Shown: in pieces, positions 1 through 64,000 of the stretch
Layout of the letters: every line of letters begins with the position of its first letter
How positions within the stretch are numbered: the first letter of the stretch is position 1
Assembly (NCBI GenBank): GCA_964542785.1
Contig: CAZIUK010000001.1
Coordinates: 261,115-325,114, forward strand
Length of the DNA stretch: 64,000 nucleotides
Origin: an uncultured Planctomycetales bacterium
Lineage (GTDB): Bacteria; Omnitrophota; Gorgyraeia; Gygaellales; Profunditerraquicolaceae
Direction of reading: 5' to 3'
The notes under the pieces: generated by a model
What the model saw: only the letters and a program-made list of their open reading frames with translations
Databases searched by the model: none
What the model was told of the DNA's origin: nothing
Program-made: the position numbers and the translations under genes

Positions 1-1
1 T

Positions 2-292
2 GATGGCTCTTCTTTCCCTTCGAAATTAGTAGATTTACGTACGGGGAAATATCTTACTGATGATACTTTGGCATGTGATTCTCAGCCTTGTATAAAGGGG
101 GGGTATAAGTATAAAGTTGGAGGAAACGGGGAAGAACTTTATTTTTACGTTTATGCCCTGCCTAAGACTCCTAATGTTACCGGCAAGCGTTCTTTTTGCT
201 CTTGTTCGGACGGCGTGGTAAGATATAATACTTTAGGGGCTGAACCTGATAGCCAAGCGGATTGTTTTGGTTGGAGTCCGGTTGAAATATAA
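2..292 (+). CDS. 3' fragment of a gene that begins upstream of the window; Cys-rich C-terminal region, function unknown
   Basis: The frame of ORF 68..292 is open back to base 2 with no stop, so the start lies outside the window. No recognisable motif. Confidence 0.3.
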   Translation, partial: DGSSFPSKLVDLRTGKYLTDDTLACDSQPCIKGGYKYKVGGNGEELYFYVYALPKTPNVTGKRSFCSCSDGVVRYNTLGAEPDSQADCFGWSPVEI

Positions 293-336
293 TTTTTACT
301 GTTTATTATTTTTTAAATCAACCTGCGATAAAAAAT

Positions 337-711
337 ATGAAGACAAAAATATACTATCACCATACAGACTGCGGTGGGGTTGTTTATTACGCCAATTACC
401 TTAATTTTTTTGAGGAGGCGCGGACAGAATATTTTGCTCAGTGCGGGTTTTCCATAAAAAAGCTTGCTGATTCAGGGACTATGTTTGTTGTTGCCCGTCA
501 AGAGATAGACTATAAAGCTTCTGCGGTTTATGCAGATGAGCTTGAAGTGAAAAGCAAGATACGGGAAAAAACCGGGGTTAAGATTATCTTTGAGCATGAG
601 ACGTATAATCAGAAAGGCGTATTACTTAATAAAGCTATTACAACTTTAGTCTGTGTAGGTAAGGATTTGAAGCCCAAGGCCATTCCTGAGGATATCCGCA
701 ATAAACTCTAA
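337..711 (+). CDS. YbgC/4HBT-type hotdog-fold acyl-CoA thioesterase
   Basis: N-terminal YHHTDCGGVVYYANYLNFFEEAR motif typical of YbgC/FadM thioesterases; ~124 aa. Confidence 0.75.
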   Translation: MKTKIYYHHTDCGGVVYYANYLNFFEEARTEYFAQCGFSIKKLADSGTMFVVARQEIDYKASAVYADELEVKSKIREKTGVKIIFEHETYNQKGVLLNKAITTLVCVGKDLKPKAIPEDIRNKL

Positions 712-748
712 GTTAAACTCTCTTAAATAATTTTTTAAGGAGGTAAAG

Positions 749-1249
749 GTGGAAGCTATAGATGTCTTGTTAAAAAGAAGAAGTATTCGCGTGTTTAAAG
801 AAGAGTTGATAGAAAGAAAAGAATTAGAAAAAATAGTTGAGGCAGGCAGGTTTGCTCCTACAGCAAGGAATGTTCAACCTTGGCAATTTGTAGTTGTAAC
901 TAATAAAGATACGCTTAAAGAGTTAGCCGTATTAGCAGATAATGGAAAGTTTTTGGCAGGGGGTGCTGCTGCTATAGTTGTCTTATGTTTGGATACTAAG
1001 TATTACCTTGAGGATGGTTGTTCTGCAACGGTAAATATGCTAAATGCTGCAGCTTCATTAGGGATAGCTTCTTGTTGGGTGGCAGGTGATAAAAAAGAAT
1101 ACTCTTCAGGGGTCTTAAAATTATTAAAAGCTCCGGAAGGCTTTAAGCTGATTAGCATAATAGCGTTAGGTTATCCTAAAGAAGAGAGCGCTTTTAGAAA
1201 AGCAGAAAAGAAGCCACTTCAAGATATCTTACGTTGGGAGAAGTTTTGA
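749..1249 (+). CDS. nitroreductase-family protein
   Basis: RRSIRVF...ARNVQPWQFVVV nitroreductase signature. GTG start with an AAGGAGG Shine-Dalgarno at 735-741. Confidence 0.7.
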   Translation: MEAIDVLLKRRSIRVFKEELIERKELEKIVEAGRFAPTARNVQPWQFVVVTNKDTLKELAVLADNGKFLAGGAAAIVVLCLDTKYYLEDGCSATVNMLNAAASLGIASCWVAGDKKEYSSGVLKLLKAPEGFKLISIIALGYPKEESAFRKAEKKPLQDILRWEKF

Positions 1250-1500
1250 TGGTTTATCTTTACCGGGGCGGTTGTCTCTTGCCTTTTTTAATATTCTTTA
1301 ACCTTTTCTTTGGAAGAATATTTTTTAATTTTAAGTTATGGTTGATTATAGAAGGGGTTTTAATACTTATATTCTTACTTTATTCATATATTTTAAGCAA
1401 AAAGTTACTCTCTGGGGTAAATAACCTGCAAAAAAGAAGCGGGGTTATAGATGTAGAGGCAGAGGTTGTAGATAAAAATAAAGATAAAGGCATAGAATAA
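1248..1500 (+). CDS. small hydrophobic membrane protein (hypothetical)
   Basis: ATG overlaps the TGA of the upstream gene (TGATG). Two predicted TM helices. No homology recognisable. Confidence 0.25.
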
Positions 1501-1519
1501 AATAAAAGGAGGTTGATCT

Positions 1520-3634
1520 ATGTTTGGTTTTGATTTGTTGATTTTAGCTCCTGTAGGCTCAATAGCAGCGCTTATGTTTGCTGCGTATCTTGCTATGTTT
1601 ATAATGAGAAAGAGCGAAGGAACAGATAGGATGAAAGAGATTGCCTTGGCAGTGCGCATAGGGGCTAATGCTTATCTAAAAAGACAGTATCTAGGTGTTT
1701 CGATATTTTTTGCAATAGTATTTTTTCTTCTTTTAGTATTGGCATTTAAAAATTATCTTGTTATATTTGTACCTTTTGCGTTTTTAACCGGAGGGTTGTT
1801 TTCAGGGCTCTCCGGATTTATCGGTATGACTATAGCCACGCAGGCCTCTAACCGCACTGCAGCAGCAGCACAGGAGAGCTTAAACTCAGGGCTTAGAGTT
1901 GCTTTTTCAAGCGGAGCTGTTATGGGGTTAACCGTAGTAGGCCTTGGGCTTTTGGACTTAAGTATCTGGTATTATTTTTTAAACTGGTATTATTCTCATA
2001 ACCCCACACCTTTGGGGATAGATAAGATTACCGCAATAACTTCAACTATGCTTTGTTTTGGCATGGGCGCAAGCTCACAGGCACTCTTTGCAAGGGTTGG
2101 GGGAGGAATCTTTACTAAGGCAGCGGATGTAGGGGCAGATCTTGTAGGAAAGGTAGAGGCAGGCATCCCGGAGGATGACCCAAGAAACCCTGCTGTGATT
2201 GCCGATAATGTAGGGGATAATGTCGGCGATGTCGCGGGGATGGGAGCTGATCTTTATGAATCCTATGTAGGCTCAATAGTAGCTACCTCAGCTTTAGGTG
2301 TTTCTGCTGGGTTTGGGGTTGCGGGGGTAACCGTCCCTTTAGTAATGGCAGCTGTGGGTGTTATCGCCTCAATCATCGGAACCTTTTTTGTAAAGAGTAA
2401 GGAAGATGCTTCGCAAAAAGCATTATTAGCTGCTTTAAGAAAAGGCGTATTTATAAGCGCATTCTTGGTTGCGGCAATAGCATACTTTTTAGTAACAGGG
2501 GTTTTAGGGCAGAAGTATATGGGAGTCTATTGGGCGATTATTTCAGGTTTGGTTGCTGGGGTTATTATCGGCTTAGTTACAGAATTTTATACCTCAAGCG
2601 GGTTTAAGCCTACTCAGTCAATAGCTGATTCTTCTCTTACCGGACCGGCGACTGTTATTATAAGCGGACTTGCCGTGGGGATGATGTCAACTGCTATTCC
2701 TGTAATTATTGTAGGAGTAGCAATATTAGCCAGTTTTTTATTAGCTGGAGGAAGAATCCACGACCCCTCAACTTTTAGCGCAGGGCTTTACGGCGTGGCT
2801 ATCTCAGCAGTGGGGATGCTTTCTACTTTGGGGATTACCTTAGCTACTGATGCTTATGGCCCGGTAGCGGATAATGCCGGAGGGAACGCTGAGATGTCTC
2901 ATCTTTCGCCTGAGGTAAGAAAAAGGACTGATGCCTTGGATTCTTTAGGAAATACTACGGCGGCAACAGGCAAGGGTTTTGCAATAGGATCAGCTGCCTT
3001 GACTGCCTTAGCTTTAATTGCCGCATTTAAAGACCAGATTGCTATGCTTGGCAAGGAGATGTCTTTAAGCATTATGAATCCTAGCGTATTAGTCGGATTA
3101 TTTTTAGGCGCTATGCTTCCGTTTTTATTTTGTGCTATGACTATGCGCGCAGTAGGAAGAGCTGCAGGTAAAATTGTAGTTGAGGTGCGTAGGCAGTTTA
3201 AGGAGATAGTTGGTTTGATGGAAGGGAAGACCAAGCCGGATTATGCCCGTTGTGTAAGCATAGCTACCGGGGCTGCACAAAAAGAGATGATTATGCCTTC
3301 TCTTTTGGCGATTATTGCGCCTATTTTAACCGGTATATTAATCGGAGTTGAAGGCCAGGCAGGCCTGCTTATGGGCGCTTTGGCTTCGGGGTTTGTTTTA
3401 GCAGTAATGATGGCAAATTCTGGCGGAGCCTGGGATAATGCCAAGAAATACATAGAAGAAGGGCATCACGGAGGCAAGGGTTCAAATGCGCACAAGGCAG
3501 GAGTTGTCGGAGATACAGTAGGGGACCCTTTTAAAGATACTTCGGGCCCAAGTTTAAATGTTTTGATTAAACTTATGTCTATGGTCTCTATTGTTTTTGC
3601 TTCGTTTATTTTAAAAAATTCCCTATTTAAATAA
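1520..3634 (+). CDS. hppA: membrane-bound proton/sodium-translocating pyrophosphatase
   Basis: 704 aa polytopic protein with [41 protein letters not shown], the hallmark of V-type H+-PPases. Shine-Dalgarno AAAGGAGG upstream. Confidence 0.92.
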
Positions 3635-3646
3635 TCTTTACTCTTT

Positions 3647-3687
3647 AGGGACACTTAGTCTGTTAATCGATAGGGTGTCCCTTTTTC
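3647..3687 (+). terminator. rho-independent terminator after hppA
   Basis: Stem agggacac/gtgtccct (8 bp) followed by TTTTT. Confidence 0.6.
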
Positions 3688-3753
3688 AGGTTGTCGAGGA
3701 TAATGATATTTGTTAAGTCATATTTAAAATAAGTATTATTTGTTAAATAATAC

Positions 3754-3782
3754 TTGACAAGGCTAAGTATTTGATTTATGCT
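3754..3782 (+). promoter_or_regulatory. sigma-70-like promoter upstream of the XRE-cupin regulator
   Basis: TTGACA (3754-3759), 17-nt spacer, TATGCT (3777-3782); ~18 nt upstream of an AGGAAG Shine-Dalgarno and the ATG at 3800. Confidence 0.45.
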
Positions 3783-3799
3783 CTTTTTGGAGGAAGATA

Positions 3800-4351
3800 A
3801 TGAAAATTGTAGGCGTGAATATAAAGAGGTTAAGGGAAAACAAGGGAATGACGTTAAGGGCACTTGCTAAACAATTAAATGTCAGTGCTAGTTTTTTATC
3901 GCAGGTTGAAACAGGGAAGGCCTCACCATCTTTAGCTACTTTAAAGAATATCGCCGACTCTCTTTTTACAACGATAGGGAATTTAATAGGAGAAGGAGAA
4001 AAAATCAGCGATAATCCTATAGTTAGATTAAATGAACGCAAACATTATCAAGAAGTTGGAAAAGGGATTAACATTTATCTTTTAACTTCCCAAGATGCCA
4101 ATAAGCAGATGGAGCCTTTATTATTCAAGCTGGCAGGTAAAGCAACTTCTGGAACTGTTTCTTATAGGCACTTTGGCCAGGAATTTGTTTTGGTGCTTAA
4201 GGGAGTTGTAGAAATCACCTTAAACGATACAGTATATATTTTAAGAAAAGGCGATAGTATATATTTTAATTCCAATGTTCCCCATTCATTTAAGAATATT
4301 GCAAAAGAAGAAGCTGAGGCTGTTTGGGTAGTTACCCCGCCAACTTTTTAA
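3800..4351 (+). CDS. XRE-family HTH transcriptional regulator with C-terminal cupin domain
   Basis: N-terminus KRLRENKGMTLRALAKQLNVSASFLSQVETGK is an HTH_3 motif. C-terminal ~100 aa is cupin-like. Confidence 0.75.
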   Translation: MKIVGVNIKRLRENKGMTLRALAKQLNVSASFLSQVETGKASPSLATLKNIADSLFTTIGNLIGEGEKISDNPIVRLNERKHYQEVGKGINIYLLTSQDANKQMEPLLFKLAGKATSGTVSYRHFGQEFVLVLKGVVEITLNDTVYILRKGDSIYFNSNVPHSFKNIAKEEAEAVWVVTPPTF

Positions 4352-4424
4352 TAAAGAATTTTTTTTAATATCCTTATTAAGTGTATATTAAAAATGTTAA
4401 TTAATATAGAACAGGAGGGATAAG

Positions 4425-5642
4425 ATGAAAAAGCTGTTTAAGGTTAAAGCAAGAGGGTTAAATGAATCGCTTATTAAGTTTTCGCGCAAGATAACAGATT
4501 GTAATTTTGATACTGATGGTATTAAGGAACTCAGTGGTTTAATTTTAGGAGAGATGAAGTGTTTAGGTTTTGATAAAGTAATTAGTGATAGGATAGGTAA
4601 TTTGATCGGCGTAATAAAAGGATACGAAAATAAAGCCCCTATAGTTATTATTTCGCATATGGATATGCCTCCACTAGAAGAGCGTAAAGTAGAAGCTTGC
4701 CTTGAAAGTGGAATTATAAAATTTAAGGCAGGAATTATTTCTAGCATATATGCGGCTGCATTGATGAAAAGGACATTGTTGCCATTGACCGGGGATTTAA
4801 TTGTTTGTTGTGTGCTTAGAAATGAATGCTGCGATTATGGAATAAAATACCTATTTGAAAACTATTTAAAACCGAAGTTAAAGAAAATGCATGGTGTTAT
4901 TCTTTGTGAGCCGACTGATTTTAATATCTACTTGGGGCATAAGGGCAGGATGGAATATGAGATAATTGTGAAAGGTAGATTGAATAAGAATTTTGTAGAG
5001 AATAGAGGAATGAATATATTAGGGGCGATGTTTCCTTTGATTAACGAGCTGGAAAAAGCTTCAAAACAACTGCCTAATGATTCTAACCTTGGGTATTCTA
5101 ACCTTAGGATTAAGGATGTTAGGTATAGTGGTTATCAGCCGGAAGATGAACTTAGTGAGTTTAGGGTAATTGTGGATAGGGTATTTATCCCTAAGGAAAA
5201 TCTAAATGGTATTCTGGATAAAGCAAAGGCTATAGCCAAGACGGTATATAAAGGAGAATCGGATGTAACTATTAATACTGTGTTGGCGCGGAAGAGAGTG
5301 AAAACTTATTCTGGAGTTGAGCTTGTTTCTAAGAAGGAATTTAAGCCTTGGATCATGGATAGTCATCAGCCGTTTGCCTTGGAGTCGCTTAAAAGCCTGA
5401 CAGAGAATGGATTCAAGTCTGATTTTGGGTATTGGAAGAATATTACTACTGAAGGTTCTTATACTTGTGCTCAGCTGCATATACCTACGATTGGTTTTGG
5501 CGCGGGCTTAGAGGATGTTGTAGATTCAGGCGCTGAATCACTAAGCTTTGACAAATTGGGAAAAGCAGTATATGGGCTAGGGTTGATTGTCCAGAGGAAT
5601 ATAGGAATACCGACATTTGGTTGGAGTTCAGATGAAATCTAA
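4425..5642 (+). CDS. M20-family metallopeptidase / ArgE-DapE-like deacylase (divergent)
   Basis: ~405 aa with an SHMDMPPLEE (H-x-D) metal-binding motif; overall M20-like organisation. Assignment tentative. Confidence 0.4.
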   Translation: MKKLFKVKARGLNESLIKFSRKITDCNFDTDGIKELSGLILGEMKCLGFDKVISDRIGNLIGVIKGYENKAPIVIISHMDMPPLEERKVEACLESGIIKFKAGIISSIYAAALMKRTLLPLTGDLIVCCVLRNECCDYGIKYLFENYLKPKLKKMHGVILCEPTDFNIYLGHKGRMEYEIIVKGRLNKNFVENRGMNILGAMFPLINELEKASKQLPNDSNLGYSNLRIKDVRYSGYQPEDELSEFRVIVDRVFIPKENLNGILDKAKAIAKTVYKGESDVTINTVLARKRVKTYSGVELVSKKEFKPWIMDSHQPFALESLKSLTENGFKSDFGYWKNITTEGSYTCAQLHIPTIGFGAGLEDVVDSGAESLSFDKLGKAVYGLGLIVQRNIGIPTFGWSSDEI

Positions 5643-6855
5643 AGATAAACAGGTTAAGATCTTGGTATTGAATTGTGGAAGCTCTTCGCTAAAGTATAAA
5701 CTTATTTGTATGCCTCAGGAAGAGATTTTAGTACAAGGGGAAGCAGAGAGAGTGGGCATCAAAACAAGAGGCCTTTCTATTATTACACATATAGTTTCCG
5801 GCAGGAAAAAAATAATTAAGACTTTACCTCTTGATCATTCGTCTGCGCTTCAGAAAATTCTTGATCTATTGAAATTAAATAAAGGCATGGAGTTTGATAT
5901 AGTCGCCCATCGTTATGTCCATCCTGGTAATTATTTCAGCAGACCGATAAAAATAACTAAATTCGTATTGGCAAAACTTAAAGAAACTTTGCCGTTGGCA
6001 GCAATCCACAATCCTATATCCTATAGTTTGATTGAAAGTTGTTATAATGAGTATAGGCTTAAAAATCAGTATGCTGTTTTTGATACTTCTTTTCATAAGA
6101 CAATCCCGCCGGAATATTATTCTTATGCGCTTCCTAAGAGCTTGGTGAAAAAATACGGCTTAAGGAAAGTAGGTTTTCACGGAATATCCCACCGTTACGT
6201 TATGGAAGAAGTATCCCGGTATCTTAAAAAAGATAAATCAATTTTAAGGATGATTAGCTGTCATCTCGGAACCGGAGGATCAAGCGTATGCGCGATCCGG
6301 GAAGGAAAATCAGTCAATAATTCTATGGGTTTTACGCCGTTAGAAGGATTAATGATGAATACTCGTTGCGGAGATATTGATTTAGGCGTGGTATTCTACA
6401 TTATGTTTAAAGAACTGTTCTCTTCTGCACAGGCAGAGGATATTTTGAATAAAAAAAGCGGCGTCCTTGGAATATTCAATCTTTCCTCTGATTTACGAGA
6501 TGTAATTAAGAATATGGATAATGATAAGCAAGCAAGAATGGCTTTTAATATGTACGTGCGTAGGGTTAGGGCCTATATAGGTTTTTACAGTTTAATCTTA
6601 AAGAAGGCAGATGTCTTAGTATTTACGGATTCGTTGGGATTGGGGGAGCCATTATTGCGTAAGTATATATGTGATAATATGGCATTTTTAGGGATAAACA
6701 TAGATGAAAAGAAAAATAGCGGCTATAGTAAAGGCATAATGGATATTTCTTCGCTTAGTTCTGAAACTAGGATTTTAGTGGTTCCTACTGATGAAGAGAT
6801 TATGATTGCTAGGGAAGTTTATAAGGAGCTTAAAAGAAATGGTTCTAATTATTGA
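5632..6855 (+). CDS. ackA: acetate kinase
   Basis: ILVLNCGSSSLKYKL, AHRYVHPG, FDTSFHKT, GFHGISH, CHLGTGGSS, MGFTPLEG: all canonical AckA motifs. Start moved to the internal Met at 5632. Confidence 0.88.
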   Translation: MKSKDKQVKILVLNCGSSSLKYKLICMPQEEILVQGEAERVGIKTRGLSIITHIVSGRKKIIKTLPLDHSSALQKILDLLKLNKGMEFDIVAHRYVHPGNYFSRPIKITKFVLAKLKETLPLAAIHNPISYSLIESCYNEYRLKNQYAVFDTSFHKTIPPEYYSYALPKSLVKKYGLRKVGFHGISHRYVMEEVSRYLKKDKSILRMISCHLGTGGSSVCAIREGKSVNNSMGFTPLEGLMMNTRCGDIDLGVVFYIMFKELFSSAQAEDILNKKSGVLGIFNLSSDLRDVIKNMDNDKQARMAFNMYVRRVRAYIGFYSLILKKADVLVFTDSLGLGEPLLRKYICDNMAFLGINIDEKKNSGYSKGIMDISSLSSETRILVVPTDEEIMIAREVYKELKRNGSNY

Positions 6856-7936
6856 CTGCGATTTAAAGAAATTAAAAACCTGGGTATTTAAGGATAGCTG
6901 GGGAATCTCTAGGGAAGAATTTTTTGCTAAGAATCTCGATGAATTAACTGATGAAGCTGCCTTGCGCAAGTATATTTATGGAATTTCTGGAAAAACCCGT
7001 ATTAGGGCTATTGCTTTTAGGATATTATTTGGAGGTGATTATTTCAAGAAGGCAGAATTGATTGATAGTAATTTTTTTTCTAGGTTTAAAAGATTAACGA
7101 TTTTTTTCCCATTTTATGTGCCGACAATGTTGGAGGTTTTAAAAAGATTTCTGAAGATATTCAAGAAAATACCGCTCATAGCTTTTTTTGAGACCGCTTT
7201 TTTCACAAAATTACCAGATGAGGAAAAATATTACGCTTTGCCATTTGAGTATTATAAAAATACCGGAATTAAGAAGTGGGGGTTTCATGGTATTTTTCAT
7301 GAATCAAACGCACAGATGTTTATTAAGAGAAAAAAAGTGGTTTCTGTGGTTATGGATAAACAGACTACTGTATGTTCGATTATGGGTAATAGTCCATTTT
7401 CGGTTAGCATGGGTTATACTCCTTTGGAGGGGATTATGTCTCGCAGGAGCTGCGGGGATATTGATCCTGGTATAATTTTTTATCTTATGAATGTACATAA
7501 TTTTTCGATTTACCAGATTGATGAAGTATTGAAGAATGAAAGTGGTTTTTTCGGGGTTACTAGTTATGATATCGGCTTTACCGATATGTTAAAGTTACGA
7601 GGCAGGGATGCAAGAATTGATTTAGCTTTTGATATGTATAAGGCACAGATAATAAAGCATATCGGTGAAGCGGTTACTCTTATTGGGGGTTTAGATGTTG
7701 TTGTATTCGCGGGGGAGTATTTGATTAAGGCTGTGCCTTTAATCCGCGAAATAATCAAGCAAATATCTTTTTTGGGGATACATACTTTAGGTTTGACATG
7801 GGATGGAGATAATGATATGTATGCTGTTACTTCTAAGGAATCTAAAGTTGAAGTTTATATGAATATAATGGGGCTTTCGAAGACAATATATTACCAAAGC
7901 ATTAAGTTTTTGCATAATTCTGGAATAAGGCGCTAG
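6839..7936 (+). CDS. acetate/propionate-kinase-family paralog with degenerate catalytic motifs (possible pseudo-enzyme)
   Basis: Keeps GFHGIFH, MGYTPLEG and CGDIDP motifs. The phosphate-loop GSSS is replaced by DCDL (VLIIDCDLKKLK), and both conserved His positions are Phe (AFRILFGG; FETAFFTK). Confidence 0.6.
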   Translation: MVLIIDCDLKKLKTWVFKDSWGISREEFFAKNLDELTDEAALRKYIYGISGKTRIRAIAFRILFGGDYFKKAELIDSNFFSRFKRLTIFFPFYVPTMLEVLKRFLKIFKKIPLIAFFETAFFTKLPDEEKYYALPFEYYKNTGIKKWGFHGIFHESNAQMFIKRKKVVSVVMDKQTTVCSIMGNSPFSVSMGYTPLEGIMSRRSCGDIDPGIIFYLMNVHNFSIYQIDEVLKNESGFFGVTSYDIGFTDMLKLRGRDARIDLAFDMYKAQIIKHIGEAVTLIGGLDVVVFAGEYLIKAVPLIREIIKQISFLGIHTLGLTWDGDNDMYAVTSKESKVEVYMNIMGLSKTIYYQSIKFLHNSGIRR

Positions 7937-8038
7937 TATTGAATTAATCTTAAGGTATAGGAAAAGCAGCCCATTTAGCTATTCTGTAGCTTTAGCAAAA
8001 TGGGTATCCTTTTTTGTTTTTTGTGGTATAATATCTTC

Positions 8039-8638
8039 ATGGATGATTTAGGATTCGTCCGTAAGTTTATAAAAGGAGACATATCTGCCAGAGAAGAGTT
8101 TTTAAAACGTTATTCCCGCCTTATATACAGCTATATTTACCACACCTTGAGGCTTAAAGGTTTTAATCTTTACGTAGAGAGTGCAGATGATATATTTCAG
8201 AGCTTCTTTACTTTTATAATAGCAGAAGACTGTAAGCGTCTAAGGAGTTTTGGTGCTAAGAATGGATGTTCTCTTGCTACTTGGGTTAGGCAGTTGGTTA
8301 TAAACTTTACCATTGACTACATAAGGAAGATTCGGAAAAGAGTTCTAATTGATAACGAAGCTGGGGATTCTGATAGCTTAAAAGATGTATTGCTTGACAA
8401 TAATTTATCGGCTACGGATTCGCTTAATCTAAAAGAAAATCTTAAAATTTTAGCATATTGTATTGGGCTCTTAAATACCGACGATAAATTGCTTTTAGAG
8501 CTTAACCTTAATCAGGGGGTAAGACTTGAGGACTTAAGGGCTCTTTTAGGGCTTTCGCGTGGAGCGATAGATATGAGGAGGTCGCGTATAATAGAAAAGT
8601 TAAGGGATTGTTTTAAAGAAAAAGGTTTTTTATGTTAG
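8039..8638 (+). CDS. ECF-type sigma-70 family RNA polymerase sigma factor
   Basis: Region 2 (DDIFQSFFTFIIAEDCKRLRSF...ATWVRQLVINFTIDYIRKIRKR) and region 4 (LEDLRALLGLSRGAIDMRRSRIIEKLR) are recognisable. Start set at the internal Met. Confidence 0.75.
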   Translation: MDDLGFVRKFIKGDISAREEFLKRYSRLIYSYIYHTLRLKGFNLYVESADDIFQSFFTFIIAEDCKRLRSFGAKNGCSLATWVRQLVINFTIDYIRKIRKRVLIDNEAGDSDSLKDVLLDNNLSATDSLNLKENLKILAYCIGLLNTDDKLLLELNLNQGVRLEDLRALLGLSRGAIDMRRSRIIEKLRDCFKEKGFLC

Positions 8639-8684
8639 ATTTTTAGGTTTCATGCGTCTATTAAGTAAGGGGAGGCAGTAATCT

Positions 8685-9383
8685 GTGAAGAGCGATTTAG
8701 AGAATTTAATTAAGCAGGCCTTTAAAGAGTGGAAGAGTAAAAACCTTAACCTTACCGGCAGTCATCCGGATGAAGAGGATATTGTTTCTTTTGTTGAGGG
8801 TAAATTACCGAATAGCCGGAAAGAAGAGGTTAAGCAGCATATTATTCATTGTCAAGATTGCGCTAATCTTTTAGCTATTTTGTTGGCTTTGCCCACAGAG
8901 GAATATGAGCCTAGTCCTGTTTTAGTTAGTAAGGTTAAGGAGGCCTTAGGGGTGATAAAAATTCCGCAGACTGAAATATTCTTAAAAGTAAAAGAAAAGG
9001 CTTTTGAGTTGTTAAGGGCAAGCGGGGATATACTTATAGGCCAAGAGTTAATTCCTGCCGCAGTCCTTCGTAGCCGCAATTTGGATGAGTTAAAAGATGA
9101 AGTAGTAATGCTAAAGGATTTTGAGAGGTTAAGGTTAAAGATAAGGATAGAGAATAAACTTAAGAAATATTTTAATGTTAATATAGAGCTTACGGATAAA
9201 CTAAGCAAGTCTGCGAATAGGGATTTACGCATCAGTTTGTTTAAGGAAGAAGTTGAGCTTGAATCTTACCTTAATGATTCCGGGAGTGTTACCTTTGAAC
9301 ATATTCCTTTGGGTAGTTATAAGGTAATAGTATCTGACTTAGAGAAGGTTATTGCTTCTGTCTTTATTGAAGTTAAGGTTTAA
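8685..9383 (+). CDS. putative zinc-finger (zf-HC2-type) anti-sigma factor, soluble, with C-terminal beta-rich domain
   Basis: HIIHCQDCANLL matches the H-x3-C-x2-C anti-sigma zinc-finger motif. Immediately downstream of the ECF sigma. No TM segment. GTG start. Confidence 0.5.
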   Translation: MKSDLENLIKQAFKEWKSKNLNLTGSHPDEEDIVSFVEGKLPNSRKEEVKQHIIHCQDCANLLAILLALPTEEYEPSPVLVSKVKEALGVIKIPQTEIFLKVKEKAFELLRASGDILIGQELIPAAVLRSRNLDELKDEVVMLKDFERLRLKIRIENKLKKYFNVNIELTDKLSKSANRDLRISLFKEEVELESYLNDSGSVTFEHIPLGSYKVIVSDLEKVIASVFIEVKV

Positions 9384-9386
9384 GGA

Positions 9387-11567
9387 ATGGCGCAAGAAGA
9401 TATTTTAGTTTTAGAGGTTATCCGTGAGGGGGATCTGCTTAAGATGAGTATCTTAGGCAGTAAAGAGTTATCCCCTACCTTAAAGCACTATACGGAGCAT
9501 AAGGTTGATTTTTTAGAGATTGGTAGGCTCTGCCAAGAGATAACCCTTATTTTAAATAAGCCTCTATGTTCGGATGCGGCCGTTGCCCAGAGCCTTAAGA
9601 AAACCGGTTATGCTCTCTGGGATTGTTTATTTACCCGTTTAATAAAAGAAAAGTTAAAAAATAGCTTAGACTCAAGTCTTTTGCTTGAGATAGATGAAGA
9701 GCTTGTTTTTATACCTTGGGAGCTTCTCTTTGACGGAGAAGAGTTCTTGTCTTTAAGCTTTAATCTCGGAAGGCTGGTAAAGACAAAATCCACTCCGCCT
9801 TTTTTAAACTACCGCAGTTTATCTTTTACCTACAAGATGCTTGTTTTGGTTAATCCTACCGGGGATTTAAAGGGGGCTTATTTAGAAGGTATGAATATAA
9901 AAAACCAGTTTGACCGTAAGCGTAAAAATATCCGTATAGATTTTAAATCAACCGATATAGACAAGCTTTATGTAAAAAAAAGCATCTGTGATTATGATAT
10001 TATTCATTTTGCCGGGCATTGCGAATACGATTGCCGCAATCCAAACAATAGCGGTTGGGTTTTAAAAGATGGAAATTTTAGCATTCAGGATATTTTAAAA
10101 CTTGGTTCGGGGATCTCTTTACCGGCTTTAATATTTTCTAATGCCTGTAATTCTGCAAAGCAGGTATCATATAGCGACAAATTAGATGCAGATTACCAGA
10201 AGAAGAGCTACTCTTTGGCTTCAGCTTTCTTATTTGCCGGGGTGCGCCATTATATAGGTTCGGTAATGAAGATAGAGGATAAGGCAAGCGTTGTATTTGC
10301 AAAAGAATTTTACCGTAACTTAATCTCCGGTAAATCTATTGGCTTAGCATTGCGACTTTCAAGGATTAAGCTTGTAAATGAATACGGTATCTCTTCGGTC
10401 CAATGGGGCAATTACCTTCTTTATGGGGACCCGAGTTTTGTTATGTTTAGGCCTAAGGTTGTTAAGCATAAGAAAAAGTTTATTCTTCCTAAAAAACGTA
10501 TTATACAGTTAGCTTCTTTAGCGCTTTCTATTTTATTTATAGTTTTCTTATCTTTATTCTTGCCGACGCTTAACCCTAACGCGTATCTTCTTTTTTTAAG
10601 GGCGCAGGGTTATTATACTCAAGGGGTAAATCAAAAAGCATTTGATTTTGCGCAGAAGGCTATAGATAAAGATAGGGATTTCCTTAAGGCCTATCCGATT
10701 TTAGCCGGCTCTGTCCATCGGATGGGCAAGAAAGATGAAGCTATAAAATATTATTTTGATTATATAATGGCTTCAGAGAGGAAAAAAGATGACCGGCATT
10801 TAGCCTCTGCCTATATATCTTTAGGCTGGTTTTATCATCTTGACGGCGAATATAAGAGGGCTAAGGATTTTTATGAAAAGGGGATTACTTTAAGCACTAA
10901 GAGTTTAGATAAATCAAGCGAGGCTTTAGCTTTAAGAAAGCTTGCTGTCTGGCATATAGATATGCAGGAATATGATACTGCTCTTGAATTGCTGACTAAG
11001 AGTTCGGAGATAAATCGCCAGAAGCAACACTTATTTGAACATCGTTATAACCTTGCCTGTGATTATTTTGATATAGGGTTAGTTTTTACGGAGAAGGGTG
11101 ATTTTAAATCAGCAGAGGAGTTTTACCGCAGGAGTAAGGTTCTTTTTGAGAAGATTAATCTTAAAGGAGAGCTAAGTGATTATTATTTTAATTTAGGTGA
11201 GCTTTATGTTTTTGAGAAACATTACGAGAAAGCGCTGAGTTCTTATCTTGAGGGTTTAAAGATAGATCAAATCCAGGGGAATAAATTAAACCTTCCTTCG
11301 GATTACAATATGATAGGTGAGCTTTATTTTGATATGGATAACTTTGTTGATGCGGAGGATAGTTTTAAGGCTGCTTTGAAGATAGCCGAGGAGATTAGGT
11401 CAAGGCCGGACATAGCCGAAGCCGCTTACAACTTAGGTATTCTTTATAAAAAGTTAGGCAGAAAGAATAAAAGTAGGGAGTTTTTACGCCAAGCGCAGGA
11501 GATTTACGGGGTGATTGATCCTTTATCTTACGAAGAGGTTAAAAAAGAGATTTTAGGTGGTCCTTGA
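9387..11567 (+). CDS. CHAT-domain (caspase-like) protease fused to one TM helix and C-terminal TPR repeats
   Basis: DIIHFAGHCEY (His) and LIFSNACNSAK (Cys) form the CHAT catalytic dyad. Hydrophobic segment IIQLASLALSILFIVFLSLFLP, then ~330 aa of TPR-like repeats. Confidence 0.7.
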   Translation: MAQEDILVLEVIREGDLLKMSILGSKELSPTLKHYTEHKVDFLEIGRLCQEITLILNKPLCSDAAVAQSLKKTGYALWDCLFTRLIKEKLKNSLDSSLLLEIDEELVFIPWELLFDGEEFLSLSFNLGRLVKTKSTPPFLNYRSLSFTYKMLVLVNPTGDLKGAYLEGMNIKNQFDRKRKNIRIDFKSTDIDKLYVKKSICDYDIIHFAGHCEYDCRNPNNSGWVLKDGNFSIQDILKLGSGISLPALIFSNACNSAKQVSYSDKLDADYQKKSYSLASAFLFAGVRHYIGSVMKIEDKASVVFAKEFYRNLISGKSIGLALRLSRIKLVNEYGISSVQWGNYLLYGDPSFVMFRPKVVKHKKKFILPKKRIIQLASLALSILFIVFLSLFLPTLNPNAYLLFLRAQGYYTQGVNQKAFDFAQKAIDKDRDFLKAYPILAGSVHRMGKKDEAIKYYFDYIMASERKKDDRHLASAYISLGWFYHLDGEYKRAKDFYEKGITLSTKSLDKSSEALALRKLAVWHIDMQEYDTALELLTKSSEINRQKQHLFEHRYNLACDYFDIGLVFTEKGDFKSAEEFYRRSKVLFEKINLKGELSDYYFNLGELYVFEKHYEKALSSYLEGLKIDQIQGNKLNLPSDYNMIGELYFDMDNFVDAEDSFKAALKIAEEIRSRPDIAEAAYNLGILYKKLGRKNKSREFLRQAQEIYGVIDPLSYEEVKKEILGGP

Positions 11568-11601
11568 CAAAGGCTATAAAAATATGTTATACTTCTTTTG
11601 T

Positions 11602-11632
11602 AATTTGACAATTTGACAATTTGACAATTTGG
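11602..11632 (+). repeat. 8-nt tandem repeat (aatttgac) x ~3.9 carrying three TTGACA hexamers at 8-bp phase
   Basis: taATTTGACAATTTGACAATTTGACAATTTGg read directly. Confidence 0.9.
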
Positions 11633-11727
11633 TATTTTACCTAATGAAAAGGCTAACCAACAGTAATGTTGGGGCGCAAAGCTACCTGACCTAAGCTTTA
11701 AGGTTAGAGGGGTTGCCAAAAGGATGC

Positions 11728-11758
11728 ACCCTAAAGAATCCTTTAGGGTTTTTGTTTT
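11728..11758 (+). terminator. rho-independent terminator (first of a tandem pair)
   Basis: Perfect 9-bp stem accctaaag/ctttagggt, 4-nt loop, then TTTTGTTTT. Confidence 0.7.
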
Positions 11759-11761
11759 ACA

Positions 11762-11797
11762 CCCGGCATACCCTTAGTCTGCCGGGTTTTTCTTTAT
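11762..11797 (+). terminator. rho-independent terminator (second of a tandem pair)
   Basis: Stem cccggca/tgccggg followed by TTTTTCTTTATT. Confidence 0.6.
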
Positions 11798-11835
11798 TGA
11801 AGCCACGGGCTGTATTAAATACGCGATAGCAATAG

Positions 11836-11872
11836 AGGGGCGCTCTATGTAAAAAGGAGATAGAGTGCCCCT
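11836..11872 (+). promoter_or_regulatory. 13-bp stem-loop in the 5' leader of the small ORF at 11918
   Basis: aggggcgctctat / atagagtgcccct (one G.U), loop gtaaaaaggag. No U-tract follows, so not a terminator. Confidence 0.4.
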
Positions 11873-11917
11873 TAAAGGAGAGAGAGGGGGGTAGGAGATG
11901 AAAAGGAGGTGTATTTT

Positions 11918-12166
11918 ATGATAAAATCCGAGAAACAAATTACGGCGCATAGGGTGATAACGATGTTGGGCCGTAGAGAGATAGATTTTTTGGATAAGAT
12001 GGGCAAGGACGCCTTGTTTTCAACCGGGCGTAAGCTTTCTTATAATGAAATACTGCGGGGGCTTATCAGTTTTGCCATGGAAGCAGGCGTCTCAGGTGAC
12101 AATATAGATTCTTCTGATGCCCTTAAGATAAAGCTTATTGAGTGGGTATCTAAAAATAAAGGATAA
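11918..12166 (+). CDS. small hypothetical protein (83 aa), possibly ribbon-helix-helix-like N-terminus
   Basis: AGGAGG Shine-Dalgarno 8 nt before the ATG at 11918. The track's GTG start at 11909 lies inside the Shine-Dalgarno. No confident homology. Confidence 0.4.
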   Translation: MIKSEKQITAHRVITMLGRREIDFLDKMGKDALFSTGRKLSYNEILRGLISFAMEAGVSGDNIDSSDALKIKLIEWVSKNKG

Positions 12167-12190
12167 AAATTAATAAAAAAAGGAGGTAAG

Positions 12191-12628
12191 ATGTATAAGA
12201 AAATAGCAGTAGTTTTAGTTGTTGCCTTTCTTCTTTCGTTGGGATTAAATAGTATTGTTATGGCGGATTTAGAGGGGTGTGATGAAAATTATACGGAAGT
12301 AGTTATAATTCAAAGGATACCCGTAATTGATGCGGATAAGATACTTTATAAGGAAGGCCCTTTGAATAAGTTGGATAGGGGTATTATAAATGGCGCAACT
12401 TTTTGGACTGAGCTTCCTGCTGAGGTAGCAAAAGTTTCTAAAGAGCAGAATCCTGCTATGGGAGCTACTGTAGGCGTGGTACAAGGGACAATCACAAGCA
12501 TGATTCGCGCCGGTACAGCGTTATTTGATACGCTTACTTTTTTTATCCCTCCGTATGACAAGTCAATTATGAAGCCTGAATATGCGATTAGCCGTGCTGA
12601 TGTTAAGGTAAAGGACATTTTTTGGTAA
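12191..12628 (+). CDS. small secreted protein (signal peptide; hypothetical)
   Basis: N-terminus MYKKIAVVLVVAFLLSLGLNSIVMA is a signal peptide. AAAGGAGG Shine-Dalgarno. Confidence 0.5.
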   Translation: MYKKIAVVLVVAFLLSLGLNSIVMADLEGCDENYTEVVIIQRIPVIDADKILYKEGPLNKLDRGIINGATFWTELPAEVAKVSKEQNPAMGATVGVVQGTITSMIRAGTALFDTLTFFIPPYDKSIMKPEYAISRADVKVKDIFW

Positions 12629-12646
12629 GTTGTTTTTTACCTTGAT

Positions 12647-12679
12647 AAGCGCCTTAGAGAAATCTAGGGCGCTTTTTTT
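12647..12679 (+). terminator. rho-independent terminator
   Basis: agcgccttag/ctagggcgct stem then TTTTTTT. Confidence 0.6.
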
Positions 12680-12726
12680 GTTAGATTTTCCTGCCTTATA
12701 CGTCTATTAGGGTAGGAGGTGGCAAA

Positions 12727-14316
12727 ATGAAAAGAAGAGGTTGGTTATGGGGTTTTAGCGGTACAGTCTTGTTTGTCTTATTGGTTGTATCTTTGTCTTG
12801 GGCTGGGAATGATTGGGATAATATTAGCAAGGAGATGCGTAATGCTAGGACAGTGTTTATTGACCCTGACGATACAAATGTAATTTATTTAGGTACGGAT
12901 AAAGGGCTTTTTAAAAGTTATGATGCAGGTGAGTCCTGGAAGAATCTTTTCTTGGCTAAAGTTAAGAATATAAGCGTTAATTTTATCTTTTTAAAACCTG
13001 AGGATAAGAATATTTTTTATGTGGCTACAGAAGAGGGGCTTTTTTATAGTGAGGATAAGGGGGTTAGATGGAGTAGGATATTTAAAGGCAAGGATAGATT
13101 AGAGGCGAATTGTTCCAGCGTGGTAGCGTTTAGGGAGAGCATCTTCTTAGGGACCAGTCAGGGGTTGTTTATAAGTAAGGATAGAGGTAGGAGTTGGCAT
13201 AAGCAGGGGGGTAGGTTAGGCAGGGCTGTTATTTTTAATATCCTTTCTTTCCTTAAGAATCCTGCTTTACTTTATATCTCTTCTTCTGATGGGGTCTTTA
13301 AGAGCGTAGATTATGGAAAAAACTGGGAGAGGGTTTTTATTTCAACCTCTAAGGATAGCGAAGAAGAAGAGGATGATAATGCCTTAGAGGATGTAGATGA
13401 AGATGCAGGATATTCTGATATAAGGCAGGTGGCTTTTTGCCTTGATAATCCAGATAGGCTTTTATTAGCTACATCAACTGGGATTTATCAAAGCAAGGAT
13501 AGCGCTTTAACTTGGGAGAAGTTCTCTGATTTTGGGTTACTTAGCTATGATGTTTCGTTTCTTTTTTGTGAGGAAGAGTCCCGTATATATTGCGCTACAA
13601 AATCAGGGATTTTTGTTTATGCTAAAGATAGGTGGGAGGAGCTTTCTTTGGGGCTTTCTTTTAAAAAGGTTAATTTCTTAGCTTTAGATAGGAATAATAG
13701 TCTTTATGCCTGTCTTGACAGCGGTTTATTTAGGCTAAGCTTAAAGGAATCTTTAGAGAAGAAAGATATTATAGAGGTTTATTTTAATAATGAGCCTACT
13801 ATAGCTGAAGTTCAAAGAGAGGCGATTAAATATGCTGAGGTCGGCCCTGAGAAGATATCTAACTGGAGGAGGCAGGCAGCTAAGAAAGCCTGGTTGCCTA
13901 AACTTACCCTTAAGTCAGATATAGACAGGAATAAAACAACTTCTAAGAGTATCTGGGGGACCTCTGGGACTAGTACTTATGATGGGAAGCATTACGTTGG
14001 ACCCGATGATGAGACGAGATATAATAATTTTAATTGGGATGTCTCTTTAGCATGGGATTTTGGCGATTTAATCTGGAATAGTGCTCAGACAAGCATAGAT
14101 GTGCGTTCGCGGTTGATGGTTCAGCTTCGGGATAGCATACTTGACGAGGTAAATAAGATCTATTTTGAGCGTATTAGGGTTAAGGCAGAGATAGACAATC
14201 TTTCTATTGAGGAGAGAAAGAAGAGGTTTGAAAAGGAGTTAAAGTTAAGGGAGCTTACTGCTTCTTTGGATGGTTTAACTGGAGGCTTTTTTTCTGCGCA
14301 ATTAAGCAAGAAGTAA
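12727..14316 (+). CDS. secreted BNR/Asp-box repeat (beta-propeller) protein with C-terminal coiled-coil region
   Basis: Signal peptide, then at least five S/T-x-D-x-G-x-x-W repeats (YDAGESW, EDKGVRW, KDRGRSW, VDYGKNW, KDSALTW). Acidic linker EEEEDDNALEDVDED. Confidence 0.6.
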   Translation: MKRRGWLWGFSGTVLFVLLVVSLSWAGNDWDNISKEMRNARTVFIDPDDTNVIYLGTDKGLFKSYDAGESWKNLFLAKVKNISVNFIFLKPEDKNIFYVATEEGLFYSEDKGVRWSRIFKGKDRLEANCSSVVAFRESIFLGTSQGLFISKDRGRSWHKQGGRLGRAVIFNILSFLKNPALLYISSSDGVFKSVDYGKNWERVFISTSKDSEEEEDDNALEDVDEDAGYSDIRQVAFCLDNPDRLLLATSTGIYQSKDSALTWEKFSDFGLLSYDVSFLFCEEESRIYCATKSGIFVYAKDRWEELSLGLSFKKVNFLALDRNNSLYACLDSGLFRLSLKESLEKKDIIEVYFNNEPTIAEVQREAIKYAEVGPEKISNWRRQAAKKAWLPKLTLKSDIDRNKTTSKSIWGTSGTSTYDGKHYVGPDDETRYNNFNWDVSLAWDFGDLIWNSAQTSIDVRSRLMVQLRDSILDEVNKIYFERIRVKAEIDNLSIEERKKRFEKELKLRELTASLDGLTGGFFSAQLSKK

Positions 14317-14421
14317 TGGTTTATATTATTTTTCTTTGACGTCAGTATTATTTGTGCTATGATAAAGTTGTTTTGGGTCAGAAGGTTTAGAAATGTTTTT
14401 GAAAAAGAAGGAGGAGAGAAG

Positions 14422-14793
14422 ATGGGGAAGTTAAATGTTAAGGCCTTTGGTTTAGCTTTAGGTATAGTTTGGGGAGGTTTAGTTTTTATACTGGGGATAT
14501 TGAATATTCTTTTCTGGAACAACTTTTTGTTTAGGCTTATGCCTTTAGCTTATCTTAGTTGCCGCTCTACAGTCTTGGGAAATATAATTTCGGCAGCTTG
14601 GGCTTTTATCTATGCAAGCTTATTCGGCTACCTTATTGCTTGGCTCTATAATAGGATTGTAGTTGAAATACATATGGAGAGGGAAGATAAGGTTAAAAAA
14701 TTAGCTAAAAAGATTTGGGAGAAGAAGGGCAAGCCCTTTGGAAGCGAGAAAGACGATTGGAGAGAGGCAGAGAGGATTATAGACAACAAGTAG
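14422..14793 (+). CDS. membrane protein with C-terminal DUF2934-like motif
   Basis: Two or three TM helices, then KKIWEKKGKPFGSEKDDWREAERII, which matches the DUF2934 consensus (WE..G.P.G...DW..AE). Start set at the Met after the GGAGGAGAG Shine-Dalgarno. Confidence 0.45.
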   Translation: MGKLNVKAFGLALGIVWGGLVFILGILNILFWNNFLFRLMPLAYLSCRSTVLGNIISAAWAFIYASLFGYLIAWLYNRIVVEIHMEREDKVKKLAKKIWEKKGKPFGSEKDDWREAERIIDNK

Positions 14794-14798
14794 ATTTA

Positions 14799-15638
14799 TC
14801 AGGGGCGGATATTTAGCAATAAGATTTGTTTTACAACTTTATTAATAGTCTCTTTTGGAGTAGAGGCCCCTGCTGTTATCCCGACCCTTTTAGCATTTCT
14901 AAACCAAGAAGGATTTAGCTCTTCTTTTGCGTTCACCCACCAGCTATTTTTGTTTAGGCTTTTGGATATTTCGTAAAGTCTTTTGGTATTTGCGCTTTTT
15001 TTAGACCCGATTATTATCATGCAATCATTCTGATTAGGCATATTTTCTATCTCTGCCTGCTTTATCCGCGTAGGTTTGCAGATAGTGTTAAAAAATTTTA
15101 AATCAGGTATATGTTTTTTAAGCACGTTTACAATATCTAAAGTATTTTTTATCTTTTGCGTGGATTGAACGACCGCGCATCCTTTTTTAATCTTTTTAAG
15201 GGGCAGTTTTAAGGTGTTTTCAATAACCAATGCCTTCTTTTTTAGCTGGCCGCTTATTCCAAGTACTTCATCATGTTTTTTATCTCCGATTACTATAATC
15301 CTGTAGCCTTTTTTCTCCATCTTTGCGGCAATTTTATGTATCTCTTTTACCATCGGACAGGTAGCGTCTATAATCTTATATTTCATTCTTCTTGCAGTTT
15401 TAAATACCTTTAAAGGTTCTCCGTGGGCGCGGATAATTAATATCTTTCCTTTAGAATATTCTAAGTTTTTTATCTTTTTAATCCCGTATCTAGATAGCTG
15501 AGAAGTTACCTCCTCGTTGTGGACTATATCTCCCAACATGACCACATTACTATTCTCTTTGGCGGTGTTTATTGCGATATCAAGGGCTCTTTTTACCCCG
15601 AAACAGAACCCGGCAGATTTTGCAATATTTATGCGCAT
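14799..15638 (-). CDS. ispH: 4-hydroxy-3-methylbut-2-enyl diphosphate reductase
   Basis: MRINIAKSAGFCFGVKRAL N-terminus, conserved Cys. Start trimmed to Met 12 of the track ORF. Confidence 0.88.
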   Translation of the reverse strand: MRINIAKSAGFCFGVKRALDIAINTAKENSNVVMLGDIVHNEEVTSQLSRYGIKKIKNLEYSKGKILIIRAHGEPLKVFKTARRMKYKIIDATCPMVKEIHKIAAKMEKKGYRIIVIGDKKHDEVLGISGQLKKKALVIENTLKLPLKKIKKGCAVVQSTQKIKNTLDIVNVLKKHIPDLKFFNTICKPTRIKQAEIENMPNQNDCMIIIGSKKSANTKRLYEISKSLNKNSWWVNAKEELNPSWFRNAKRVGITAGASTPKETINKVVKQILLLNIRP

Positions 15639-15639
15639 A

Positions 15640-16680
15640 TTAAATTTTAAGTATGTCTTCTGAAAATTCACGCAAGGTATTGCGGTATTCAGGTTTTATT
15701 TTAATCTCGTCAAGTAATTTTTCTGATTTATCTTTCAGTATATGTATTTGGTTTTTTGCATATTGCAGGCTTTTATATTTTAAGAGTATTTTACGCATAA
15801 GCATCAACTCTTTTTTCCCTACTGAGTTTTTTTTGAATATACGCCGTATATTACCTTTATCTTTTATTGAGGCATGTTTATAGGCGTGCCATATTAGTAT
15901 TGTTTTTTTAGCTTCAGCCAGGTCAGAGAGGTTGGATTTACCTATAGTAGAAGATTCACCGAAGATACCGATTATATCATCTTTAATTTGAAATGCCCTG
16001 CCTAAACTCATTCCATAGGCAAAGAGTTTATTTATTTGTCTTTCTTTAGCTTTTGCCAAGGTAGCCCCTATGGCAAGAGGAGAGGCAAAGGTGTAGTTTG
16101 CTGTTTTGTAGTCATAAACTTTGTAAATCTCTTGCCTAGAAACTTTTTCTATTGGTTTGGTTGTTAGTAAAAGCTCTATGAATTCTCCGCTTTCGGTATG
16201 CAAGGTTGTTAGAATAAGTTTCCTTAATGCTTGTTCTTTTTGTTTAAGATTTTCTTTTATGGCGAGAAAAGCATCCAATGCCATTGCATAGAGGATATCT
16301 CCTGTTATTATGGCAAGGTCTTTTCCTGAGAACTTAAGATTTCTTTTTGTTTTAAGAGAGCGATTAAAGGCTGCATGCATAGATAGCTTGCCTCTGCGCA
16401 TTTGCGATTTATCAATAATATCATCATGGATAAGCAAGAAATCATGCAACAATTCTAAAGATACTGCGCTTCTATAAAGACCATAAGGAAGTTTTTTGCT
16501 AAAACCTAAATACCCTATGCAGAAGAGCGTGGGCCGGACTCTTTTTCCTTTGCGTAAGATAAATTCTTTTATGCTGGAAGATAATAGATAAGATAGTTTT
16601 TTTAAGCCGTAGAGGGTGTCTAAATTAAGGGTGTAATTAATAATCTCTTTTTCTACGCGTTTTTTTATTCTTAAATACAT
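15640..16680 (-). CDS. polyprenyl diphosphate synthase (IspB/GGPP-synthase family)
   Basis: Two aspartate-rich motifs: LIHDDIIDKSQMRRGK and FQIKDDIIG. Confidence 0.82.
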   Translation of the reverse strand: MYLRIKKRVEKEIINYTLNLDTLYGLKKLSYLLSSSIKEFILRKGKRVRPTLFCIGYLGFSKKLPYGLYRSAVSLELLHDFLLIHDDIIDKSQMRRGKLSMHAAFNRSLKTKRNLKFSGKDLAIITGDILYAMALDAFLAIKENLKQKEQALRKLILTTLHTESGEFIELLLTTKPIEKVSRQEIYKVYDYKTANYTFASPLAIGATLAKAKERQINKLFAYGMSLGRAFQIKDDIIGIFGESSTIGKSNLSDLAEAKKTILIWHAYKHASIKDKGNIRRIFKKNSVGKKELMLMRKILLKYKSLQYAKNQIHILKDKSEKLLDEIKIKPEYRNTLREFSEDILKI

Positions 16681-16768
16681 AGAATTATGCTAACATATTA
16701 ATTATAGCAATGCAAACTATATGATAAATAAACTTGCGCTTATTTACTTTAGATGATAAATTAATCTT

Positions 16769-17944
16769 ATGCTTAAGAAGAAGAGGATTTGTTTTATTTT
16801 AGTTTTTATCTTTTTTTTGTCTTTTCCTTTGCTTTTTGCAGGAGAGAAGAAGGATAATTTGAAGGTTTTTATCTTTCAATCCCCTTTATGTAGTAGGTGC
16901 GCTGAGATAAAAAAGAGCATTATGCCTGCTATTGAAAAAGAATATAAAGGGAAGGTTAATTTTGATTACCTTGATGTTACGGATGTAAAAAATTATAAGT
17001 TTTTATTAGGCCTTAGAGAAGAGTATGGGTCCAATATAGAATTGGCTCTTCCGGTTTTCTTTGTCGGAGGTAGTTTTTTAAATGGGAACTCAGATCTTAA
17101 GAATATGCTGCCGATTTATATAGAGGGAAGTTTTCCAATCTCAGAGGATAAGATAAATAGTACTATAGTAGATTTAGTTGAGCACTTTAAGACTTTTAAG
17201 CCTTTGGTTATTGTCGGTTCCGGGTTGGCAGATGGGATAAACCCATGCGCTTTTACAGTTATAGTATTTTTTATCTCTTATCTTGCTCTGCAGGGATATA
17301 GGAAGAGGGAGCTTCTGATGATAGGGTTTGGGTTTATAGGAGCAGTTTTTGCTACTTATACTTTTATTGGATTAGGGGTCTTTAATTTTCTTTACCGCTT
17401 GAAGGCTTTCTGGTTTTTTTCTAAAGCGCTTAATATCGGGGTAGGGGTTTTAAGCATCTTGCTAGGGGTTTTTACGGTTTATGATATCTTTAAGTTTAAG
17501 ATGACAGAGGATACAGAGGGGATGATATTGCAACTGCCTAGTGCTATAAAAAAAAGGATACATTCAATTATTGGACTGCATTATCGTAAATCGACCCAAG
17601 ATAGCCAATTTTTAGCCAAACCTCCTTTATTCCGTTTACTCTTAAGTGCTTTGATAACAGGTTTTTTAGTTTCGCTTCTTGAGGCGGTGTGCACCGGGCA
17701 GCTTTACTTGCCTACTATAGCATATGTTTTAAAGACTACCCCATTAAAACTTCAGGCGTTCTTATATTTGATAGTTTATAATATTATGTTTATTCTTCCG
17801 CTCTTGGCAATATTTGCTATGGCTTTACTGGGCGTAGGTTCAAATACCTTTTCTCTGCTTTTAAAGAAGCGCCTGCCTTTAATAAAGGCGCTCATGGCTC
17901 TTTTTTTCTTTTCTTTAGGCGTTCTTTTGATTTGGAGAGGGTAA
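16769..17944 (+). CDS. thiol:disulfide interchange protein (DsbD/CcdA-type)
   Basis: N-terminal thioredoxin-like domain with a CxxC motif (CSRC); TM core with the DsbD motif NPCAF and a second Cys EAVCTG. Confidence 0.65.
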   Translation: MLKKKRICFILVFIFFLSFPLLFAGEKKDNLKVFIFQSPLCSRCAEIKKSIMPAIEKEYKGKVNFDYLDVTDVKNYKFLLGLREEYGSNIELALPVFFVGGSFLNGNSDLKNMLPIYIEGSFPISEDKINSTIVDLVEHFKTFKPLVIVGSGLADGINPCAFTVIVFFISYLALQGYRKRELLMIGFGFIGAVFATYTFIGLGVFNFLYRLKAFWFFSKALNIGVGVLSILLGVFTVYDIFKFKMTEDTEGMILQLPSAIKKRIHSIIGLHYRKSTQDSQFLAKPPLFRLLLSALITGFLVSLLEAVCTGQLYLPTIAYVLKTTPLKLQAFLYLIVYNIMFILPLLAIFAMALLGVGSNTFSLLLKKRLPLIKALMALFFFSLGVLLIWRG

Positions 17945-17954
17945 TTTAAAAAAA

Positions 17955-18935
17955 TTGGAAAGGAAGGTGTTTTATATGTGGTCTTTTCACTTAAGGATGT
18001 GGCTCTTGGTAACAATCCTCTTTGGCTTTATCTATGCTTTGCTTGTTATTTTAGGGACACAGTTTATGCAGATTTCAGGTTTTTACTTTTATCTTATACT
18101 ATCTTTTTTGATGCTCTTTGCCCAATATATGCTTGGGCCTAAGATAGTTGAATGGAGTATGCGCGTAAGATATATAAAAAGGCAGGATAACCCGCGTCTT
18201 TTCCAGATGGTAGAAAACCTAAGTAACAGGGCTAATATTCCTATGCCTAAGATAGGTATAGCCCAGATAGCTATACCTAATGCCTTTGCTTTCGGCAGAA
18301 GTATCAAAGATGGTAGAGTTTGTGTCACACAGGGGATACTTAACCTCTTAGGAGATGATGAATTAAGGGCAGTCTTAGGCCACGAATTAGCGCATATTAA
18401 AAATCGGGATGTGCTTACTATCACAGTACTCTCTGTTATCCCGATGATAATGTATAGGATAGCATGGCAGTTTTTATTTTTTGACAGAAGAAGGGAGGGC
18501 CGCGGGAATACGGTTTTAATCGGATTCACTGCCTTTGTTTTTTATTTTATAACCAATCTTCTTGTTTTGTATGCTTCGCGCATAAGGGAGTATTTTGCTG
18601 ACCAAGGTTCTATTGCTATGGGGAATAAACCGTCTGCTTTAGCTTCGAGTCTCTATAAACTTGTTTATGGCTCTGCACGCATGAGTAATGAGGCGTTGAA
18701 AGAATCCGAAGGATTAAAGGCATTTTTCTTGAATGATCCTTCTAAGGCTAAAAGAGAGATAAGCGAGCTTTCGCAGTTAGATATAGATAAAAGTGGGACT
18801 ATTGACCAGGGCGAGTTGATGATGCTTAAGGATAGAAAGATTAGTTTAAGCTTTGGGGATAGGGTGATGGAAGTTTTAAGCACGCATCCTAATATGCTTA
18901 AACGTATTAAACGTCTTAGTGAATACAAGGGATAG
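17955..18935 (+). CDS. HtpX-like M48 membrane metalloprotease with C-terminal EF-hand-like loop
   Basis: HELAHIKNRD (HExxH) on an N-terminal TM scaffold. C-terminal DIDKSGTIDQGE fits the canonical 12-residue EF-hand loop. Confidence 0.7.
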   Translation: MERKVFYMWSFHLRMWLLVTILFGFIYALLVILGTQFMQISGFYFYLILSFLMLFAQYMLGPKIVEWSMRVRYIKRQDNPRLFQMVENLSNRANIPMPKIGIAQIAIPNAFAFGRSIKDGRVCVTQGILNLLGDDELRAVLGHELAHIKNRDVLTITVLSVIPMIMYRIAWQFLFFDRRREGRGNTVLIGFTAFVFYFITNLLVLYASRIREYFADQGSIAMGNKPSALASSLYKLVYGSARMSNEALKESEGLKAFFLNDPSKAKREISELSQLDIDKSGTIDQGELMMLKDRKISLSFGDRVMEVLSTHPNMLKRIKRLSEYKG

Positions 18936-18965
18936 ATAAGTATCTAAAGAGATTTAGTTTTTTAA

Positions 18966-19009
18966 CCCGGAACCAACTTAAGGCCAGTAGAGGTTCCGGG
19001 GGTTTTATT
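18966..19009 (+). terminator. rho-independent terminator
   Basis: cccggaacc...ggttccggg stem followed by GGTTTTATT. Confidence 0.6.
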
Positions 19010-19070
19010 AAAGACGTTTCCTCTTTTTCTTTTTGACATAACCTTAATTCCGCTATATAATTATAAAAAT

Positions 19071-20516
19071 ATGGAACTTAATGAATTAATAGAACAAAGA
19101 AGGCTCAAGGCAGAAGCGCTTTTAAGTAGGGGATTGTCTCTTTATCCTGCTAGGGTGCCTGAATATACGTTTATCGTAGAGGCGCTTGAAGATTTTAATG
19201 AGGGCAAGAAGTTAGGGTTTTGTGGCCGTATTACTGCTAAGCGCGCCCATGGCAAAGCAGCTTTTTTGGATTTAAGGGATTCTACCGGGAAGATTCAGCT
19301 TTATATCAAGGCTGATATTGTTGGAGAAGAGGGATTCTTTATTTACCAAAACTTAGATGTAGCGGATATAATTTATGTTTATGGAGAGCTTTTTAAGACG
19401 CATACCCAAGAGCATAGTGTTAAAGTAGAGAAACTCTTGCTTTTGGCTAAGGCATTAAGGCCGCTTCCGGAAAAATGGCACGGGTTAAAGGATGTGGATT
19501 TACGTTATAGGCAAAGATACCTCGATATTATATCTAATGAAGAAGTAAGGAAGGTTTTTTCTTTTCGTTCAATACTCATCAGGGAGTTAAGGGGTTTTCT
19601 TGATAAAAAAGGCTTTATGGAGGTAGAGACTCCGATGATGCATTATATTGCTGGAGGCGCAGCCGGTAGGCCTTTTAAGACTTTTCATAATGAATATAGT
19701 ATGGATTTATTTTTAAGGATTGCCCCTGAGCTTTACCTAAAAGAGCTTTTAGTTGCCGGGTTGGATAGGGTTTATGAGATAAATCGCTCTTTTCGTAATG
19801 AGGGTGTTTCAACTAGGCATAACCCGGAGTTTACTATGCTTGAAGTCTATCAGGCGTATTCTGATTATCAAGAGATGATGCGCCTAAGCGAAAGCCTGAT
19901 AACCCATTTAGTCTTAACTTTGCACGGTAAATTAAAGATTAGCTATCAGGGTAGAGAGATAGATTTTTCTATCCCTTGGAAGAGCATCTCTTTTGCTGAT
20001 TTAGTACGTGAGAAGTTTGGTATTTTACCTTCTGATGATGATTCAACTATGTTAGCCAAGATTAAGTTAAAAGGATTTGCTAAGGAGGCTAATAAACTCT
20101 CTCGGACGCAGATTGCTAAAATTATTGAGGATGTTTTAGAGGAGGGGATAGGGTTAAATCCAGTATTTGTTACGGATTATTTTACTTCTCTTTGCCCTTT
20201 GGCTAAGGTAAGGGCGGATAACAAGCTTATCTCTGAAAGGTTTGAGCTTTATATTGCGGGGTTAGAGGTTGGAAATGCCTATTCAGAGTTAAATGATCCG
20301 GATGAACAGAGGAAGAGGTTTAGAGAGGAGATAAAAGAGCTTACCCCTGAAGAAAAAAAAGATATTGATGAGGAGTATTGTTTAGCCCTTGAGCATGGGA
20401 TGCCTCCCGCAGGAGGACTAGGCATAGGCATAGATAGATTGGTTATGTTATTGACAGATCAGCCTTCAATAAGGGAAGTAATTCTTTTTCCTCTTTTACG
20501 GCCTCAATTAGAATAA
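19071..20516 (+). CDS. lysS: lysine--tRNA ligase (class II)
   Basis: Anticodon-binding OB fold followed by a class II core (FRNEG, GxGxGxDR). Confidence 0.92.
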   Translation: MELNELIEQRRLKAEALLSRGLSLYPARVPEYTFIVEALEDFNEGKKLGFCGRITAKRAHGKAAFLDLRDSTGKIQLYIKADIVGEEGFFIYQNLDVADIIYVYGELFKTHTQEHSVKVEKLLLLAKALRPLPEKWHGLKDVDLRYRQRYLDIISNEEVRKVFSFRSILIRELRGFLDKKGFMEVETPMMHYIAGGAAGRPFKTFHNEYSMDLFLRIAPELYLKELLVAGLDRVYEINRSFRNEGVSTRHNPEFTMLEVYQAYSDYQEMMRLSESLITHLVLTLHGKLKISYQGREIDFSIPWKSISFADLVREKFGILPSDDDSTMLAKIKLKGFAKEANKLSRTQIAKIIEDVLEEGIGLNPVFVTDYFTSLCPLAKVRADNKLISERFELYIAGLEVGNAYSELNDPDEQRKRFREEIKELTPEEKKDIDEEYCLALEHGMPPAGGLGIGIDRLVMLLTDQPSIREVILFPLLRPQLE

Positions 20517-20517
20517 G

Positions 20518-21708
20518 ATGAAGACAGAGTTCTTGCTAAGCTTAAGATATCTTATAAGCCGTAGAAAAGAAAAATTTATCTCTCTTATCAGTTTAATATC
20601 CGTCGCAGGAATTGCAATCGGAGTCATGGCTTTGATAGTTGTCCTAGCGGTTATGACGGGTTTTGATAAGGAGTTGCATGAGAAGATTGTCGGCAATCAA
20701 GCACATATTACCCTAATTGGCTTTGAGCCAATAGATAATTCTCAATATCTTGCTTTAACTTCTAAAATTGCTTTAAACAAAAATGTAGAGGCGGTGAGTC
20801 CTGTTTTACAAGGGCAGGTTCTATTAAAGGAGGCTGATAGGTATTTTGCCGTAGGTTTAAAAGGGATAGACCCGGATAAAGAGGTGCAGGTAACCAAGAT
20901 TAGTAAATACCTTTTTTTAGGCGCGTTAGGCAATTTAAGCCAAGATGGGATAATTATAGGTAAAGAGTTGGCGGCTTATTTGGGGCTTACATTAGGCTCA
21001 AAGATTGCCCTTTATTCTCCCTTAGGCAAGAAGCATATTTTTCAAGTATCTGGTGTCTTTAGTTCCGGTATGTATGATTATGACCTGAATCTTGTCTTTA
21101 CGGATTTAAAGGGCGCTCAGAAGATATTTGAGCTGCCTGATAAGATAAGTTTTTTATCTATTAAGCTAAAGGATCCGGATTTAGCAGGGCAAGTAAAAGA
21201 AGAGTTAGGTAGGATTTTAGGGTTTAACTATACCCTTAAGACATGGCAAGAGGCAAACCAGAATTTTTTTGCGGCATTAAAGTTAGAAAAGCTTGTTATG
21301 TTTATAATCTTAGCCTTAATTATACTCGTTGCTTCTTTTAATATTATAAGTACTTTAATAGTTATGGTAGTTGAGAAGACCAAGGATATTGGGGTATTAA
21401 AAGCCTTAGGTTTGTCATCTAGGAGGATAAGATTAGTGTTTATCTTGCAGGGATTATTTATAGGGGTGACGGGTGTTTTCTTAGGATTCGTAGGAGGAGG
21501 AACTCTTTGTTTCTTGCTTAAAAAATACCAGTTTATTAAGTTGCCGCAAGATATATATTATCTTGAACGTTTACCGGTAGCCATAGAGTTGTGGCCGGAT
21601 ATTATTTTAATCGCAATAGTTGCGATGGGGATAGTATTAATTTCTACTATATACCCTGCCGCAAAAGCCGCGAGCTTAAATCCGGTTGAAGCCATACGCT
21701 ACGAATAG
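20518..21708 (+). CDS. lipoprotein-release ABC permease (LolC/E, FtsX-like)
   Basis: MacB/FtsX topology; LolE-like N-terminus LSLRYLISRRKEKFIS. Confidence 0.8.
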   Translation: MKTEFLLSLRYLISRRKEKFISLISLISVAGIAIGVMALIVVLAVMTGFDKELHEKIVGNQAHITLIGFEPIDNSQYLALTSKIALNKNVEAVSPVLQGQVLLKEADRYFAVGLKGIDPDKEVQVTKISKYLFLGALGNLSQDGIIIGKELAAYLGLTLGSKIALYSPLGKKHIFQVSGVFSSGMYDYDLNLVFTDLKGAQKIFELPDKISFLSIKLKDPDLAGQVKEELGRILGFNYTLKTWQEANQNFFAALKLEKLVMFIILALIILVASFNIISTLIVMVVEKTKDIGVLKALGLSSRRIRLVFILQGLFIGVTGVFLGFVGGGTLCFLLKKYQFIKLPQDIYYLERLPVAIELWPDIILIAIVAMGIVLISTIYPAAKAASLNPVEAIRYE

Positions 21709-21718
21709 AGAATTTATG

Positions 21719-22378
21719 CTTGAGGCTCGGAATATACATAAATCTTACGGAAATACTAAAAAATCTCTTTTGGTCTTAAGGGGGGTTGATTTAAAAGTAA
21801 AGGAGGGTGAATTTGTTGTTATTGCCGGACCTTCCGGAGCAGGAAAATCCACCTTGCTTAATATATTAGGGGGGTTAGATACTCCTTCTTTAGGCGAAGT
21901 TATATTTCAAGGTGAGGAGATTTATGCTTTAAGCGACGACGGTCTCTCAGAGATGAGGAATAAGAACATCGGTTTTGTATTTCAGTTTTATTATCTTTTG
22001 CCTGAACTGACTATATTGGAGAATGTTTTGTTGCCGGGTATTATTAAGAAAGAGCGGTTTAATAAGGTAAGGGATAAGGCTATGGAATTATTGATTCGGG
22101 TAGGGTTAGGCGAAAGGATGGGGTATTATCCCTCGCAACTTTCTGGAGGGGAGAAGCAGAGGGCGGCAGTAGTTCGTAGCTTGATAAATAACCCACAGTT
22201 GTTATTATGCGATGAGCCTACAGGAAACCTTGATTCAGTTTCCGGAGCGGAAATTTTTAGCCTTATTAAAAAAATCAATACGCAGAATAAGATGGCGGTA
22301 GTCTTAGTTACTCATAATATGGAGTTAGCTAAGCAAGCAGACAAGATCTACTATCTTAAGGATGGTTTTTTAAGTTAA
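21719..22378 (+). CDS. lolD: lipoprotein-release ABC ATPase
   Basis: Walker A GPSGAGKST, signature LSGGEKQR, Walker B LLLCDEPT. Confidence 0.8.
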   Translation, partial: LEARNIHKSYGNTKKSLLVLRGVDLKVKEGEFVVIAGPSGAGKSTLLNILGGLDTPSLGEVIFQGEEIYALSDDGLSEMRNKNIGFVFQFYYLLPELTILENVLLPGIIKKERFNKVRDKAMELLIRVGLGERMGYYPSQLSGGEKQRAAVVRSLINNPQLLLCDEPTGNLDSVSGAEIFSLIKKINTQNKMAVVLVTHNMELAKQADKIYYLKDGFLS

Positions 22379-22417
22379 TGATAGGAAGAGGTATAGTTAT
22401 ATTTTTTAAGGAGGGGT

Positions 22418-23290
22418 TTGATGAAGATCTATATCAATGGTAAATTTTATAAAAAAGAAGAGGCGAAGATATCTGTTTTTGACCACGGACTTTTATATGG
22501 AGATGGGGTTTTTGAGGGCATCCGTTCTTACAACCGTTTGGTCTTTAAATTAAAGGAGCATATAGACAGGCTTTTTGAGTCAGCTAAGAGTATTATGTTG
22601 GCAGTGCCGTTGAGTAAAGAACAGATAATTAAGGCAGTCGTCTCTACCTTAAAGGAGAATAAGTTAAACGACGCTTATATACGCTTGATAGTTACAAGAG
22701 GCGAGGGGGATTTAGGCCTTGACCCGCGCAAGTGTAAGGGTAAGGGGACTATTATTATTATCGCAGATAAGATATCGCTCTATCCTAAAGAATTTTACAA
22801 GGAGGGTTTAAGAATAGTAACTGTTCCTACAGTTAGAAATGTCCCGGAGGCGTTAAACCCGCAGATTAAATCTTTAAATTATCTGAATAATATTTTGGCT
22901 AAAATTGAAGCAGTAAACTCGGGGTGCGATGAAGCGATAATGCTTGATTCTTTAGGGTTTGTCGCAGAGTGTACGGGGGATAATATCTTTATAGTTAAAA
23001 ACAATCATCTTTATACTCCTCCTCAGTGCATGGGAACATTAAGGGGGATTACCCGTGATTCTGTTATGGAGATAGCTAAGAAAATTCGGATACAGGTGCA
23101 CGAGCATGTAATTACCCGGCATGAAGTTTATATATCTGATGAGTGTTTTTTGACTGGGACTGCCGCTGAAGTTATCCCTGTGGTTATGGTTGATGGGCGC
23201 ATAATAGGGAGAGGGAAGCCGGGTAGGGTTACCTTAGATTTGATGAAAAAGTTTAAGGAGATTACCCGTAAGGAGGGAGTTAGGTATTAA
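22418..23290 (+). CDS. ilvE: class IV PLP aminotransferase (branched-chain amino acid aminotransferase)
   Basis: ISVFDHGLLYGDGVFEG...IRLIVTRGEG motifs. Confidence 0.75.
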   Translation: MMKIYINGKFYKKEEAKISVFDHGLLYGDGVFEGIRSYNRLVFKLKEHIDRLFESAKSIMLAVPLSKEQIIKAVVSTLKENKLNDAYIRLIVTRGEGDLGLDPRKCKGKGTIIIIADKISLYPKEFYKEGLRIVTVPTVRNVPEALNPQIKSLNYLNNILAKIEAVNSGCDEAIMLDSLGFVAECTGDNIFIVKNNHLYTPPQCMGTLRGITRDSVMEIAKKIRIQVHEHVITRHEVYISDECFLTGTAAEVIPVVMVDGRIIGRGKPGRVTLDLMKKFKEITRKEGVRY

Positions 23291-23291
23291 T

Positions 23292-23801
23292 ATGATATGC
23301 AATATATGCAATAAAAATCAAGCGACTGTGCACTTAACCGAGATTATTGACGGAAAGATGAGTGAACTGCATATTTGCGAAGAGTGCGCGCATAAGAAGA
23401 GTCAAGCCATGGAACAGCAGTTTGGGCTTTCAGACCTTTTAGCCGGTATGGCTGATTTTGGTAAGCCGCAGGAATCTGCCTCTTTGACCTCTCTTTCTAT
23501 AAAATGCCCTTCCTGCGGGCTTAGTTATGCAGATTTTAAGAAGATTGGGCGGTTAGGCTGCGGGGAGTGCTATAATACTTTTAAGAAATATTTAGGCCCA
23601 CTATTAAAACGGATCCATGGTTCTACTCAACATACCGGTAAGTCTCCCTTGAGGGTTAAAAAAGCATCTGGTAAAAAAATAGATATTCAAGAACTGCGTT
23701 TAAGACTAAGTCGGGCGATTGAAACAGAGGCTTTTGAGGAGGCGGCTAAATTACGAGACCAGATTAAGTCATTAGAAAAAAGAGATAGAAAGAAGGAATA
23801 A
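23292..23801 (+). CDS. mcsA: McsA-like protein-arginine kinase activator
   Basis: Two CxxC...CxxC zinc-ribbon pairs plus a C-terminal UVR motif (EAFEEAAKLRDQIKSLE). Confidence 0.7.
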   Translation: MICNICNKNQATVHLTEIIDGKMSELHICEECAHKKSQAMEQQFGLSDLLAGMADFGKPQESASLTSLSIKCPSCGLSYADFKKIGRLGCGECYNTFKKYLGPLLKRIHGSTQHTGKSPLRVKKASGKKIDIQELRLRLSRAIETEAFEEAAKLRDQIKSLEKRDRKKE

Positions 23802-24859
23802 TGGAATTAAAAAATTTACTAAAGCATACTAGTGAATGGCTGAAAGGCAGTGGGCCGAATTCAGATATAGTTATTTCAAGCCGTATTCGCCTTGCGCGTA
23901 ATTTATCTGAGACTTCGTTTCCTCATTGGGCGGATAAAGCGCAGGGAGAGGGCGTTTTATTTAAAATTCGCCAATCGCTCTTAAAGTCTGAATTTTTTAA
24001 ATCCGCGTTTTTTTTAGAGTTAGCTAAGATGGATAACATAGATAAGCAGTTCTTAGTAGAGAGACACCTTATGTCGTTGGATCACACCCAAAAGGCAAAT
24101 AATAAGGCAATCGTCATTGATGAGGATGAGGTTATTTCTGTAATGATTAATGAAGAAGACCATATCCGCATGCAGGTTATGCAGTCGGGGTTTAACCTTC
24201 TTCAGGCGTGGGATATTATAAATAGAATTGATGAGGCATTAGCTAAAGAGTTAAATTTTGCATTCTTGTCTGACTGGGGTTATTTGACTGCTTGTCCTAC
24301 TAACGTTGGTACTGGGATGCGCGGTTCAGTAATGTTGCATTTACCCGGATTAGTTATAACGCGTTCTATTGACCGGGTGTTGGCTGCTATAGCTAAACTA
24401 AGCTTTACTACCCGCGGTTTTTATGGTGAAGGCACAAAGGCAATGGGTAACTTTTTTCAAATATCTAATCAGATATCTTTAGGCCCTAGTGAAGATGAGA
24501 TTATTGAGAGCATAAACGGATTAATACGGCAAATTATAGAGCAGGAGAATCAGGCAAGGGAGGCTTTGTTTTCTAAGAATAATCCTTTGCTTGAAGATAG
24601 AATTAACCGTAGTCTTGGGATATTAAAGAGCGCGCGCATAATTACTAGTCAGGAGACAAGCGAGTTGCTCTCTATGGTAAGATTAGGATCTGATCTTGGA
24701 ATGGTCAAGGATATTAGTAGAAGCAGAATTAATGAGTTATTTATTCTAACCCAGCCGGCGCACTTGCAGAAGATTGAAGGAAAAAAGCTATCTTCTGAAG
24801 AACGGGATATAAAGAGGGCGCAAATTATAAGAGACAAGCTTAGTATAAATAATCAATAA
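23801..24859 (+). CDS. mcsB: protein arginine kinase
   Basis: ATP:guanido phosphotransferase core CPTNVGTGMRGSVMLHLPGL. Confidence 0.85.
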   Translation: MELKNLLKHTSEWLKGSGPNSDIVISSRIRLARNLSETSFPHWADKAQGEGVLFKIRQSLLKSEFFKSAFFLELAKMDNIDKQFLVERHLMSLDHTQKANNKAIVIDEDEVISVMINEEDHIRMQVMQSGFNLLQAWDIINRIDEALAKELNFAFLSDWGYLTACPTNVGTGMRGSVMLHLPGLVITRSIDRVLAAIAKLSFTTRGFYGEGTKAMGNFFQISNQISLGPSEDEIIESINGLIRQIIEQENQAREALFSKNNPLLEDRINRSLGILKSARIITSQETSELLSMVRLGSDLGMVKDISRSRINELFILTQPAHLQKIEGKKLSSEERDIKRAQIIRDKLSINNQ

Positions 24860-24916
24860 AAAAAAGAGTAGGGTTTAGTTTTAAATTAAGAACTACCTTT
24901 AATTAAGGAGGAGAGA

Positions 24917-27340
24917 ATGTTCAATAGGTTCACCGAAAGAGCGCGTAAGGTTATCATACTAGCAAAAGAGGAGGCTAGGCGTTTTAATCATGATTATATA
25001 GGTACAGAGCATATACTCTTAGGTTTAATACGCGAAGGAGAGGGAGTTGCAAGTATGGTTTTGCAAAAATTAGGCTTATCTTTGGAGAATATTCGCCTTG
25101 AAATAGAAAAATTAGTTCAGCCTGGTCCAACTACTCAGATTATAGGGGATATTCCTTTTACTCCACGGGCGAAGAAGGCTTTAGAGTTAGCTGCAGAAGA
25201 GGCGCGTTCTTTAAGCCATAATTATATTGGGACAGAGCATCTTTTGTTAGGATTAATACGTGAAGGAGAAGGAATAGCTTCTCAGGTTTTACTTAATTTA
25301 GGGCTTGAGTTAAATGCTGTAAGAAACGGGGTTATGGAGCAGTTAGGTCCTGCATTACCCGGTGGGCATAGTATTGCAGGGGGGCATCAGTCAAAGAGTA
25401 AAACCCCTGCTTTAGATGCTTTTGGGCGAGATTTGACTGCTTTAGCAAAAGAGAATAAATTAGACCCGGTTATTGACCGTGCGCAGGAAATAGAGCGCGT
25501 GATACAGATATTAAGTCGTAGGACAAAGAATAACCCTGTACTTTTAGGTGAAGCAGGTGTAGGAAAAACAGCAATTGTGGAAGGTTTAGCTCAATCTGTT
25601 ATTGCCGGCAATGTCCCAGAGGTTTTAAGAGGCAAGAGGTTAATTACTTTAGATTTAGCTTTAATGGTTGCTGGGACAAAATACCGTGGTCAATTTGAGG
25701 AGAGGATCAAAGCAGTTATGGAAGAGATAAAGCGCTCGCAGGATGTTATCATTTTTATTGATGAATTGCATACTTTAGTTGGCGCAGGTGCGGCGGAAGG
25801 AGCTATAGACGCCTCTAATATTCTAAAGCCGGCTCTTTCTAGAGGGGAGATTCAATGTATTGGTGCAACTACTATGGATGAATACCGTAAATATATAGAG
25901 AAAGACGCGGCTTTGGAGCGCAGGTTTCAGACTATCATGGTAGAGCCCCCTACTGTTGAACAGACTATTGATATCTTAAAAGGTCTAAGAGATAAATATG
26001 AAGCTCATCACCGTGTTACCTTTAAGGATGAGTCTTTGGAGGCAGCGGCTAAACTCGCAGACCGTTATATATCAGGTAGGTTTTTACCGGATAAGGCCAT
26101 TGATCTTATTGATGAAGCAGGTTCGCGGGCCCGGCTTAATGTCTTAATAATACCTCCTGATATAAAGGCGCTCGAGGAGAAGATAGAGGGGATACGTAAA
26201 GAAAAGGAGTCTTTTATTAAGAGTCAAGATTTTGAAAAGGCAGCGGGTTTACGCGATCAAGAGCGGCAGGCAAGGCAGGAACTTGAGAAGTTGGATAGAG
26301 AGTGGTCTCAGGCAAAAGATAAAATGCGTCCTGAAGTAGGAGAAGAAGAGATAGCAAAGATTGTCGCACAATGGACAGGGATACCGATATTTAGATTAGA
26401 AGAGAAGGAGAGCGAAAAGTTATTGAGAATTGAGGATGAATTGCATAAAAGAGTTGTAGGGCAAAACGAGGCTATTGAGGCTATTGCTCATGCAGTAAGG
26501 CGTTCGCGGGCCGGGATTAAAGATCCTAAGCGGCCTATCGGTTCTTTTATTTTTTTAGGGCCCACCGGAGTGGGGAAAAGTCTTCTTGCGCGTGCCTTAG
26601 CAGAGTTTATGTTTGGGGATGAAGAGGCACTTTTGCAGTTGGATATGTCTGAATATATGGAGAAGTTTAATGTTTCTCGTTTAATAGGTGCTCCCCCGGG
26701 GTATGTTGGTTACGAAGAAGGAGGGCAGTTAACTGAAAGGATACGACGCAGGCCTTATGCGGTAATACTATTGGATGAGATTGAAAAGGCGCACCCGGAT
26801 GTTTTTAATTTGCTCTTACAGGTCTTTGAAGAGGGGAGGTTGACTGATAGTTTTGGGAGAAAGGTTGATTTTAGGAATACCGTAATTATTATGACCTCTA
26901 ATGTAGGAGCTAATCTTATACGCAGGACCGGATCTTTAGGTTTTAAGGCACAGAAAGAAGAGACAAGTTATCAGGAGATGAAGGATAAGCTTTTAGAGGA
27001 AGTAAAACATACTTTTAAACCTGAGTTCTTAAATAGGGTGGATGATATAATCGTCTTTAGGCAACTGGTCAAAGAAGATTTATATCGTATTGTAGATATT
27101 GAGGTCGGGCATGTAGCTTCAAGGTTAAAAGAGCAAGGTATTGTCTTAGAGGTAACGCCCGAAGCAAAAGAGCTTCTTATAGACAAAGGTTTTGACCCGG
27201 TTTTTGGCGCTAGGCCCTTAAAGAGAACGATACAGAGATTTTTAGAAGATCCATTAGCTTCGGAGTTAATATCTAAGAAGTTTAAGGAAGGTTCAAAGGT
27301 TACGGTGAAACGTAAAAATGAAGAATTAACTTTTGAATAA
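24917..27340 (+). CDS. clpC: ATP-dependent Clp protease ATP-binding subunit ClpC
   Basis: Two Clp_N repeats, two AAA+ modules, and a UVR-like middle domain ([11 protein letters not shown]). Confidence 0.92.
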
Positions 27341-27342
27341 AA

Positions 27343-28128
27343 ATGTTTGACAATTTTTTTATAGTTGTAGGTAGGCATATAATATCTTTTCTCTATTTCC
27401 TTGGAGGGATAACCAACCTTACCCTAAAGACTCTTTATTTCTCCTTTGTCCCTCCTTATAAGAAGGAGCGTATATATGAGCAGGCAGAGAAGTCAGGGTT
27501 GGCCAGCCTTCCCTTAGTCTCGCTTATAGCCCTTTTTATAGGTTTTATCTTTGCGCTTCAAACAGCCTATTTTATGCAGAGGATCGGTTCGGAGTTGTAT
27601 ATTGCAAGCATGGTTGCTCTGTCTATAGTCAGGGAATTAGGCCCGGTTATCACTGCTTTAGTTGTAGCAGGCAGGGTAGGGGCAGCAATAACTGCAGAGA
27701 TTGGTTCAATGCAGGTTACAGAGCAGATAGATGCTTTGGAGACATTTGCTACTAATCCGGTGAAATACCTAGTCGTTCCGCGTTTTATCGCTTTAAGCCT
27801 GATGCTTCCTATACTGACTTTATATGCGAATGCCGTTGGAATATTAGGGAGTTATATCATTTGTGTCTTTCGCCTTGGGATATCTTCTAGCCTTTATTTA
27901 CGCGTTACCTTTGAGGCGCTCTTGTATAAGGATATTTTTACCGGCTTGCTTAAAACGGTATTCTTTGGCATGATAATCGTTATTATTAGTTGTTATGAGG
28001 GTTTTAATGTAAAAGGAGGAGCAGAGGGGGTTGGTAGGGCTACGACGCGTTCGGTAGTCTTTTCATTTATTATGATCATTATCGCCGATTGCATATTTAC
28101 GGCATTATTCTATTTTATATTTCCTTAA
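27343..28128 (+). CDS. mlaE: MlaE-family ABC permease
   Basis: VRELGPVITALVVAGRVGAAITAEIGSMQVTEQIDALE signature. Confidence 0.85.
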   Translation: MFDNFFIVVGRHIISFLYFLGGITNLTLKTLYFSFVPPYKKERIYEQAEKSGLASLPLVSLIALFIGFIFALQTAYFMQRIGSELYIASMVALSIVRELGPVITALVVAGRVGAAITAEIGSMQVTEQIDALETFATNPVKYLVVPRFIALSLMLPILTLYANAVGILGSYIICVFRLGISSSLYLRVTFEALLYKDIFTGLLKTVFFGMIIVIISCYEGFNVKGGAEGVGRATTRSVVFSFIMIIIADCIFTALFYFIFP

Positions 28129-28137
28129 GAAAAGATT

Positions 28138-28896
28138 ATGATAGAAATATTAGGTTTAGAAAAAAGTCTTAACGGTAATAAGGTTTTAAGGGGAGTTAAT
28201 CTTAAAATAGATAAAGGTACTACTACTGTTATTATCGGTCGCTCCGGATGTGGTAAATCTGTATTACTTAAACATATTGTTGGATTGCTTAAACCGGACA
28301 AGGGGAGGATTCTAATTGAAGGTAAAGACATAACCAACCTTCAGGAAAAAGAGTTAAATGAACTGCGTCTTAAAATAGGTTTAGTCTTTCAAGGTGGGGC
28401 ATTGTTTGATTCTTTAACGGTTGGAGGGAATGTAGGTTTTGGACTTATAGAACATCGCCGCCTTTCGCAAGGCGATATAGCTAAAAAGATAGATAGGTCT
28501 TTAGGGCTTGTAGGTTTATCAGGCATAGATAACCTTATGCCTTCTGATTTAAGCGGTGGGATGAAAAAGCGCGTTGCCTTGGCCCGAGCATTATGCATAA
28601 GTCCTGAAATAATATTATATGACGAACCGACTACTGGGTTAGACCCTATCTCTGCCGATAGCATTAATGAGTTAATGAAAGAATTGCAGGCGCGCATTAA
28701 TATTACTTCTATAGTGGTTACTCATGATATGAAGAGCGCTTATAAGGTGGCTGATAAGATAGCGATGCTTTATCAAGGTAAGATTATAGCACAAGGGGCT
28801 CCTAAAGAGATTAAGGAGAGCAAAGACCCCGTGGTTAACCAGTTTATAAACGGATTAGCTGCAGGCCCGATAACCGAAAATATAAGGTTGCTTTAA
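28138..28896 (+). CDS. mlaF: MlaF-type ABC ATPase
   Basis: Walker A GRSGCGKS and signature LSGGMKKR. Confidence 0.85.
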   Translation: MIEILGLEKSLNGNKVLRGVNLKIDKGTTTVIIGRSGCGKSVLLKHIVGLLKPDKGRILIEGKDITNLQEKELNELRLKIGLVFQGGALFDSLTVGGNVGFGLIEHRRLSQGDIAKKIDRSLGLVGLSGIDNLMPSDLSGGMKKRVALARALCISPEIILYDEPTTGLDPISADSINELMKELQARINITSIVVTHDMKSAYKVADKIAMLYQGKIIAQGAPKEIKESKDPVVNQFINGLAAGPITENIRLL

Positions 28897-28912
28897 GTTA
28901 ACGGAGGTTGAT

Positions 28913-29527
28913 ATGATTTTTGGGAAGACAAAATTAGAGTTGAGGCTGGGGATATTTGTTTTTATAGGGTTGGTAATCTTTACGGTTTTTATCCTTACTG
29001 TCGGAGGCATCAGGACCTGGGCTTCAGGGTATCATGTGGATTTTGTCTTTAATTTTATAAATGGCGTAAGAAGGGGCGCTCCGGTTAGGTTCTGTGGAGT
29101 TGATGTCGGGGAGGTTACCGGGATAAAATACTATTACGACGAGAAAGAAGAAAAGACGAAGATACGGCTGACTTGCTGGGTTCCTAATGATATTAAGATT
29201 CCTATAGACTCAACTATTTGGGTAAATACCTTGGGGCTCTTTGGAGAGAAGTATATAGAGATTATGCCGGGGATAGATTATAAACACCCTCTTCATTCCA
29301 ATGAAGAATTAAACGGCGAGGACCCGGTAATGATGAACAACGTATTTAAAGCCGCAAAGAATCTTGCTAATAATCTGGATACTGGTATTAATCGGGTAAT
29401 GAATAAAGAGGGTTCCTTTGGTAAGATATTGTATGATGATGAGTTGTATAATCAGCTCAATGCCTTAGTGGCTGATTTAAGAAAAAATCCTTGGAAGTTA
29501 ATCTGGAAGACGAAGGAGAAAAAATAA
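28913..29527 (+). CDS. mlaD: MlaD / MCE-domain protein
   Basis: N-terminal TM plus an MCE domain; sits in an mlaEFD operon. Confidence 0.75.
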   Translation: MIFGKTKLELRLGIFVFIGLVIFTVFILTVGGIRTWASGYHVDFVFNFINGVRRGAPVRFCGVDVGEVTGIKYYYDEKEEKTKIRLTCWVPNDIKIPIDSTIWVNTLGLFGEKYIEIMPGIDYKHPLHSNEELNGEDPVMMNNVFKAAKNLANNLDTGINRVMNKEGSFGKILYDDELYNQLNALVADLRKNPWKLIWKTKEKK

Positions 29528-29564
29528 CCTTTTAATTTATAATTTTATTGAAAAGCTAAAAATT

Positions 29565-30941
29565 ATGAAAGTAAAGACTATCTTTAGTTGCCAAAAATGT
29601 GGGTATCAATCCCCTAAGTGGTTGGGTAAGTGCCCTGATTGTCAGGCATGGAATTCTTTTCTTGAAGAGGATTATTCCCCTCCTTCTTCTAAGGATTCCC
29701 GGCGCTTGACGTTTTATAAAGATGAACCGGTGTTATTAAAAGATGTAGAGACCAAAGATGAAGAGAGGGTAAAGTTAGGGATAGCTGAACTGGATAGGGT
29801 CTTAGGGGGGGGTGTTGTCAGGGGGTCAATTATCTTAATTGGCGGAGACCCTGGGGTAGGCAAATCTACGATATCCTTACAACTTTCTAATCAATTAACC
29901 CGTAAGGGTATCAAGGTGCTTTATGTAAGCGGGGAAGAGTCAGTCCATCAGACTAAGTTAAGGGCAAAGCGGCTTGGGGCGCATGATGCCGACGGGCTTT
30001 ATATAGTTAGCCAAACAGATGCTTCTATTATTTTAGGGTATATTAAAAACTTAAAGCCTGATGTAGTCGTTATTGATTCAATACAGGTTATCTTTGATCC
30101 GCAGGTTAGTTCTTCTGCTGGGAGTGTGAGTCAGGTTAGAGAGTGCGCAGGGACGCTTACACAATTAGCTAAGGCTACCCAGACTTCAATATTTATTATT
30201 GGGCATGTCACCAAGGAAGGGACGCTTGCCGGTCCGCGCCTCTTAGAGCATATAGTAGATACCGTGCTTTATTTTGAGGGGGATAGGTTTTCGATTTACA
30301 GAATTTTACGTGCGGTAAAGAATAGGTTTGGTTCTACTAACGAGATAGGTGTTTTTGAGATGAGTAACCAAGGTTTAATAGAGGTTAAAAATCCATCGGA
30401 GATATTTTTGTCTGAAAGACCTAAGGATGTATCTGGTTCAGTTGTTACATCGGTCTTAGAGGGTTCAAGGCCGCTTTTGGTTGAGATACAGTCTTTGGTC
30501 AGCAGGTCAAGTTTTGGCTATGCAAGGAGGCGTTCCCAGGGGTTTGATTTTAACCGGCTAAGCCTTTTGGTAGCGGTCCTTGAAAAACGTATAGGCTTAG
30601 CTCTTGAGGCAGAAGATATTTTTGTAAATGTGGCAGGGGGGATTAAGATAGAGGATCCTGCAGCTGACCTTGCTGTAGCGACAGCAGTAGCATCTGCGTT
30701 TAAAGCAGAGGAGGTTATCTCTGATACGGTTATTTTAGGGGAGGTTGGCTTGGCAGGAGAGATCCGCAGCATCTCCCAGCCGGGATTACGTATAAATGAA
30801 GCGGAGAAATTAGGCTTTAAGTATGTAATAATCCCTAAAAATAACTATAAGAGTTTTAAAGATTATAAAGGTGGCATAAAGTTAATACCGGTCTCTACCT
30901 TAAAAGAAGGGTTAGAGGCAGGGTTGGGAGGGAAGAAATGA
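29565..30941 (+). CDS. radA: DNA repair protein RadA (Sms)
   Basis: CxxC-x10-CxxC zinc finger, RecA-like GDPGVGKST, Lon-like C-terminal domain. Confidence 0.9.
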
Positions 30942-31903
30942 ATTTATTATTAGCGCGTCTTCTTTTTTTAGTCGGTAGCATGATTATTGGTTATCAGACG
31001 GCAAACCTTTTAGGTGCTCTTGTTGGCGTATTAGCTGCTTTAGTGATGATTCTTTTAGAGATTGGTTTGCGCAAAGTATCTGTCAGGGGGCTTTCTAGCT
31101 CTGTCTTCGGGTTAATCTTAGGCCTGATTATGGCTAAGTTAGTCGGAGATGCTTTTAGTTTGACTGCTTTATCTTTAGAGACGCTTTCCTCTATTCGGGT
31201 TACCTTAACATTAGTCTTTTGTTATCTAGGGATGGTTATGGCCTTACGCGGCAAGGATGAGTTTAATATTATTATACCTTATGTCCGTTTAAGGGGGCAA
31301 GGTCAATCAGAAGAGTTGACCATAGTAGATACCAGTGCAATTATTGACGGGAGGATTGTGGATATATTTAAAACTAGGTTTTTAAGCGGAAAGATAGTTG
31401 TCCCAAAGTTTGTTTTGTTGGAACTTCAACAGATAGCAGATTCAACAGATCCGCTTAAAAGACAGAGGGGTAGAAGGGGTTTAGAGATATTAAATACTGT
31501 CCAAAAAGAGTCCGGATTGGATATAAGTGTAAATGACGATGATTTTCCTGAAATTACAGAGGTGGATAGCAAGCTTGTAAGATTGGCTAAACTTTTAGAG
31601 GCAAAGATACTTACTGTTGATTTTAACTTAAATCGCGTTGCTACTATTCAGGGGATTAAGGTCTTAAATATTAATGAACTTGCCAATGCCTTAAAATCTC
31701 TTGTATTTCCCGGGGAAGTTATGTCGGTTAAGCTTATTAAGGAAGGCAAGGAGCATAATCAGGCAGTAGGGTATCTTGACGATGGGACTATGGTGGTGGT
31801 AGAGGATGCCAGAAGGTTAATTGGGCAAGAGGTTAAGGTTTCGGTTACCTCGGTTCTGCAGACTCAGGCAGGCAGGATGATATTTACCAAGTTAAACCGT
31901 TAA
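30938..31903 (+). CDS. YacL-like PIN/TRAM-domain membrane protein
   Basis: N-terminal TM helices, PIN core [14 protein letters not shown]-terminal TRAM-like beta domain. Conserved position after radA. Confidence 0.7.
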
Positions 31904-31909
31904 GTACCT

Positions 31910-32584
31910 ATGGTAACTGCTATTCTTTTAGCTGCCGGTAAGAGTTTAAGGTTTATTAAGGGGAGGAATAAGGTACTTTTTAAGATATGCGGTAAGCCGG
32001 TTATTTATTATTCTTTATTAGTTTTAAGCAGGCATCCTAAAATTGATGAGATTGTAGTAGTTTCTTCCTCTGGAATCTTAAGTAAGATAAAGCGCCTTAT
32101 CAAGAGGCATAGAATTAATAAGGTTTCAAAGATTATCTTAGGCGGTAAGGAGCGTAAGGATTCTGTATCTAATGGATTAAAGGAGCTATCCTTAAAAACA
32201 AGCTTGGTTGTAATTCATGATGCTGCTCGTCCGTTTATCAATAATAAGATTATAACGGATTCAATACTTGCCGCAAAGAAAAGAGGAGCGGCAGTTGTAG
32301 GTATGCCTTTAAAATATACGGTAAAAGAGATCTCTAAGGGGTTTGTGGTTAAAACATTGAAAAGGGAAGATATATGGGAGATTCAGACCCCGCAGGTATT
32401 TAAAAAAGAAATTATCCTAAAGGCTTATAAGAATAAATTAGGTTATGCTACGGATGACGCAGTCTTAGTAGAAAAGATGGGGATAAGGCCCGTAGCGGTT
32501 TTAGGCTCTTATCTTAACTTGAAGATAACTACATTTGAAGATATTTTTTTCGCCGAAGCTATTTTAAAGGGTAATTTATTATGA
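31910..32584 (+). CDS. ispD: 2-C-methyl-D-erythritol 4-phosphate cytidylyltransferase
   Basis: ILLAAGKSLRF N-terminus. Confidence 0.85.
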   Translation: MVTAILLAAGKSLRFIKGRNKVLFKICGKPVIYYSLLVLSRHPKIDEIVVVSSSGILSKIKRLIKRHRINKVSKIILGGKERKDSVSNGLKELSLKTSLVVIHDAARPFINNKIITDSILAAKKRGAAVVGMPLKYTVKEISKGFVVKTLKREDIWEIQTPQVFKKEIILKAYKNKLGYATDDAVLVEKMGIRPVAVLGSYLNLKITTFEDIFFAEAILKGNLL

Positions 32585-33063
32585 AGATTGGTATAGGGTA
32601 TGATCTGCATCGCTTAGTTGAAGGCCGCAGGCTTTTTATAGGTGGGGTAGAGATACCTTATCTAAAAGGGTTAGACGGGCATTCTGATGCAGATGTCCTT
32701 CTTCATGCTATTTGCGATAGCCTTTTAGGCGCAATAGGAGAAGCAGATATAGGGGAGCATTTCCCTGATACTGACCCTAAATATTTTGGCATATCCAGCG
32801 TAGAGTTACTTAAAATTGTTTTAGGCCTTGTTGAAAAAAAAGGGTATAGTATATCTAACATTGATACGGTTTTAGTAGCACAAGAACCAAACCTTTCTCA
32901 TTTTAAAAAAAAGATTCAGGAGAATATCGCTAAGATACTTAAAATTGACAAAGATTGCGTAAGCATTAAAGCAAAGACTAATGAGGGTTTAGGGGAGGTT
33001 GGAAAGAGAGAGGCGATAGCCTGTTATGCAGTAGCTTTGCTTAAAAAGGTTTGTTCTTCTTAA
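32581..33063 (+). CDS. ispF: 2-C-methyl-D-erythritol 2,4-cyclodiphosphate synthase
   Basis: IGIGYDLHRL...GHSDADV motifs. Confidence 0.9.
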   Translation: MKIGIGYDLHRLVEGRRLFIGGVEIPYLKGLDGHSDADVLLHAICDSLLGAIGEADIGEHFPDTDPKYFGISSVELLKIVLGLVEKKGYSISNIDTVLVAQEPNLSHFKKKIQENIAKILKIDKDCVSIKAKTNEGLGEVGKREAIACYAVALLKKVCSS

Positions 33064-33081
33064 AATGCGGAGGCTGATTTT

Positions 33082-33762
33082 ATGACGAATCTTATTTTTA
33101 TTTTTTTAGTAATTTTGTTTTTTATTCTTCTTAAGGCATTGGTTATCGGAGCATTCTTTTATCAGGATATACGTAGCGCTCAGAAGAAAGATCCTGCGGC
33201 AAAGAGTTTTTTTGAGGTACTCTTTTTGTACCAAGGTTTACACGCCATAGTTGCTTATCGCCTTGCCCACTTTTTTTTTAAGATGCACCTCTTTTTCTTT
33301 GCCCGCCTTATATCTCAGATTAGCCGTTGGGTTACGGGGATAGAGATACACCCCGGCGCTAAAATAGGCAGGCGCTTCTTTATAGACCATGGGATGGGGG
33401 TTGTTATAGGTGAGACAACGGTAATTGGGGATGATGTTTTGGTATATCAGGGCGTAACCTTAGGTGGCACGGGCCTCTTTAAGGGAAAGCGCCATCCGAA
33501 TATAGGCAATAACGTTGTTATTGGCGCAGGGGCCAAGGTCTTAGGTGATATTGTAGTAGGAGATAATTCTTATATCGGGTCAAATGCGGTAGTGATTGAT
33601 AATGTCTCTGCTAACTCTACGGTAGTAGGTGTTCCGGGAAGGGTTACCAAGCAAGGCGGAAAGAGGATAGATATAAGCCTTGATCATAAGCAGGCTTTAG
33701 ATCCTATAATGCAGGTGATAGAAGAGTTGCAGAAGAGAATAGATAATTTAGAAAAGAAATAG
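33082..33762 (+). CDS. cysE: serine O-acetyltransferase
   Basis: Hexapeptide-repeat core [28 protein letters not shown]. Conserved cysE-cysS order. Confidence 0.8.
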
Positions 33763-33782
33763 ATTTAACCCGGTAGATTAAG

Positions 33783-35180
33783 ATGCCTATTTTTATTTAT
33801 AATTCCCTTACTAGAAAAAAAGAAGAGTTCATTCCTCTTAATCCTCCAAGGGTAAATATCTATACCTGTGGGGTTACGGTTTATGATGAGAGCCATATAG
33901 GGCATGCTCGTTCACTTTATATTTTTGATTTAGTTAGAAGATACTTAGAGTTTTGTAAATTTAAAGTAAGGTTTGTGCGTAATATTACTGATATTGACGA
34001 TAAGATTATCAATCGCGCTAATGAATTAAAGATAAGCTGGAAGGAGTTAGCAGGTAAATATATAAAAAGATACTATGAGGACATTAAATCTTTAAAGATA
34101 AGAAAGGGGGATTATGAGCCGCGCGCAACAGCCAGTATCCCTAAGATGATTAAGTATATCCTTAAGTTGATTGAAAAAGGATATGCTTATCAGGCAGGCA
34201 ATGATGTTTATTTTAATGTGAGAAAATTTAACGACTACGGGAAACTCTCTGGCCAAGCTATAGAAGAGATGCGTAGCGCAAAGCGTATAGGGCCTAATGA
34301 GTTAAAGAGGGATTCTTTAGATTTTGTTCTATGGAAGGGGTCAAAAGACAACGAACCGTATTGGCATAGCCCCTTTGGGCCGGGTAGGCCTGGTTGGCAT
34401 ATAGAGTGTTCGGTGATGAGTCAAGCGTTTTTAAAGAGTGAAACTTTAGATATTCACGCCGGAGGCAGGGATTTAATCTTCCCTCACCATGAAAATGAGA
34501 TTGCCCAGTCAGAGTCTTTTACTGGGAAGCCCTTTGCAAAATATTGGATTCACCACGGCTTATTAACGATGAACGGGCAAAAGATGTCTAAGTCATCCGG
34601 GAACTTTATCACTATAAAGGATTTTATTCTTAAATACAGCGATTCTGATTTACTTAAGATCTTTTTTCTTTTTACCCACTATTCGCATCCGGTAGATTAT
34701 ACCGAAGAGAAGATTTTAGAGGCAAGGTCGGCTAAGGAGAGGATATTGACCTTTCTAAATAAGACCAAACCCAGCTTCAGGCAGAAGTATTTATCTTTTC
34801 GTAAAGAGCATAACAAGTTAAATAAGATAAGAGATAAATTTATTGAGAAGTTAAACGATGATTTTAACACCCCTGAAGCCTTTTCTTGTCTTTTTGAGGC
34901 AGTAAATATAGGCAATAAGAATATTGAGGATAGGGGTTTTGCCGTAGAAGCGTATTTTTTAGTATTAGAGATGGCTAAGATATTAGGATTGAGTTTAAGA
35001 CCTTTAAGAAAAGAGATTAAGGTTTCTGATAGAGAGGTAATGGTAAAAATCAGGTTAAGAGATGTAGCTAGGAAAGATAAAGATTATGTTTTAGCGGATA
35101 AAATAAGAAAAGAGCTGGAGGGGGAAGGGGTAATCCTTGAAGATTTAAAAAATGGCTCTACTATCTGGCGTAGAGTTTAA
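33783..35180 (+). CDS. cysS: cysteine--tRNA ligase
   Basis: HIGHARS and KMSKS motifs; Zn-binding Cys residues. Confidence 0.92.
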   Translation: MPIFIYNSLTRKKEEFIPLNPPRVNIYTCGVTVYDESHIGHARSLYIFDLVRRYLEFCKFKVRFVRNITDIDDKIINRANELKISWKELAGKYIKRYYEDIKSLKIRKGDYEPRATASIPKMIKYILKLIEKGYAYQAGNDVYFNVRKFNDYGKLSGQAIEEMRSAKRIGPNELKRDSLDFVLWKGSKDNEPYWHSPFGPGRPGWHIECSVMSQAFLKSETLDIHAGGRDLIFPHHENEIAQSESFTGKPFAKYWIHHGLLTMNGQKMSKSSGNFITIKDFILKYSDSDLLKIFFLFTHYSHPVDYTEEKILEARSAKERILTFLNKTKPSFRQKYLSFRKEHNKLNKIRDKFIEKLNDDFNTPEAFSCLFEAVNIGNKNIEDRGFAVEAYFLVLEMAKILGLSLRPLRKEIKVSDREVMVKIRLRDVARKDKDYVLADKIRKELEGEGVILEDLKNGSTIWRRV

Positions 35181-35182
35181 TT

Positions 35183-35800
35183 ATGATGAGGGGTAAATTT
35201 ATTACATTTGAGGGGTCTGAGGGATGCGGGAAGAGTACGCAGTCGCGCATGCTTTATGATTATTTAAAAAAGAAGAGAAGAGATATTGTTTATCTTAGGG
35301 AGCCGGGAGGGACGAATATTAGCGAAAAGATACGCGATATCTTGCTTGATAACAAGAATAACTCTATCCTTCCTGAGTGCGAAGTGCTTTTATATATGGC
35401 TGCACGCTCCCAGATAATAGGGGAGATAATCAAGCCGAGTCTTAAAAGGGGGGCTATTGTTATATGTGATAGATTTTTAGATTCTACCATAGCCTATCAA
35501 GGTTATGGGTTAGGTATAGATAGAAAAATTATCAAGCAGATTGGGAGATTTGCTACCTTTGGCCTTATGCCTGATTTAACAATTTTTTTAGACTTGCCGG
35601 TTAACAAGGGCCTTCTTTACCGCAGTAGTTCTTCTGACCGAATTGAGAAGAGGCCCTTAGCTTATCATCTACGCGTAAGGAGAGGTTATCTTAGATTAGC
35701 TAAAGAAGAGCCTGGGCGGATAAAGGTTATTAAGGTAGAGCTTGACAAAAATCATACACAGGAAAGAATCAGGGAGATTGTGGATAGGTATGCCATTTAG
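35183..35800 (+). CDS. tmk: thymidylate kinase
   Basis: FITFEGSEGCGKST P-loop. Confidence 0.9.
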   Translation: MMRGKFITFEGSEGCGKSTQSRMLYDYLKKKRRDIVYLREPGGTNISEKIRDILLDNKNNSILPECEVLLYMAARSQIIGEIIKPSLKRGAIVICDRFLDSTIAYQGYGLGIDRKIIKQIGRFATFGLMPDLTIFLDLPVNKGLLYRSSSSDRIEKRPLAYHLRVRRGYLRLAKEEPGRIKVIKVELDKNHTQERIREIVDRYAI

Positions 35801-36752
35801 AGATATAAAGGGGCAATGTCAGGCCTTAAATATAATTAAAGCAGGGATAGAATCTCAAAGGTTAGAAGGAGGGTATCTGTTCACCGGGCCTGATTCTATT
35901 GGTAAGAAAATGGCTGCGGTTGCATTTTCTCAGGCGGTTAATTGCCTTTTTTTATCTAAATTAGATGCTTGCGCAGAGTGTCCTTCTTGTAAAAAAATAG
36001 CTAAGAACCAACACCCGGATGTGCGCCTTTTTTCTGAAGAAACAGGATCGATTAAGATAGAGATTATCCGCGATATGCAAAAGTGGATATCCTTGAAGCC
36101 ATATGAAGGTAAATTCAAAGTTTTTATTATTGATAATGCCCATATGCTTACACCTGAAGCATCTAATTGCCTTTTAAAGGTTTTGGAAGAACCTCCCAAA
36201 TCAAGCTTGGTCATGCTTATTACGGATAGGCCTAATATGTTACTTAAGACTATTATTTCAAGGTGTAGGGTTGTTAAATTTAAGCCCTATAATAGGGAGG
36301 ATTTAACAAGAGAGCTTGAAGGTTCTTATAGTATGGATCATTCTATTGCACATTTTTTAGCATATTTCTCCGAAGGAAGATTGGGGGAAGCGTTAAGGTT
36401 AAAAAAGGATAAAATTATGGAAGAGAGAAGAGCCGTCATAGATAAATTAAAAACCCCAAATTCATTTAATGGCATTACCGCCATGATAGATAGCAAAGAG
36501 GCGTTTCTTTTTATTCTTAAGGTATTCTCCTCTTGGTTTCGCGATCTGTATTTTTTAAAGCACGGATTGCCGACTAATAAGGTGATTAATTATGATTATA
36601 CAGAAGAATTATTGAATTCTTCAAGAGAGCTGTCTATTTTAAATATAGATAAGGTCTTAACAACTATCTATGATGCTGCATTCTATTCGCAATATAGTAT
36701 AAACCCACGTTTATTAATCTTAAACTTAAAAGCACAGATATGGGAGAGATAG
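35790..36752 (+). CDS. holB: DNA polymerase III delta' subunit
   Basis: GYLFTGPDSIGKKMAA AAA+ motif and a Zn-ribbon CAECPSC. Start at the internal Met. Confidence 0.8.
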   Translation: MPFRDIKGQCQALNIIKAGIESQRLEGGYLFTGPDSIGKKMAAVAFSQAVNCLFLSKLDACAECPSCKKIAKNQHPDVRLFSEETGSIKIEIIRDMQKWISLKPYEGKFKVFIIDNAHMLTPEASNCLLKVLEEPPKSSLVMLITDRPNMLLKTIISRCRVVKFKPYNREDLTRELEGSYSMDHSIAHFLAYFSEGRLGEALRLKKDKIMEERRAVIDKLKTPNSFNGITAMIDSKEAFLFILKVFSSWFRDLYFLKHGLPTNKVINYDYTEELLNSSRELSILNIDKVLTTIYDAAFYSQYSINPRLLILNLKAQIWER

Positions 36753-37537
36753 TATTTGTACGGTTAAGGGACTTAGGGCAAATCTACCCTTATCATAGGG
36801 GTGAACTTTTAGTCTATCCGGGTGATTGTGTAATTATTGAGCATGACCGGGGACAAGACTTTGGATTAGTGTTGTCATCCTTGCCTACTTCTCTTGATAG
36901 GAAGGGTAAGGAACCTTTGAAGAGAATATTGCGGATAGCCAAGGCTGAGGATATTAAGCAGATAGAGGGCAATAGGGTAAAGGTAAAGGAGGCATTTAAT
37001 TTATGTGATAAGAAGATCAAAGAGCACAAATTAGATATGAAACTGGTAAAGGCAGAGTATTCTTTTGACCGTTCAAAGATAGTATTTTATTTTACTTCTG
37101 CTGGTAGGGTAGATTTCAGGAACTTAGTTAAGGATTTAGCGAAGATATTCAAGGCAAGAATAGAGTTTAAGCAGATAGGCGTTCGTGATGAAGCAAGGTT
37201 CTTTGGCGGTTTTGGTACTTGTGGGAGAGAGTTGTGTTGTGCTAAGTTTTTAAAGGATTTTGAGCCGGTGACTATTAAAATGGCTAAGGAAGAAGGGTTG
37301 CCTTTAAATCCTCCTAAGATATCTGGGATATGCGGGAGGCTTATGTGTTGTCTTTCTTTTGAATACGAGAGTTATAAGTTTTTATCCAAGGGGCTGCCTC
37401 GGGAGGGGGAGATCGTTCACACTTTAAAGGGTAAAGGGAAGGTTATTAGTGTTAATATTTTTAAACGTAAGGCTTCGGTCCAACTTGACGATGGGGGGAC
37501 TGTAGAGTTAAATTATAAGTCGGATCATGAAAAATAA
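36740..37537 (+). CDS. PSP1-domain protein (RicT/YaaT-like)
   Basis: PSP1 C-terminal region with conserved Cys cluster GTCGRELCCAKF...CGRLMCC. Confidence 0.8.
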   Translation: MGEIVFVRLRDLGQIYPYHRGELLVYPGDCVIIEHDRGQDFGLVLSSLPTSLDRKGKEPLKRILRIAKAEDIKQIEGNRVKVKEAFNLCDKKIKEHKLDMKLVKAEYSFDRSKIVFYFTSAGRVDFRNLVKDLAKIFKARIEFKQIGVRDEARFFGGFGTCGRELCCAKFLKDFEPVTIKMAKEEGLPLNPPKISGICGRLMCCLSFEYESYKFLSKGLPREGEIVHTLKGKGKVISVNIFKRKASVQLDDGGTVELNYKSDHEK

Positions 37538-39026
37538 ATTTTATATTACTACTCCTTTATATTACGTTAATGCTTCTCCTCATATAGGCCATTCTTATAC
37601 TACGATTGCCGCCGATACCTTAGCCCGCTATATGCGAAAATTATTAGGAGAGAATAATGTCTTTTTTCTAACTGGGACCGATGAGCATGGAGAGAAGATT
37701 CAAAGGGCGGCAGATGCGGCAGGATTAAGCCCTCGGGATTTTGCTGATCAGACGGTAAATAGTTTTGTGGCTCTTTGGAAGGCTTTGGGTATTTCTTATG
37801 ATGATTTTATTCGCACTACAGAAGCCCGTCACATTAGCCTTGTTAGAAGAGTTTTAACTATTTTGAATAAAAAAGGAGATATTTACGAGGGTAAATATGA
37901 AGGGTTATATTGTACGCCTTGTGAGACTTTTTGGCTTAAGAGCCAAGTGATTGATGGTTTATGCCCTGATTGCAGGCGTTCCGTAGAAAATATCGTAGAA
38001 ACAAATTATTTTTTTAGGTTATCTAAATATCAGGATTGGCTCTTAGAGTTTTTTAACAAGAATCCCGAATTTATCAGGCCTGCCAGCCGGTATGAGGAGT
38101 CTTTAAGTTTTTTAAAAAATAATCGGCTTAACGATTTATGTATTTCCCGTCCGAAAGAGCGGCTTAGTTGGGGTATTCCTCTTCCATTTTCCTCGGAGCA
38201 TGTAACTTATGTCTGGTTTGATGCGCTTATTAATTATATAAGCGCTGTCGGTGAGTTTGATTCAGAGGATAGGTATATCTCGAAGTGGTGGCCGGCAGAT
38301 CTGCATTTAATGGCAAAGGACATATTAAGGCAACATACTATTTATTGGCCTATAATTTTGCACGCCTTGGGGATTGAGCTGCCTAAGAAGGTATTTGCAC
38401 ATGGGTGGTGGTTGATAGGCACAGATAAGATGTCTAAATCTCGTGGGAATGTAGTTAACCCTTTAGAAGTAATTGAAAGATACGGCATAGATGCTTATAG
38501 ATATTTCCTCTTGCGTGATGTTCCTTTTGGTTTAGATGGGAATTTTTCCGAAGATTCTATCATTAAGCGTTATAATAGCGATTTAGCTAATGATTTAGGC
38601 AACTTAGTATATAGGACGCTTACAATGATAGAGAAATACTTTGAGGGGAATATCCCGGAGGCTGATTTTAGCGGTTTAGATAGCCAAAAAGATAAAGGAT
38701 TATTAGATAAGAAAAATTCACTTAAAAGCGTAGTAGATTCTGCGTTAAGAAATCAGGATTTTGTTTTAGCCTTAGAGGCTATCTGGAGTTTAATAGGCAT
38801 GGCTAATAAGTATATTGAAGATACTAAGCCTTGGAATTTAGCAAAGGAAGATAAAAAAGATGCTTTAAGTGCCTTTATTTGTATCTTAGTTGGGGTGATC
38901 AGGTCAGTAGCACAAGAATTAGAAGTATTTATGCCTCAAACAGCCAGCCTTATTCAGGCACAGTTTGAAGGGCAGGCCATAAAAAAGGGGGAGCCGTTAT
39001 TCCCTCGTATTGAAGCAAAAGAGTAG
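37527..39026 (+). CDS. metG: methionine--tRNA ligase
   Basis: HIGHSYT and KMSKS motifs; Zn knuckle CPDC. Confidence 0.92.
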   Translation: MKNKFYITTPLYYVNASPHIGHSYTTIAADTLARYMRKLLGENNVFFLTGTDEHGEKIQRAADAAGLSPRDFADQTVNSFVALWKALGISYDDFIRTTEARHISLVRRVLTILNKKGDIYEGKYEGLYCTPCETFWLKSQVIDGLCPDCRRSVENIVETNYFFRLSKYQDWLLEFFNKNPEFIRPASRYEESLSFLKNNRLNDLCISRPKERLSWGIPLPFSSEHVTYVWFDALINYISAVGEFDSEDRYISKWWPADLHLMAKDILRQHTIYWPIILHALGIELPKKVFAHGWWLIGTDKMSKSRGNVVNPLEVIERYGIDAYRYFLLRDVPFGLDGNFSEDSIIKRYNSDLANDLGNLVYRTLTMIEKYFEGNIPEADFSGLDSQKDKGLLDKKNSLKSVVDSALRNQDFVLALEAIWSLIGMANKYIEDTKPWNLAKEDKKDALSAFICILVGVIRSVAQELEVFMPQTASLIQAQFEGQAIKKGEPLFPRIEAKE

Positions 39027-39033
39027 TGAGTTT

Positions 39034-39792
39034 ATGTTGATTGATACCCATTGCCATCTAGATTTTCTTGATTTTGATTTTGATCGGGATGAAGTCGTAA
39101 GAAGGGCTAAGGAAAATAACGTAGATTTTATCATTAATATCGGTTCAAGTATAGAAGGCTCGAGAAAGTCAATAGAGCTTACCCAAAAATACCCTAATCT
39201 TTATTCTACCGTAGGCATACATCCTCATGAAGCAGATAATTTTACCTTAAAAGAAAAGGAATTGATAAGAGGGATGGTTAAGGAGGATAAGGTTGTTGCT
39301 ATCGGAGAGATTGGTTTGGACTATTTTAAAAGTTTCTCTAAGCCTTCCAACCAAAGGAGGCTTTTTTTATCCCTTTTGGAATTAGCCTTAGAGTCTAACA
39401 AACCATTGGTTATACATACTCGGCAAGCAGAGCCGGATACTCTTAGAATACTTAAAGGCTTAAAGCCTTTGCGCGCGGTCGTCCATTGTTTTTCAGGGAA
39501 TAGGAGCTTTCTTGATGAATGCCTGAATATGGGATTTTTTGTATCCTTTACTTGCAATATAACTTATAAAAAGGCAAGCGATTTAAGGGAATTGGTTAAA
39601 GTTACTCCCTTAGATAGGTTAATGTTAGAGACGGACGCGCCATTTTTACCCCCTGAGGGGTTTAGGGGCAGAAGAAACGAGCCCATGCAGGTAAGGTTGC
39701 TGGCAGAGTTTATCGGACAGATTAAAGGAGTAAGCTTAGAAGAGATCTCTTTTAAGACTACTCAGAACGCAAAAAACTTTTTTGGGTTTTAA
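39034..39792 (+). CDS. tatD: TatD-family metal-dependent hydrolase
   Basis: MLIDTHCHLDF N-terminus. Start set at the internal Met. Confidence 0.85.
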   Translation: MLIDTHCHLDFLDFDFDRDEVVRRAKENNVDFIINIGSSIEGSRKSIELTQKYPNLYSTVGIHPHEADNFTLKEKELIRGMVKEDKVVAIGEIGLDYFKSFSKPSNQRRLFLSLLELALESNKPLVIHTRQAEPDTLRILKGLKPLRAVVHCFSGNRSFLDECLNMGFFVSFTCNITYKKASDLRELVKVTPLDRLMLETDAPFLPPEGFRGRRNEPMQVRLLAEFIGQIKGVSLEEISFKTTQNAKNFFGF

Positions 39793-39803
39793 AGATAAAA
39801 CCG

Positions 39804-40844
39804 ATGGATATTAAGGCTATAAGTTATAAAAAAGGTAAAGTTAAAATTATTGACCAGTCTTTACTGCCGGAAAGAATAAAGTATGTATACCTTGATAATC
39901 TTAAAGATTTAAGTAGGGCAGTAAAGGAGCTTCGCGTGCGCGGCGTTCCTGCCTTAGGTGCAGCAGGGGCATTAGGCGTATACCTTGGAGTAAAAGATTT
40001 TGAAGGGCTTGACCTAAAAAAATTTAAATTTAAGTTAAAGCGTGTAGCTAAACATATTTTGCTTCTTAGGCCTACGGCCAAGAATCTTTCTTGGGGAGTA
40101 GAAAGGGCTTATCTTGCCGGGTTAAAAGTAAAAAGCCGTAATCTTAATGATATTAAAGAGGCAATCTTAGAAGAGGCCCTTAGGGTAATTGCAGATGACC
40201 GTAGGTCTTGCGAAAGCATAGGCATAAACGGAGCGGATTTGATTAAAGATAAAAGTGCTATCCTTACTATTTGTAATGCTGGAAGTTTGGCTACCTGCGC
40301 AGAGGGGACAGCCTTAAGTGTATTGTACGCTGCAAAGAAGAGGGGTAAGGTTTTTAAAGTTTACGCTTCTGAGACCCGGCCACTTCTTCAGGGTAGCAGG
40401 CTTACATCATGGGAGTTAATGAATAACGGCATAGATACGGTTATTATCTGCGATAATACCGCAGGCGCATTGTTAAAGGAAGGTAAGGTAAGCTCTGTTA
40501 TTGTCGGAGCAGATAGGATAGCCTTAAATGGAGATATGGCTAATAAGATAGGAACTTACAACCTTGCGCTATTATGCAAGCATCATAAGGTGCCTTTTTA
40601 TGTGGCCGCCCCTTTATCGACATTTGATTTATCTTTAAAAAACGGCAGGAGTATTCTTATAGAGCAGCGGGATAACAGAGAGGTAAGCACCCTACTATTT
40701 AAAAGAAAGGTTGCTCCTAAAGGCATTAAGGTTTTTAACCCGGCTTTCGATATTACGGATAGCTCTTTTATTACCGCAATTATTACTGATAAGGGGATTA
40801 TCAGAAATCCGTATAGAAAAAATATTAAAAAAATCCTATGCTGA
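39804..40844 (+). CDS. eIF-2B alpha/beta/delta-like protein / S-methyl-5-thioribose-1-phosphate isomerase family
   Basis: MtnA/e2B2-family length and motifs (GADRIA.NGD.ANKIGT). Confidence 0.7.
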   Translation: MDIKAISYKKGKVKIIDQSLLPERIKYVYLDNLKDLSRAVKELRVRGVPALGAAGALGVYLGVKDFEGLDLKKFKFKLKRVAKHILLLRPTAKNLSWGVERAYLAGLKVKSRNLNDIKEAILEEALRVIADDRRSCESIGINGADLIKDKSAILTICNAGSLATCAEGTALSVLYAAKKRGKVFKVYASETRPLLQGSRLTSWELMNNGIDTVIICDNTAGALLKEGKVSSVIVGADRIALNGDMANKIGTYNLALLCKHHKVPFYVAAPLSTFDLSLKNGRSILIEQRDNREVSTLLFKRKVAPKGIKVFNPAFDITDSSFITAIITDKGIIRNPYRKNIKKILC

Positions 40845-41734
40845 TTAAAGGTTTCGGGGAGTTTAGGTTAATTGAAAGGCTTAAAAGAGGGATTAAGCTT
40901 GATTCAGAGGTAATCTTAGGGCCAGGGGATGATTGTGCTGTTATTAAGTTTGACAAGGAGAGTTTGCAGCTTTTTACCTGCGATATGATAGTAGAAGGGG
41001 TTGATTTTACCTTAAAAGACAAGCCTTATCTTATTGGCAGAAAGGCCGTAGCTTCTTCTATAAGCGATATATCTGCTTGTTTAGGCTTGCCAAGGCATTG
41101 CTTGATCTCTTTAGGGCTCCCTAAGGCAACTTCGCTAAAGTTTGTTGACTTACTTTTTAAGGGTATTCGGGATATTTGCAGAGAGTATAAGATTAATATT
41201 ATCGGAGGGGATTTAAGCTCAAGTAACAAGATAGTTATAAATGTCAGCATGTTTGGGCTGGTTAAAAAGGGCAATCTTGTTTTAAGGAGCGGAGCTAAAT
41301 TAAGAGATTTAATATTTGTTACCGGAAGTTTAGGAGGTTCTATTAAAGGTAAGCATCTTAATTTTATTCCGAGGGTAAAGGAATCTTTATTTTTAAGCAA
41401 AAATTTTAAAATAAACTCAATGATAGATATATCTGATGGGTTAGCTCAAGACTTAAGGCATATATTAAACCAAAGCAATAAAGGGGCTTTTATCTATGAA
41501 GGGCTGGTGCCTCTTAGTAAGCAGGCCAGGGGCCTAAATGATGCTTTAACTAGCGGAGAGGAGTTTGAGCTTCTCTTTACTCTTAGCCAGAGAGAGGCGA
41601 GGAGGCTGATTAAAGCCAAGGATGGAAGGTTTAATTTAATCGGAGAGGTAGTAGATAAAAAATATGGTTTTAAATTAATCTATAATTCGGGTAAAATAAA
41701 AGACTTAAAACAGGAGGGTTTTTCGCATTTCTAA
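40838..41734 (+). CDS. thiL: thiamine-monophosphate kinase
   Basis: AIR-synthase-related fold; GPGDDCAVI motif. Confidence 0.78.
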   Translation: MLIKGFGEFRLIERLKRGIKLDSEVILGPGDDCAVIKFDKESLQLFTCDMIVEGVDFTLKDKPYLIGRKAVASSISDISACLGLPRHCLISLGLPKATSLKFVDLLFKGIRDICREYKINIIGGDLSSSNKIVINVSMFGLVKKGNLVLRSGAKLRDLIFVTGSLGGSIKGKHLNFIPRVKESLFLSKNFKINSMIDISDGLAQDLRHILNQSNKGAFIYEGLVPLSKQARGLNDALTSGEEFELLFTLSQREARRLIKAKDGRFNLIGEVVDKKYGFKLIYNSGKIKDLKQEGFSHF

Positions 41735-41735
41735 T

Positions 41736-42203
41736 ATGCAAATTATTTCTTATTCGGCTAAGGAGACTATTTCTGTCGGTAGGGTTATTGCTAGATATTT
41801 AAGGCCTAAGGATATAATTGCTTTAAGCGGCAGGTTAGGTTCTGGAAAAACTGTCCTTGCTAAAGGCATAGCCTTAGGGCTAAAGATACCTGTTGCTTCT
41901 TTAACAAGTTCTTCGTTTGTGATTATAAAACCGCATCTTTCAGGAAGGTTACCCTTTTATCATTTTGACTTCTATCGTTTAGGTTCATCAGATATACTGG
42001 GTTTAGGATATGAGGAATATTTTTACGGAGAGGGTGTAAGCGTTGTTGAATGGCCAGAGAGGATGGGATCTTTTTTCCCTAAAGAATACCTTAAGATAGA
42101 GTTGCGTTATCAGGCAGAGTGCGAAAGAAAGCTTAAATTTACCCCCCAAGGAGAGCGTTACAATGAACTTATTAAAAAAATCTATGAGAATATTAGCGTT
42201 TGA
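41736..42203 (+). CDS. tsaE: tRNA t6A biosynthesis ATPase TsaE
   Basis: P-loop SGRLGSGKT. Confidence 0.82.
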   Translation: MQIISYSAKETISVGRVIARYLRPKDIIALSGRLGSGKTVLAKGIALGLKIPVASLTSSSFVIIKPHLSGRLPFYHFDFYRLGSSDILGLGYEEYFYGEGVSVVEWPERMGSFFPKEYLKIELRYQAECERKLKFTPQGERYNELIKKIYENISV

Positions 42204-42855
42204 TACAACAACGCCGTTTTTTAGCTTAGCGATATACGATAATGGCAAGGTTTATGAGTATAACCTTAAAACAGGAGTTAGACTTTCTAAGTTGCTAGCC
42301 CCTATAGTTAAAAGTTGCCTTGACGCCTTGGGCTTGAAACCTTTAGATATAGATTATTTTGCTGTAGGCGCAGGCCCCGGATCTTTTACCGGTATTCGTT
42401 TAGGTTTAAGTTTTATTAAAGGGTTTGGCCTTGCCTTAAAAAAGCCGTTAATCTCATTTTCAACCTTAGATATCATGGCGTTAAATTGCCTATTAGTGGA
42501 TAAGAAGATAATACCTGCTATTGATGCTAAGCGCGCTTTAATCTATACTTGTGAATATAAATATAGAAAAGGAAAGATTAGACGCTTTAGCCCTTATTTA
42601 TTAATAGAGTTAAAAGATTTCTTAAAACGAATAACTTCTCCTAGCGTTGTTTTCGGGGATGCGCTTTATCTTTACAAGGACGAGATTCTCAAGAAGAGGA
42701 ATAATGTATCTTTTTTAGATAGGGATTTATGGTATCCTAAGGCGCATAATATAATTACTTTGGTTCTGGAAAGAATATCTAAAGAAAAAAAGAGGAGCAA
42801 TCATTCTGTAAAACCTATTTACCTTTACCCAAATGATTGCCAAGTTAAAAGATGA
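42163..42855 (+). CDS. tsaB: tRNA t6A biosynthesis protein TsaB (YeaZ)
   Basis: ILAFDTTTPFFSLAI N-terminus. Conserved position after tsaE. Confidence 0.8.
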   Translation: MNLLKKSMRILAFDTTTPFFSLAIYDNGKVYEYNLKTGVRLSKLLAPIVKSCLDALGLKPLDIDYFAVGAGPGSFTGIRLGLSFIKGFGLALKKPLISFSTLDIMALNCLLVDKKIIPAIDAKRALIYTCEYKYRKGKIRRFSPYLLIELKDFLKRITSPSVVFGDALYLYKDEILKKRNNVSFLDRDLWYPKAHNIITLVLERISKEKKRSNHSVKPIYLYPNDCQVKR

Positions 42856-43976
42856 TACGAAATAATTATCTTGGATATCGCCCTACCTGGGCAGAGGTTG
42901 ATTTAGCTAACCTTGAGCATAACTTTCTTGAAATAAAGAAAAGATGCGGGGTTAATACTAAAATCATGATAACGGTTAAGGCGGATGCCTACGGCCACGG
43001 CTTAATCCCCATATCTAAGAGGCTTGAGCGTTGCGGAGTTGATTTCTTTGGCGTAGCCTCAATTGATGAAGGGATAGAGCTGAGGCGGTCAGGGATAAAA
43101 AATGATATCTTAATCTTAGGGCTTATCTTAAAGAAAGATATACTGCCGCTTTTTAAATATAATCTTTTTCCCACTATTTGCGATTGGGGCATGCCTGAAG
43201 TATTAAGTAGTAAGGCAAGGTTTTTTAAGAAGCGTATCGGGGTTCATATAAAAGTTGATACAGGTATGGGCAGGATAGGCATGCATTACCATGATGCGTA
43301 TAAGCTTATAGAAAAGATAAGTAGGCTTAAAGGCATTGATATAAGGGGCATATTTACTCACTTATCTTGCGCTGACTTAAATAAAAAGTTTACCTTTTGC
43401 CAGATTGGCTTACTTGATAAACTTGTTAAAGGTTTAAGTAGGAGGGGGATAAAGATACCATTGGTACATGCTGCTAATAGCATAGGCTTTATTAATTATA
43501 AGGATAGCCATTTTAATATGGTTCGTCCTGGGCTTATTATTTACGGCTTGTCTCCTAAAGGGGGCTTGAAGGTAAAGTTAAAACCGGTCTTAAGCCTTAA
43601 GACAAAGGTAGTTTTCGTTAAGAGGGTTCCTAAGGGGATTGGTATAAGCTACGGGCACTCTTACATTACCCAGAAAGCTACAAGGATTGCCACGTTGCCT
43701 ATTGGGTATGGAGATGGGTATCCGCGTAATCTTTCTAATAAGGCAGAGGTTTTGATTAAAAAGAGAAGATTTAGGATTGTAGGTAGAATATGTATGGATC
43801 AGTTGATGGTTGAAGTAGGGAATTCTAATATAAATGTTGGGGATGAGGTTGTTTTGATTGGCTCTCAAGGAAAAGAAACTATTACCGCAGAGGAGTTGGC
43901 CCTAAAATCAAAGACTATCTCTTATGAAATCGTATGTGGTTTAGGGAGCCGTATTCCTAGGATATATAAAAATTAA
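42852..43976 (+). CDS. alr: alanine racemase
   Basis: PLP-Lys motif VKADAYGHG. Confidence 0.9.
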   Translation: MIRNNYLGYRPTWAEVDLANLEHNFLEIKKRCGVNTKIMITVKADAYGHGLIPISKRLERCGVDFFGVASIDEGIELRRSGIKNDILILGLILKKDILPLFKYNLFPTICDWGMPEVLSSKARFFKKRIGVHIKVDTGMGRIGMHYHDAYKLIEKISRLKGIDIRGIFTHLSCADLNKKFTFCQIGLLDKLVKGLSRRGIKIPLVHAANSIGFINYKDSHFNMVRPGLIIYGLSPKGGLKVKLKPVLSLKTKVVFVKRVPKGIGISYGHSYITQKATRIATLPIGYGDGYPRNLSNKAEVLIKKRRFRIVGRICMDQLMVEVGNSNINVGDEVVLIGSQGKETITAEELALKSKTISYEIVCGLGSRIPRIYKN

Positions 43977-45073
43977 GGCAGACGATTTATAGCTATTAAA
44001 CTAAAGGTAAGAGCGCAGATATGACTTAATGAGACGGCTAAGAGAGGGGGAAATGCCCCTGAACGGCCTACGGCTATAAATATAGCATCAATTATATAAT
44101 ACAAGAAACCTACCATAATTGAGATCCCAATAGAAGATAACCCCGTAGCTTTCTTATGCATCATCAATGAAAAGGGTATTCCTAAGAGAATTATGATCAG
44201 GCTGGTAAAGGGAGTTGTAAATTTTTGATAGAGGTCTATTTTCAAATTTCTTATTACATTTGTCGCTCCGCTTTTGGATAATTTCCAGATATAAGAGTCA
44301 AGTTGTCCTATGGTCATTGATTCAGGTTTTTGCCTTTGGGCAAGAAAATCCTTAGGCGTTTCGGGTATGGCCATTATCTCTTCTTCTAGGTAGAGCGGTT
44401 CGTCTATAATTTGGCCGTTAATATCAAAATCATAGGTGATAGAATTGTAGAACTTCCATAGATTGTCCTCATAGGCCCCTTTTCTGGCAACAATTTTTTT
44501 TGTCAAGTTTTGTTTTTCATCTTGCTCAAGTATGGTTATTCCTTCCATGGTTTGAGTATCCTCATAGAATTTAGTTATAAAGAATAGCCTGTTTTTAAGC
44601 CCGTACATAGAGAGGTTATTTATAACTTCATTTTTTTTATCCGGACTTTTTTTTACCCCTTCTTCCATTTGAACCTTTATCCTTTGGGTAGTGTCCATTG
44701 CCTGCGGAGTCAGGCGATCATTTACAAGAAAGACGCAGAGACTTATTAATGCACCGAAGATTAAGGTAGTCTTAGTGATATAGAATATACTTAGCCCCGA
44801 AGCACGCATAGCGATAATTTCATTATTATGGTTTAATTTGCTAAAGGTGTATAAGGAGCTTAAAAGGCAGGCAAAGGGGGATATCTGGCTAAACATTAAC
44901 GGAAGGCTCCATAAGTAATACTGGGTTAAGAGCATAAAGTGAGTTTTGTTTTTTAATATGTCGTCTAAATGGGAGAGCAGGTCTATAACTACGTATAGAA
45001 AGAGAAATAAAAAGATGCAGAGAATGAATATCGTTGCTACTGATTTTAATATATATTTATCTAAGATACGCAT
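43973..45073 (-). CDS. lptG: LPS export ABC permease (LptG/LptF family)
   Basis: YjgP/YjgQ topology; N-terminus MRILDKYILKS. Start trimmed to Met 75 of the track ORF, which overlaps the stop of the upstream gene. Confidence 0.75.
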   Translation of the reverse strand: MRILDKYILKSVATIFILCIFLFLFLYVVIDLLSHLDDILKNKTHFMLLTQYYLWSLPLMFSQISPFACLLSSLYTFSKLNHNNEIIAMRASGLSIFYITKTTLIFGALISLCVFLVNDRLTPQAMDTTQRIKVQMEEGVKKSPDKKNEVINNLSMYGLKNRLFFITKFYEDTQTMEGITILEQDEKQNLTKKIVARKGAYEDNLWKFYNSITYDFDINGQIIDEPLYLEEEIMAIPETPKDFLAQRQKPESMTIGQLDSYIWKLSKSGATNVIRNLKIDLYQKFTTPFTSLIIILLGIPFSLMMHKKATGLSSIGISIMVGFLYYIIDAIFIAVGRSGAFPPLLAVSLSHICALTFSLIAINRLP

Positions 45074-46167
45074 AAGCGTGTAGTTAAGTATGCTCCTAAT
45101 GAGCCAAAGATAATATTTGGTATCCACATTGCAAATGCCGGATTTAAGTGTCCCTGTATGCCTAATGCCTCGCAGGCAATGAAGAGTGGATAGTATATTA
45201 CGATAATAAGTATAGAGATTCCTATATTTATAGATTTTTCCCTGCGCCGGGTAATAACGGCAAGGGGCAACCCCATAAGGATAAAAATTAAACAAGAGAA
45301 GGCGAGAGTAAGCTTTTCGTGTATCTGAGTAATCAGAGGAGCAGGGTCTATATCTTTTTTACGCAGTTTTTTTATCTCTTGGTTTAATTCTTTTATAGTC
45401 ATCTCTTTGTATTTTTTCTCTATTTTTTCTTTATTTTTAGCATCCGCTAAGTTGAGGTTCATGAAGTAAGTTTTAAAGTTAAGTTTATAGAAATTAAGCG
45501 GATTGTTCGGATCAGGTTCATCGGAAGTGCCGTCCATTAGTTTTAGTTTTACCATATTTTCTTCGGGAATAGCGATGAATTCACCGCTTTTGGCGATAAT
45601 AGTACGGGTAGGCTTATTGTCTCCTTGTGGTTCGTAGATGCGTACGTTCATTAGCCTGTTGTTCTTTTGGTCTATTTTATAGATAAAAAGTATGTATCTT
45701 TGGAAAGAGTTGATGAAGACTCCTTCTTCAAAAGCGGCTGTCGGATTCTTCATTCCTATTTCTATTAAGGTTTTACGATACTCATAATGAGCGAAAGAGG
45801 CAGCGCGGTCATTAAATACCACAAGCCCTAAGCTGATTATTAACCCTATGGTTAGTATCGGTAGGATTAGTCTGAAGATATTTATTCCACTTGCTCTTAT
45901 AGCTATAATTTCATTGTCACTTGAAAGCCTACCTAAAGAAATAAGTATTGCTACAAGTACAGATATGGGTAGGGCGTAAGTTACGATATAAGGAGTAAGG
46001 AGTATAAAAACTTTAGTTACGCTGAATATATCAACCCCTTTATTAATAACTAAATCTGCTATTTTCTTTAAGTTTCCTACTACTATCATAATGAAGCTTA
46101 AGGACGTAAGGGTAAGTAAAAACGGCCCGGTGAATTCTTTTATAAGGTAGTTACGGAGTATTCGCAT
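45061..46167 (-). CDS. lptF: LPS export ABC permease (LptF/LptG family)
   Basis: N-terminus MRILRNYLIKEFTGPF; six TM helices with a large periplasmic loop. Confidence 0.75.
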   Translation of the reverse strand: MRILRNYLIKEFTGPFLLTLTSLSFIMIVVGNLKKIADLVINKGVDIFSVTKVFILLTPYIVTYALPISVLVAILISLGRLSSDNEIIAIRASGINIFRLILPILTIGLIISLGLVVFNDRAASFAHYEYRKTLIEIGMKNPTAAFEEGVFINSFQRYILFIYKIDQKNNRLMNVRIYEPQGDNKPTRTIIAKSGEFIAIPEENMVKLKLMDGTSDEPDPNNPLNFYKLNFKTYFMNLNLADAKNKEKIEKKYKEMTIKELNQEIKKLRKKDIDPAPLITQIHEKLTLAFSCLIFILMGLPLAVITRRREKSINIGISILIIVIYYPLFIACEALGIQGHLNPAFAMWIPNIIFGSLGAYLTTRLCVS

Positions 46168-46170
46168 CTA

Positions 46171-46929
46171 TTAGTTGGCTAAGGTTAGAACAAAGACGGC
46201 CTGAGCACCCGCATTTTTTAAAACCAGCGCAGCCTCGGATGCGGTTGCGCCCGTTGTCAGGACATCGTCTATTAATAAAAGGTTACAATTTCTTAAGTTA
46301 TAGTTTTTTGCCACAGAAAAACTACCTACTACATTTAACCTGCGTTCTTTATCTTTTAGTCCGACTTGAGCCTTGGTGTTGCGTCTGCGTAGAAGTATAT
46401 CAGAGGAAAACTTTTTGTTAAATTCTTTTGCAATATAAGAGCTTAGTCTTTCTGCTTGGTTAAATTCTCTTTCGCGTAGTTTTGTTTTATGTAAAGGTAC
46501 AGGTATTATAAAATCAAAGTATTCAATCGGCAGGCTGTATTCGCGGATAAAATCTATCATTATTTTACTTAGGGGTTTAGCAAGGGATTCTTTGCCTTTA
46601 TACTTAAATTCATGGATTAATTTTGTAGTTATCCCTTCGTATATGCAGGCAGAGAAGGCGCGGTCAAAGTATAAGCGTTTCCCTGCGCATCCGGGACAGA
46701 TATTCTTGTTAAAGTTATTTTTTTCAAGATGCCTTCCGCAGGATACACAAAATGGAGGCAGATTCATCTTTATTCCCAAGTAGCATCCCTTGCATATTAA
46801 TTCTTCGTCGGATTCATTTAGTTTTTTCTTACATGAAGAGCAAACCTTAGGAAATAAAATTTCTTTTAATCCCTGCAATAAGCCCCGCAACATGAAAAAT
46901 ATCATAACAACTAATTTACCCTTTGTCAA
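46171..46929 (-). CDS. comF: ComF-family protein (double zinc ribbon + phosphoribosyltransferase domain)
   Basis: CSSC...CKGC...CVSC...CPGC, then the PRTase motif LLLIDDVLTTGAT. Confidence 0.78.
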   Translation of the reverse strand: MTKGKLVVMIFFMLRGLLQGLKEILFPKVCSSCKKKLNESDEELICKGCYLGIKMNLPPFCVSCGRHLEKNNFNKNICPGCAGKRLYFDRAFSACIYEGITTKLIHEFKYKGKESLAKPLSKIMIDFIREYSLPIEYFDFIIPVPLHKTKLREREFNQAERLSSYIAKEFNKKFSSDILLRRRNTKAQVGLKDKERRLNVVGSFSVAKNYNLRNCNLLLIDDVLTTGATASEAALVLKNAGAQAVFVLTLAN

Positions 46930-47009
46930 TCAATATAGGGGACGGTTCTTCATCTGGCAATCATCTATATAGCAATAAGTTATAGTAAGAGCAAAATAAA
47001 TGCTCTCTA

Positions 47010-47038
47010 TTGACAGGGTAGGGTTTGAATAGTAAAAT
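47010..47038 (+). promoter_or_regulatory. sigma-70-like promoter for pyrE, probably producing a leaderless or near-leaderless mRNA
   Basis: TTGACA (47010-47015), 17-nt spacer, TAAAAT (47033-47038); the ATG at 47045 is 7 nt downstream with no Shine-Dalgarno. Confidence 0.35.
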
Positions 47039-47044
47039 ATTTGC

Positions 47045-47605
47045 ATGTTAAAAGAAGGTTTATCGGAATTAAAGAAAAGGTTGCTTAAATTACTTGATGA
47101 GAAAGCCCTTAAGCGCGGAGATTTTACCCTTTCAAGCGGGAAGAAGAGTAGCTATTATTTAGACGGTAGGATAATTACCTTAACCCCTGAAGGTGCCTAT
47201 CTTGTTGCTAATATAATATTAGAATTATTTCAAGGCGGAGGCATAACTGCTATAGGTGGTCCTACCTTAGGAGCAGACCCCATAGTCGGAGCTGTGGCAG
47301 TTGCAAGCTATATTAAGGGGGTAGATTTAAAGACATTTATCGTAAGAAAGTCCTTAAAAGAGCACGGAGCTATGCGTCAAATAGAAGGGCCTAAGCTTAA
47401 TAAAGATGATAGAGTGCTTTTGGTAGATGATGTTGCAACCACAGGAAAGGCCTTAATAGAAGCCAAGGTTGTCTTGCAGAAAGAAGGAATATTTTGTGAT
47501 TCTGCTGTGGTAATTGTAGATAGGTGTGAAGGTGCTTTAGAGAATTTAGCTAAGGCAGGACTTAAACTTAGTTCTATATATACAATTAAGGATTTTGGTT
47601 TTTAG
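47045..47605 (+). CDS. pyrE: orotate phosphoribosyltransferase
   Basis: GDFTLSSGKKSSYYLD and PRTase motif LLVDDVATTG. Confidence 0.88.
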   Translation: MLKEGLSELKKRLLKLLDEKALKRGDFTLSSGKKSSYYLDGRIITLTPEGAYLVANIILELFQGGGITAIGGPTLGADPIVGAVAVASYIKGVDLKTFIVRKSLKEHGAMRQIEGPKLNKDDRVLLVDDVATTGKALIEAKVVLQKEGIFCDSAVVIVDRCEGALENLAKAGLKLSSIYTIKDFGF

Positions 47606-47613
47606 GTATTCTT

Positions 47614-48858
47614 GTGCATAATAAGAGAATAGCGGTTATCGGAGCAGGCCCTTCAGGGATGATGGCAGCAATAAGGGCTGGCCAGTTGAATCAAGAAGTT
47701 ACCCTCTTTGAAAGAAATATCCAACCTGGTAAAAAACTCCTCTTAAGCGGCAAGGGCAGGTGTAATATTACCAACGCTTTAGCTTTAGAGGATTTTCTTA
47801 AACACTTTTCTAATAATGGCAATTTCTTAAGGGATGCTTTCAAGAAATTTTTTAACACTTGCCTCATAACTTTCTTTGAGGATAGGGGCTTAAAGATGAA
47901 GATAGAAAGGCAGATGCGTGTTTTTCCTGTAACTGATAGCTCAGGAAGTGTCTTGGTTATATTAAAAAAAGAATTATCTAGAAGAGGGGTTAAAATTATT
48001 TATAAAGCCACAGTGAAAGATATTATAATTGAAGATAAAGCCGTTAGAGGGGTTATCTTAGGGGATGGCAAGAGAGAGTTTTTTGATTCGGTAATTATGG
48101 CTACAGGGGGAGCTTCTTATCCTTTTACCGGTTCAGATGGAAGTGGTATAGATATACTAAAGAATAAAGGGCATAGGATTGTTCCTTTAAGGCCTGGGCT
48201 TGTAGCCTTTAAGGTAAAAGAAGAGTACCTTAAGCCTTTAGAGGGCCTTACCCTTAAAAATATCAGGCTTAAGTTTAGCTGTGATAAAAAAGAAGTTATC
48301 TCTGATATCGGAGAGGTACTTTTTACAAAAGATGGAATATCCGGGCCGCTTGTATTTAGTTTAAGCGCAAGGGTGGTTGATTGGCTTAGCGAAGGAAAAA
48401 AAGTTTATCTTGCGATTAACCTTAAACCCGGGCTTACCCCTGAAAAGATAAATAACCGACTTTTAAGGGAATTTAAGTTAGCCCCTAAAAAAAATATTAC
48501 TAATATAATGAAGAATCTTTTGCCTGCTAAGCTGGCAGAATTATTAGTCGTAGTTTCTGGGGTTGATCCTACCAAGAAAGCCAATCAAATTACCTCAGCC
48601 GAAAGGAAGATTTTAACCTCCTTCTTGAATTTGTGGTCTCTGACTATCTTAAGGACGGGTAATATAGAGGAAGGGATGGTCACTAGAGGTGGGGTTTTTT
48701 TAAAAGAGGTTAACCCTAAGACCATGGAGTCTAAACTTATTAAGGGTTTATATCTTTGCGGAGAGATGATTGATATAGATGCTGATACCGGAGGGTTTAA
48801 CTTACAGGCAGCATTTTCAACGGGTTACCTTGCCGGAGAATCAGCGGCTATAAATTAA
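47614..48858 (+). CDS. HI0933/BaiN-family NAD(FAD)-dependent flavoprotein
   Basis: IAVIGAGPSGMMAA...GKGRCNITN N-terminal Rossmann fold. Confidence 0.8.
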   Translation: MHNKRIAVIGAGPSGMMAAIRAGQLNQEVTLFERNIQPGKKLLLSGKGRCNITNALALEDFLKHFSNNGNFLRDAFKKFFNTCLITFFEDRGLKMKIERQMRVFPVTDSSGSVLVILKKELSRRGVKIIYKATVKDIIIEDKAVRGVILGDGKREFFDSVIMATGGASYPFTGSDGSGIDILKNKGHRIVPLRPGLVAFKVKEEYLKPLEGLTLKNIRLKFSCDKKEVISDIGEVLFTKDGISGPLVFSLSARVVDWLSEGKKVYLAINLKPGLTPEKINNRLLREFKLAPKKNITNIMKNLLPAKLAELLVVVSGVDPTKKANQITSAERKILTSFLNLWSLTILRTGNIEEGMVTRGGVFLKEVNPKTMESKLIKGLYLCGEMIDIDADTGGFNLQAAFSTGYLAGESAAIN

Positions 48859-48871
48859 CCTTTGTAGCATT

Positions 48872-50257
48872 ATGCATAAAATATACTTAGCGTCAAAATC
48901 TAAGGCAAGGGCAGATATACTGAAGCGCTTGGGGTTTAAGTTTAAGGTTATGCCTAGTAAGGTTAAAGAGAAGAGAGTGTTAGGCAGGCTCACTTTCTCT
49001 AAACTGGTTAAAGAGAACGCCCTTAAAAAAGCGCTGGATGTTGCGGGAAGGATTAAATCCGGGGTGGTTATATCTGCCGATACTATCTGTGTCCAGGATG
49101 GTAATATATTTGGCAAGCCGAAAAATATAAAAAGTGCTAAAGTTATGCTTAAGAAACTTTCAAAAAAAGCCCAATGGCTTTATTCAGGGGTAGCTATTGT
49201 AGATAAGGATAAAACAAAAAAGAGAATTTTAACCGGGAGCGAAAAGACAAAAGTTTACATGGATAATTTAAGCGACAAAGATATAGATAGATACTTTAAA
49301 AAAACTTCTCCCTTGGATAAGGCGGGAAGTTTTGATATACAAGGCAGAGGTGGATTTTTTATTCGTCGTATAGAAGGGTGTTTTTATAATGTGGTGGGCC
49401 TGCCTGCGCGCAAACTATTTATAATGTTAAGAAAACTTGGTATTAACAAGAAGTTTCTCTTTTTTATCTTATATACTACATACTGTATACTACATATTAT
49501 AACATTAACGGGTTGCTCCCATGAGTATAATATCGTAACCGGTAAGCAGGAGGCTTTTTATTATAGTACGGATAAGGAAGTTGTTATGGGCCAGTCTATA
49601 GCTAAGCAGATGGAGAAAATTTATAAAGATAAAGATACCGTTGACCCTTTGATGCAAAAACGAGTGGAGGATATAGGTAAAAGAATAGCTGCGGTAAGCG
49701 ATAGAAAAGATATAGATTATTATTTTACCGTCCTTGAAGATGAAGAGATAAACGCCTTTGCGCTTCCGGGCGGCTACATCTATGTTAATAGCGGCTTGGT
49801 TGAAAAGGTTGAAAATGACGATGAATTAGCCTGTGTTTTAGCGCATGAGGTAGGCCATATCGTAGCAAGGCATAGCATAAAGAAGCTTCAGGCATTACAG
49901 GCGTATTCTGTTTTAAGGTTACTTGTTGCCGCGGCGCCTTCCTCAGGTGAAGTTGGCGCAGCTTCTGATGCGGCGTTTACCGAGATACTTTTAGGTTATG
50001 GCAGGGAAGATGAGCTTTTAGCAGACCAGTTAGGAGCGCGCTACGCAAGGTTAGCCGGGTATGACCCTTATGCAATGATTACTTTTTTAAAGAAACTGCA
50101 AGATGTAAATAAAAGAAGGCCCCTTGCGCCTAAGTCTTATTTTAAAACTCATCCTTATGCCCCGGATAGAATTAGGGTAGTTAAAGAAGAGATGGGAGAA
50201 AGGATATCTTTTAGTGATTACATTAATATTGAACAGTTGCCGCATAAAACATATTAA
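48872..50257 (+). CDS. maf: in-frame fusion: Maf-like nucleotide pyrophosphatase (N-terminus) + lipoprotein-type M48 metalloprotease (C-terminus)
   Basis: Residues 1-~188 are Maf (LASKSKARADIL...DKAGSFDIQG...VVGLPA). Residues 185-215 MLRKLGINKKFLFFILYTTYCILHIITLTGC form a lipoprotein signal with an L-T-G-C lipobox. An M48 HExxH site (HEVGHIVARH) follows. No stop between the domains. Confidence 0.7.
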   Translation: MHKIYLASKSKARADILKRLGFKFKVMPSKVKEKRVLGRLTFSKLVKENALKKALDVAGRIKSGVVISADTICVQDGNIFGKPKNIKSAKVMLKKLSKKAQWLYSGVAIVDKDKTKKRILTGSEKTKVYMDNLSDKDIDRYFKKTSPLDKAGSFDIQGRGGFFIRRIEGCFYNVVGLPARKLFIMLRKLGINKKFLFFILYTTYCILHIITLTGCSHEYNIVTGKQEAFYYSTDKEVVMGQSIAKQMEKIYKDKDTVDPLMQKRVEDIGKRIAAVSDRKDIDYYFTVLEDEEINAFALPGGYIYVNSGLVEKVENDDELACVLAHEVGHIVARHSIKKLQALQAYSVLRLLVAAAPSSGEVGAASDAAFTEILLGYGREDELLADQLGARYARLAGYDPYAMITFLKKLQDVNKRRPLAPKSYFKTHPYAPDRIRVVKEEMGERISFSDYINIEQLPHKTY

Positions 50258-51338
50258 AAGGACGTTTTCTTTTTTAATTCTATTTATCTTTTTGTTTATT
50301 AGCCCTGCTATCTCTAAAAATTATCCGGAGGATAAGAATATGAATAATCCTTTTGGGGTGCTTGAGTTTTTGCATTGGAATCACGATTGGAATCACTACA
50401 AGTATTCTTCTGACCTTGAGCTTGAAAGGACAGCTAAGCTTATGAAAGAAGCAGGAGTTGGCTGGGCAAGGGTAGACTTTTTATGGCAGGATATAGAGCC
50501 AAAGGAAGGGGTATTTGATTTTGCTAAATATGACCGCATTGTAGATATTTTTTCTGCTAATAATATAAATATTTTAGGGCTTCTTAATTATAGCGCGGAT
50601 TGGGCAGCATTTGACGGCGGTTGGAATTCTCCTCCTAAGGATAATAAACTATTTGTTGCGTATGCTTCTAAAGTTATTAAACGCTACAAGGATAAGGTTA
50701 AATATTGGGAGGTATGGAATGAACCGGATTCTCCTATCTATTGGTCAGTTCAAGATGGGCTTAAGAGTTATGTCTCTTTATTAAAGGATGTTTATTTGGC
50801 AGCCAAAAAAATTGACCCGGATTGTAAGGTACTTAATGGAGGGTTAGCTAAAGGAATATCCAGTATAAACTGCTTATACGATAAGGGGGCAAAGGGATAT
50901 TTTGATATTCTAAATCTGCATTTTTTTGAAAACCCGTTGCGCAAAGGAGGTATAAAGGCTGTTGTCTCTTTTCCTAAGCTTGCCTATAAGATAATGTTTC
51001 GTAACGGAGATTGCAATAAGAAGATTTGGATTACTGAGATTGGTTGCCCCGGAGTAAGGAGAGGGTTGATGGTTAATAAATGGTGGTTAGGGAAGAACCC
51101 GACGGAGAAACAACAGGCACTTTGGCTAAAAAGGGTATATACAGAACTACTTAAGGATGAAAATGTAGAAAAGGTCTTTTGGGCTTTTTTTCGCGATACC
51201 AAAGAACATTGGGACAATGGAGTTGATTATTTTGGACTTATCCGTTGGAACTACTCTAAGAAGTCTGCCTTTAAGGCTTACCAAGATAGTTTTAATATTT
51301 GGAAGAAGAAAACTTTTGGTGCGGGAGGAGGGACTTGA
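50214..51338 (+). CDS. secreted clan GH-A glycoside hydrolase (GH5/GH39-like)
   Basis: Signal peptide; WEVWNEPD (N-E-P acid/base motif) and a TIM-barrel pattern. Start overlaps the upstream ORF, so the true start is uncertain. The last ~20 nt overlap tRNA-Leu. Confidence 0.5.
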   Translation: MITLILNSCRIKHIKRTFSFLILFIFLFISPAISKNYPEDKNMNNPFGVLEFLHWNHDWNHYKYSSDLELERTAKLMKEAGVGWARVDFLWQDIEPKEGVFDFAKYDRIVDIFSANNINILGLLNYSADWAAFDGGWNSPPKDNKLFVAYASKVIKRYKDKVKYWEVWNEPDSPIYWSVQDGLKSYVSLLKDVYLAAKKIDPDCKVLNGGLAKGISSINCLYDKGAKGYFDILNLHFFENPLRKGGIKAVVSFPKLAYKIMFRNGDCNKKIWITEIGCPGVRRGLMVNKWWLGKNPTEKQQALWLKRVYTELLKDENVEKVFWAFFRDTKEHWDNGVDYFGLIRWNYSKKSAFKAYQDSFNIWKKKTFGAGGGT

Positions 51339-51399
51339 ACCCTCATGCCTTGCGGCACAGGCTTCTGAGACCTGCGCGTCTGCCATTCCGCCACCCCCG
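51317..51399 (-). tRNA. tRNA-Leu (anticodon CAG)
   Basis: Reverse complement folds as GCGGGGG acceptor, anticodon loop CUCAGAA, long variable arm, T-arm GAGGGTTCAAGTCCCTC, encoded CCA. Confidence 0.85.
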
Positions 51400-51561
51400 C
51401 TAAAGTTGTTTTAAGTATATCTTAGGCAATAAATTCTGTCAAATATAAAAGATTTGCCGCCCTTTTAATTTACTGCTATAATAATAAATTCCGGAAAGCT
51501 TGAAAATGGCTATAGTTAAGAACGCTTTTTTGATTTCGTATTTTAATTAGTTTATGATAAA

Positions 51562-52017
51562 ATGAGCAAGATTATTGCCTCAAATCATAAAGCTTATAGG
51601 GACTATTTAATTCTTGAGACTATTGAATGCGGGATAGAATTAAAGGGCTCAGAGGTAAAGTCTATTCGCCAGGGAAAGATAAACTTAAGCGATAGCTTTG
51701 CTAGGATAGAAGGAAGCTCGGTAACCTTATACAATACACACGTAAGCCCTTACCTCCAGGCAAGTTATCTTAATGTTGATCCGGTAAGAGAACGCAAACT
51801 CCTCTTGCATAAGAAACAGATAGTAAAGTTAGCCGGCAAGCTTACGCAAAGAGGCTGTACACTTGTTCCGTTAAAGGTATATTTTAATGCCCGTGGTTTT
51901 GTAAAGATAGAACTTGGCCTTGGCCGAGGGAAAAAACTTTATGATAAAAGAGAAGATATTAAGCGTCGCGAGAGCGAGGTAGTTACTCGTCGCATCTTAA
52001 AGAATAGAAGGAAGTAA
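51562..52017 (+). CDS. smpB: SsrA-binding protein
   Basis: Characteristic SmpB sequence; immediately upstream of tmRNA. Confidence 0.92.
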
Positions 52018-52040
52018 TCTTATTTAGAAAGGAAAAATAA

Positions 52041-52437
52041 GGGGGTGAAAGGGCTCGACTTAGGCAGTTGAGTAAGAGTAGCATGCCGCGGACGCATGGT
52101 TAGCCGCGTTAACAACCCGTGCAAAATACAAACGCAAACAACCGTTTGTTTGATGTCAAGCCGATGGCTATGCCATCGTTTGGCATGATGCCAGCCTTCG
52201 CTAACTAAATTAGCGAAGCCTCTATCCGTTCCTATTCCTACAGGGCGGAATAGAGCATTAGTAGGATAGTTTTGCTGTTTATCCTTTGACGGCAGAATGA
52301 AACTATAAAAAGGATACGGCTTATAATGCCCCGCCTTGCAGAGCGTTATAAGCCTAAAGATAAATGCAGGGCTAAGCATGTAGTGGCTTTTATTCGGGTG
52401 TTTAAGGACCGGGGTTCGATTCCCCGCACCTCCACCA
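52041..52437 (+). ncRNA. ssrA: tmRNA (transfer-messenger RNA)
   Basis: 5' end GGGGGUGAAAGGGCUCGAC and 3' end GGACCGGGGUUCGAUUCCCCGCACCUCCACCA form the tRNA-like domain. Directly downstream of smpB. Confidence 0.85.
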
Positions 52438-52445
52438 TTAAATTT

Positions 52446-53528
52446 ATGCAAAAGAATGCAAAACTATTTTTATTCTTTGTATTAGGGATTTTTATCTTTG
52501 GTTGCGCTAGGTTGCCGCTTAAGGAAGAGTTACCCGTATATAATATAAATGGAGCAGGGTATTATTCCCTTCTCTCTTTGTGTCAATTAAAAGGTATGAG
52601 TTTAGATTATGATATCTACGCTCGCCTTGTTAATCTTAGTAAAGATAACCATAGCATAAGTTTTGTCGTTGGAGATAATTTAGTTTTAGTGGATAAAAAA
52701 GCGCTTCTGCTTAAAAATCCTACTGAGATATACGAAGGAAAGATTATGGTTCCTGTGCAATTTAAGGAAGAGGTTATAGCGCCTATCTTTAAGGTTGTTA
52801 AATTGCCTCTTGGTTCTAAGCAAACAAGGGTAATACCTTTAATTAAAAAGGTTGTTATAGACCCTGGGCACGGAGGCCGTGATCCCGGAGCAGTTAGTCG
52901 GAGTGGGTTAAAAGAGAAGGATGTAAATCTTGATATAGCTAAAAACTTAGCCGATTTTTTTAGGAGAGAAGGCATTGAAGTTGTAATGACGCGTAATTCA
53001 GATATTTTTATCCCGTTAGGGAAAAGAGTTGAAATAGCAAATAATTCTAAAGCAGATTTATTTATAAGTATTCACGCCAATGCTAATAAGTCAAGGAGCC
53101 TGCATGGTTTTGAGGTTTATTATGTTTCTACTACAGTAAGCGATCTTACTAGGGGCTCTTATGCTGCTAAGCATTTTAATCTTAACCTTGATAGTTCCTA
53201 CTTTGCCAGTAATTCGCAAGTCTTGAAATCAATACTTTGGGATAAGCTCTATACTTATAATCGGGCAGAGTCTATCTCTTTAGCGTCGGATATCTGTCGT
53301 TCTGCAGGAGAGAGTTTAAGTGTAAGGGTTATAGGCGTAAAAGATGCGCGTTTTGAGGTCTTACGTGGAACTAGGATGCCTGCAGTTTTGGTAGAAGTAG
53401 GTTTTTTATCCAACGCTAAAGAAGAACAGCTTTTAAGAGACTCAAGTTATCGTAAGAAACTCTCCCAGAGTATTTTTAAAGGGGTGTTCGACTATGCCTG
53501 TAAAACTAAAGAGGGTTTTGGTAGATGA
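52446..53528 (+). CDS. N-acetylmuramoyl-L-alanine amidase (Amidase_3, AmiC-like lipoprotein)
   Basis: VIDPGHGGRDPGA and ISIHANA motifs. N-terminal signal with Cys (IFIFGCARL). Start moved to Met 41 so the CDS does not overlap the tmRNA. Confidence 0.8.
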   Translation: MQKNAKLFLFFVLGIFIFGCARLPLKEELPVYNINGAGYYSLLSLCQLKGMSLDYDIYARLVNLSKDNHSISFVVGDNLVLVDKKALLLKNPTEIYEGKIMVPVQFKEEVIAPIFKVVKLPLGSKQTRVIPLIKKVVIDPGHGGRDPGAVSRSGLKEKDVNLDIAKNLADFFRREGIEVVMTRNSDIFIPLGKRVEIANNSKADLFISIHANANKSRSLHGFEVYYVSTTVSDLTRGSYAAKHFNLNLDSSYFASNSQVLKSILWDKLYTYNRAESISLASDICRSAGESLSVRVIGVKDARFEVLRGTRMPAVLVEVGFLSNAKEEQLLRDSSYRKKLSQSIFKGVFDYACKTKEGFGR

Positions 53529-54316
53529 AGCTGATAGGAGTTTTTGATTCAGGGGTAGGGGGCTTGACAGTAGTCAAAGAGCTTATTAAGCAGCTTCCTT
53601 CAGAGAGTTTAGTTTATTTTGGTGATACAGCGCGTGTCCCTTACGGAGCTAAATCTAAAGAGACGGTAACTAAGTTTTCAATAGAGAATGCCTTATTTTT
53701 ATCCAAGCATAATGTAAAGTTAATCTGTGTTGCTTGTAATACTGCTTCAAGTTGCGCTTTGCCTAAATTAAGAAAAAAGTTTAGCGTTCCTATAGTCGGG
53801 GTAATTAATCCTGGCGCTAGGGAAGCAGTTTATGCTACCAAGAATAATCGTATAGGTGTTATAGGGACTAGGGGGACGATTAAGAGCCGAGCTTATGAGG
53901 ATGAAATTAAGAGGCTTAACTCTAAGATTAAGGTTTTTTCAGCAGCCTGTCCTTTATTCGTTCCTTTCGTAGAGGAGGGATGGTTAAATCAGGATGTAGT
54001 TTTAACTGTAGCTAAGAGATATCTACAGCCATTAAAAGACGCAAGAGTAGATACGCTTATTTTAGGTTGCACCCATTATCCTTTACTTAAAAAGGTGATT
54101 AAAAAGGTAATGGGAGAAAAAGTCATTTTGGTTGATTCTGCTAAAGAGGTAGCTATTGAGGTAAAAAAAATATTATCAAGTAAAGGGCTTCTAAATAAGA
54201 GGGGTAAGGGCAGGTTTGATTTTTTTGTTAGCGATAACCCCGAATGGTTTAAGGGATTAGCTGAGAGTTTTTTAGGGAGATTGTTAAAAAAAGTAAAGAA
54301 GGTGAGTAATGTATAA
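53525..54316 (+). CDS. murI: glutamate racemase
   Basis: GVFDSGVGGLTV and CNTAS motifs. Confidence 0.9.
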   Translation: MKLIGVFDSGVGGLTVVKELIKQLPSESLVYFGDTARVPYGAKSKETVTKFSIENALFLSKHNVKLICVACNTASSCALPKLRKKFSVPIVGVINPGAREAVYATKNNRIGVIGTRGTIKSRAYEDEIKRLNSKIKVFSAACPLFVPFVEEGWLNQDVVLTVAKRYLQPLKDARVDTLILGCTHYPLLKKVIKKVMGEKVILVDSAKEVAIEVKKILSSKGLLNKRGKGRFDFFVSDNPEWFKGLAESFLGRLLKKVKKVSNV

Positions 54317-54689
54317 GATAAAAGTTGAGCTTGGTTTTAGCTCTGCACATAACCTAAGGGGTTACAAGGGTAAATGCGAAGAGCTTCATGGGCATAACTG
54401 GAAGGTAGAGGTAGGAGTAGCTTCGAAGAATCTGGATAAGATTGGTATGGTTACGGATTTTGCCTATCTTAAAGATAAATTAAAAAGAGTCTTAGGGGCT
54501 ATGGACCATAAATATTTAAATAAGATTCCTTATTTTAAAAAAGTTAATCCTACGTCGGAGAATATCGCAAAGTATATTTATGATAAACTTTCTTTTTCTT
54601 TATCTAAGGATAACTTAAAGGGGGTAAAGATTTTAGAAGTTACTGTATGGGAGTCTGATAAGGCCCGGGCTACTTATTATGAAGGGTAA
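54309..54689 (+). CDS. queD: 6-carboxy-5,6,7,8-tetrahydropterin synthase
   Basis: CEELHGHNWKVEV motif. Confidence 0.85.
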   Translation: MYKIKVELGFSSAHNLRGYKGKCEELHGHNWKVEVGVASKNLDKIGMVTDFAYLKDKLKRVLGAMDHKYLNKIPYFKKVNPTSENIAKYIYDKLSFSLSKDNLKGVKILEVTVWESDKARATYYEG

Positions 54690-55356
54690 GCTTAAACGCG
54701 CAGTCGTCTTATTGTCTGGTGGGTTAGATTCGGCAACTGTCTTGTATCTAGCCAAGAAGAGAGGTTACAGGATAACCTGTTTAATTTTTGATTATGGGCA
54801 GCGCCATAAAAAAGAGATTAACGCTGCTAAAAGGATTGCCATTGAGGCAAAAGTTGCTTATTGTACGCTTAAGATTAAGTTCCCTTGGGGTGGGTCAAGC
54901 CTATTAGGCAAAAAAAAGATACCCCTGAATAAAAAGTCGTTAGGTAAGAGTATTCCTTCTACTTATGTTCCGGCGAGGAATATTATATTTTTAAGCTTTG
55001 CCCTTTCTTTTGCTGAGGTAATAAAATCCGAAGCTATCTTTATCGGAGCTCATAGCCGGGATTATTCTGGGTATCCTGATTGCCGGCCAAAATTTTTAAA
55101 TGCCTTTAAAAAGGTAGCGGATTTAGGGACTTTTACGGGAATAAGAAAAAGAGGGATTAAGGTTATATCTCCCTTAATAGATAAAGATAAGGCTGATATT
55201 ATAAGATTAGGAATCAAACTTAAGGTCCCGTATAAATATACGTGGTCTTGTTATCAGGGTGGCAGCTACCCTTGCGGGAAGTGTGATAGCTGTTATTATA
55301 GAAAGAAGGGTTTTAAGGATGTAGGTATCCTCGACCCCCTTTTTAGGGATACTTAA
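54679..55356 (+). CDS. queC: 7-cyano-7-deazaguanine synthase
   Basis: AVVLLSGGLDSAT PP-loop; C-terminal Zn Cys cluster CGKCDSC. Confidence 0.88.
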   Translation: MKGKLKRAVVLLSGGLDSATVLYLAKKRGYRITCLIFDYGQRHKKEINAAKRIAIEAKVAYCTLKIKFPWGGSSLLGKKKIPLNKKSLGKSIPSTYVPARNIIFLSFALSFAEVIKSEAIFIGAHSRDYSGYPDCRPKFLNAFKKVADLGTFTGIRKRGIKVISPLIDKDKADIIRLGIKLKVPYKYTWSCYQGGSYPCGKCDSCYYRKKGFKDVGILDPLFRDT

Positions 55357-55388
55357 TCTGCTAAAGCTATTGTGTTAGATAAAAAGGC

Positions 55389-56066
55389 ATGAAAGGTAAA
55401 ATCTCTGAAGTCTTTGATAGTATTCAAGGCGAAGGTCTCTATTTAGGCGAACGTCAAGTCTTTGTGCGTTTTTTTGGTTGTAACCTAAGCTGTAAGTTTT
55501 GCGATACTAAGTTGCACAGCTTTTTAGAATATGAACCAGAAGAGCTCTATAGGGAGCTAAAGAAGTATTGTTATAAAAAACATCATTCAATATCATTTAC
55601 CGGAGGAGAGCCTTTACTGCAGAAAGATTTTTTAAAAGAAGTTCTCAAGCTTACTTTTAAGGATAACTTAAAGAATTACCTTGAGACAAATGGCACTTTA
55701 CCTGAGGCGCTTACAGAGGTAATAGATCATTTGCATATAGTGGCTATGGATTTAAAATTCCCTAGCTCGACCGGTTTGAATCAAGATTTTTGGCAGGCTC
55801 ACCGTGTATTTTTGGAGATAGCCTCTAAAAAAGAGGTTTTTGTAAAGGCGGTTATTTGCGAACACACGCAGGAGAGCGACCTTTTAGATGGGATAAGATT
55901 AATCCAGCAGTCAGCGCAAAACACTATTCTTGTTCTTCAGCCTGATTCCGGGGTAAATAATGGGGCGCTAGAACCTAAGTTAGAAACTTTTAAAAATATG
56001 TGTAGAAGAGAGAGGATAACTACTTGCGTTATCCCTCAGGCGCATAAAATAATGGGGGTTAAATGA
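55389..56066 (+). CDS. queE: 7-carboxy-7-deazaguanine synthase (radical SAM)
   Basis: CNLSCKFCDT (CxxxCxxC) motif. Confidence 0.85.
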   Translation: MKGKISEVFDSIQGEGLYLGERQVFVRFFGCNLSCKFCDTKLHSFLEYEPEELYRELKKYCYKKHHSISFTGGEPLLQKDFLKEVLKLTFKDNLKNYLETNGTLPEALTEVIDHLHIVAMDLKFPSSTGLNQDFWQAHRVFLEIASKKEVFVKAVICEHTQESDLLDGIRLIQQSAQNTILVLQPDSGVNNGALEPKLETFKNMCRRERITTCVIPQAHKIMGVK

Positions 56067-56461
56067 AAGAGAAGAAGTCTTCCTATGAAGGGTTGCAAAA
56101 AAATATAAAAACAATGAGGACTCCAAAGTTGGATGTTTGGATTAATCAGTATCCTGATAAGGAGTATGCTATAACCATAGAGATACCGGAGTTTACTTGT
56201 ATCTGCCCTAAGACCGGCTTGCCGGATTTTGCGGTTATAAAAATTGAGTATTCGCCGGATAAGTTTTGCATAGAATTAAAATCGCTTAAGATGTACACTA
56301 TATTCTTCCGTAATGTTGGGATCTTTCATGAACACCTAGTTAATAAGATAATGGATGATTTTATAAACGCCTGTAAGCCGCGTTGGGTTAAGATGGTCTC
56401 TGAATTTTATCCGCGCGGAGGGATAAAAACTACTGTTGCAAGGGAATATAGAAGAGAATGA
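56063..56461 (+). CDS. queF: NADPH-dependent 7-cyano-7-deazaguanine reductase
   Basis: EFTCICPKTGLPDFA catalytic motif. Confidence 0.88.
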   Translation: MKEKKSSYEGLQKNIKTMRTPKLDVWINQYPDKEYAITIEIPEFTCICPKTGLPDFAVIKIEYSPDKFCIELKSLKMYTIFFRNVGIFHEHLVNKIMDDFINACKPRWVKMVSEFYPRGGIKTTVAREYRRE

Positions 56462-57297
56462 GGATAATAGAAGCTGAAAAGATAACCGAAGTAGTTTCTA
56501 ATCTTTGCCTTAAGGCTAATTATTCTTTGCCTAGCGATGTTATTAAGAAGTTAAGGTTAGCCTATAGAAAAGAGCTGGATAAAAAAGCTAAGTCAGCGTT
56601 AGCGGCGATTATTAAAAATGCTCAGGTTGCTAAGAAAGAAAAATTAGCTATTTGTCAGGATACAGGGTTTCCGATTGTATTTGTAGAAATAGGCCAAGAG
56701 GTAAAAATAAAAGGCGACTTAAAAAAAGCAATTAACCGAGGGGTTATTAAGGGCTATAAAAAAGGAAACTTTAGGGAATCAATTATCCAAAACCCTTTAA
56801 TAAGAAAAAATCCTGTTTATAGCGGAGCGATTATTCATATAGATATAGTAAAGGGAAAGAATATTAAGATAACTGTTATGCCTAAAGGTTTCGGTTGCGA
56901 GAATAAATCTATTCTGAAGATGTTTCTGCCCACAGCTACCATTGAGGAGATCAAGGAATTTATTGTTGATGCGGTAAAGTCTGTTGGGCCTGACGCCTGT
57001 CCTCCGTATATGGTCGGAGTCGGGATTGGCGGCACAGCAGAGGTTGCTTCTTTATTGGCTAAAAAAGCGCTTATTAGAGAGAAGGGGAGTTTGAGTAAAG
57101 AAAACGGAGCTGGGTTATTTTTGGAAAAAGATTTACTTAGTAGGATTAATAAATTAAAAATAGGCCCGATGGGATTAGGTGGTAGGACTACGGCCTTAAC
57201 CGTAAATATTAAAACATACCCGACACACATTGCGGGTTTACCTGTAGCAGTAAATTTAAGTTGCCATGCCTTACGTAGCGCCACTGCTATTTTATAG
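56458..57297 (+). CDS. class I Fe-S fumarate hydratase / tartrate dehydratase alpha subunit
   Basis: ICQDTGFPIVFVEIG motif. Confidence 0.8.
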   Translation: MRIIEAEKITEVVSNLCLKANYSLPSDVIKKLRLAYRKELDKKAKSALAAIIKNAQVAKKEKLAICQDTGFPIVFVEIGQEVKIKGDLKKAINRGVIKGYKKGNFRESIIQNPLIRKNPVYSGAIIHIDIVKGKNIKITVMPKGFGCENKSILKMFLPTATIEEIKEFIVDAVKSVGPDACPPYMVGVGIGGTAEVASLLAKKALIREKGSLSKENGAGLFLEKDLLSRINKLKIGPMGLGGRTTALTVNIKTYPTHIAGLPVAVNLSCHALRSATAIL

Positions 57298-57341
57298 AGA
57301 TACTCAATTTGCTATTGGCAGATTGTTTCCAATGAAGATTT

Positions 57342-57881
57342 ATGAAGATGAATAATAGGCTAAAAAAATACGAATTAGATTTTAAAGATTTAAAAGCAGG
57401 GGATGAGGTTAGTTTCTCGGGTACAATTTATACTGCCCGCGATCAGGCGCATAAAAGATTAGTAAGTGATATCAAAAGAGGAAAGAAAAAGCATTTTGAT
57501 GTCAAAGAGGCAGTTATTTATTATTGTGGTCCAACTAAAACTCCCTCAGGAAAGATTATTGGTTCATGCGGACCAACTACAAGTTCGCGTATGGATAAGT
57601 TTACCCCCTTTTTGTTAAAAAAAGGGTTAAGGGGAATAATTGGGAAGGGAAAACGCTCAAAAAAGGTTGTTGCAGCGATAAAGAAGTATAAGGCAATCTA
57701 TTTTATAGCTTACGCAGGTTGTGGAGCGCTTATCTCGAAATATGTAAAAAAGGCAGAGCCTGCGGCCTATGCTGATTTAGGCCCGGAACAGATATTAAAA
57801 TTAGAAGTTAAGGGGTTGCCTTTAATTGTAGCAGTTGATTCTAAAGGAGAGGATATCTATGGAGAGGACAGACGGACGTAG
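57342..57881 (+). CDS. class I Fe-S fumarate hydratase beta subunit
   Basis: FumA C-terminal-domain homology; conserved pairing with the alpha subunit. Confidence 0.75.
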
Positions 57882-58572
57882 TAAGGATAAGCTAAGAAGG
57901 GTTTTAATTACACGTAATTTTAATAAATACGCTGAAGGTTCTTGCTTGATTGAATTAGGGAATACTAAGGTTGTATGTACTGCTTCAGTTGAAGAGAGTG
58001 TCCCGCCTTTTTTAAAGAATAGCGGGTCCGGTTGGGTTACTGCTGAATACGGGATGCTTCCACGCTCCTGTGATAAGCGGATTCCAAGAGGGAGAGACTC
58101 TGGGAGAACTTATGAGATACAGAGGTTAGTAGGTAGGTCTTTAAGGTCTGTTACTGAGATGAAAAATTTAGGGGAAAGGACTATTTGGATTGATTGTGAT
58201 GTCTTACAAGGAGACGGAGGGACGCGCACTGCCTCAATTACCGGAAGTTTTATCGCTTTAGTTGATGCTTTAGCTAAGATAAAAAAAGAGGGGAAGACGA
58301 AGAATATCCCGATAAAAGATTATGTTGCTGCAACTAGTGTAGGTATAGTTAATAACGAGCTTTTGCTTGATTTGTGCTATGAGGAGGACTCAAAGGCTGA
58401 AGTGGATATGAATATAGTTATGACCGGAAGTGGAGAGTTTATAGAGATTCAAGGGACTGCTGAGAGGGCATCTTTTTCTAAGGAGAAGATGGATAAGATG
58501 CTGGGGTTAGCAAAAAAAGGGATTGAAGATTTATTCTCTTTTCAGCGTAAATTCGTCGGAGATCTTATATAG
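57859..58572 (+). CDS. rph: ribonuclease PH
   Basis: [17 protein letters not shown] motif. Start at the internal Met. Confidence 0.88.
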
Positions 58573-58611
58573 GGATACCTAATTTGCTATTGGTAGGGTA
58601 TTCCTAATTTT

Positions 58612-59223
58612 ATGATGGAGTTAATAGTAGCTACAAAAAATAATAAGAAACTTAAAGAGATAAAGGCTATCTTAAAAGGACTAAACCTTAAAGTTACTTC
58701 TCTGCTGGATTGTAAGGAGAAGATAAAGATAATTGAAAATGGCAAGACTTTTAGCGAGAATGCCATAAAAAAAGCGGTTAAAGTAGCCAAGTTTACCGGA
58801 AAATTATCTTTAGGAGAGGATTCCGGGCTTTGTGTAGATGCCTTAAATGGTGCACCGGGGGTATCTTCAGCGCGGTTTTCAGGAAAGAACAAGAGCGATA
58901 TTCGAAATAACCTTAAGCTTCTTAAGTTTTTAAAAGGGATACCGTTAAACAAAAGAAAAGCTTATTATCTTTGTGCAGTTGCGCTTGCGGATAAGAGTGG
59001 TTTGTTAGGGGTTGTAGAAGGAAAGTGTTTTGGTAGGATAACCCTTGCGGCTAGAGGCAAGAATGGGTTTGGTTATGACCCGCTTTTTTTAATACCGAAA
59101 TACAATAAGACTTTTGGTCAACTTAGCCAAAAAATAAAGCATAGTATGAGTCATCGTTATCATGCCTTAAAAAAAGTCCACAAGGTTATTGAGAATTATA
59201 TTGTTAAGAAGTTAGAGGATTGA
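58612..59223 (+). CDS. rdgB: non-canonical purine NTP pyrophosphatase (RdgB/HAM1)
   Basis: LIVATKNNKKLKEI N-terminus; Ham1 fold. Confidence 0.85.
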   Translation: MMELIVATKNNKKLKEIKAILKGLNLKVTSLLDCKEKIKIIENGKTFSENAIKKAVKVAKFTGKLSLGEDSGLCVDALNGAPGVSSARFSGKNKSDIRNNLKLLKFLKGIPLNKRKAYYLCAVALADKSGLLGVVEGKCFGRITLAARGKNGFGYDPLFLIPKYNKTFGQLSQKIKHSMSHRYHALKKVHKVIENYIVKKLED

Positions 59224-59241
59224 TATAATAATTTTTTGTTG

Positions 59242-59316
59242 CGGGGCGTGGCTCAGTTTGGCTAGAGCGCTTGCTTTGGGAGCAAGAGGCCACAGGTTCA
59301 AGTCCTGTCGCCCCGA
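59242..59316 (+). tRNA. tRNA-Pro (anticodon TGG)
   Basis: Cloverleaf with a C1-G72 acceptor, anticodon loop UUUGGGA, T-arm ACAGGTTCAAGTCCTGT. CCA not encoded. Confidence 0.8.
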
Positions 59317-59348
59317 CTAAACTTAAGTTAGAGTAAAATAAAGGAGGA

Positions 59349-59810
59349 ATGATGATAAGAGGTATTTTTGTTTTATTCTTTATTCTTTTTTCGTTTACCT
59401 GCGCCTTATCAGGCGAAGTTATTTCCAGGGAGGCTGATAATTATTATGCAGAGGGCGTAAAACAGCAAAAAGGGGATAATTTTCTCCAAGCAGATACCTT
59501 TTATCAGAAAGCTTTATTAGTTGATCCCTCTAACCTAAAATTAAAGAGGAGTATTCTTAATAATTACGGAGCAATGTTGGGCCAACAGGGCTTTTTAGAT
59601 GAGGCTGAAGAGAATCTGCTTGAGTCTCTTAGGATAGACCCTAATTATCTTCCCGCAAAGTTGAATTTAGGTTTTATATATGAACAACGTCGTAGCGAGT
59701 TAGAGTCTATAAAATATTGGTTACAAGTACTTCAAATTAATCTTGATGATATTAAGCCTAAAGGGTTTGTTTTAGGTGAACTTGAACCGGAAAGTAGTGT
59801 TGGTAAGTGA
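59349..59810 (+). CDS. small secreted TPR-repeat protein
   Basis: Signal peptide plus three TPR-like repeats. Confidence 0.55.
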   Translation: MMIRGIFVLFFILFSFTCALSGEVISREADNYYAEGVKQQKGDNFLQADTFYQKALLVDPSNLKLKRSILNNYGAMLGQQGFLDEAEENLLESLRIDPNYLPAKLNLGFIYEQRRSELESIKYWLQVLQINLDDIKPKGFVLGELEPESSVGK

Positions 59811-59820
59811 TTTTTAGTCT

Positions 59821-59894
59821 GCGCCTGTAGCTCAATAGGATAGAGCAACTACCTTCTAAGCAGTAGGTTGGCCGTTCGATTCGGCCCAGGCGCA
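59821..59894 (+). tRNA. tRNA-Arg (anticodon TCT)
   Basis: GCGCCTG acceptor, anticodon loop CUUCUAA, T-arm GGCCGTTCGATTCGGCC. Confidence 0.8.
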
Positions 59895-59918
59895 CTAGAT
59901 ATTAAATTTTTTTAAGAT

Positions 59919-61130
59919 ATGCGTAGAAAAATTGAAAAGGCTTTAGGTTTTTTTATACTCTCTTCGGCTATTATTTATGCTTTAGTTTATCTCTTTTTAG
60001 TCGTTGTAGGCCAGGCAATATTAACTAATCAGATTCAGAGGATAACCCATAAAAAAACAACTATAAGGTATTTTTCTATTACTCCTACTTTAAGGATAGA
60101 TATAAAAGGTCTTGATGTGCAGGGGTTGGTAAAGTCTTCTAAAGTATCCGCTTCTATTAGCGTTGTAAACCTCTTAAGAGGAAGGGTAGTTTTTCGTAAT
60201 TTAACCTTTATACAGCCAGAGTTTTTTATTAATAAGACTCCTCCCGAGGTAGCTAAGCCTTCTATTTATTCTGTGACTATAAATCCGTCAGTAAATTCTC
60301 CTCTTGGTTTTAAAGAGGCAAGGCCAGTATTTTTTGGTATTCTTCGTCTTGATATTAGGGATGGCAAGATAATTTTTATTGACCAGACAATAAAGTCAGG
60401 TAGTATTAAGATATCGGCAGAGGAGATCTTTGCGTATATAAAGAATTTTTATCTTTACCCTGTTTTTGCGATAACCGAATTTAAACTTTCTGCTGCTATT
60501 CCTTGGGAAGAAGGTGAAGAGAGGGGCAAGTTAGAGCTAGACGGTTGGATTAATACTGCTAAAGGGGATATGAGTGCTACTTGCAGAATAAATGATATAG
60601 ATGCTATATACCTTTATCCATACTATTCTATTTGGGTAGATTTAAAGAAAGCGCGTATTGAAAAGGCTAAGTTAAATTTTTCAAGCGAAATTCACGGGTT
60701 AAATAACGATGTTACCGCTGATTGTTTTTTAGAGCTTACTGATATGGTACGCAAACCCCTTGAGATAGGGGAGTCTGAGGCTAAGGCTTCAAAGATTACG
60801 AATGCTGTTTTAGATAGATTTAAAGAGCTTGATAATGGAGAGGTTAAGCTTAATTTTAAGATAAAGACTAAGATGGATAGCCCGCAATTTGGTTTTGAAA
60901 ATTTTAAATCTGCCTTTGAAGAGAAACTTATGCGTGGTAGGAGTTCTTTTAAGTCTAGTTTACAGGATTCTTTATCTATCCCGGTAAGAGCAGTTGAAAA
61001 TGGGTTTAGGAGTTTTACGGACCTTTCCCGTGCAATGATTGATGGAGTATTTGCTATCGGTAATCAGCTTAAAGAGTCCGCAGGTAAGGTTATGGATGGC
61101 GATAAGGATAAGCAGGGTAGTGGTAATTAA
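59919..61130 (+). CDS. N-terminally membrane-anchored hypothetical protein (possibly AsmA/DUF748-like)
   Basis: Single N-terminal TM helix, long beta-rich periplasmic region. Family assignment is only a guess. Confidence 0.3.
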   Translation: MRRKIEKALGFFILSSAIIYALVYLFLVVVGQAILTNQIQRITHKKTTIRYFSITPTLRIDIKGLDVQGLVKSSKVSASISVVNLLRGRVVFRNLTFIQPEFFINKTPPEVAKPSIYSVTINPSVNSPLGFKEARPVFFGILRLDIRDGKIIFIDQTIKSGSIKISAEEIFAYIKNFYLYPVFAITEFKLSAAIPWEEGEERGKLELDGWINTAKGDMSATCRINDIDAIYLYPYYSIWVDLKKARIEKAKLNFSSEIHGLNNDVTADCFLELTDMVRKPLEIGESEAKASKITNAVLDRFKELDNGEVKLNFKIKTKMDSPQFGFENFKSAFEEKLMRGRSSFKSSLQDSLSIPVRAVENGFRSFTDLSRAMIDGVFAIGNQLKESAGKVMDGDKDKQGSGN

Positions 61131-61150
61131 CTTTTGACACATATTTTTAT

Positions 61151-61229
61151 GGTGGCTGTAGCTCAATCGGTTAGAGCGTCTGACTGTGGCTCAGAAGGTT
61201 TGCGGGTTCGATCCCCGTCAGCCACCCCA
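61151..61229 (+). tRNA. tRNA-His (anticodon GTG) with the extra 5' G(-1)
   Basis: 8-bp acceptor GGTGGCTG/CAGCCACC, anticodon loop CUGUGGC, T-arm GCGGGTTCGATCCCCGT, encoded CCA. Confidence 0.85.
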
Positions 61230-62894
61230 CTCTTGACGATAAGTCGAAACAGAGTCCTTAAGGGCCACGGTTTCGGCGTTAACCCCGTCCTGATCATCAT
61301 TCAGGTCGGGGTTTTCGTCTTTAAGGGGCATTTCCGGCAGATTCTGGGGCAAACATTCCGGCTGGACGAAAAGGTTCATTTCGATCGTATCATCGTAGAC
61401 AATGATGCTGTGGATCAGCATCTGCAGAAGGTTTTTCTGGATCTCCGCAGGCGCGTCAGCCATGTGTTGCATAATGAGCCGGATATTGCTGTGGGTGAAT
61501 TCACCGGACTGGGCGTTCATCTGAGCGACGTTTCTTTTAGCGCGCAACTTATCCATTTCATCTTCCAGCTCAATAATTTCTCTTTCCAGTTCGGTCATTT
61601 TGGCTTTATAAGTGGTGCCTTTGGCCACAGAGTTTTTAAGCGCCAGATCAAGGAGCTTTTGGGTCTCGCGCTTCAGCAGGGAGAGGCGTTTGTCTTTTTC
61701 TTTCATCTGGGCATCAATCTTATCAAAGGTCATTTGAGCTTCTTGGATCGCGTTGCCGATGGCTCTATAAATAACTTCCGCGTTTTCAGAAGCTTGTTTG
61801 AAATATTTAATGACCGCTTGGTCAAGACCGTTTGCGGGAATCCGGTTGTAATCACATCCCAATCCTTGTCTGGATCGACCGCATTCGTAATAGAAAAACT
61901 TCTTTTTATCCCGCCCGCTTGAATGCACTGAAACCAGATGGCTTCCGCATTTCCCGCATTTAATTAATCCCGATAGTAAAAACTTATGATCATGTTTCAG
62001 TGCCCGCAGGCGTTTGCCCGGCTTGCGGGCATTCATAACGTCGTTTGCTTTATCCCACATTTTTTCCTCCACAAGCGGTTCATGTTTTCCGGGGTGCAGT
62101 TCTCCGTTGTATCGAATGTACCCTTTATAAAAAGGATTCTTCAGGATCAACGAGACGCCTTGTTTGCGCCATGTCAGTTTGTTCCGGGTATACACACCGC
62201 GCTTCATCAGCGTTTCAGCGATCTCGACCAGTGATCGATTCTCAGCGGCCATCTCCCAGACGATCTTAAGATGAGGAGCAACCTTTTCATCAAGAACGAT
62301 CTTCTTTGGCTGTTTGCCGTTGGGAAGTTGCGGGCCGTCTTTGACGAGTTTGTATCCGATCGGTGTTGTGCCTCCGACACGGTATCCTTGCCGGACCCGG
62401 GCGATTGCGGAGGCTTTTACGCGTTCGCCGGTTAGTTCTCTTTCAAACGCTGAAAGCAATCCTAGAATTCCAATCACAACCCTTCCAATAGCGGTTGAGC
62501 TGTCCAGATTTTCTCTTACCGAAATAAAATCAATGTCTTTTTCTTTGAAGAGGTCAATCATCGCGTAAAGGTCGCGGGGATTGCGCGTGAGGCGGTCAAG
62601 GCGGAAGAAGATGATTCCGTCAAAGGGGCGTTGCGTTTCGATGCTTTGCAGAATTTGCTGGATTCCCGGACGGCTCAGATCTTTTCCGGAATAACCGTCA
62701 TCGTTAACGATTCCTTTTTTTCCAAAGTCAGCCAGTTCATATCCAAACGCGTCCAGCATGTTCTTGCAGTGATGGGCTTGGGCGTCAAGTGTCGTGTAGT
62801 CGCCCATCGCTTGCTCATCTGTCGAGCATCTCGTGTAGATGATGTACTTTTTCTTTTCTTCAGTTTTGTTATTTAAAATTGGTTTTCTTTTCAT
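61218..62894 (-). CDS. large serine recombinase (resolvase N-terminal domain + recombinase domain + zinc ribbon + coiled coil)
   Basis: Catalytic IIYTRCSTDEQ serine motif; ~558 aa. CxxC...CxxC zinc ribbon (CGKCGS...CGRSRQGLGC); C-terminal coiled coil. The stop and last three codons overlap tRNA-His. Confidence 0.85.
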   Translation of the reverse strand: MKRKPILNNKTEEKKKYIIYTRCSTDEQAMGDYTTLDAQAHHCKNMLDAFGYELADFGKKGIVNDDGYSGKDLSRPGIQQILQSIETQRPFDGIIFFRLDRLTRNPRDLYAMIDLFKEKDIDFISVRENLDSSTAIGRVVIGILGLLSAFERELTGERVKASAIARVRQGYRVGGTTPIGYKLVKDGPQLPNGKQPKKIVLDEKVAPHLKIVWEMAAENRSLVEIAETLMKRGVYTRNKLTWRKQGVSLILKNPFYKGYIRYNGELHPGKHEPLVEEKMWDKANDVMNARKPGKRLRALKHDHKFLLSGLIKCGKCGSHLVSVHSSGRDKKKFFYYECGRSRQGLGCDYNRIPANGLDQAVIKYFKQASENAEVIYRAIGNAIQEAQMTFDKIDAQMKEKDKRLSLLKRETQKLLDLALKNSVAKGTTYKAKMTELEREIIELEDEMDKLRAKRNVAQMNAQSGEFTHSNIRLIMQHMADAPAEIQKNLLQMLIHSIIVYDDTIEMNLFVQPECLPQNLPEMPLKDENPDLNDDQDGVNAETVALKDSVSTYRQEWGG

Positions 62895-63114
62895 CTTTCA
62901 CCAGCCAACCCTATGCCAATCCCAGAGGTAAGTCAAGTCATATCAATAGGTTGTGATTTTAGATAAAATCATGACTTAATTGGTTTTCAAAAGGCGCTCC
63001 CTTAAGCCTTTTACGACGTATTCAGTTTAGTTCCCGATTTTTTTTAGTTTTTTTGGGTTTTTTCCGGGAACTTGGCGAATCGCGTCGTATAGGGCTTTTG
63101 AAGGGAGAAAACTC

Positions 63115-63339
63115 ATGGGGAGGAAAATCGAGCAAAATTTTGAACGGCGATTCGCGGATAGAATCGATGTTGTCTTTAAGGCCAGATCTTTAGAGGGACA
63201 AGAGCGCAAGATTTACAACACAAGAATGAATGAGGCTTTCAAGGCCCTTATGACTGCCGTTCTCGGGCGGGAACCGACACCAGCTGAATTGCTGGGAATT
63301 GTTCCGGTCGTTTTGCCAAAGAGAAAGGGCGGATTATGA
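63115..63339 (+). CDS. element-encoded small hypothetical protein (74 aa)
   Basis: AGGGAG Shine-Dalgarno then ATG; GC-rich codon usage matches the element. Confidence 0.4.
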   Translation: MGRKIEQNFERRFADRIDVVFKARSLEGQERKIYNTRMNEAFKALMTAVLGREPTPAELLGIVPVVLPKRKGGL

Positions 63340-63351
63340 GGGCTGTTTTAT

Positions 63352-63948
63352 TTGAGAGGCACCTTAACTGAGGAGGTGTCTCTTTTGGGGAGCTATCAAG
63401 GAATATTTGAAGAGTGGGAACTTCGGCATGCAAGGGCATTTGTCAGAACGTACCAGTTGAGATTTAAGGCGCTTCAAAAAGAAGGGTTTGAAGATCTTCT
63501 GCAGGAATGTTTGGCACATTGGTTTTTTGTGCGCGATTACTATGATCCGGAAAAATCAGTGCTTTGCAAAACATTCATGAGCAGGGTCATGGAAAACAAG
63601 CTGATGGATATTGCACAAGCAACAAGCCGTGAAAAACGAAAGATTCTTTATCAAAGCGTATCACTTGATGACGTTATGCAGGATGGCGACGGAGATGGTC
63701 TGGATTTCTTAATTGTCGAGGATGAAGAGTTGAAGCGATTCTTTAAGTCTGATTTCGAAGTTGTCATGGCGCGAGCTTTAAAGAAGCTTTCCCGCCGGCA
63801 AAGGGAGTTGTGCCGGTTGGTCAGGGATGAGGGTGCCAGTCTTAATCAGGCGCATAAAGAATTAAACATATCAAAAGGCGCGGTCTACGACGAGGTGCTT
63901 CGTATACGTGCCGTTTTTAAAGAAGAGGGATTGGAACAGTATTTGTGA
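63352..63948 (+). CDS. element-encoded sigma-70-family (ECF-like) sigma factor
   Basis: Region 2 DLLQECLAHWFFVRDYYDPEKSVLCKTFMSRVMENKLMDIAQATSREKRK and region 4 LSRRQRELCRLVRDEGASLNQAHKELNISKGAVYDEVLRIR. The true start may be the TTG at 63385, preceded by a GAGGAGG Shine-Dalgarno. Confidence 0.6.
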   Translation: MRGTLTEEVSLLGSYQGIFEEWELRHARAFVRTYQLRFKALQKEGFEDLLQECLAHWFFVRDYYDPEKSVLCKTFMSRVMENKLMDIAQATSREKRKILYQSVSLDDVMQDGDGDGLDFLIVEDEELKRFFKSDFEVVMARALKKLSRRQRELCRLVRDEGASLNQAHKELNISKGAVYDEVLRIRAVFKEEGLEQYL

Positions 63949-64000
63949 AAATTTAAGGAGAAGGAGCCATGAAAGAAGTCTTTGTTTTTCGTTTTCAGAA

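What the first reader, a model, noticed from the sequence alone, without database searches (positions are those of the whole stretch)
8000..11567. ECF sigma, zinc-finger anti-sigma and a membrane CHAT-protease/TPR protein as a three-gene module
Three tightly spaced co-directional genes, with 46-nt and 3-nt gaps. (1) An ECF sigma with clear regions 2 and 4. (2) A 232-aa soluble protein with the H-x3-C-x2-C zinc-finger anti-sigma motif (HIIHCQDCANLL) and a C-terminal beta-rich domain; GTG start. (3) A 726-aa protein whose N-terminal ~340 aa is a CHAT caspase-like domain with an intact His/Cys dyad (HFAGHC ... FSNACNS). One TM helix follows, then ~330 aa of TPR repeats. A caspase-family protease placed across the membrane from a TPR sensor domain, next to a sigma/anti-sigma pair, suggests a proteolytic signal-transduction switch. 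In this model, TPR-sensed input activates CHAT cleavage of the anti-sigma or another target. CHAT proteases are effectors in several recently described anti-phage and conflict systems, so this may be an uncharacterised envelope-stress or defence signalling module rather than housekeeping.
Basis: partly seen in the sequence, partly recalled or inferred. Interest (0 to 1): 0.7.

Follow-up and report, generated by a model that had tools for sequence, protein, structure and literature searches.

The report
ECF sigma, anti-sigma, membrane CHAT protease
A three-gene switch (sigma factor, zinc-finger anti-sigma, membrane-anchored caspase-like protease with an outward-facing TPR sensor) is real and is kept in the same order across the phylum Omnitrophota and in Nitrospinota; it looks like a core signalling module, not an anti-phage system, and I could predict its target promoter.

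Summary
Three co-directional genes encode an ECF sigma, a soluble zinc-finger (ZAS) anti-sigma with a C-terminal beta-sandwich, and a CHAT–TM–TPR protein with an invariant His211/Cys254 dyad. The sigma's real start is probably 8039, not 8000.

The organism is a Candidatus Omnitrophota bacterium. The triad keeps the same order and tight spacing in every one of about 75 species-level genomes that have enough upstream DNA. A homologous sigma/anti-sigma/CHAT-TM triad also occurs in Nitrospinota and in another lineage. There the periplasmic domain is trypsin-like or CsgG-like instead of TPR.

The topology places CHAT in the cytoplasm, next to the soluble anti-sigma, and TPR in the periplasm. The closest characterised analogue is HetF of Anabaena (CHAT–TM–TPR), which cleaves the regulator PatU3 after Arg|Ser. 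The anti-sigma carries an invariant Arg129 followed by Ser, Gly or Asn.

A 16-base motif, GTTAGATT-N13-CGTCTATT, occurs exactly twice in the window: upstream of the anti-sigma gene and upstream of a BNR-propeller gene. It is near-perfectly conserved at both positions across genomes. In metagenomes it also precedes ComEA-like, ComM-like and ORF6N genes, lies upstream of RecA, and precedes others. I read it as the sigma's cognate promoter.

The proteolytic-switch reading is supported but unproven. The defence reading is not supported. Verdict: new variant of a known kind.

The parts
8024..8032 (+). Extended -10 sigma70-type promoter (TGgTATAAT), 6 nt upstream of the sigma ATG. This predicts a leaderless sigma mRNA.
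   Evidence: TATAAT lies 5-9 nt upstream of the conserved ATG in 56 of 62 Omnitrophota loci.
8039..8638 (+). ECF (group 4) sigma factor, 199 aa from the conserved start. The longest ORF starts at 8000.
   Evidence: TIGR02937 scores 67 bits against a cutoff of 42.9. The start column is ATG in 58 of 62 loci. Family lengths centre on 201 aa.
8634..8662 (+). Predicted ECF-type promoter P1, GTTAGATT-N13-CGTCTATT. It overlaps the sigma stop codon (TAG, 8636-8638) and drives the anti-sigma and CHAT genes.
   Evidence: It is one of only two matches in 64 kb, where 0.03 are expected. The motif is present with at most 2 mismatches in 71 of 75 anti-sigma upstream regions.
8685..9383 (+). Soluble ZAS-type anti-sigma, 232 aa. 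The zinc ligands are H27, H52, C56 and C59. A linker spans residues 69-77 and a beta-sandwich spans 95-232. The candidate scissile site is R129|S130 (codons 9069-9074).
9387..11567 (+). CHAT-TM-TPR protein, 726 aa. The cytoplasmic CHAT domain covers about residues 72-348, with H211 (10017-10019) and C254 (10146-10148). The TM segment is I372-L392 (10500-10562). The periplasmic TPR superhelix covers residues 397-723.
12680..12708 (+). Predicted ECF-type promoter P2, with the same 16 specified bases. It follows the terminator at 12647-12674 and lies 18 nt upstream of the BNR gene. Its spacer can pair with the downstream Shine-Dalgarno sequence.
12727..14316 (+). Exported BNR/Asp-box beta-propeller protein, 529 aa, with a signal peptide. 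It is the predicted regulon output and is linked to the module by the shared promoter motif.
   Evidence: Pfam Sortilin-Vps10, PSII_BNR and BNR. Signal-peptide-like N-terminus. The motif lies upstream in 34 of 36 loci, plus 2 loci with N14 spacing. A BNR homologue lies downstream of CHAT within the fetched DNA in about half of the loci.

Best explanation
This is a conserved transmembrane signalling cassette made of an ECF sigma, a soluble zinc-binding (ZAS) anti-sigma, and a HetF-like membrane protease.

**Proposed mechanism**
- The cassette is transcribed from its own sigma70-type promoter as a leaderless mRNA.
- The anti-sigma's N-terminal four-helix ZAS domain holds the sigma inactive in the cytoplasm.
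- The third protein has its caspase-family CHAT domain in the cytoplasm and a TPR superhelix in the periplasm.
- A periplasmic ligand, most likely a protein or peptide bound in the TPR groove, activates the CHAT domain.
- CHAT then cuts the anti-sigma, most likely after the invariant Arg129 (VLR|S) at the start of its beta-sandwich domain. This frees or destabilises the sigma-binding part.
- Free sigma directs RNA polymerase to GTTAGATT-N13-CGTCTATT promoters.
- One such promoter sits at the 3' end of the sigma gene. It re-expresses the anti-sigma and the protease, giving negative feedback and reset.
- Another drives the exported BNR-propeller protein.
- In other Omnitrophota the same motif precedes ComEA-like, ComM-like, ORF6N, Y1-transposase, DNA methylase and SpoVG genes, and lies about 240 nt upstream of RecA.

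**Shown here:** gene order, domains, the catalytic and zinc residues, the predicted topology, and the conservation and placement of the motif.

**Inferred:** sigma binding, cleavage of the anti-sigma and its site, the nature of the signal, and that this sigma reads the motif.
For: **Synteny.** The triad is in the same order in every Omnitrophota locus with enough flank. 221 species-representative genomes encode a relative.

**Coupling follows CHAT, not TPR.** The same anti-sigma family lies directly upstream of distant CHAT-TM proteins (36-47% identity) whose periplasmic domains differ. Full sigma/anti-sigma/CHAT triads occur in L207 and in Nitrospinota L209, where the sigma HMM scores 1.2e-37 and the anti-sigma HMM scores 4.4e-42.

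**Active-site residues.** H211 and C254 are invariant. The HxAGH motif is kept in 147 of 150 clade representatives.

**Topology.**
- There is a single TM segment, with the positive charge on the N-side.
- Relatives carry an N-terminal class III cyclase fused to CHAT. That is what a cytoplasmic CHAT domain would predict, since class III cyclase catalytic domains are cytoplasmic (my own knowledge).
- The sigma and the anti-sigma have no TM segment.

**Anti-sigma.**
- The ZAS ligands have the canonical spacing.
- The most conserved block outside the ZAS domain is G114-R131.
- R129 is followed by S, G or N in the remote homologues whose fragment covers that block.
- The AlphaFold2 model puts this block in a helix/loop between sheets.

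**Precedents.**
- HetF (CHAT-TM-periplasmic TPR) cleaves PatU3 at R117|S118 (PMC9457339, PMC8406250).
- Csx29 cleaves Csx30 to free an ECF-like sigma (PMC10028731).

**Promoter motif.**
- Two sites in the window against 0.03 expected.
- Strict N15 spacing between GTTAGA and CGTC in 105 of 107 sites.
- Present in 71 of 75 anti-sigma and 34 of 36 BNR upstream regions.
- Every GTTAGATT-type match in 1.09 Mb of loci lies upstream of one of those two genes.
- A CGTC-type -10 element is typical of ECF promoters (my own knowledge).
Against: **Nothing biochemical was tested.** No binding or cleavage assay was possible.

**Weak structural support.**
- The AlphaFold2 model of the CHAT domain is only moderate, and residues 252-296 around Cys254 have pLDDT below 50.
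- The fold search was swamped by TPR hits.
- The window anti-sigma is below Pfam's zf-HC2 threshold.

**The link between this sigma and the motif is by position only.**
- The -35 element (GTTAGA) lacks the usual AAC core.
- The motif lies after the sigma gene rather than before it, so classical autoregulation of the sigma itself is not seen.
- At non-anti-sigma sites the spacer pairs with the Shine-Dalgarno sequence. This could instead indicate an RNA element.

**Other routes to the same output.** ZAS domains can respond to redox on their own.
Confidence: 0.6

Rival explanations
1. The sigma and anti-sigma form a self-contained redox or metal-sensing ZAS pair, like RsrA or ChrR. The CHAT-TM-TPR protein is only a co-transcribed regulon member whose substrates lie elsewhere, for example envelope or division proteins as with HetF.
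For: The ZAS motif is invariant. The CHAT gene lies downstream of the predicted sigma-dependent promoter, so it is itself an output. HetF's known substrate is not an anti-sigma (PMC9457339).
Against: The same anti-sigma family, including its C-terminal beta-sandwich, stays glued to CHAT across phyla while the periplasmic domain is swapped. The gaps are 0-10 nt or overlapping. The best-conserved anti-sigma segment, with an invariant Arg, lies outside the ZAS domain.
Confidence: 0.2
2. It is a split anti-sigma. The anti-sigma's beta-sandwich docks on the CHAT domain, tethering the sigma/anti-sigma complex to the membrane. Signalling works by a conformational change or by autoproteolysis of the CHAT protein, as proposed for DdvA, and not by cleavage of the anti-sigma.
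For: DdvA fuses a ZAS domain, a TM segment and TPR-CHAT in one chain, and is proposed to autoprocess (PMC11506125). The coupling between the anti-sigma and CHAT is tight.
Against: In DdvA the CHAT domain is periplasmic and its active site is incomplete. Here the dyad is invariant and cytoplasmic. The conserved Arg|small-residue site in the anti-sigma matches HetF's specificity (PMC9457339).
Confidence: 0.12
3. It is an anti-phage or conflict system in which CHAT acts as the effector protease.
For: CHAT proteases act in type III-E and III-B CRISPR and in CBASS-linked systems (PMC10028731). There are weak NCBIfam similarities to the type III-E sigma (28.5 bits) and to Csx29 (28.4 bits). In metagenomes the motif precedes ORF6N, methylase and Y1-transposase genes.
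Against: Those scores are far below the cutoffs of 100 and 300. There is no PADLOC match. No cas or defence genes appear among the neighbours whose annotation was read. Synteny is vertical and phylum-wide.
Confidence: 0.04
4. GTTAGATT-N13-CGTCTATT is not this sigma's promoter. It is either a cis-regulatory RNA or DNA element (a hairpin that sequesters the Shine-Dalgarno sequence, with a conserved loop) or the site of another regulator. In that case the module would simply be one of its targets.
For: At BNR and other sites the spacer pairs with the Shine-Dalgarno sequence, at -16 to -21 kcal/mol with z scores of -2.6 to -5.3. Long stems are in excess: 40 of 215 sites against about 12.5 expected.
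Against: The anti-sigma sites keep all 16 specified bases but have A/T-rich spacers and no hairpin, so the conserved bases work without the stem. No Rfam family matched at these positions. No sigma70-type promoter is visible between the terminator at 12647-12674 and the BNR start. The two-block layout and fixed spacing fit a -35/-10 pair.
Confidence: 0.2

Closest known systems
HetF / PatU3 of Anabaena sp. PCC 7120
   Same: HetF has the same architecture: an N-terminal CHAT domain, one TM segment and a periplasmic TPR domain. It cleaves a soluble cytoplasmic regulator after Arg117|Ser118 (PMC8406250, PMC9457339). The anti-sigma here has an invariant Arg129 followed by Ser, Gly or Asn.
   Different: This protein is not a HetF orthologue: the NCBIfam HetF model scores 23 bits against a cutoff of 1200. 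The partner here is a ZAS anti-sigma with an ECF sigma, not PatU3 or the divisome. The predicted output is transcription.
DdvS / DdvA of Myxococcus xanthus (ECF sigma with a ZAS-TM-TPR-CHAT anti-sigma)
   Same: It combines an ECF sigma, a zinc-binding N-terminal anti-sigma domain, and TPR plus CHAT modules across the membrane. CHAT-mediated proteolysis is proposed as the trigger (PMC11506125).
   Different: In DdvA everything is one polypeptide, TPR-CHAT is periplasmic, the active site is incomplete, and RseP intramembrane proteolysis follows. Here the anti-sigma is a separate soluble protein, CHAT is cytoplasmic with an intact dyad, and only TPR is outside. The DdvA type was reported only in Myxococcota and one Comamonas species.
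Type III-E CRISPR Craspase (Csx29 TPR-CHAT, Csx30, CASP-sigma/RpoE)
   Same: A CHAT protease cleaves a sigma-sequestering protein and releases an ECF-like sigma (PMC10028731).
   Different: The Craspase trigger is RNA-guided Cas7-11 in the cytoplasm. Csx30 is unrelated to ZAS domains. The sequence matches here are far below the family cutoffs. No cas genes are nearby.
Classical sigmaE/RseA-type regulated proteolysis (DegS, RseP)
   Same: A periplasmic protein- or peptide-binding sensor domain controls proteolytic removal of an anti-sigma and release of an ECF sigma (my own knowledge of the pathway).
   Different: In that pathway the anti-sigma spans the membrane. It is cut first outside by a serine protease and then within the membrane. 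Here the anti-sigma is soluble and the protease's catalytic domain is cytoplasmic and caspase-like.

Membership tests
ECF (group 4) sigma70 factors | Sigma2 and sigma4 domains only; matches the ECF profile | tested here: met
   TIGR02937 scores 67 bits against a cutoff of 42.9, covering residues 29-204. The protein is 199-212 aa. The Pfam r2 and r4 hits are individually below threshold.
ECF (group 4) sigma70 factors | Cognate anti-sigma encoded next to the sigma and co-directional with it | tested here: met
   The sigma-to-anti-sigma gap has a median of about 38 nt in 62 loci.
ECF (group 4) sigma70 factors | Own promoter of the ECF type (AAC-containing -35, CGT-containing -10) upstream of the operon | tested here: inconclusive
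   The operon's own promoter is sigma70-type, TGnTATAAT. An ECF-like motif with a CGTC -10 lies after the sigma gene and in front of the anti-sigma gene. Its -35 element, GTTAGA, lacks AAC.
ZAS (zf-HC2, class I) anti-sigma factors | H/C-x23-26-H-x3-C-x2-C zinc motif | tested here: met
   H27-x24-H52-x3-C56-x2-C59. H52, C56 and C59 are invariant and H27 is kept in at least 90% of sequences. Remote homologues have Cys at the first position.
ZAS (zf-HC2, class I) anti-sigma factors | Pfam PF13490 at or above the gathering score | tested here: not met
   The window protein scores 18.6 bits against a cutoff of 22.2. Several orthologues carry a precomputed PF13490 hit.
ZAS (zf-HC2, class I) anti-sigma factors | Helical anti-sigma domain that binds sigma2/sigma4 | not testable with these tools
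   AlphaFold2 predicts four helices at residues 2-67 with pLDDT 62-83. No complex prediction or binding assay was available.
CHAT (PF12770, clan CD cysteine peptidases) | Profile match above threshold | tested here: met
   E=2.4e-27 and 96.6 bits against a cutoff of 24, over residues 72-348.
CHAT (PF12770, clan CD cysteine peptidases) | His-Cys catalytic dyad in HxxGH ... SNAC context | tested here: met
   H211 and C254 are invariant in 18 and in 71 orthologues. The corresponding His and Cys are also invariant in 56 diverse clade members.
CHAT (PF12770, clan CD cysteine peptidases) | Caspase-hemoglobinase fold confirmed by structure comparison | tested here: inconclusive
   The AlphaFold2 model of the CHAT part has pLDDT 60-90, with residues 252-296 below 50. 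Foldseek returned only TPR hits. No PDB sequence hit was found.
HetF family (NCBIfam NF045509) | Equivalog-level sequence match | tested here: not met
   23 bits against a cutoff of 1200.
HetF family (NCBIfam NF045509) | CHAT-TM-TPR architecture with cytoplasmic CHAT | tested here: met
   HetF's architecture is described in PMC8406250 and PMC9457339.
DdvA-type TPR-CHAT anti-sigma | ZAS domain, TM segment and periplasmic TPR-CHAT in one polypeptide | tested here: not met
   The anti-sigma and the CHAT protein are separate genes. The anti-sigma has no TM segment, and CHAT lies on the N-terminal (cytoplasmic) side.
Type III-E Craspase module | Csx29 and CASP-sigma profile matches, plus a Cas7-11 or CRISPR neighbourhood | tested here: not met
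   Csx29 scores 28.4 against a cutoff of 300. The III-E sigma scores 28.5 against a cutoff of 100. The neighbours are acetate kinase, LytB and BNR.
Known anti-phage defence systems (PADLOC) | Match to any defence-system protein model | tested here: not met
   Only a generic TPR model matched, at E=7e-07. There were no hits for the sigma, the anti-sigma or the BNR protein.

The most novel reading that the evidence does not exclude
This would be a previously undescribed, cross-phylum route of ECF sigma activation. A HetF-like membrane-anchored caspase-family protease senses a periplasmic ligand through a swappable outer domain (TPR, CsgG-like or trypsin-like). It then cuts a soluble ZAS anti-sigma at a conserved Arg on the cytoplasmic side, replacing the site-1/site-2 intramembrane cascade. 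In Omnitrophota it would control a small regulon: BNR propeller, ComEA-like, ComM-like, probably RecA, ORF6N and others. The promoters of that regulon carry an anti-Shine-Dalgarno sequence in the spacer, so only sigma-initiated transcripts would be translatable.
Probability: 0.4. Interest if true: 0.75.

Novelty: new variant of a known kind. Interest (0 to 1): 0.62.

Why it matters
- **A gap in known mechanisms.** ECF sigma factors are a major class of bacterial signal transduction. The known activation routes are regulated intramembrane proteolysis, partner switching, phosphorylation and C-terminal extensions. A dedicated cytoplasmic caspase-like protease acting on a soluble anti-sigma, wired to a periplasmic sensor, would be a further route.
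- **A substrate hypothesis for many orphan proteins.** The CHAT-TM clade has 644 cluster representatives (one per 50%-identity cluster) at E<1e-30. In 6 of the 7 distant relatives whose context was read, the anti-sigma encoded immediately upstream is the obvious candidate substrate.
- **A handle on uncultured organisms.** For Omnitrophota this gives one conserved regulator, a precise 16-base promoter motif and candidate target genes. Some of these concern DNA uptake and recombination. All can be tested in heterologous hosts and in metatranscriptomes.

Tried and rejected
**Searches that gave nothing useful**
- **Foldseek, CHAT-TM-TPR model:** TPR proteins dominated the results, so the search says nothing about CHAT.
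- **PDB sequence search, residues 1-378:** no hit.
- **ECF classification paper:** its supplements are not held as text. The main text does not mention CHAT or Omnitrophica. The sigma's ECF group could therefore not be assigned. ECF54 has been noted to have CHAT proteins in its context, but that group is actinobacterial and lacks an anti-sigma.
- **PADLOC:** no defence hit.

**Ideas tested and dropped**
- **Rosetta-stone fusion.** I asked whether the roughly 220-aa N-terminal extension in some CHAT relatives is a fused anti-sigma. It is not; it is a class III nucleotidyl cyclase.
- **REP/RAYT-like repeat.** I considered this reading because the motif has an adjacent hairpin and sometimes precedes Y1-transposase genes. 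I rejected it for three reasons:
  - The stems differ from site to site while the flanking and loop bases are fixed.
  - The sites always face a downstream gene and include its Shine-Dalgarno sequence.
  - The anti-sigma sites have no stem.

**Checks with negative results**
- **More motif sites in the window:** none, even with up to 3 mismatches.
- **Paralogues of the three genes in the window:** none.

Full report
**1. Observation**

The three ORFs are present exactly as described: sigma at 8000/8039-8638, a 232-aa protein at 8685-9383 with a GTG start, and a 726-aa protein at 9387-11567. The gaps are 46 nt and 3 nt.

- **Sigma.** It passes the NCBIfam ECF model TIGR02937 (67 bits, cutoff 42.9). 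The Pfam region 2 and region 4 hits are below threshold.
- **Second protein.** It scores just below Pfam's zf-HC2 cutoff (18.6 against 22.2). However, H27-x24-H52-x3-C56-x2-C59 is invariant or nearly so in 76 locus-derived homologues and in 39 database homologues. That is the canonical ZAS spacing. It has no hydrophobic segment. AlphaFold2 predicts a four-helix N-domain (2-67), a disordered linker (69-77), a helix (78-87) and a beta-sandwich (95-232).
- **Third protein.** It matches CHAT (E=2.4e-27) and TPR families (TPR_12, E=1.2e-32). H211 and C254 are invariant in 71 orthologues.
- **Correction.** The start conserved across genomes is ATG 8039, giving 199 aa. It is ATG in 58 of 62 aligned loci.

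**2. Organism and conservation**

All close homologues come from Candidatus Omnitrophota metagenome-assembled genomes. A pattern scan of one genome per GTDB species found 221 genomes encoding a relative. The best 80 hits are 51-92% identical over the full length.

Every one of those 80 loci with enough upstream DNA has the sigma and anti-sigma homologues directly upstream of CHAT, in the same order and orientation. In 62 loci all three are complete ORFs, with median gaps of about 38 nt and 4 nt. The flanking genes in the window are housekeeping: two acetate kinases and LytB/IspH. The window has no paralogues of the three genes.

This is the pattern of a vertically inherited core module, not a mobile island.

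**3. Topology**

- A single hydrophobic segment (I372-L392 in the window) is present in 76 of 76 homologues.
- On average there are 5.7 Lys+Arg on its N-side and 1.5 on its C-side.
- There is no signal peptide.
- CHAT is therefore predicted to be cytoplasmic and TPR periplasmic.
- Relatives carry an N-terminal class III nucleotidyl cyclase fused to the same CHAT-TM unit. That is what a cytoplasmic CHAT domain would predict, since class III cyclase catalytic domains are cytoplasmic (my own knowledge).
- AlphaFold2 gives a high-confidence TPR superhelix at residues 397-723 (pLDDT above 90). It resembles peptide-binding LGN/Pins-type TPRs.

**4. The wider family**

A full HMMER search with residues 1-375 found 644 cluster representatives (one per 50%-identity cluster) at E<1e-30.

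- 130 of the best 150 have a TM-like segment 150-390 residues after the catalytic His.
- In 56 sampled members the C-terminal domains vary: TPR in about 17, CsgG-like in 12, and others. Eleven carry an N-terminal cyclase.

I read the genomic context of seven distant relatives. Six have a homologue of this same anti-sigma family immediately upstream, by family-HMM match in five and, for P0253, by gene order and size only:

| Relative | Periplasmic part | Context |
|---|---|---|
| P0253 | TPR | 201-aa and 231-aa genes upstream, matching the sigma and anti-sigma in size only (no DNA held, no Pfam hits) |
| P0246 (1533 aa) | long TPR | anti-sigma upstream |
| P0312 | CsgG-like | anti-sigma upstream |
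| P0309 | CsgG-like | full sigma/275-aa ZAS/CHAT triad in NCBI assembly GCA_028282925.1 |
| P0364 | TPR and CsgG-like | anti-sigma upstream |
| P0271/P0391 | trypsin-like | Nitrospinota; sigma family HMM 1.2e-37, anti-sigma family HMM 4.4e-42 |
| P0277 | TPR and CsgG-like, with N-terminal cyclase | no sigma or anti-sigma nearby |

The anti-sigma therefore tracks the CHAT domain while the sensor domain is exchanged. That is what is expected if CHAT and the anti-sigma work on each other.

**5. Candidate cleavage site**

Outside the zinc motif, the best-conserved part of the anti-sigma is G114-D-x-L-x-G-Q-E-L-x-P-A-x-x-L-R129-S-R131. An HMM alignment that includes the remote homologues keeps the Arg, followed by Ser, Gly or Asn. 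The variants are VLR|S, LLR|G, ALR|S, -VR|G and FVR|N, and KAR|N in Nitrospinota. In the model this stretch forms a short helix and loop between the first small sheet and the main sandwich.

HetF of Anabaena has the same CHAT-TM-periplasmic-TPR architecture. It cleaves its soluble substrate PatU3 between R117 and S118, and R117 is essential (PMC9457339, PMC8406250). I therefore propose R129|S130 as the scissile bond. This is an inference, not a result.

**6. Transcription signals**

*Operon promoter.* A TGnTATAAT extended -10 element lies 5-9 nt upstream of the sigma ATG in 56 of 62 loci (window 8024-8032). This implies a leaderless mRNA from a housekeeping-type promoter, preceded by terminators of the upstream gene.

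*The 16-base motif.* GTTAGATT-N13-CGTCTATT occurs exactly twice in the 64-kb window. One copy is at 8634-8662, overlapping the sigma stop codon and 22 nt upstream of the anti-sigma GTG. The other is at 12680-12708, 18 nt upstream of the BNR-propeller gene, just after a terminator. Only 0.03 matches are expected by chance, and no further sites appear with up to 3 mismatches.

Across the genome loci:
- The spacing between GTTAGA and CGTC is 15 nt in 105 of 107 sites.
- The motif is present with at most 2 mismatches in 71 of 75 anti-sigma upstream regions.
- It is present in 34 of 36 BNR upstream regions; the other two use N14.
- Every GTTAGATT-type match in 1.09 Mb lies upstream of one of these two genes.

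The proteins are only 36-60% identical in most of these genomes, so the motif is under strong selection. Its two-block layout, its CGTC -10 and its position next to a sigma/anti-sigma pair make it most likely the sigma's cognate promoter. The BNR protein is then a fourth, functionally linked part, even where it lies several kb away.

**7. Wider regulon**

An exact-pattern scan of metagenome contigs was cut off at 120 loci. It found the motif in front of a Shine-Dalgarno sequence and start codon, mostly 10-40 nt away. The downstream genes were:

| Downstream gene | Sites |
|---|---|
| ORF6N | 16 |
| HHH_3 (ComEA-like) | 11 |
| Mg-chelatase (ComM/YifB-like) | 11 |
| anti-sigma | 10 |
| Y1 transposase | 9 |
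| BNR | 6 |
| DNA methylase | 4 |
| 23S-IVP | 3 |
| SpoVG | 3 |
| RecA (motif 244 and 86 nt upstream; a short ORF may come first) | 2 |

- The family names were confirmed with Pfam.
- The RecA and methylase clusters carry Candidatus Omnitrophota names.
- The two module sites make up about 13% of the sampled sites. This suggests roughly 15 such promoters per genome, but the estimate is rough because the sample was truncated.

**8. Unexplained feature**

At BNR and most other sites the promoter spacer is C/T-rich and complementary to the downstream Shine-Dalgarno sequence. The predicted hairpins have energies of -16 to -21 kcal/mol and z scores of -2.6 to -5.3. The anti-sigma sites have A/T-rich spacers and no hairpin.

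One reading is this. Transcripts that read through from upstream would have their ribosome-binding site occluded. Transcripts started by the sigma downstream of the -10 element would lack the 5' arm and be translatable. This is analogous to fold-back inhibition in IS10 (my own knowledge). The alternative is that the motif is an RNA element, which I keep as a rival.

**9. Comparison with known systems**

- **Works like:** HetF/PatU3 (architecture and probable specificity), Csx29/Csx30/CASP-sigma (a CHAT protease frees a sigma) and DdvA/DdvS (ECF sigma plus ZAS plus TPR plus CHAT across a membrane).
- **Not a member of any of these.** The HetF, Csx29 and III-E sigma profiles score far below their cutoffs. 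The DdvA arrangement, a single chain with periplasmic CHAT, is not met.
- **Not a defence system.** No defence-system model matches.
- **Not described.** I found no paper describing this triad. ECF54 has been noted to have CHAT proteins nearby but lacks an anti-sigma.

**10. Verdict**

The proteolytic-switch interpretation is the best-supported model, at about 0.6, but it is untested. The defence interpretation is not supported. It is a new variant of a known kind: ECF signalling by regulated proteolysis, with a HetF-like cytoplasmic CHAT protease and a soluble ZAS anti-sigma. It is conserved across at least two phyla, and it comes with a predicted promoter and regulon that make it directly testable.

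Noticed in passing
window 8024-8041: The sigma gene appears to be leaderless. A TGnTATAAT element ends 6 nt before the conserved ATG at 8039, and the arrangement is kept in 56 of 62 Omnitrophota loci. A crude scan suggests a few other leaderless candidates in the window, for example the starts at 19071 and 47045.
   Followed up: partly
window 11564-11749: A c-di-GMP-I riboswitch lies at 11641-11720 (64 bits against a gathering score of 35). It follows a TTGACA-18-TATACT promoter that overlaps the CHAT stop codon, and it is followed by a terminator-like hairpin at 11728-11749. It precedes orf85 (11909-12166) and a TIGR04073 exosortase-associated exported protein (12191-12628). Similar riboswitch sequences lie 45-290 nt after the CHAT stop codon in at least 13 of 78 loci. 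Another locus has two PilZ genes at that position.
   Followed up: partly
window 11602-11632: Three tandem copies of AATTTGAC, then AATTTGG, sit between the riboswitch promoter and the aptamer. Similar TTGACA-containing repeats occur at the same place in other loci. Their function is unknown.
   Followed up: no
window 12680-12735; loci L083-L202: The spacer of the GTTAGATT-N13-CGTCTATT motif is often complementary to the downstream Shine-Dalgarno sequence. The hairpins have energies of -16 to -21 kcal/mol and the CGUCUAUU block sits in the loop. This holds at BNR and most other target sites but never at the anti-sigma site. It may insulate the gene from read-through transcription.
   Followed up: partly
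loci L083-L202 (metagenome contigs): The same 16-base motif precedes ORF6N, ComEA-like, ComM/YifB-like, Y1-transposase, DNA-methylase, 23S-IVP and SpoVG genes in metagenome contigs, and lies 86-244 nt upstream of RecA. The RecA and methylase clusters are named Omnitrophota. This hints at a regulon with a DNA-uptake and recombination flavour.
   Followed up: partly
proteins P0277, P0280, P0282, P0283, P0288; locus L205: A subfamily fuses a class III adenylate/guanylate cyclase to the N-terminus of the same CHAT-TM unit. The periplasmic part is TPR/CsgG-like in some members (P0277 by Pfam) and was not determined in others. In the one context read (P0277) there is no sigma or anti-sigma nearby. 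P0314 instead has a large multi-pass membrane region N-terminal to CHAT, which I did not identify.
   Followed up: partly
window 5617-7936: Two tandem acetate-kinase paralogues overlap slightly. The second (6806-7936) is divergent, at about 30% identity to the first and with Pfam E=1.4e-50. Acetate kinase also recurs within 8 kb of the module in many other loci.
   Followed up: no
window 1-64000: GC skew is strongly positive throughout, at +0.12 to +0.33 in every 2-kb bin, with 35-46% GC. This is unusually high and uniform. It was not examined further.
   Followed up: no
window 52041-52437; 51320-51400; 59242-61226: The window contains a tmRNA gene (175 bits) and four tRNA genes.
   Followed up: no

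Follow-up and report, generated by a model that had tools for sequence, protein, structure and literature searches.

This study analysed a 64,000-nucleotide stretch of DNA from an uncultured bacterium of the phylum Omnitrophota (NCBI GenBank assembly GCA_964542785.1, contig CAZIUK010000001.1, positions 261,115 to 325,114 of the forward strand), hereafter called the window. The plus strand of the window carries an uninterrupted reading frame of 461 amino acids plus a stop codon (48872..50257), which joins a Maf nucleotide pyrophosphatase domain (aa 1-192; 48872..49447) to an M48 zinc metalloprotease domain (aa 260-440; 49649..50191). The Maf domain is complete, lacks an N-terminal signal and is predicted to be cytoplasmic, and the M48 domain is predicted to be periplasmic. 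An earlier note on this DNA had described one open frame of 461 codons holding a complete Maf domain, an M48 peptidase with an HExxH motif and a downstream glutamate, and a lipoprotein signal with the lipobox L-T-G-C in mid-protein; each of these features was borne out by the analyses described below. An exact lookup found no sequence identical to the window protein, and the nearest match (P0001) was 92% identical.

The Maf domain was identified by profile and structure comparisons that covered almost its whole length. Pfam Maf (PF02545) matched aa 3-188 over profile positions 1-186 of 187 (175.2 bits against a cut-off of 27, E 1.5e-51), TIGR00172 scored 156.9 bits against a cut-off of 117.15, and the NCBIfam model PRK00078 carried the domain on to aa 192. 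The Maf protein of Bacillus subtilis (1ex2, 189 aa) aligned with aa 4-191, covering its residues 5-187. Among 86 family members, R13, E33, K53, D70, K82, and Q157 were invariant, with S8 and S10 almost invariant; these positions correspond to the Maf pattern S-x-S-x-x-R, E, K, D, K, Q, which we take to be the active-site residues. The SPRR motif usual in Maf reads SKAR here, the first Arg of the RR pair being replaced by an invariant Ala (A12). The fusion thus resembles the Maf/YhdE/YceF proteins (1ex2 and E. coli YhdE, 4p0e) in its full-length match and its invariant conserved positions. Those proteins, however, are free cytoplasmic enzymes of approximately 190 aa, whereas the C-terminal helix of the fused domain runs into a membrane segment.

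The protease half matched Pfam Peptidase_M48 (PF01435) over aa 260-440 (126.2 bits against a cut-off of 20.3, E 1.8e-36), and its closest solved structure was 3c37, an M48 peptidase (E 6.5e-34). The zinc-binding and catalytic motif HEVGH (aa 325-329; 49844..49858, plus strand) has H325, E326, and H329 invariant across the family, as are D380, E381, L382, L383, A384, and D385. On the basis of M48 peptidases in general, E381 of the E-L-L-A-D motif (50012..50014, plus strand) is presumably the third zinc ligand. Both the Maf and the M48 halves therefore keep intact putative catalytic motifs. A profile search found no TPR domain, and the protein stops approximately 20 aa past the M48 domain. The fusion scored 117.8 with the BepA equivalog model (NF052400), far below the cut-off of 570, and the C-terminal TPR of BepA is absent; with the LoiP equivalog model (NF052399) it scored 64.6 against a cut-off of 365.

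The two domains are connected by a region with the layout of a lipoprotein signal, all of it on the plus strand. The last Maf helix contains an in-frame ATG (M185; 49424..49426), a candidate internal start, and is followed by the basic stretch RKLGINKK (aa 187-194; 49430..49453), which closes the C-terminal helix of Maf and also forms the n-region of the signal. Next come the hydrophobic h-region FLFFILYTTYCILHIIT (aa 195-211; 49454..49504), the sole membrane-competent segment by hydropathy, and the lipobox L-T-G-C (aa 212-215; 49505..49516). C215 (codon TGC, 49514-49516) is predicted to be the +1 residue, modified with diacylglyceryl, at which signal peptidase II would cut; directly after it, SHEYNIVTGKQE (aa 216-227; 49517..49552) opens the mature protease and is conserved. 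The lipobox conforms to the consensus [LVI][ASTVI][GAS]C given in PMC12462473, and the h-region (uncharged) and n-region (basic) ahead of it complete the layout of a lipoprotein precursor. A search of all in-frame starts of the window ORFs with a lipoprotein-signal pattern yielded two matches, one of which begins at M185. The cysteine is residue 215 of the reading frame and lies far outside the first 15-40 or so residues in which an N-terminal signal would place it; such a placement would require initiation at M185, a methionine that is not conserved. A neighbouring Amidase_3 gene carries a conserved N-terminal lipobox. No Lgt or LspA motifs were found within the 64-kb window.

The fusion is not confined to the window. 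All 120 of the homologues listed carry both Pfam domains in one protein of 441-469 aa, with 64-92% identity to the window protein; counts out of 121 below refer to these 120 plus the window protein. The listed homologues derive from many independent assemblies and sources. More divergent fused loci (L001-L012), with identity from 64% to 41%, were found in species-representative Omnitrophota genomes, P0166 is a further divergent fusion, and synteny around the fusion gene is conserved. The earlier note had asked for a comparison of orthologous loci, and this comparison also recovered two relatives, L016 and L017, in which maf and M48 are separate genes side by side. These split forms nest within the fused clade and their junctions are repeat-rich and rearranged, which suggests that they arose by later fission of a fused gene and do not preserve an ancestral split. 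Judged by this sequence comparison, the Maf-M48 fusion is a genuine gene that is anciently conserved in the phylum Omnitrophota. An apparent Maf extension in several proteobacterial loci (query residues 97-169) was rejected as a spurious alignment extension after a Maf-only HMM found none. NCBI already uses the name "Maf and M48 domain-containing protein" for the architecture; full-text literature searches, Omnitrophota papers included, found no account of a Maf-M48 fusion or of internal lipoboxes.

The lipobox is more than a chance match. Gly214-Cys215 is invariant (121/121), with L, I, V, F, or M at position -3 in 120 of the 121 members, whereas the hydrophobic stretch ahead varies freely in sequence and length: the uncharged run before the cysteine ranges from 10 to 24 aa, with a net upstream charge of +1 to +6. 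The divergent fusions likewise retain Gly-Cys and the lipobox layout. E218, Y219, N220, T223, and E227 after the cysteine are invariant.

The closest stand-alone relatives, at 41-53% identity, are proteins of approximately 250-270 aa with canonical N-terminal lipoprotein signals. Their cysteine precedes xTEYN[LI][AV]TG, a motif common to the fusions, and in P0122, P0125, P0130, L013, and L014 it stands in the same register before xTEYN. Stand-alone M48 lipoproteins of this kind (LoiP/YcaL-type, 3c37, P0122-P0130, L013/L014) share with the fusion the protease domain, the mature N-terminus, the lipobox cysteine, HExxH, and the downstream E-x-x-x-A-D motif; they differ in that their signal is N-terminal, whereas a 192-aa Maf domain lies ahead of it in the fusion. 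Relatives with a signal-peptidase-I-type signal (L018, P0145, P0160, and P0163) lack the cysteine and keep the motif; the cysteine therefore goes with the lipobox rather than with the fold of the protease. On the same evidence, we rejected a cysteine-switch or structural function for C215.

The earlier note had regarded a cytoplasmic enzyme fused to an exported protease as topologically contradictory. The window protein has one hydrophobic segment only, with flanking charges of +6 on the N-terminal side and -1 on the C-terminal side (-4 to 0 on the C-terminal side across the family). A lone segment flanked by positive charge at its N-terminal end and negative charge at its C-terminal end indicates an N-in/C-out orientation, with Maf cytoplasmic and M48 exported; the topology is not contradictory. 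The note had itself named a conserved single-polypeptide architecture with N-in topology as a finding that would undo its premise, and this is the arrangement that was found. The AlphaFold model (pTM 0.50) has two confidently predicted domains, and the helix between them (193-210) stands free without packing onto either. ToxR, CadC, and RodZ, each with a folded cytoplasmic N-domain, one hydrophobic segment, and an exported C-terminal domain, illustrate that such a topology is ordinary. In these proteins the anchor is stable, uncleaved, and without a lipobox, whereas the fusion family has segments down to 10-13 residues and an invariant lipobox.

On these grounds, we consider it probable that the protein is made as a single precursor with an internal lipoprotein signal, adopts an N-in/C-out orientation, is lipidated at C215, and is probably cleaved by signal peptidase II. 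From the observed fusion, motifs, charge bias, lipobox invariance, and homology, we infer export, lipidation, and cleavage in the following manner. The Maf pyrophosphatase (aa 1-192) would fold in the cytoplasm and its basic C-terminal helix would act as the signal n-region, so that segment 195-211 enters the inner membrane in the N-in/C-out orientation and directs everything after it to export by the Sec pathway. Lgt would then diacylglycerylate the invariant Cys215, and LspA would most probably cut between G214 and C215. The cut would free an ordinary short M48 protease, LoiP/YcaL-like in type, held in the periplasm by its lipid anchor; because its +2 residue is Ser and not Asp, its destination would be the outer membrane by the E. 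coli sorting rule. Maf would stay in the cytoplasm after the cut, tethered to the membrane at its C-terminus by the leftover signal peptide. The separate genes of L016 and L017 suggest that the two halves can work apart. The stronger formulation, a two-compartment polyprotein in which Maf serves as a giant n-region and Lgt and signal peptidase II process a lipobox more than 200 residues into the chain to split the product into a cytoplasmic or membrane-tailed Maf and a lipoprotein protease of the periplasm or outer membrane, strikes us as evenly balanced between true and false.

The best-surviving alternative, which we consider rather unlikely, is an uncleaved bitopic type II signal-anchor protein, a single chain that would hold active Maf on the cytoplasmic face of the inner membrane and active M48 on the periplasmic face, the lipobox being either a relic or a site that is lipidated without cleavage. 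The lone hydrophobic segment and its positive-inside bias suit an anchor, and the retention of the fusion over deep divergence would be easily explained if physical linkage mattered. Segment length also shifts as an anchor would predict: the median uncharged segment is 19 residues in the fused proteins and 14 in the stand-alone relatives (p = 5.5e-13, uncorrected for phylogeny). The longer fused segment may thus drift toward a stable signal-anchor, and many members could be uncleaved. Set against a signal-anchor yardstick of approximately 18-20 residues or more, however, the median of 19 conceals 10 of the 121 members in which the run, lipobox included, is just 10-13 residues. A stable transmembrane helix generally needs more than 13 residues, and these short runs suggest a signal peptide rather than an anchor. 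A relic, moreover, would not be expected to hold Gly-Cys in 121 of 121 members and in all divergent fusions amid an otherwise variable segment, and LspA is known to cleave diacylglyceryl-modified lipoboxes. Position +2 is occupied by S, A, or T throughout the family (Ser in the window protein), with no case of Asp, which matches lipoproteins destined to leave the inner membrane by the E. coli rule. The persistence of L016 and L017 with their halves as separate genes likewise counts against this alternative.

A second alternative, proposed in the earlier note as two products from one frame, is that internal initiation at ATG 49424 yields a conventional prolipoprotein while the full-length product supplies Maf. 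This we judge improbable, although a textbook lipoprotein signal does begin at M185 and the methionine is present in 101 of the 121 members and in several divergent fusions. The remaining 20 members carry I, L, or V there, and 16 members lack any Met within 37 residues of the cysteine. In the divergent fusions L003 and L007, the stretch from the GLP motif of Maf to the hydrophobic core contains no in-frame ATG, GTG, or TTG, and the sole candidate in L002 is a TTG inside its GLPL motif. Met185 is also kept in L016 and L017, in which maf is separate and M48 has its own start, and hence behaves as a residue of the Maf helix. The note was right that ATG 49424 has no Shine-Dalgarno sequence, and none was found before the ORF start at 48872 either; a Shine-Dalgarno core precedes only 38% of the window starts (and 17% of internal ATGs), so its lack at 49424 is uninformative and no obstacle to initiation there. 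No promoter-like site was found upstream of 49424, and a promoter and terminator scan of the window gave 6 sites against 4.6 +/- 2.1, with no enrichment. Internal initiation is at best an accessory route in some members. The two-product idea may survive through post-translational cleavage at the lipobox, but a start at M185 does not hold as its general mechanism.

The note's two other options, a sequencing or assembly artefact and a recent stop-codon loss that joined neighbouring genes, are refuted by this comparison, with next to no chance of being correct: the adjacent, separate maf and M48 genes of two relatives would make fusion by stop loss mechanistically easy, but the same in-frame junction recurs in 120 of 120 listed homologues and down to approximately 41% identity, and the split forms lie inside the fused clade with repeat-rich, rearranged junctions.

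Returning to the single precursor with an internal signal, we compared its arrangement with known systems. Human ASMTL (2p5x), in which Maf is an N-terminal module followed by a methyltransferase, is a precedent for Maf fusions; unlike in Maf-M48, both of its domains are cytoplasmic and neither a membrane segment nor a signal lies between them. Talmadge, Brosius and Gilbert, in Nature in 1981, reportedly found that engineered internal signals were still exported and processed in E. coli. Those signals were artificial, followed a short extension, and were substrates of signal peptidase I, whereas the signal of Maf-M48 is natural, has a folded enzyme upstream, and would be a substrate of signal peptidase II. 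We know of no comparable case in which signal peptidase II acts downstream of a folded enzyme, and, to our knowledge, no lipoprotein precursor documented in nature has a folded domain of approximately 190 aa before its signal; full-text literature searches found no precursor with a folded domain before a lipoprotein signal. In the phage Rz/Rz1 spanins (PMC6139136), a lipoprotein signal lies inside a longer ORF, as in the fusion. Rz1, however, is read in another frame from its own start codon, whereas the Maf-M48 signal is in frame and some members have no possible start codon for it.

Textbooks and prediction tools take lipoprotein signal peptides to be strictly N-terminal. Here, a whole bacterial lineage has preserved, across deep divergence, an invariant lipobox at residue 215, downstream of an entire cytoplasmic enzyme. 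If internal processing occurs, the lipoprotein pathway would need no N-terminal signal, and predictors that consider only the N-terminus would miss a class of substrates. Signal peptidase II would then act as a polyprotein splitter, and Sec, Lgt, and LspA would tolerate a large folded N-terminal passenger. If the protein is unprocessed, it would be an ordinary bitopic membrane protein with two enzymes. The fusion gives these very small-celled bacteria 1:1 co-production of a cytoplasmic house-cleaning or division-linked enzyme and an envelope quality-control protease.

The ORF at 48872..50257 (+ strand) was uninterrupted over 461 codons and encoded a Maf domain (aa 3-188; Pfam profile positions 1-186 of 187, E 1.5e-51) and a Peptidase_M48 domain (aa 260-440; Pfam, E 1.8e-36). 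Because NCBIfam Maf models matched as far as aa 192 and the B. subtilis Maf (189 aa in total) aligned with aa 4-191 of the fusion, the Maf module is complete and ends where a free-standing Maf usually ends. It was followed directly by RKLGINKK, a 17-residue hydrophobic stretch (aa 195-211), L-T-G-C215, and the protease, in which HEVGH (aa 325-329) preceded an E-L-L-A-D motif. When every in-frame start in the window's ORFs was scanned, the sequence from M185 (ATG 49424) yielded one of the two matches to the standard lipoprotein-signal pattern. The description in the earlier note of a single ORF with a complete Maf, a mid-protein lipoprotein-signal pattern, and M48 motifs was thus accurate throughout. 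Family tests identified both domains as genuine members, the catalytic residues were invariant in the family, and the protease was neither a BepA nor a LoiP equivalog at NCBIfam cut-offs. At aa 8-13 (window 48893-48910), the Maf S-x-S-P-R-R motif read S-K-S-K-A-R; Ala12, which is Arg in B. subtilis Maf, was invariant in 86 family members, which may point to a changed nucleotide preference in the fused Maf lineage.

A search of 5.8 billion proteins, with 8000 candidates scored, returned 2170 matches at E <= 1e-10. All 120 homologues listed among them were 441-469 aa long, shared 64-92% identity with the query over 98-100% of its length, and contained both Pfam domains. Candidatus Omnitrophota MAGs from many independent projects were the source of nearly all named homologues among the matches listed, several of which carry the NCBI name 'Maf and M48 domain-containing protein'; the architecture is already visible in public annotation. 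An exact-sequence lookup found no record of the window protein itself, and the closest among the matches listed was P0001 (92% identity). Fused genes were also found down to 41% identity in species-representative genomes (loci L003-L012). When aa 185-461 served as the query of an exhaustive HMMER search with 50% clustering, the close fusion family formed a single representative (P0121), and a divergent full fusion (P0166) and two truncated fusions (P0131 and P0132) were recovered. All 82 fetched loci were scanned with an HMM of Maf alone. Maf was detected in the 12 fused loci and in two others, where maf sits immediately 5' of a separate M48 gene, and nowhere within the flanks of the 68 other M48 loci, mostly from Proteobacteria or Acidobacteriota. 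The Maf-M48 fusion is a real, old, and conserved feature. The sequencing artefact and the recent chimera by stop-codon loss that had been proposed earlier have virtually no chance of being correct and are excluded, because the identical architecture recurs in MAGs of many independent projects, in all 120 listed homologues, and in the orthologous loci of divergent genomes. The sequences P0073, P0107, L012, and L015 bear the source labels Margulisiibacteriota, Methanoperedens, or Planctomycetia and fall inside the Omnitrophota family; the labels probably reflect MAG mis-binning or mislabelling.

The gene order phosphoribosyltransferase, HI0933-like flavoprotein, Maf-M48, then smpB and an Amidase_3 gene was common to the window and the two members fetched with flanks (L001 and L002), and the glycosidase-like gene 3' of Maf-M48 was also present in L001. 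The listed GTG start of this glycosidase-like ORF (50214..51338) overlaps the Maf-M48 3' end, and its true start looks like ATG 50340, with ggagga ahead; its final 22 nt are overlapped by tRNA-Leu(CAG) (51317-51400, - strand). Directly 3' of smpB (51562..52017, + strand, 151 aa) lies a tmRNA gene (52041-52437, + strand; tag peptide ANNRLFDVKPMAMPSFGMMPAFAN), over which spurious long ORFs were called (52020..52451 on the minus strand and the start of 52326..53528). The product of the Amidase_3 gene (52446-53528, + strand) starts with a classical lipoprotein signal (MQKNAKLFLFFVLGIFIFGC); within the 64-kb window, signals of this type were found only here and in Maf-M48. The lipobox Cys of the amidase recurs in its orthologues at the syntenic positions of L001 and L002 (LINGC and LISGC).

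We analyzed the junction in the query and its 120 homologues (n=121). Gly214 and Cys215 were invariant (121/121), as were E218, Y219, N220, and T223, and position -3 was L/I/V/F/M in 120/121. The uncharged run before the Cys varied from 10 to 24 residues with many indels, and the 12 residues upstream carried a net charge of +1 to +6. Divergent fusions kept this plan: ...LLKKIGVSIFSLCICLAIFGC followed by ATEFN in L007, ...MLAKFGVSILSVLLVVTAGGC by TSEFN in L010, and ...ILIILLVLCLGC by VEFN in P0166. Among stand-alone relatives, the nearest (250-270 aa, 41-53% identity) possess textbook N-terminal lipoprotein signals with the fusion's motif right after the Cys, for example MQRLFILVALGFFLCGC followed by ATEYNLATG in P0122 and ...LALSGC followed by TTEYNLATKQEE in P0130; Omnitrophota also contain stand-alone versions (L013 and L014). 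Because these relatives carry a Cys before the same motif, C215 is the homologue of the +1 Cys that receives the lipid in ordinary lipoproteins. Four relatives with signal-peptidase-I-type signals (L018, P0145, P0160, and P0163) retained the motif without the Cys; C215 is therefore conserved with the lipobox rather than with the protease fold. The Omnitrophota relative L018 (2920-3825), with the signal …IFASNANA before VEFDTSEGKED, has no lipobox and no maf upstream. Omnitrophota therefore have this protease family in three forms: as a lipoprotein fused to Maf, as a stand-alone lipoprotein, and as a soluble periplasmic protein.

In two further loci, maf and the protease gene were adjacent yet separate. 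The L016 maf encodes 196 aa ending in ...MLRKVGVFIL*, with the M48 ORF next in another frame, and the L017 maf encodes 191 aa, with a 292-aa M48 gene starting 31 nt downstream. Both junctions are built of short direct repeats, and part of the coding sequence for the new signal peptide of each separated M48 gene is this repeat DNA. L016 (3575-3700) contains three copies of TTTAACGCGAAT, and L017 (3590-3750) has two copies of a 26-nt unit, at 3670 and 3709 (92% identity), within the stretch that encodes the new signal. Complementary sequence was noted by eye at ~3594-3630 of L017. Because L016 and L017 nest among the fused L008, L010, and L011 in crude NJ trees of both domains, drawn without support values, and their junctions are repeat-rich, the sequences suggest secondary fission. 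The split loci show that the halves can function as separate polypeptides, which fits a normally cut precursor.

The earlier note had also proposed that translation initiates internally at ATG 49424. Residue 185 is Met in 101/121 members and Ile, Leu, or Val in 15, 4, and 1, respectively; 16/121 lacked any Met within 37 residues of the Cys. The corresponding codon was ATT in L001 and L002, and a DNA-level scan found no in-frame ATG, GTG, or TTG from the Maf GLP motif to the hydrophobic core in L003 and L007. Because the Met was kept in the split L016 and L017, where the M48 gene has its own start, Met185 behaves as a Maf-helix residue. No promoter-like site was found upstream of ATG 49424, and the Shine-Dalgarno argument was neutral, speaking neither for nor against an internal start. 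Although some members may use internal initiation, judging from these sequences it cannot be the family's route for protease export and is very unlikely to be a significant one.

A cytoplasmic Maf and a lipid-anchored protease in one chain had been considered topologically contradictory; the predicted topology contains no contradiction. Only one segment was membrane-competent (best 15-residue hydropathy window, aa 196-210; none comparable elsewhere in the protein), its flanks carried charges of +6 (N-flank) and -1 (C-flank; family range -4 to 0), and no signal was found at the N-terminus. On these grounds, the predicted topology is an ordinary one, N-in/C-out, which leaves Maf cytoplasmic and places M48 outside. 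AlphaFold2 with the family alignment produced two confident domains; the C-terminal helix of Maf (179-189) is followed by a second helix (193-210) that stands apart and packs on neither domain. Residues 203-229 were of low confidence, and pTM was 0.50.

The same topology would suit an uncleaved bitopic two-enzyme membrane protein. Consistent with such an anchor, the hydrophobic run, lipobox included, was ~5 residues longer in the fused proteins (P0001-P0120, median 19) than in the signal peptides of stand-alone relatives (P0122-P0270, median 14; Mann-Whitney p = 5.5e-13, with sequences treated as phylogenetically independent). The longer segment may be an adaptation of a signal no longer N-terminal, and a lengthened h-region might aid targeting when the signal leaves the ribosome late. 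However, in 10/121 fused members the run had only 10-13 residues, too short for a stable transmembrane helix. Asp never occurred at the +2 position, which was occupied by S, A, or T and, in one member, by Y. These findings and the invariance of Gly-Cys favor a functional lipoprotein signal, and a permanent anchor appears unlikely.

We consider it reasonably probable that the protein is a processed precursor. The full-length chain would be translated and Maf would fold in the cytoplasm. From the sequence features and the established lipoprotein pathway, we infer that the internal signal would then insert N-in/C-out, with the M48 part exported by Sec, that Lgt would lipidate C215, and that LspA would cut between G214 and C215. 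The mature lipoprotein protease would be sorted as its stand-alone relatives are, and Maf would stay joined to the signal peptide, now its C-terminal membrane tail, or be freed once this is degraded.

The observation in the earlier note therefore stood, and its explanations largely fell, the fusion being conserved, the topology consistent, and Met185 variable. The fusion has the lipobox, h-region, n-region, and homology of a lipoprotein precursor, but its signal lies away from the defining N-terminal position. ToxR and RodZ are bitopic membrane proteins, and their type of topology resembles that of the fusion. Phage Rz/Rz1 likewise places a lipoprotein gene within another gene, but Rz1 uses a different frame and its own start (PMC6139136). 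Our literature search, partial in coverage and thus no proof of absence, found no publication on a Maf-M48 fusion or on natural internal lipoboxes. The protein is best classed as a lipoprotein precursor whose signal is internal or, failing that, as an ordinary bitopic fusion. Its presumed processing at an internal lipobox is the interesting part, an idea that is unusual and cleanly testable.

Follow-up and report, generated by a model that had tools for sequence, protein, structure and literature searches.

A large serine recombinase at the 3′ tip of a tRNA-His gene probably marks the integrase end of a lambda-like prophage in Omnitrophota

Introduction

The large serine recombinases (LSRs) of phages TP901-1, A118/LI, SPbeta (SprA/YokA), phiC31 and Bxb1 share a three-domain architecture, and their genes lie at one end of the prophage beside short attachment (att) sites that undergo little duplication. 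For the insertion of large DNA cargo, serine integrases are the principal tools; they are thought to avoid tRNA genes. Those genes are used by prophages and islands with tyrosine integrases (P4-, P22- and HP1-type; Islander/TIGER), which insert at the tRNA 3′ end, leave the tRNA intact, carry their integrase gene beside it, differ in composition from the host and include sister clades at different tRNAs; a fragment of 20–50 nt, reaching from the anticodon loop or T-loop, is displaced. The TIGER survey of Mageeney et al. (2020) predicted serine-integrase elements at t(m)RNA genes in 14 of 297 cases, a usage that, according to the authors, ‘has not been reported previously’ and needs proof (PMC7192596). 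In two further systems, IntP of myxophage Mx8 and the SSV type, attP lies inside the int ORF, and integration rewrites the 3′ end of that ORF (PMC6070905, PMC4383910); both are tyrosine recombinases.

The locus described here lies at the right-hand end of a 64,000-nt stretch of DNA (hereafter the window) from an uncultured member of the Omnitrophota; we know of no cultured phage from this phylum. Its LSR has the architecture of the phage LSRs named above, and its family likewise has the gene at the prophage end, and probably also short att sites and little duplication. However, the window’s LSR is directed at the 3′ tip of a tRNA gene, not at a protein-coding gene, the 3′ end of its ORF overlaps the att site, and it is at most 30% identical to any integrase in 50,697 GenBank phage records. 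Site, intact tRNA, adjacent integrase, foreign composition and clades at different tRNAs recall the tyrosine-integrase elements, from which the family differs in enzyme class and chemistry and in a duplication of at most ~13–17 nt at the very 3′ tip. The t(m)RNA cases of the TIGER survey are computational, as is the present family, which comprises ~80 coherent loci at six tRNAs with a shared phage arm. That LSRs are unusual at tRNA sites, as remarked in an earlier note made from this sequence alone, agrees with that literature (PMC7192596).

Insertion site

The relevant part of the window contains the following genes and intervals.

59919–61130, plus strand: DUF748 protein, 403 aa, the last host gene preceding the tRNA
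61151–61229, plus strand: tRNA-His(GTG), intact, with G-1 and encoded CCA; integration target and B side of attL
61218–62894, minus strand: large serine recombinase (integrase), 558 aa, from the ORF map and Pfam and PDB matches
62895–63114, no strand: divergent intergenic region of 220 bp between the integrase and the rightward gene block, from the ORF map
63115–63339, plus strand: 74-aa ORF, the first rightward gene
63352–63948, plus strand: sigma-70/ECF-like protein, 198 aa, a weak match (PF07638, 21.9 bits; cut-off 21.1)
63969–64000, plus strand: 101-aa ORF, of which the window holds only the start; continues in the Logan contigs L004 and L005

ARAGORN places tRNA-His(gtg) at 61152–61229 and the Rfam tRNA model covers 61152–61226 (65.7 bits); direct reading of the sequence adds the G-1 typical of tRNA-His at 61151 and confirms that CCA is encoded. 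The upstream DUF748 protein (PF05359, 45.9 bits, under the curated cut-off of 50) was used for a metagenome scan, which returned two loci, one of them an empty site. An unoccupied site is also seen in a related Omnitrophota metagenome-assembled genome (MAG), GCA_049275655.1 (L260), which matches window positions 51577–59316 and 59821–61229 at 88.5% nucleotide identity and whose collinearity ends at 61229, the last base of the tRNA CCA; beyond its own tRNA-His it continues with housekeeping genes of 30–36% GC, among them those for a methyltransferase and an ABC transporter. A second relative (L258) is likewise collinear up to 61229 and then continues into host genes. In both, the DUF748 gene is syntenic and 88–89% identical, and the 3′ half of tRNA-His is identical to that in the window. 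A third candidate for an empty allele, a Logan contig (L097) ending inside the tRNA at 61202, was rejected, its break lying 27 nt before the junction.

The composition of the DNA changes at the same place. In 400-bp segments, GC fractions are 0.35–0.40 before 61000 and 0.40–0.52 after it; overall, host DNA (1–61150) has 38.1% GC and the element (61230–64000) 45.9%. Host segments as long as the element have a mean GC content of 38.1 ± 1.6% and never exceed 42.1%. In tetranucleotide usage the element lies at a distance of 0.040 from the host profile, whereas host segments lie at 0.0154 ± 0.0025 and reach 0.022 at most. The shift at tRNA-His is thus real and far beyond host variation. The junction 61229/61230 is spanned at 100% identity by four independent assemblies (L004, L002, L003 and L096), and is therefore not an assembly join. 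Moreover, elements 92–95% identical to this one occur at tRNA-His of other hosts with different tRNA bodies and flanks; one such phage, of the L057 type, occupies the DUF748–tRNA-His locus of another host on a 226-kb contig, again with a different tRNA body. Because of the empty site in a relative, the presence of the same element in other hosts and the deviant composition, the reading of 61230 onward as an integrative element of foreign origin, lodged at the 3′ end of tRNA-His, is well supported.

Most of what the earlier note had read from this region stands: the tRNA-His(GTG) at 61151–61229 is borne out by ARAGORN, Rfam, G-1 and CCA, the proposed integrative element at its 3′ end by the empty site, the other hosts and the composition, and the empty tRNA-His site that it had named as a check exists in L260 and L258 with homology ending at 61229. 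The GC switch that it had seen is also real, but smaller than its estimate by eye of ‘mid-30s to ~50%’, running from 38.1% to 45.9%.

Integrase

The 558-aa protein is an LSR with a resolvase-type catalytic domain (PF00239, E = 3.5e-30, residues 18–170), a recombinase domain (PF07508, E = 1.4e-16, residues 204–288) and a zinc ribbon domain (PF13408, E = 1.6e-13, residues 306–365), all over their curated cut-offs, and it carries the catalytic motif YTRCSTDEQ with Ser24. PDB sequence searches matched it to the TP901-1 integrase catalytic domain (3bvp, E = 3.9e-23), aligned its residues 74–499 to the SPbeta integrase YokA and residues 198–341 to the A118 integrase C-terminal domain (4kis). Residues ~385–475, read by eye, are rich in E, K, L and Q and form two helix-like runs parted by NSVAKGTTY. 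The protein is full length, matching the LSRs of its relatives. Its ORF overlaps tRNA-His by 12 nt, comprising acceptor strand and CCA: reverse-complemented, 61218–61220 give the stop codon TGA and 61221–61229 the last codons, G-G-W. The earlier note had correctly recognized this opposite-strand LSR and its YTRCSTDEQ motif, the origin of its last three codons and stop in tRNA-His 3′ sequence, and the co-directional downstream ORFs (74 aa, sigma-like and that at 63969), all of which lie on the plus strand.

LSRs 53–98% identical to that of the window were collected from 46 genome loci and 40 viral loci; in GTDB representative genomes, relatives reach at most 62% identity. About 80 homologous LSR loci in Omnitrophota prophages adjoin the 3′ end of a tRNA for His, Asn, Gln, Ser, Glu or Arg, nearly all loci of the family having a convergent tRNA at the LSR stop, and a neighbour-joining tree of the LSRs groups them by tRNA species. 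The window’s LSR thus belongs to a large, uncharacterized family with tRNA tips as its targets, a rarity in this class of enzyme.

Attachment site and crossover

The putative attL comprises the following parts, none of which is assigned to a strand.

61205–61250: putative attL as a whole, with T-loop hexamer, crossover zone, breakpoint and two phage-arm motifs
61205–61210: T-loop hexamer GGTTCG, on the B side of the putative attL
61223–61228: probable crossover zone, tRNA positions ~70–75, from comparison of junctions
61229/61230: homology breakpoint with the empty site, from alignment to L258 and L260
61233–61238: phage-arm motif TTGACG, conserved across arms
61245–61250: phage-arm motif CGAAAC, the inverted T-loop hexamer

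The two phage-arm motifs are kept in 41 distinct arms beside six tRNA species, whichever the tRNA, including at four-fold-degenerate codon positions. Arm positions +4, +7, +16 and +19 are third codon positions (the last three in four-fold-degenerate codons) and carry T in 37, A in 37, C in 38 and A in all 41 arms, respectively; conservation reaches out to +21, with positions +22, +25 and +28 at ~0.2 bit. The spacing from T-loop to arm is 23 nt in 28 distinct attL sequences. In the lone P-type arm seen, a single example, GGTTCT lies 6 nt further out (29 nt); this displacement of the outer hexamer is similar to the one of 5 bp described for the zinc-ribbon-domain motif of LSRs when attP and attB are compared (PMC3783163). 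The phage-arm motif also lies within coding sequence, that of the LSR tail motif S-x-x-R-Q-x-W, and its conservation could partly be at the protein level.

Comparison of junctions suggests where strands are exchanged. The closest relatives L056 and L057 have identical phage flanks and different acceptor strands (CACTCAC versus CAGCCAC), and in L010 and L011 the strands TAGCCAC and CATCCAC each pair with their own 5′ strand. T-stems co-vary with the host, and all junctions of the His clade have only CACCC (positions 70–74) in common. These patterns point to a crossover in the last ~7 nt of tRNA-His, with which one junction, L061, conflicts: its acceptor 3′ strand is unpaired with its own 5′ strand, as would fit a crossover further 5′. 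Were the exchange in the last ~7 nt, at most ~13 nt would be duplicated and the integrase frame would cross the junction; for the window, the latter would follow from a crossover at 61223–61228 and a stop codon at 61218–61220. The attR repeat would then be at most 13 nt long and identical to ...CAGCCACCCCA, and a search for a 23-nt repeat (gggttcgatccccgtcagccacc) would probably fail even though the element is real.

The sole duplication directly seen in the LSR family comes from a related contig with a tandem array, in which a second element of 14.4 kb is bounded by GCCCGGGGAGCCAATTT, 17 nt made of 13 nt of tRNA and 4 further nt. L066, considered as an attP form, was rejected as such because the rest of the contig showed a tandem array. 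No tRNA repeat of 11 nt or more was found within 10 kb on the cargo side of any LSR locus. The phages share 50-mers, so that linking contigs through them joined too many loci; this gave no attR but brought out the conserved phage arm. Two approaches to attR through the host’s right flank were also negative: the methyltransferase beside the empty site had no ortholog in the window’s samples, and ABC-transporter homologues occurred in other contexts only.

The earlier note had assumed the ‘classic’ geometry, in which a long tRNA 3′ segment is supplied by attP and repeated at attR. In such an arrangement the crossover would fall in the T-loop or further 5′, attP would hold ~20–35 nt of tRNA, a long fragment would remain at attR and the integrase ORF would be wholly phage-borne. 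Several features speak for it: the LSR stop codon falls precisely where T-stem and acceptor stem meet; a site centred on the T-loop puts both attB half-sites in conserved tRNA sequence; the acceptor 3′ strand of L061 is mismatched, and G-U wobbles occur in L058 and L011, as expected of a foreign acceptor strand; and tRNA 3′ fragments of 33–42 nt abut the LSR in L013 and L075, which a crossover at the tip leaves unexplained. However, serine recombinases exchange at a fixed dinucleotide, so that host-matched variation 3′ of the crossover is unexpected, yet T-stem and acceptor strands paired as in the host differ between junctions whose flanks are the same or almost so (L056/L057, L010/L011 and window/L057). 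In addition, the one duplication seen directly begins just 13 nt from the tRNA end. We therefore regard a crossover in the T-loop or further 5′ as unlikely, albeit the most serious of the alternatives, and a long segment as in the earlier note is probably not repeated; exchange in the last ~7 nt, with L061 conflicting, and the 17-nt duplication of the family argue for the tip.

Early genes and cargo

The window ends 2.8 kb into the element, and the contigs L004 and L005 extend it by ~2 kb, so that 4.8 kb of this copy (61230 to ~66032) are known; exact-protein matches lie on contigs of at most 6.7 kb. The 220-bp region between the integrase and the rightward genes presumably carries regulatory signals, a role we infer; a scan of 61000–64000 for consensus promoters and terminators gave nothing above chance. 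The 74-aa ORF has no Pfam or PHROG match and keeps its position in L056 and L057. In the 198-aa sigma-like protein, regions r2 and r4 score slightly under their cut-offs, and its ortholog in L057 matches PHROG 1740, ‘RNA polymerase sigma factor’ (E = 1.7e-12). Past the 101-aa ORF, L004 and L005 encode proteins of 115 aa, 268 aa (HTH_36, replication-initiator-like) and 154 aa. Small ORFs such as that of 74 aa are present in the element, and no directionality factor or repressor is among the genes annotated.

The content of the remainder is indicated by close relatives. Two IMG/VR contigs match the window closely, L056 at 95% identity over positions 61169–64000 and L057 at 92% over 61145–64000, and both stay collinear with the element across the 2-kb extension, with 87–95% nucleotide identity overall. 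The L057 contig (30,979 bp) carries early and replication genes (the sigma-like gene, an HTH_36 replication initiator and a ParB-N6 methylase), packaging genes (TerS and a gpA-type TerL; PF05876, 3e-76, and PF20454, 7e-66), head genes (portal, protease, scaffold and major capsid protein) and tail genes (tail terminator, tape measure, minor tail proteins and a J-like fibre). Terminase, portal, major capsid and tail genes are present in L056, L057, L098, L178 and L266 (92–95% identical), and related TerL proteins occur in many Omnitrophota MAGs, with 83% identity in the genome of Ca. Velamenicoccus archaeovorus. The morphogenetic module of the closest relatives is that of lambda-like siphoviruses (gpA terminase, gpB-type portal, J-type central fibre), from which they differ by a serine instead of a tyrosine integrase and by the early sigma-like gene and HTH_36 initiator. 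By comparison with these relatives, the cargo beyond the window is very probably that of a temperate lambda-like siphovirus, and its completeness and inducibility would be read across from them. Where the earlier note had left the cargo open, naming phage late genes, a defence system or metabolic genes, the near-identical relatives are ordinary lambda-like tailed phages and not defence or metabolic islands.

The 30,979-bp contig ends in an HsdM gene and has no tRNA copy of 12 nt or more anywhere along it, and an exact-match scan with its end returned no longer contig. A TerL match (P0124) on a 76.7-kb contig was rejected as the window’s own phage, being that of an Asn-clade prophage.

With 4.8 kb of the window’s copy known, the element might instead be what is left of a defective prophage, or else a satellite or island of small size with an integrase and early genes only; related LSRs are indeed found on small non-phage elements at sites of this kind, an example being the 14.4-kb element in L263 with Prim-Pol, type III RM and Fic genes. 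We consider this improbable: every gene seen is collinear with L056 and L057 at 87–95% nucleotide identity, both relatives continue into complete packaging, head and tail modules, and the LSR is full length and as long as those of its relatives. Finally, although MAG contigs often break or mis-join at tRNAs, the proposal that there is no insertion at all, with the recombinase and its neighbours as resident genes inherited vertically by the host and the GC shift due to an assembly join or to local variation, is already refuted by the empty site in an 88.5%-identical collinear relative and by the four assemblies that cross the junction identically, with the composition far beyond host variation and the same element in other hosts also against it.

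Discussion

We hold it highly probable that 61230–64000 belongs to a lambda-like prophage at the tip of tRNA-His(GTG) and forms its left end, that of the integrase; the crossover probably lies near the tRNA end. In the mechanism that we propose, the LSR would join the phage attP to an attB consisting of the T-arm, acceptor 3′ strand and CCA of the tRNA, cutting at a 2-nt crossover that would lie within 61223–61228. The phage would supply only a few terminal, invariant tRNA-His nucleotides, so that the tRNA would stay intact and the duplication at the far end would not exceed ~13 nt. The zinc-ribbon domain might read the universal T-loop hexamer GGTTCG in attB and its inverted mimic CGAAAC in attP, which would explain the moves of sister clades among tRNA-His, Asn, Gln, Ser, Glu and Arg. 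Because the crossover would fall inside the last codons, the integrase ORF would span the att site, and in the lysogen its extreme C-terminus and stop would be read from the antisense strand of the host tRNA. A likeness to Mx8 and SSV is seen in a family member with a 58%-identical LSR, for which the same phage (99.98% identity) in two contexts has an ORF of 557 aa or of at least 586 aa; in the LSR family, a few to ~38 terminal codons would be affected.

Whether the family as a whole embodies a general mode of tRNA landing, with T-loop and mimic read alike by the zinc-ribbon domain, exchange at the invariant acceptor/CCA tip that would restore the tRNA every time, specificity set by acceptor-strand contacts of the recombinase domain and the protein tail rewritten, we put forward only tentatively, as possible but rather doubtful. 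If true, rewriting the LSR tail could serve to switch activity or directionality in the manner of Mx8.

As regards the window, the outcome is more modest, its ‘unknown cargo’ resolving as that of an ordinary tailed prophage. If, however, the family targets six tRNA tips with one shared arm, tRNA targeting would be accessible to serine recombinases, and its related enzymes, having switched specificities, would form a natural series in which the evolution of att recognition could be followed. A duplication of at most ~13–17 nt would also explain why prophage boundary finders based on repeats miss attR, and the family would document a dominant temperate phage lineage of the Omnitrophota.

Insertion at the 3′ end of a tRNA-His gene

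The left boundary of the element is formed by two overlapping genes:

61152–61229, tRNA-His(gtg), called by ARAGORN with a concordant Rfam call
61218–62894, minus strand, large serine recombinase (LSR) ORF of 558 aa, with three LSR Pfam domains, each above its curated cut-off

Inspection of the sequence places the G−1 typical of tRNA-His at 61151 and finds CCA encoded in the tRNA gene. The LSR has sequence matches among integrases of known structure (TP901-1, SPbeta and A118). Its end, W-G-G-stop, is encoded antisense to the tRNA acceptor 3′ strand and CCA, the two genes sharing 12 nt. An earlier note had described exactly this arrangement: a tRNA-His at the element edge and an LSR on the opposite strand whose last three codons and stop consist of tRNA 3′ sequence. 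The junction 61229/61230 is traversed identically by four independent assemblies and is therefore no assembly artefact.

When metagenomes were scanned for the DUF748 protein, encoded by the last host gene before tRNA-His, an unoccupied site was located in a relative. In contig L258, AT-rich host sequence lies 3′ of tRNA-His in place of the LSR. Its matching NCBI MAG contig, L260 (Candidatus Omnitrophota GCA_049275655.1), is collinear with window 51577–59316 and 59821–61229 at 88.5% nucleotide identity, the alignment ending at 61229, the final A of CCA; past tRNA-His, L260 continues with methyltransferase, ABC transporter, glutamate dehydrogenase, ClpB and other host genes. The window element is thus an insertion at tRNA-His, and the core of the earlier reading holds. 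The collinear MAG also identifies the phylum of the window's host.

The sole part of 51.6–61.2 kb that does not align to L260 is 59317–59820. It holds a TPR ORF between tRNA-Pro and tRNA-Arg, whereas L260 encodes another protein there, of 218 aa, making this a further point of variation between tRNA genes. Logan contig L097 (SRR29782965) carries an identical DUF748 gene and ends in tRNA-His at 61202, 27 nt before the junction; considered as an empty allele, this end is probably instead a graph branch from a co-occurring strain whose T-arm differs. Elsewhere in the window lie:

11641–11720, plus strand, c-di-GMP-I riboswitch aptamer (Rfam RF01051, 64.1 bits)
52041–52437, tmRNA whose tag, ANNRLFDVKPMAMPSFGMMPAFAN, is hydrophobic and, at 24 aa, unusually long

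The compositional switch after tRNA-His is real but smaller than had been estimated by eye: GC rises from 38.1% in the host (equal-size host windows, 38.1 ± 1.6%, maximum 42.1%) to 45.9% in the element, and the tetranucleotide distance to the host profile is 0.040 for the element versus 0.015 ± 0.0025 for host windows. Within the host region, otherwise averaging 38%, a patch at ~1801–3400 has 45–49.5% GC.

Cargo of the element

The co-directional downstream genes described earlier (a 74-aa ORF, a weak sigma-like ORF and an ORF from 63969) were all found. Logan contigs L004 and L005 lengthen the known sequence of the element by just 2 kb, adding ORFs of 101, 115, 268 (HTH_36) and 154 aa. Over 61169/61145–64390, the IMG/VR contigs L056 and L057 are 95% and 92% identical to the element, respectively, and they stay collinear at 87–89% identity through the end of its known sequence. 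L057 (30,979 bp) was read gene by gene.

Gene order in L057
Early: LSR, 74-aa ORF, sigma-like gene, small ORFs, replication initiator, ParB-N6 methylase
Packaging and head: TerS, gpA-type TerL, portal, protease, scaffold, major capsid
Tail: tail terminator, tube, tape measure, minor tail proteins, J-like fibre
Right end: small ORFs, then an HTH gene and HsdM at the contig end

Because these near-identical relatives are collinear with the element and L057 carries phage modules, the cargo, including that of the window's own copy, is very probably a temperate siphovirus of ordinary lambda-like type. Of the payloads previously thought possible (phage, defence or metabolic genes), phage genes are what the relatives carry, and an exotic payload did not emerge. 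A 226-kb contig from another host also carries an L057-type phage at a DUF748–tRNA-His locus. In the closest relative, IMGVR_UViG_3300005470_000263, the right end (L178, 17692–19441) comprises a tail/small-ORF block, a terminator-like hairpin, an excisionase-like HTH gene (57 aa) and the HsdM gene of a type I RM system. The HsdM gene continues up to where the contig stops and resembles accessory cargo beside an attR (right junction) lying off the contig.

Site of strand exchange

In the His clade (family members adjoining tRNA-His), near-identical or identical phage flanks lie beside tRNAs with differing T-stems and acceptor 3′ strands (pairs L056/L057, L010/L011 and window/L057). In each case these strands base-pair with the 5′ strand of their own host, so T-stem and acceptor 3′ strand are both host-derived. 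The sole stretch common to all His junctions is CACCC (tRNA positions 70–74; window 61223–61227). A related phage (LSR 58% identical) occurs at 99.98% identity in two contexts, which part 13 nt into the tRNA. The conserved phage arm, described below, is a third line of evidence; the centres of symmetry lie in the interval from tRNA positions 71/72 to 74/75 (window 61224–61228). From the agreement of these three lines we infer exchange at the tRNA 3′ tip, with three loci that depart from it considered below. If so, the LSR ORF would span the att site, and its stop, with the one or two codons preceding it, would fall on the host side of the crossover; the ORFs of the Mx8 and SSV tyrosine integrases are known to cross their att sites. 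A reading frame across the att site is seen in one family member, where both contexts were observed; several searches of relatives' contigs and flanks revealed no His-clade attR.

The full contig of the 58% phage (L263, also L066; IMGVR_UViG_3300035537_000177) is a tandem array at one tRNA, in the order intron-split host tRNA, second LSR (532 aa), 14.4-kb element, and phage with its own LSR:

L263 1–3014 and 15881, array coordinates
L263 1182–1416, group I intron splitting the host tRNA (Rfam RF00028, 86 bits)

The inner 14.4-kb element is flanked on both sides by a 17-nt direct repeat, GCCCGGGGAGCCAATTT, of which 13 nt belong to the tRNA 3′ end and 4 nt are additional, and carries HTH, Prim-Pol/DUF5906, type III RM and Fic genes. 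GIY-YIG and HNH ORFs lie near the intron, and the res subunit of the type III RM system is fused to an S24 peptidase.

Three loci fall outside the picture of exchange at the tip. In L061, the tRNA-His (11630–11704) has an acceptor 3′ strand, CGCCTAC, unpaired with the 5′ strand GTGGCTA, and the LSR ORF reaches 57 nt into it; this could be a damaged target or another crossover position. L013 (11658–11816) has an intact host tRNA-His, a 48-nt hairpin-containing spacer with no other copy among the fetched loci, and a 33-nt tRNA-His 3′ fragment, foreign and of a different tRNA-His type, that abuts the LSR. In the last ~150 nt of L075/L165 (IMGVR_UViG_3300029288_006109), the LSR abuts the 3′ part of a tRNA-Asn, from within the anticodon loop onwards, and no complete tRNA was called; a second element with an anticodon-loop crossover may have inserted upstream in the same tRNA. 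One possibility for these cases is that additional elements use the same target; another is that certain lineages recombine further 5′. The latter would suit the classic long-repeat geometry, in which integration rebuilds the tRNA end, as the earlier note had supposed; we retain it as an unlikely rival.

A conserved phage arm

Across 41 distinct phage-side arms from all clades, two motifs are kept regardless of the tRNA: T[G/T]GAC[G/A], spanning +4 to +9, and CGAA[A/C]C, spanning +16 to +21, counted into the phage. Positions +4, +7, +16 and +19 are third codon positions, the last three in fourfold-degenerate codons, and they are near-invariant (37/41, 37/41, 38/41 and 41/41) against about 0.2 bit at third positions further in, which argues for a constraint at the DNA level. 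CGAAAC is the T-loop hexamer, inverted, and the T-loop-to-arm spacing is fixed (23 in 28 distinct attL, or left-junction, sequences). On this sequence evidence, we propose that the family's shared phage arm mimics the T-loop. In the single P-type arm available, GGTTCT lies 6 nt further out, recalling the 5-bp shift of the LSR zinc-ribbon-domain motif between attP and attB (PMC3783163).

A serine integrase family at tRNA genes

With the window LSR as query, GTDB yielded 46 loci, nearly all from genomes labelled Omnitrophota, and IMG/VR a further 40, at 53–98% identity; the best match among GenBank phage records is ≤30% identical. Almost all loci that reach far enough have a convergent tRNA whose 3′ end lies at or inside the LSR 3′ end, the tRNA being His, Asn, Gln, Ser (three anticodons), Glu or Arg, with an overlap of 10–12 nt in the His clade and 15–114 nt in other clades. 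In a neighbour-joining tree the LSRs cluster by tRNA species, the His-targeting enzymes, including that of the window, forming one cluster. In one Omnitrophota MAG, an Asn-clade prophage (L044) has on its cargo side, at 5476–5550, a tRNA that ARAGORN calls with anticodon TTA (ochre suppressor, ‘tRNA-Stop’).

Serine integrases were formerly not known at t(m)RNA genes; one survey saw 14 of 297 there and wanted proof (PMC7192596), and in a 2026 survey RNA targets were again favoured by tyrosine integrases (PMC13626063), in agreement with the earlier remark that LSRs are unusual at such sites. With what is very probably an ordinary prophage as cargo, the window feature itself is of less interest than first thought; its value sits in the enzyme, which belongs to a large uncharacterised family of serine integrases, apparently specialised for tRNA tips.
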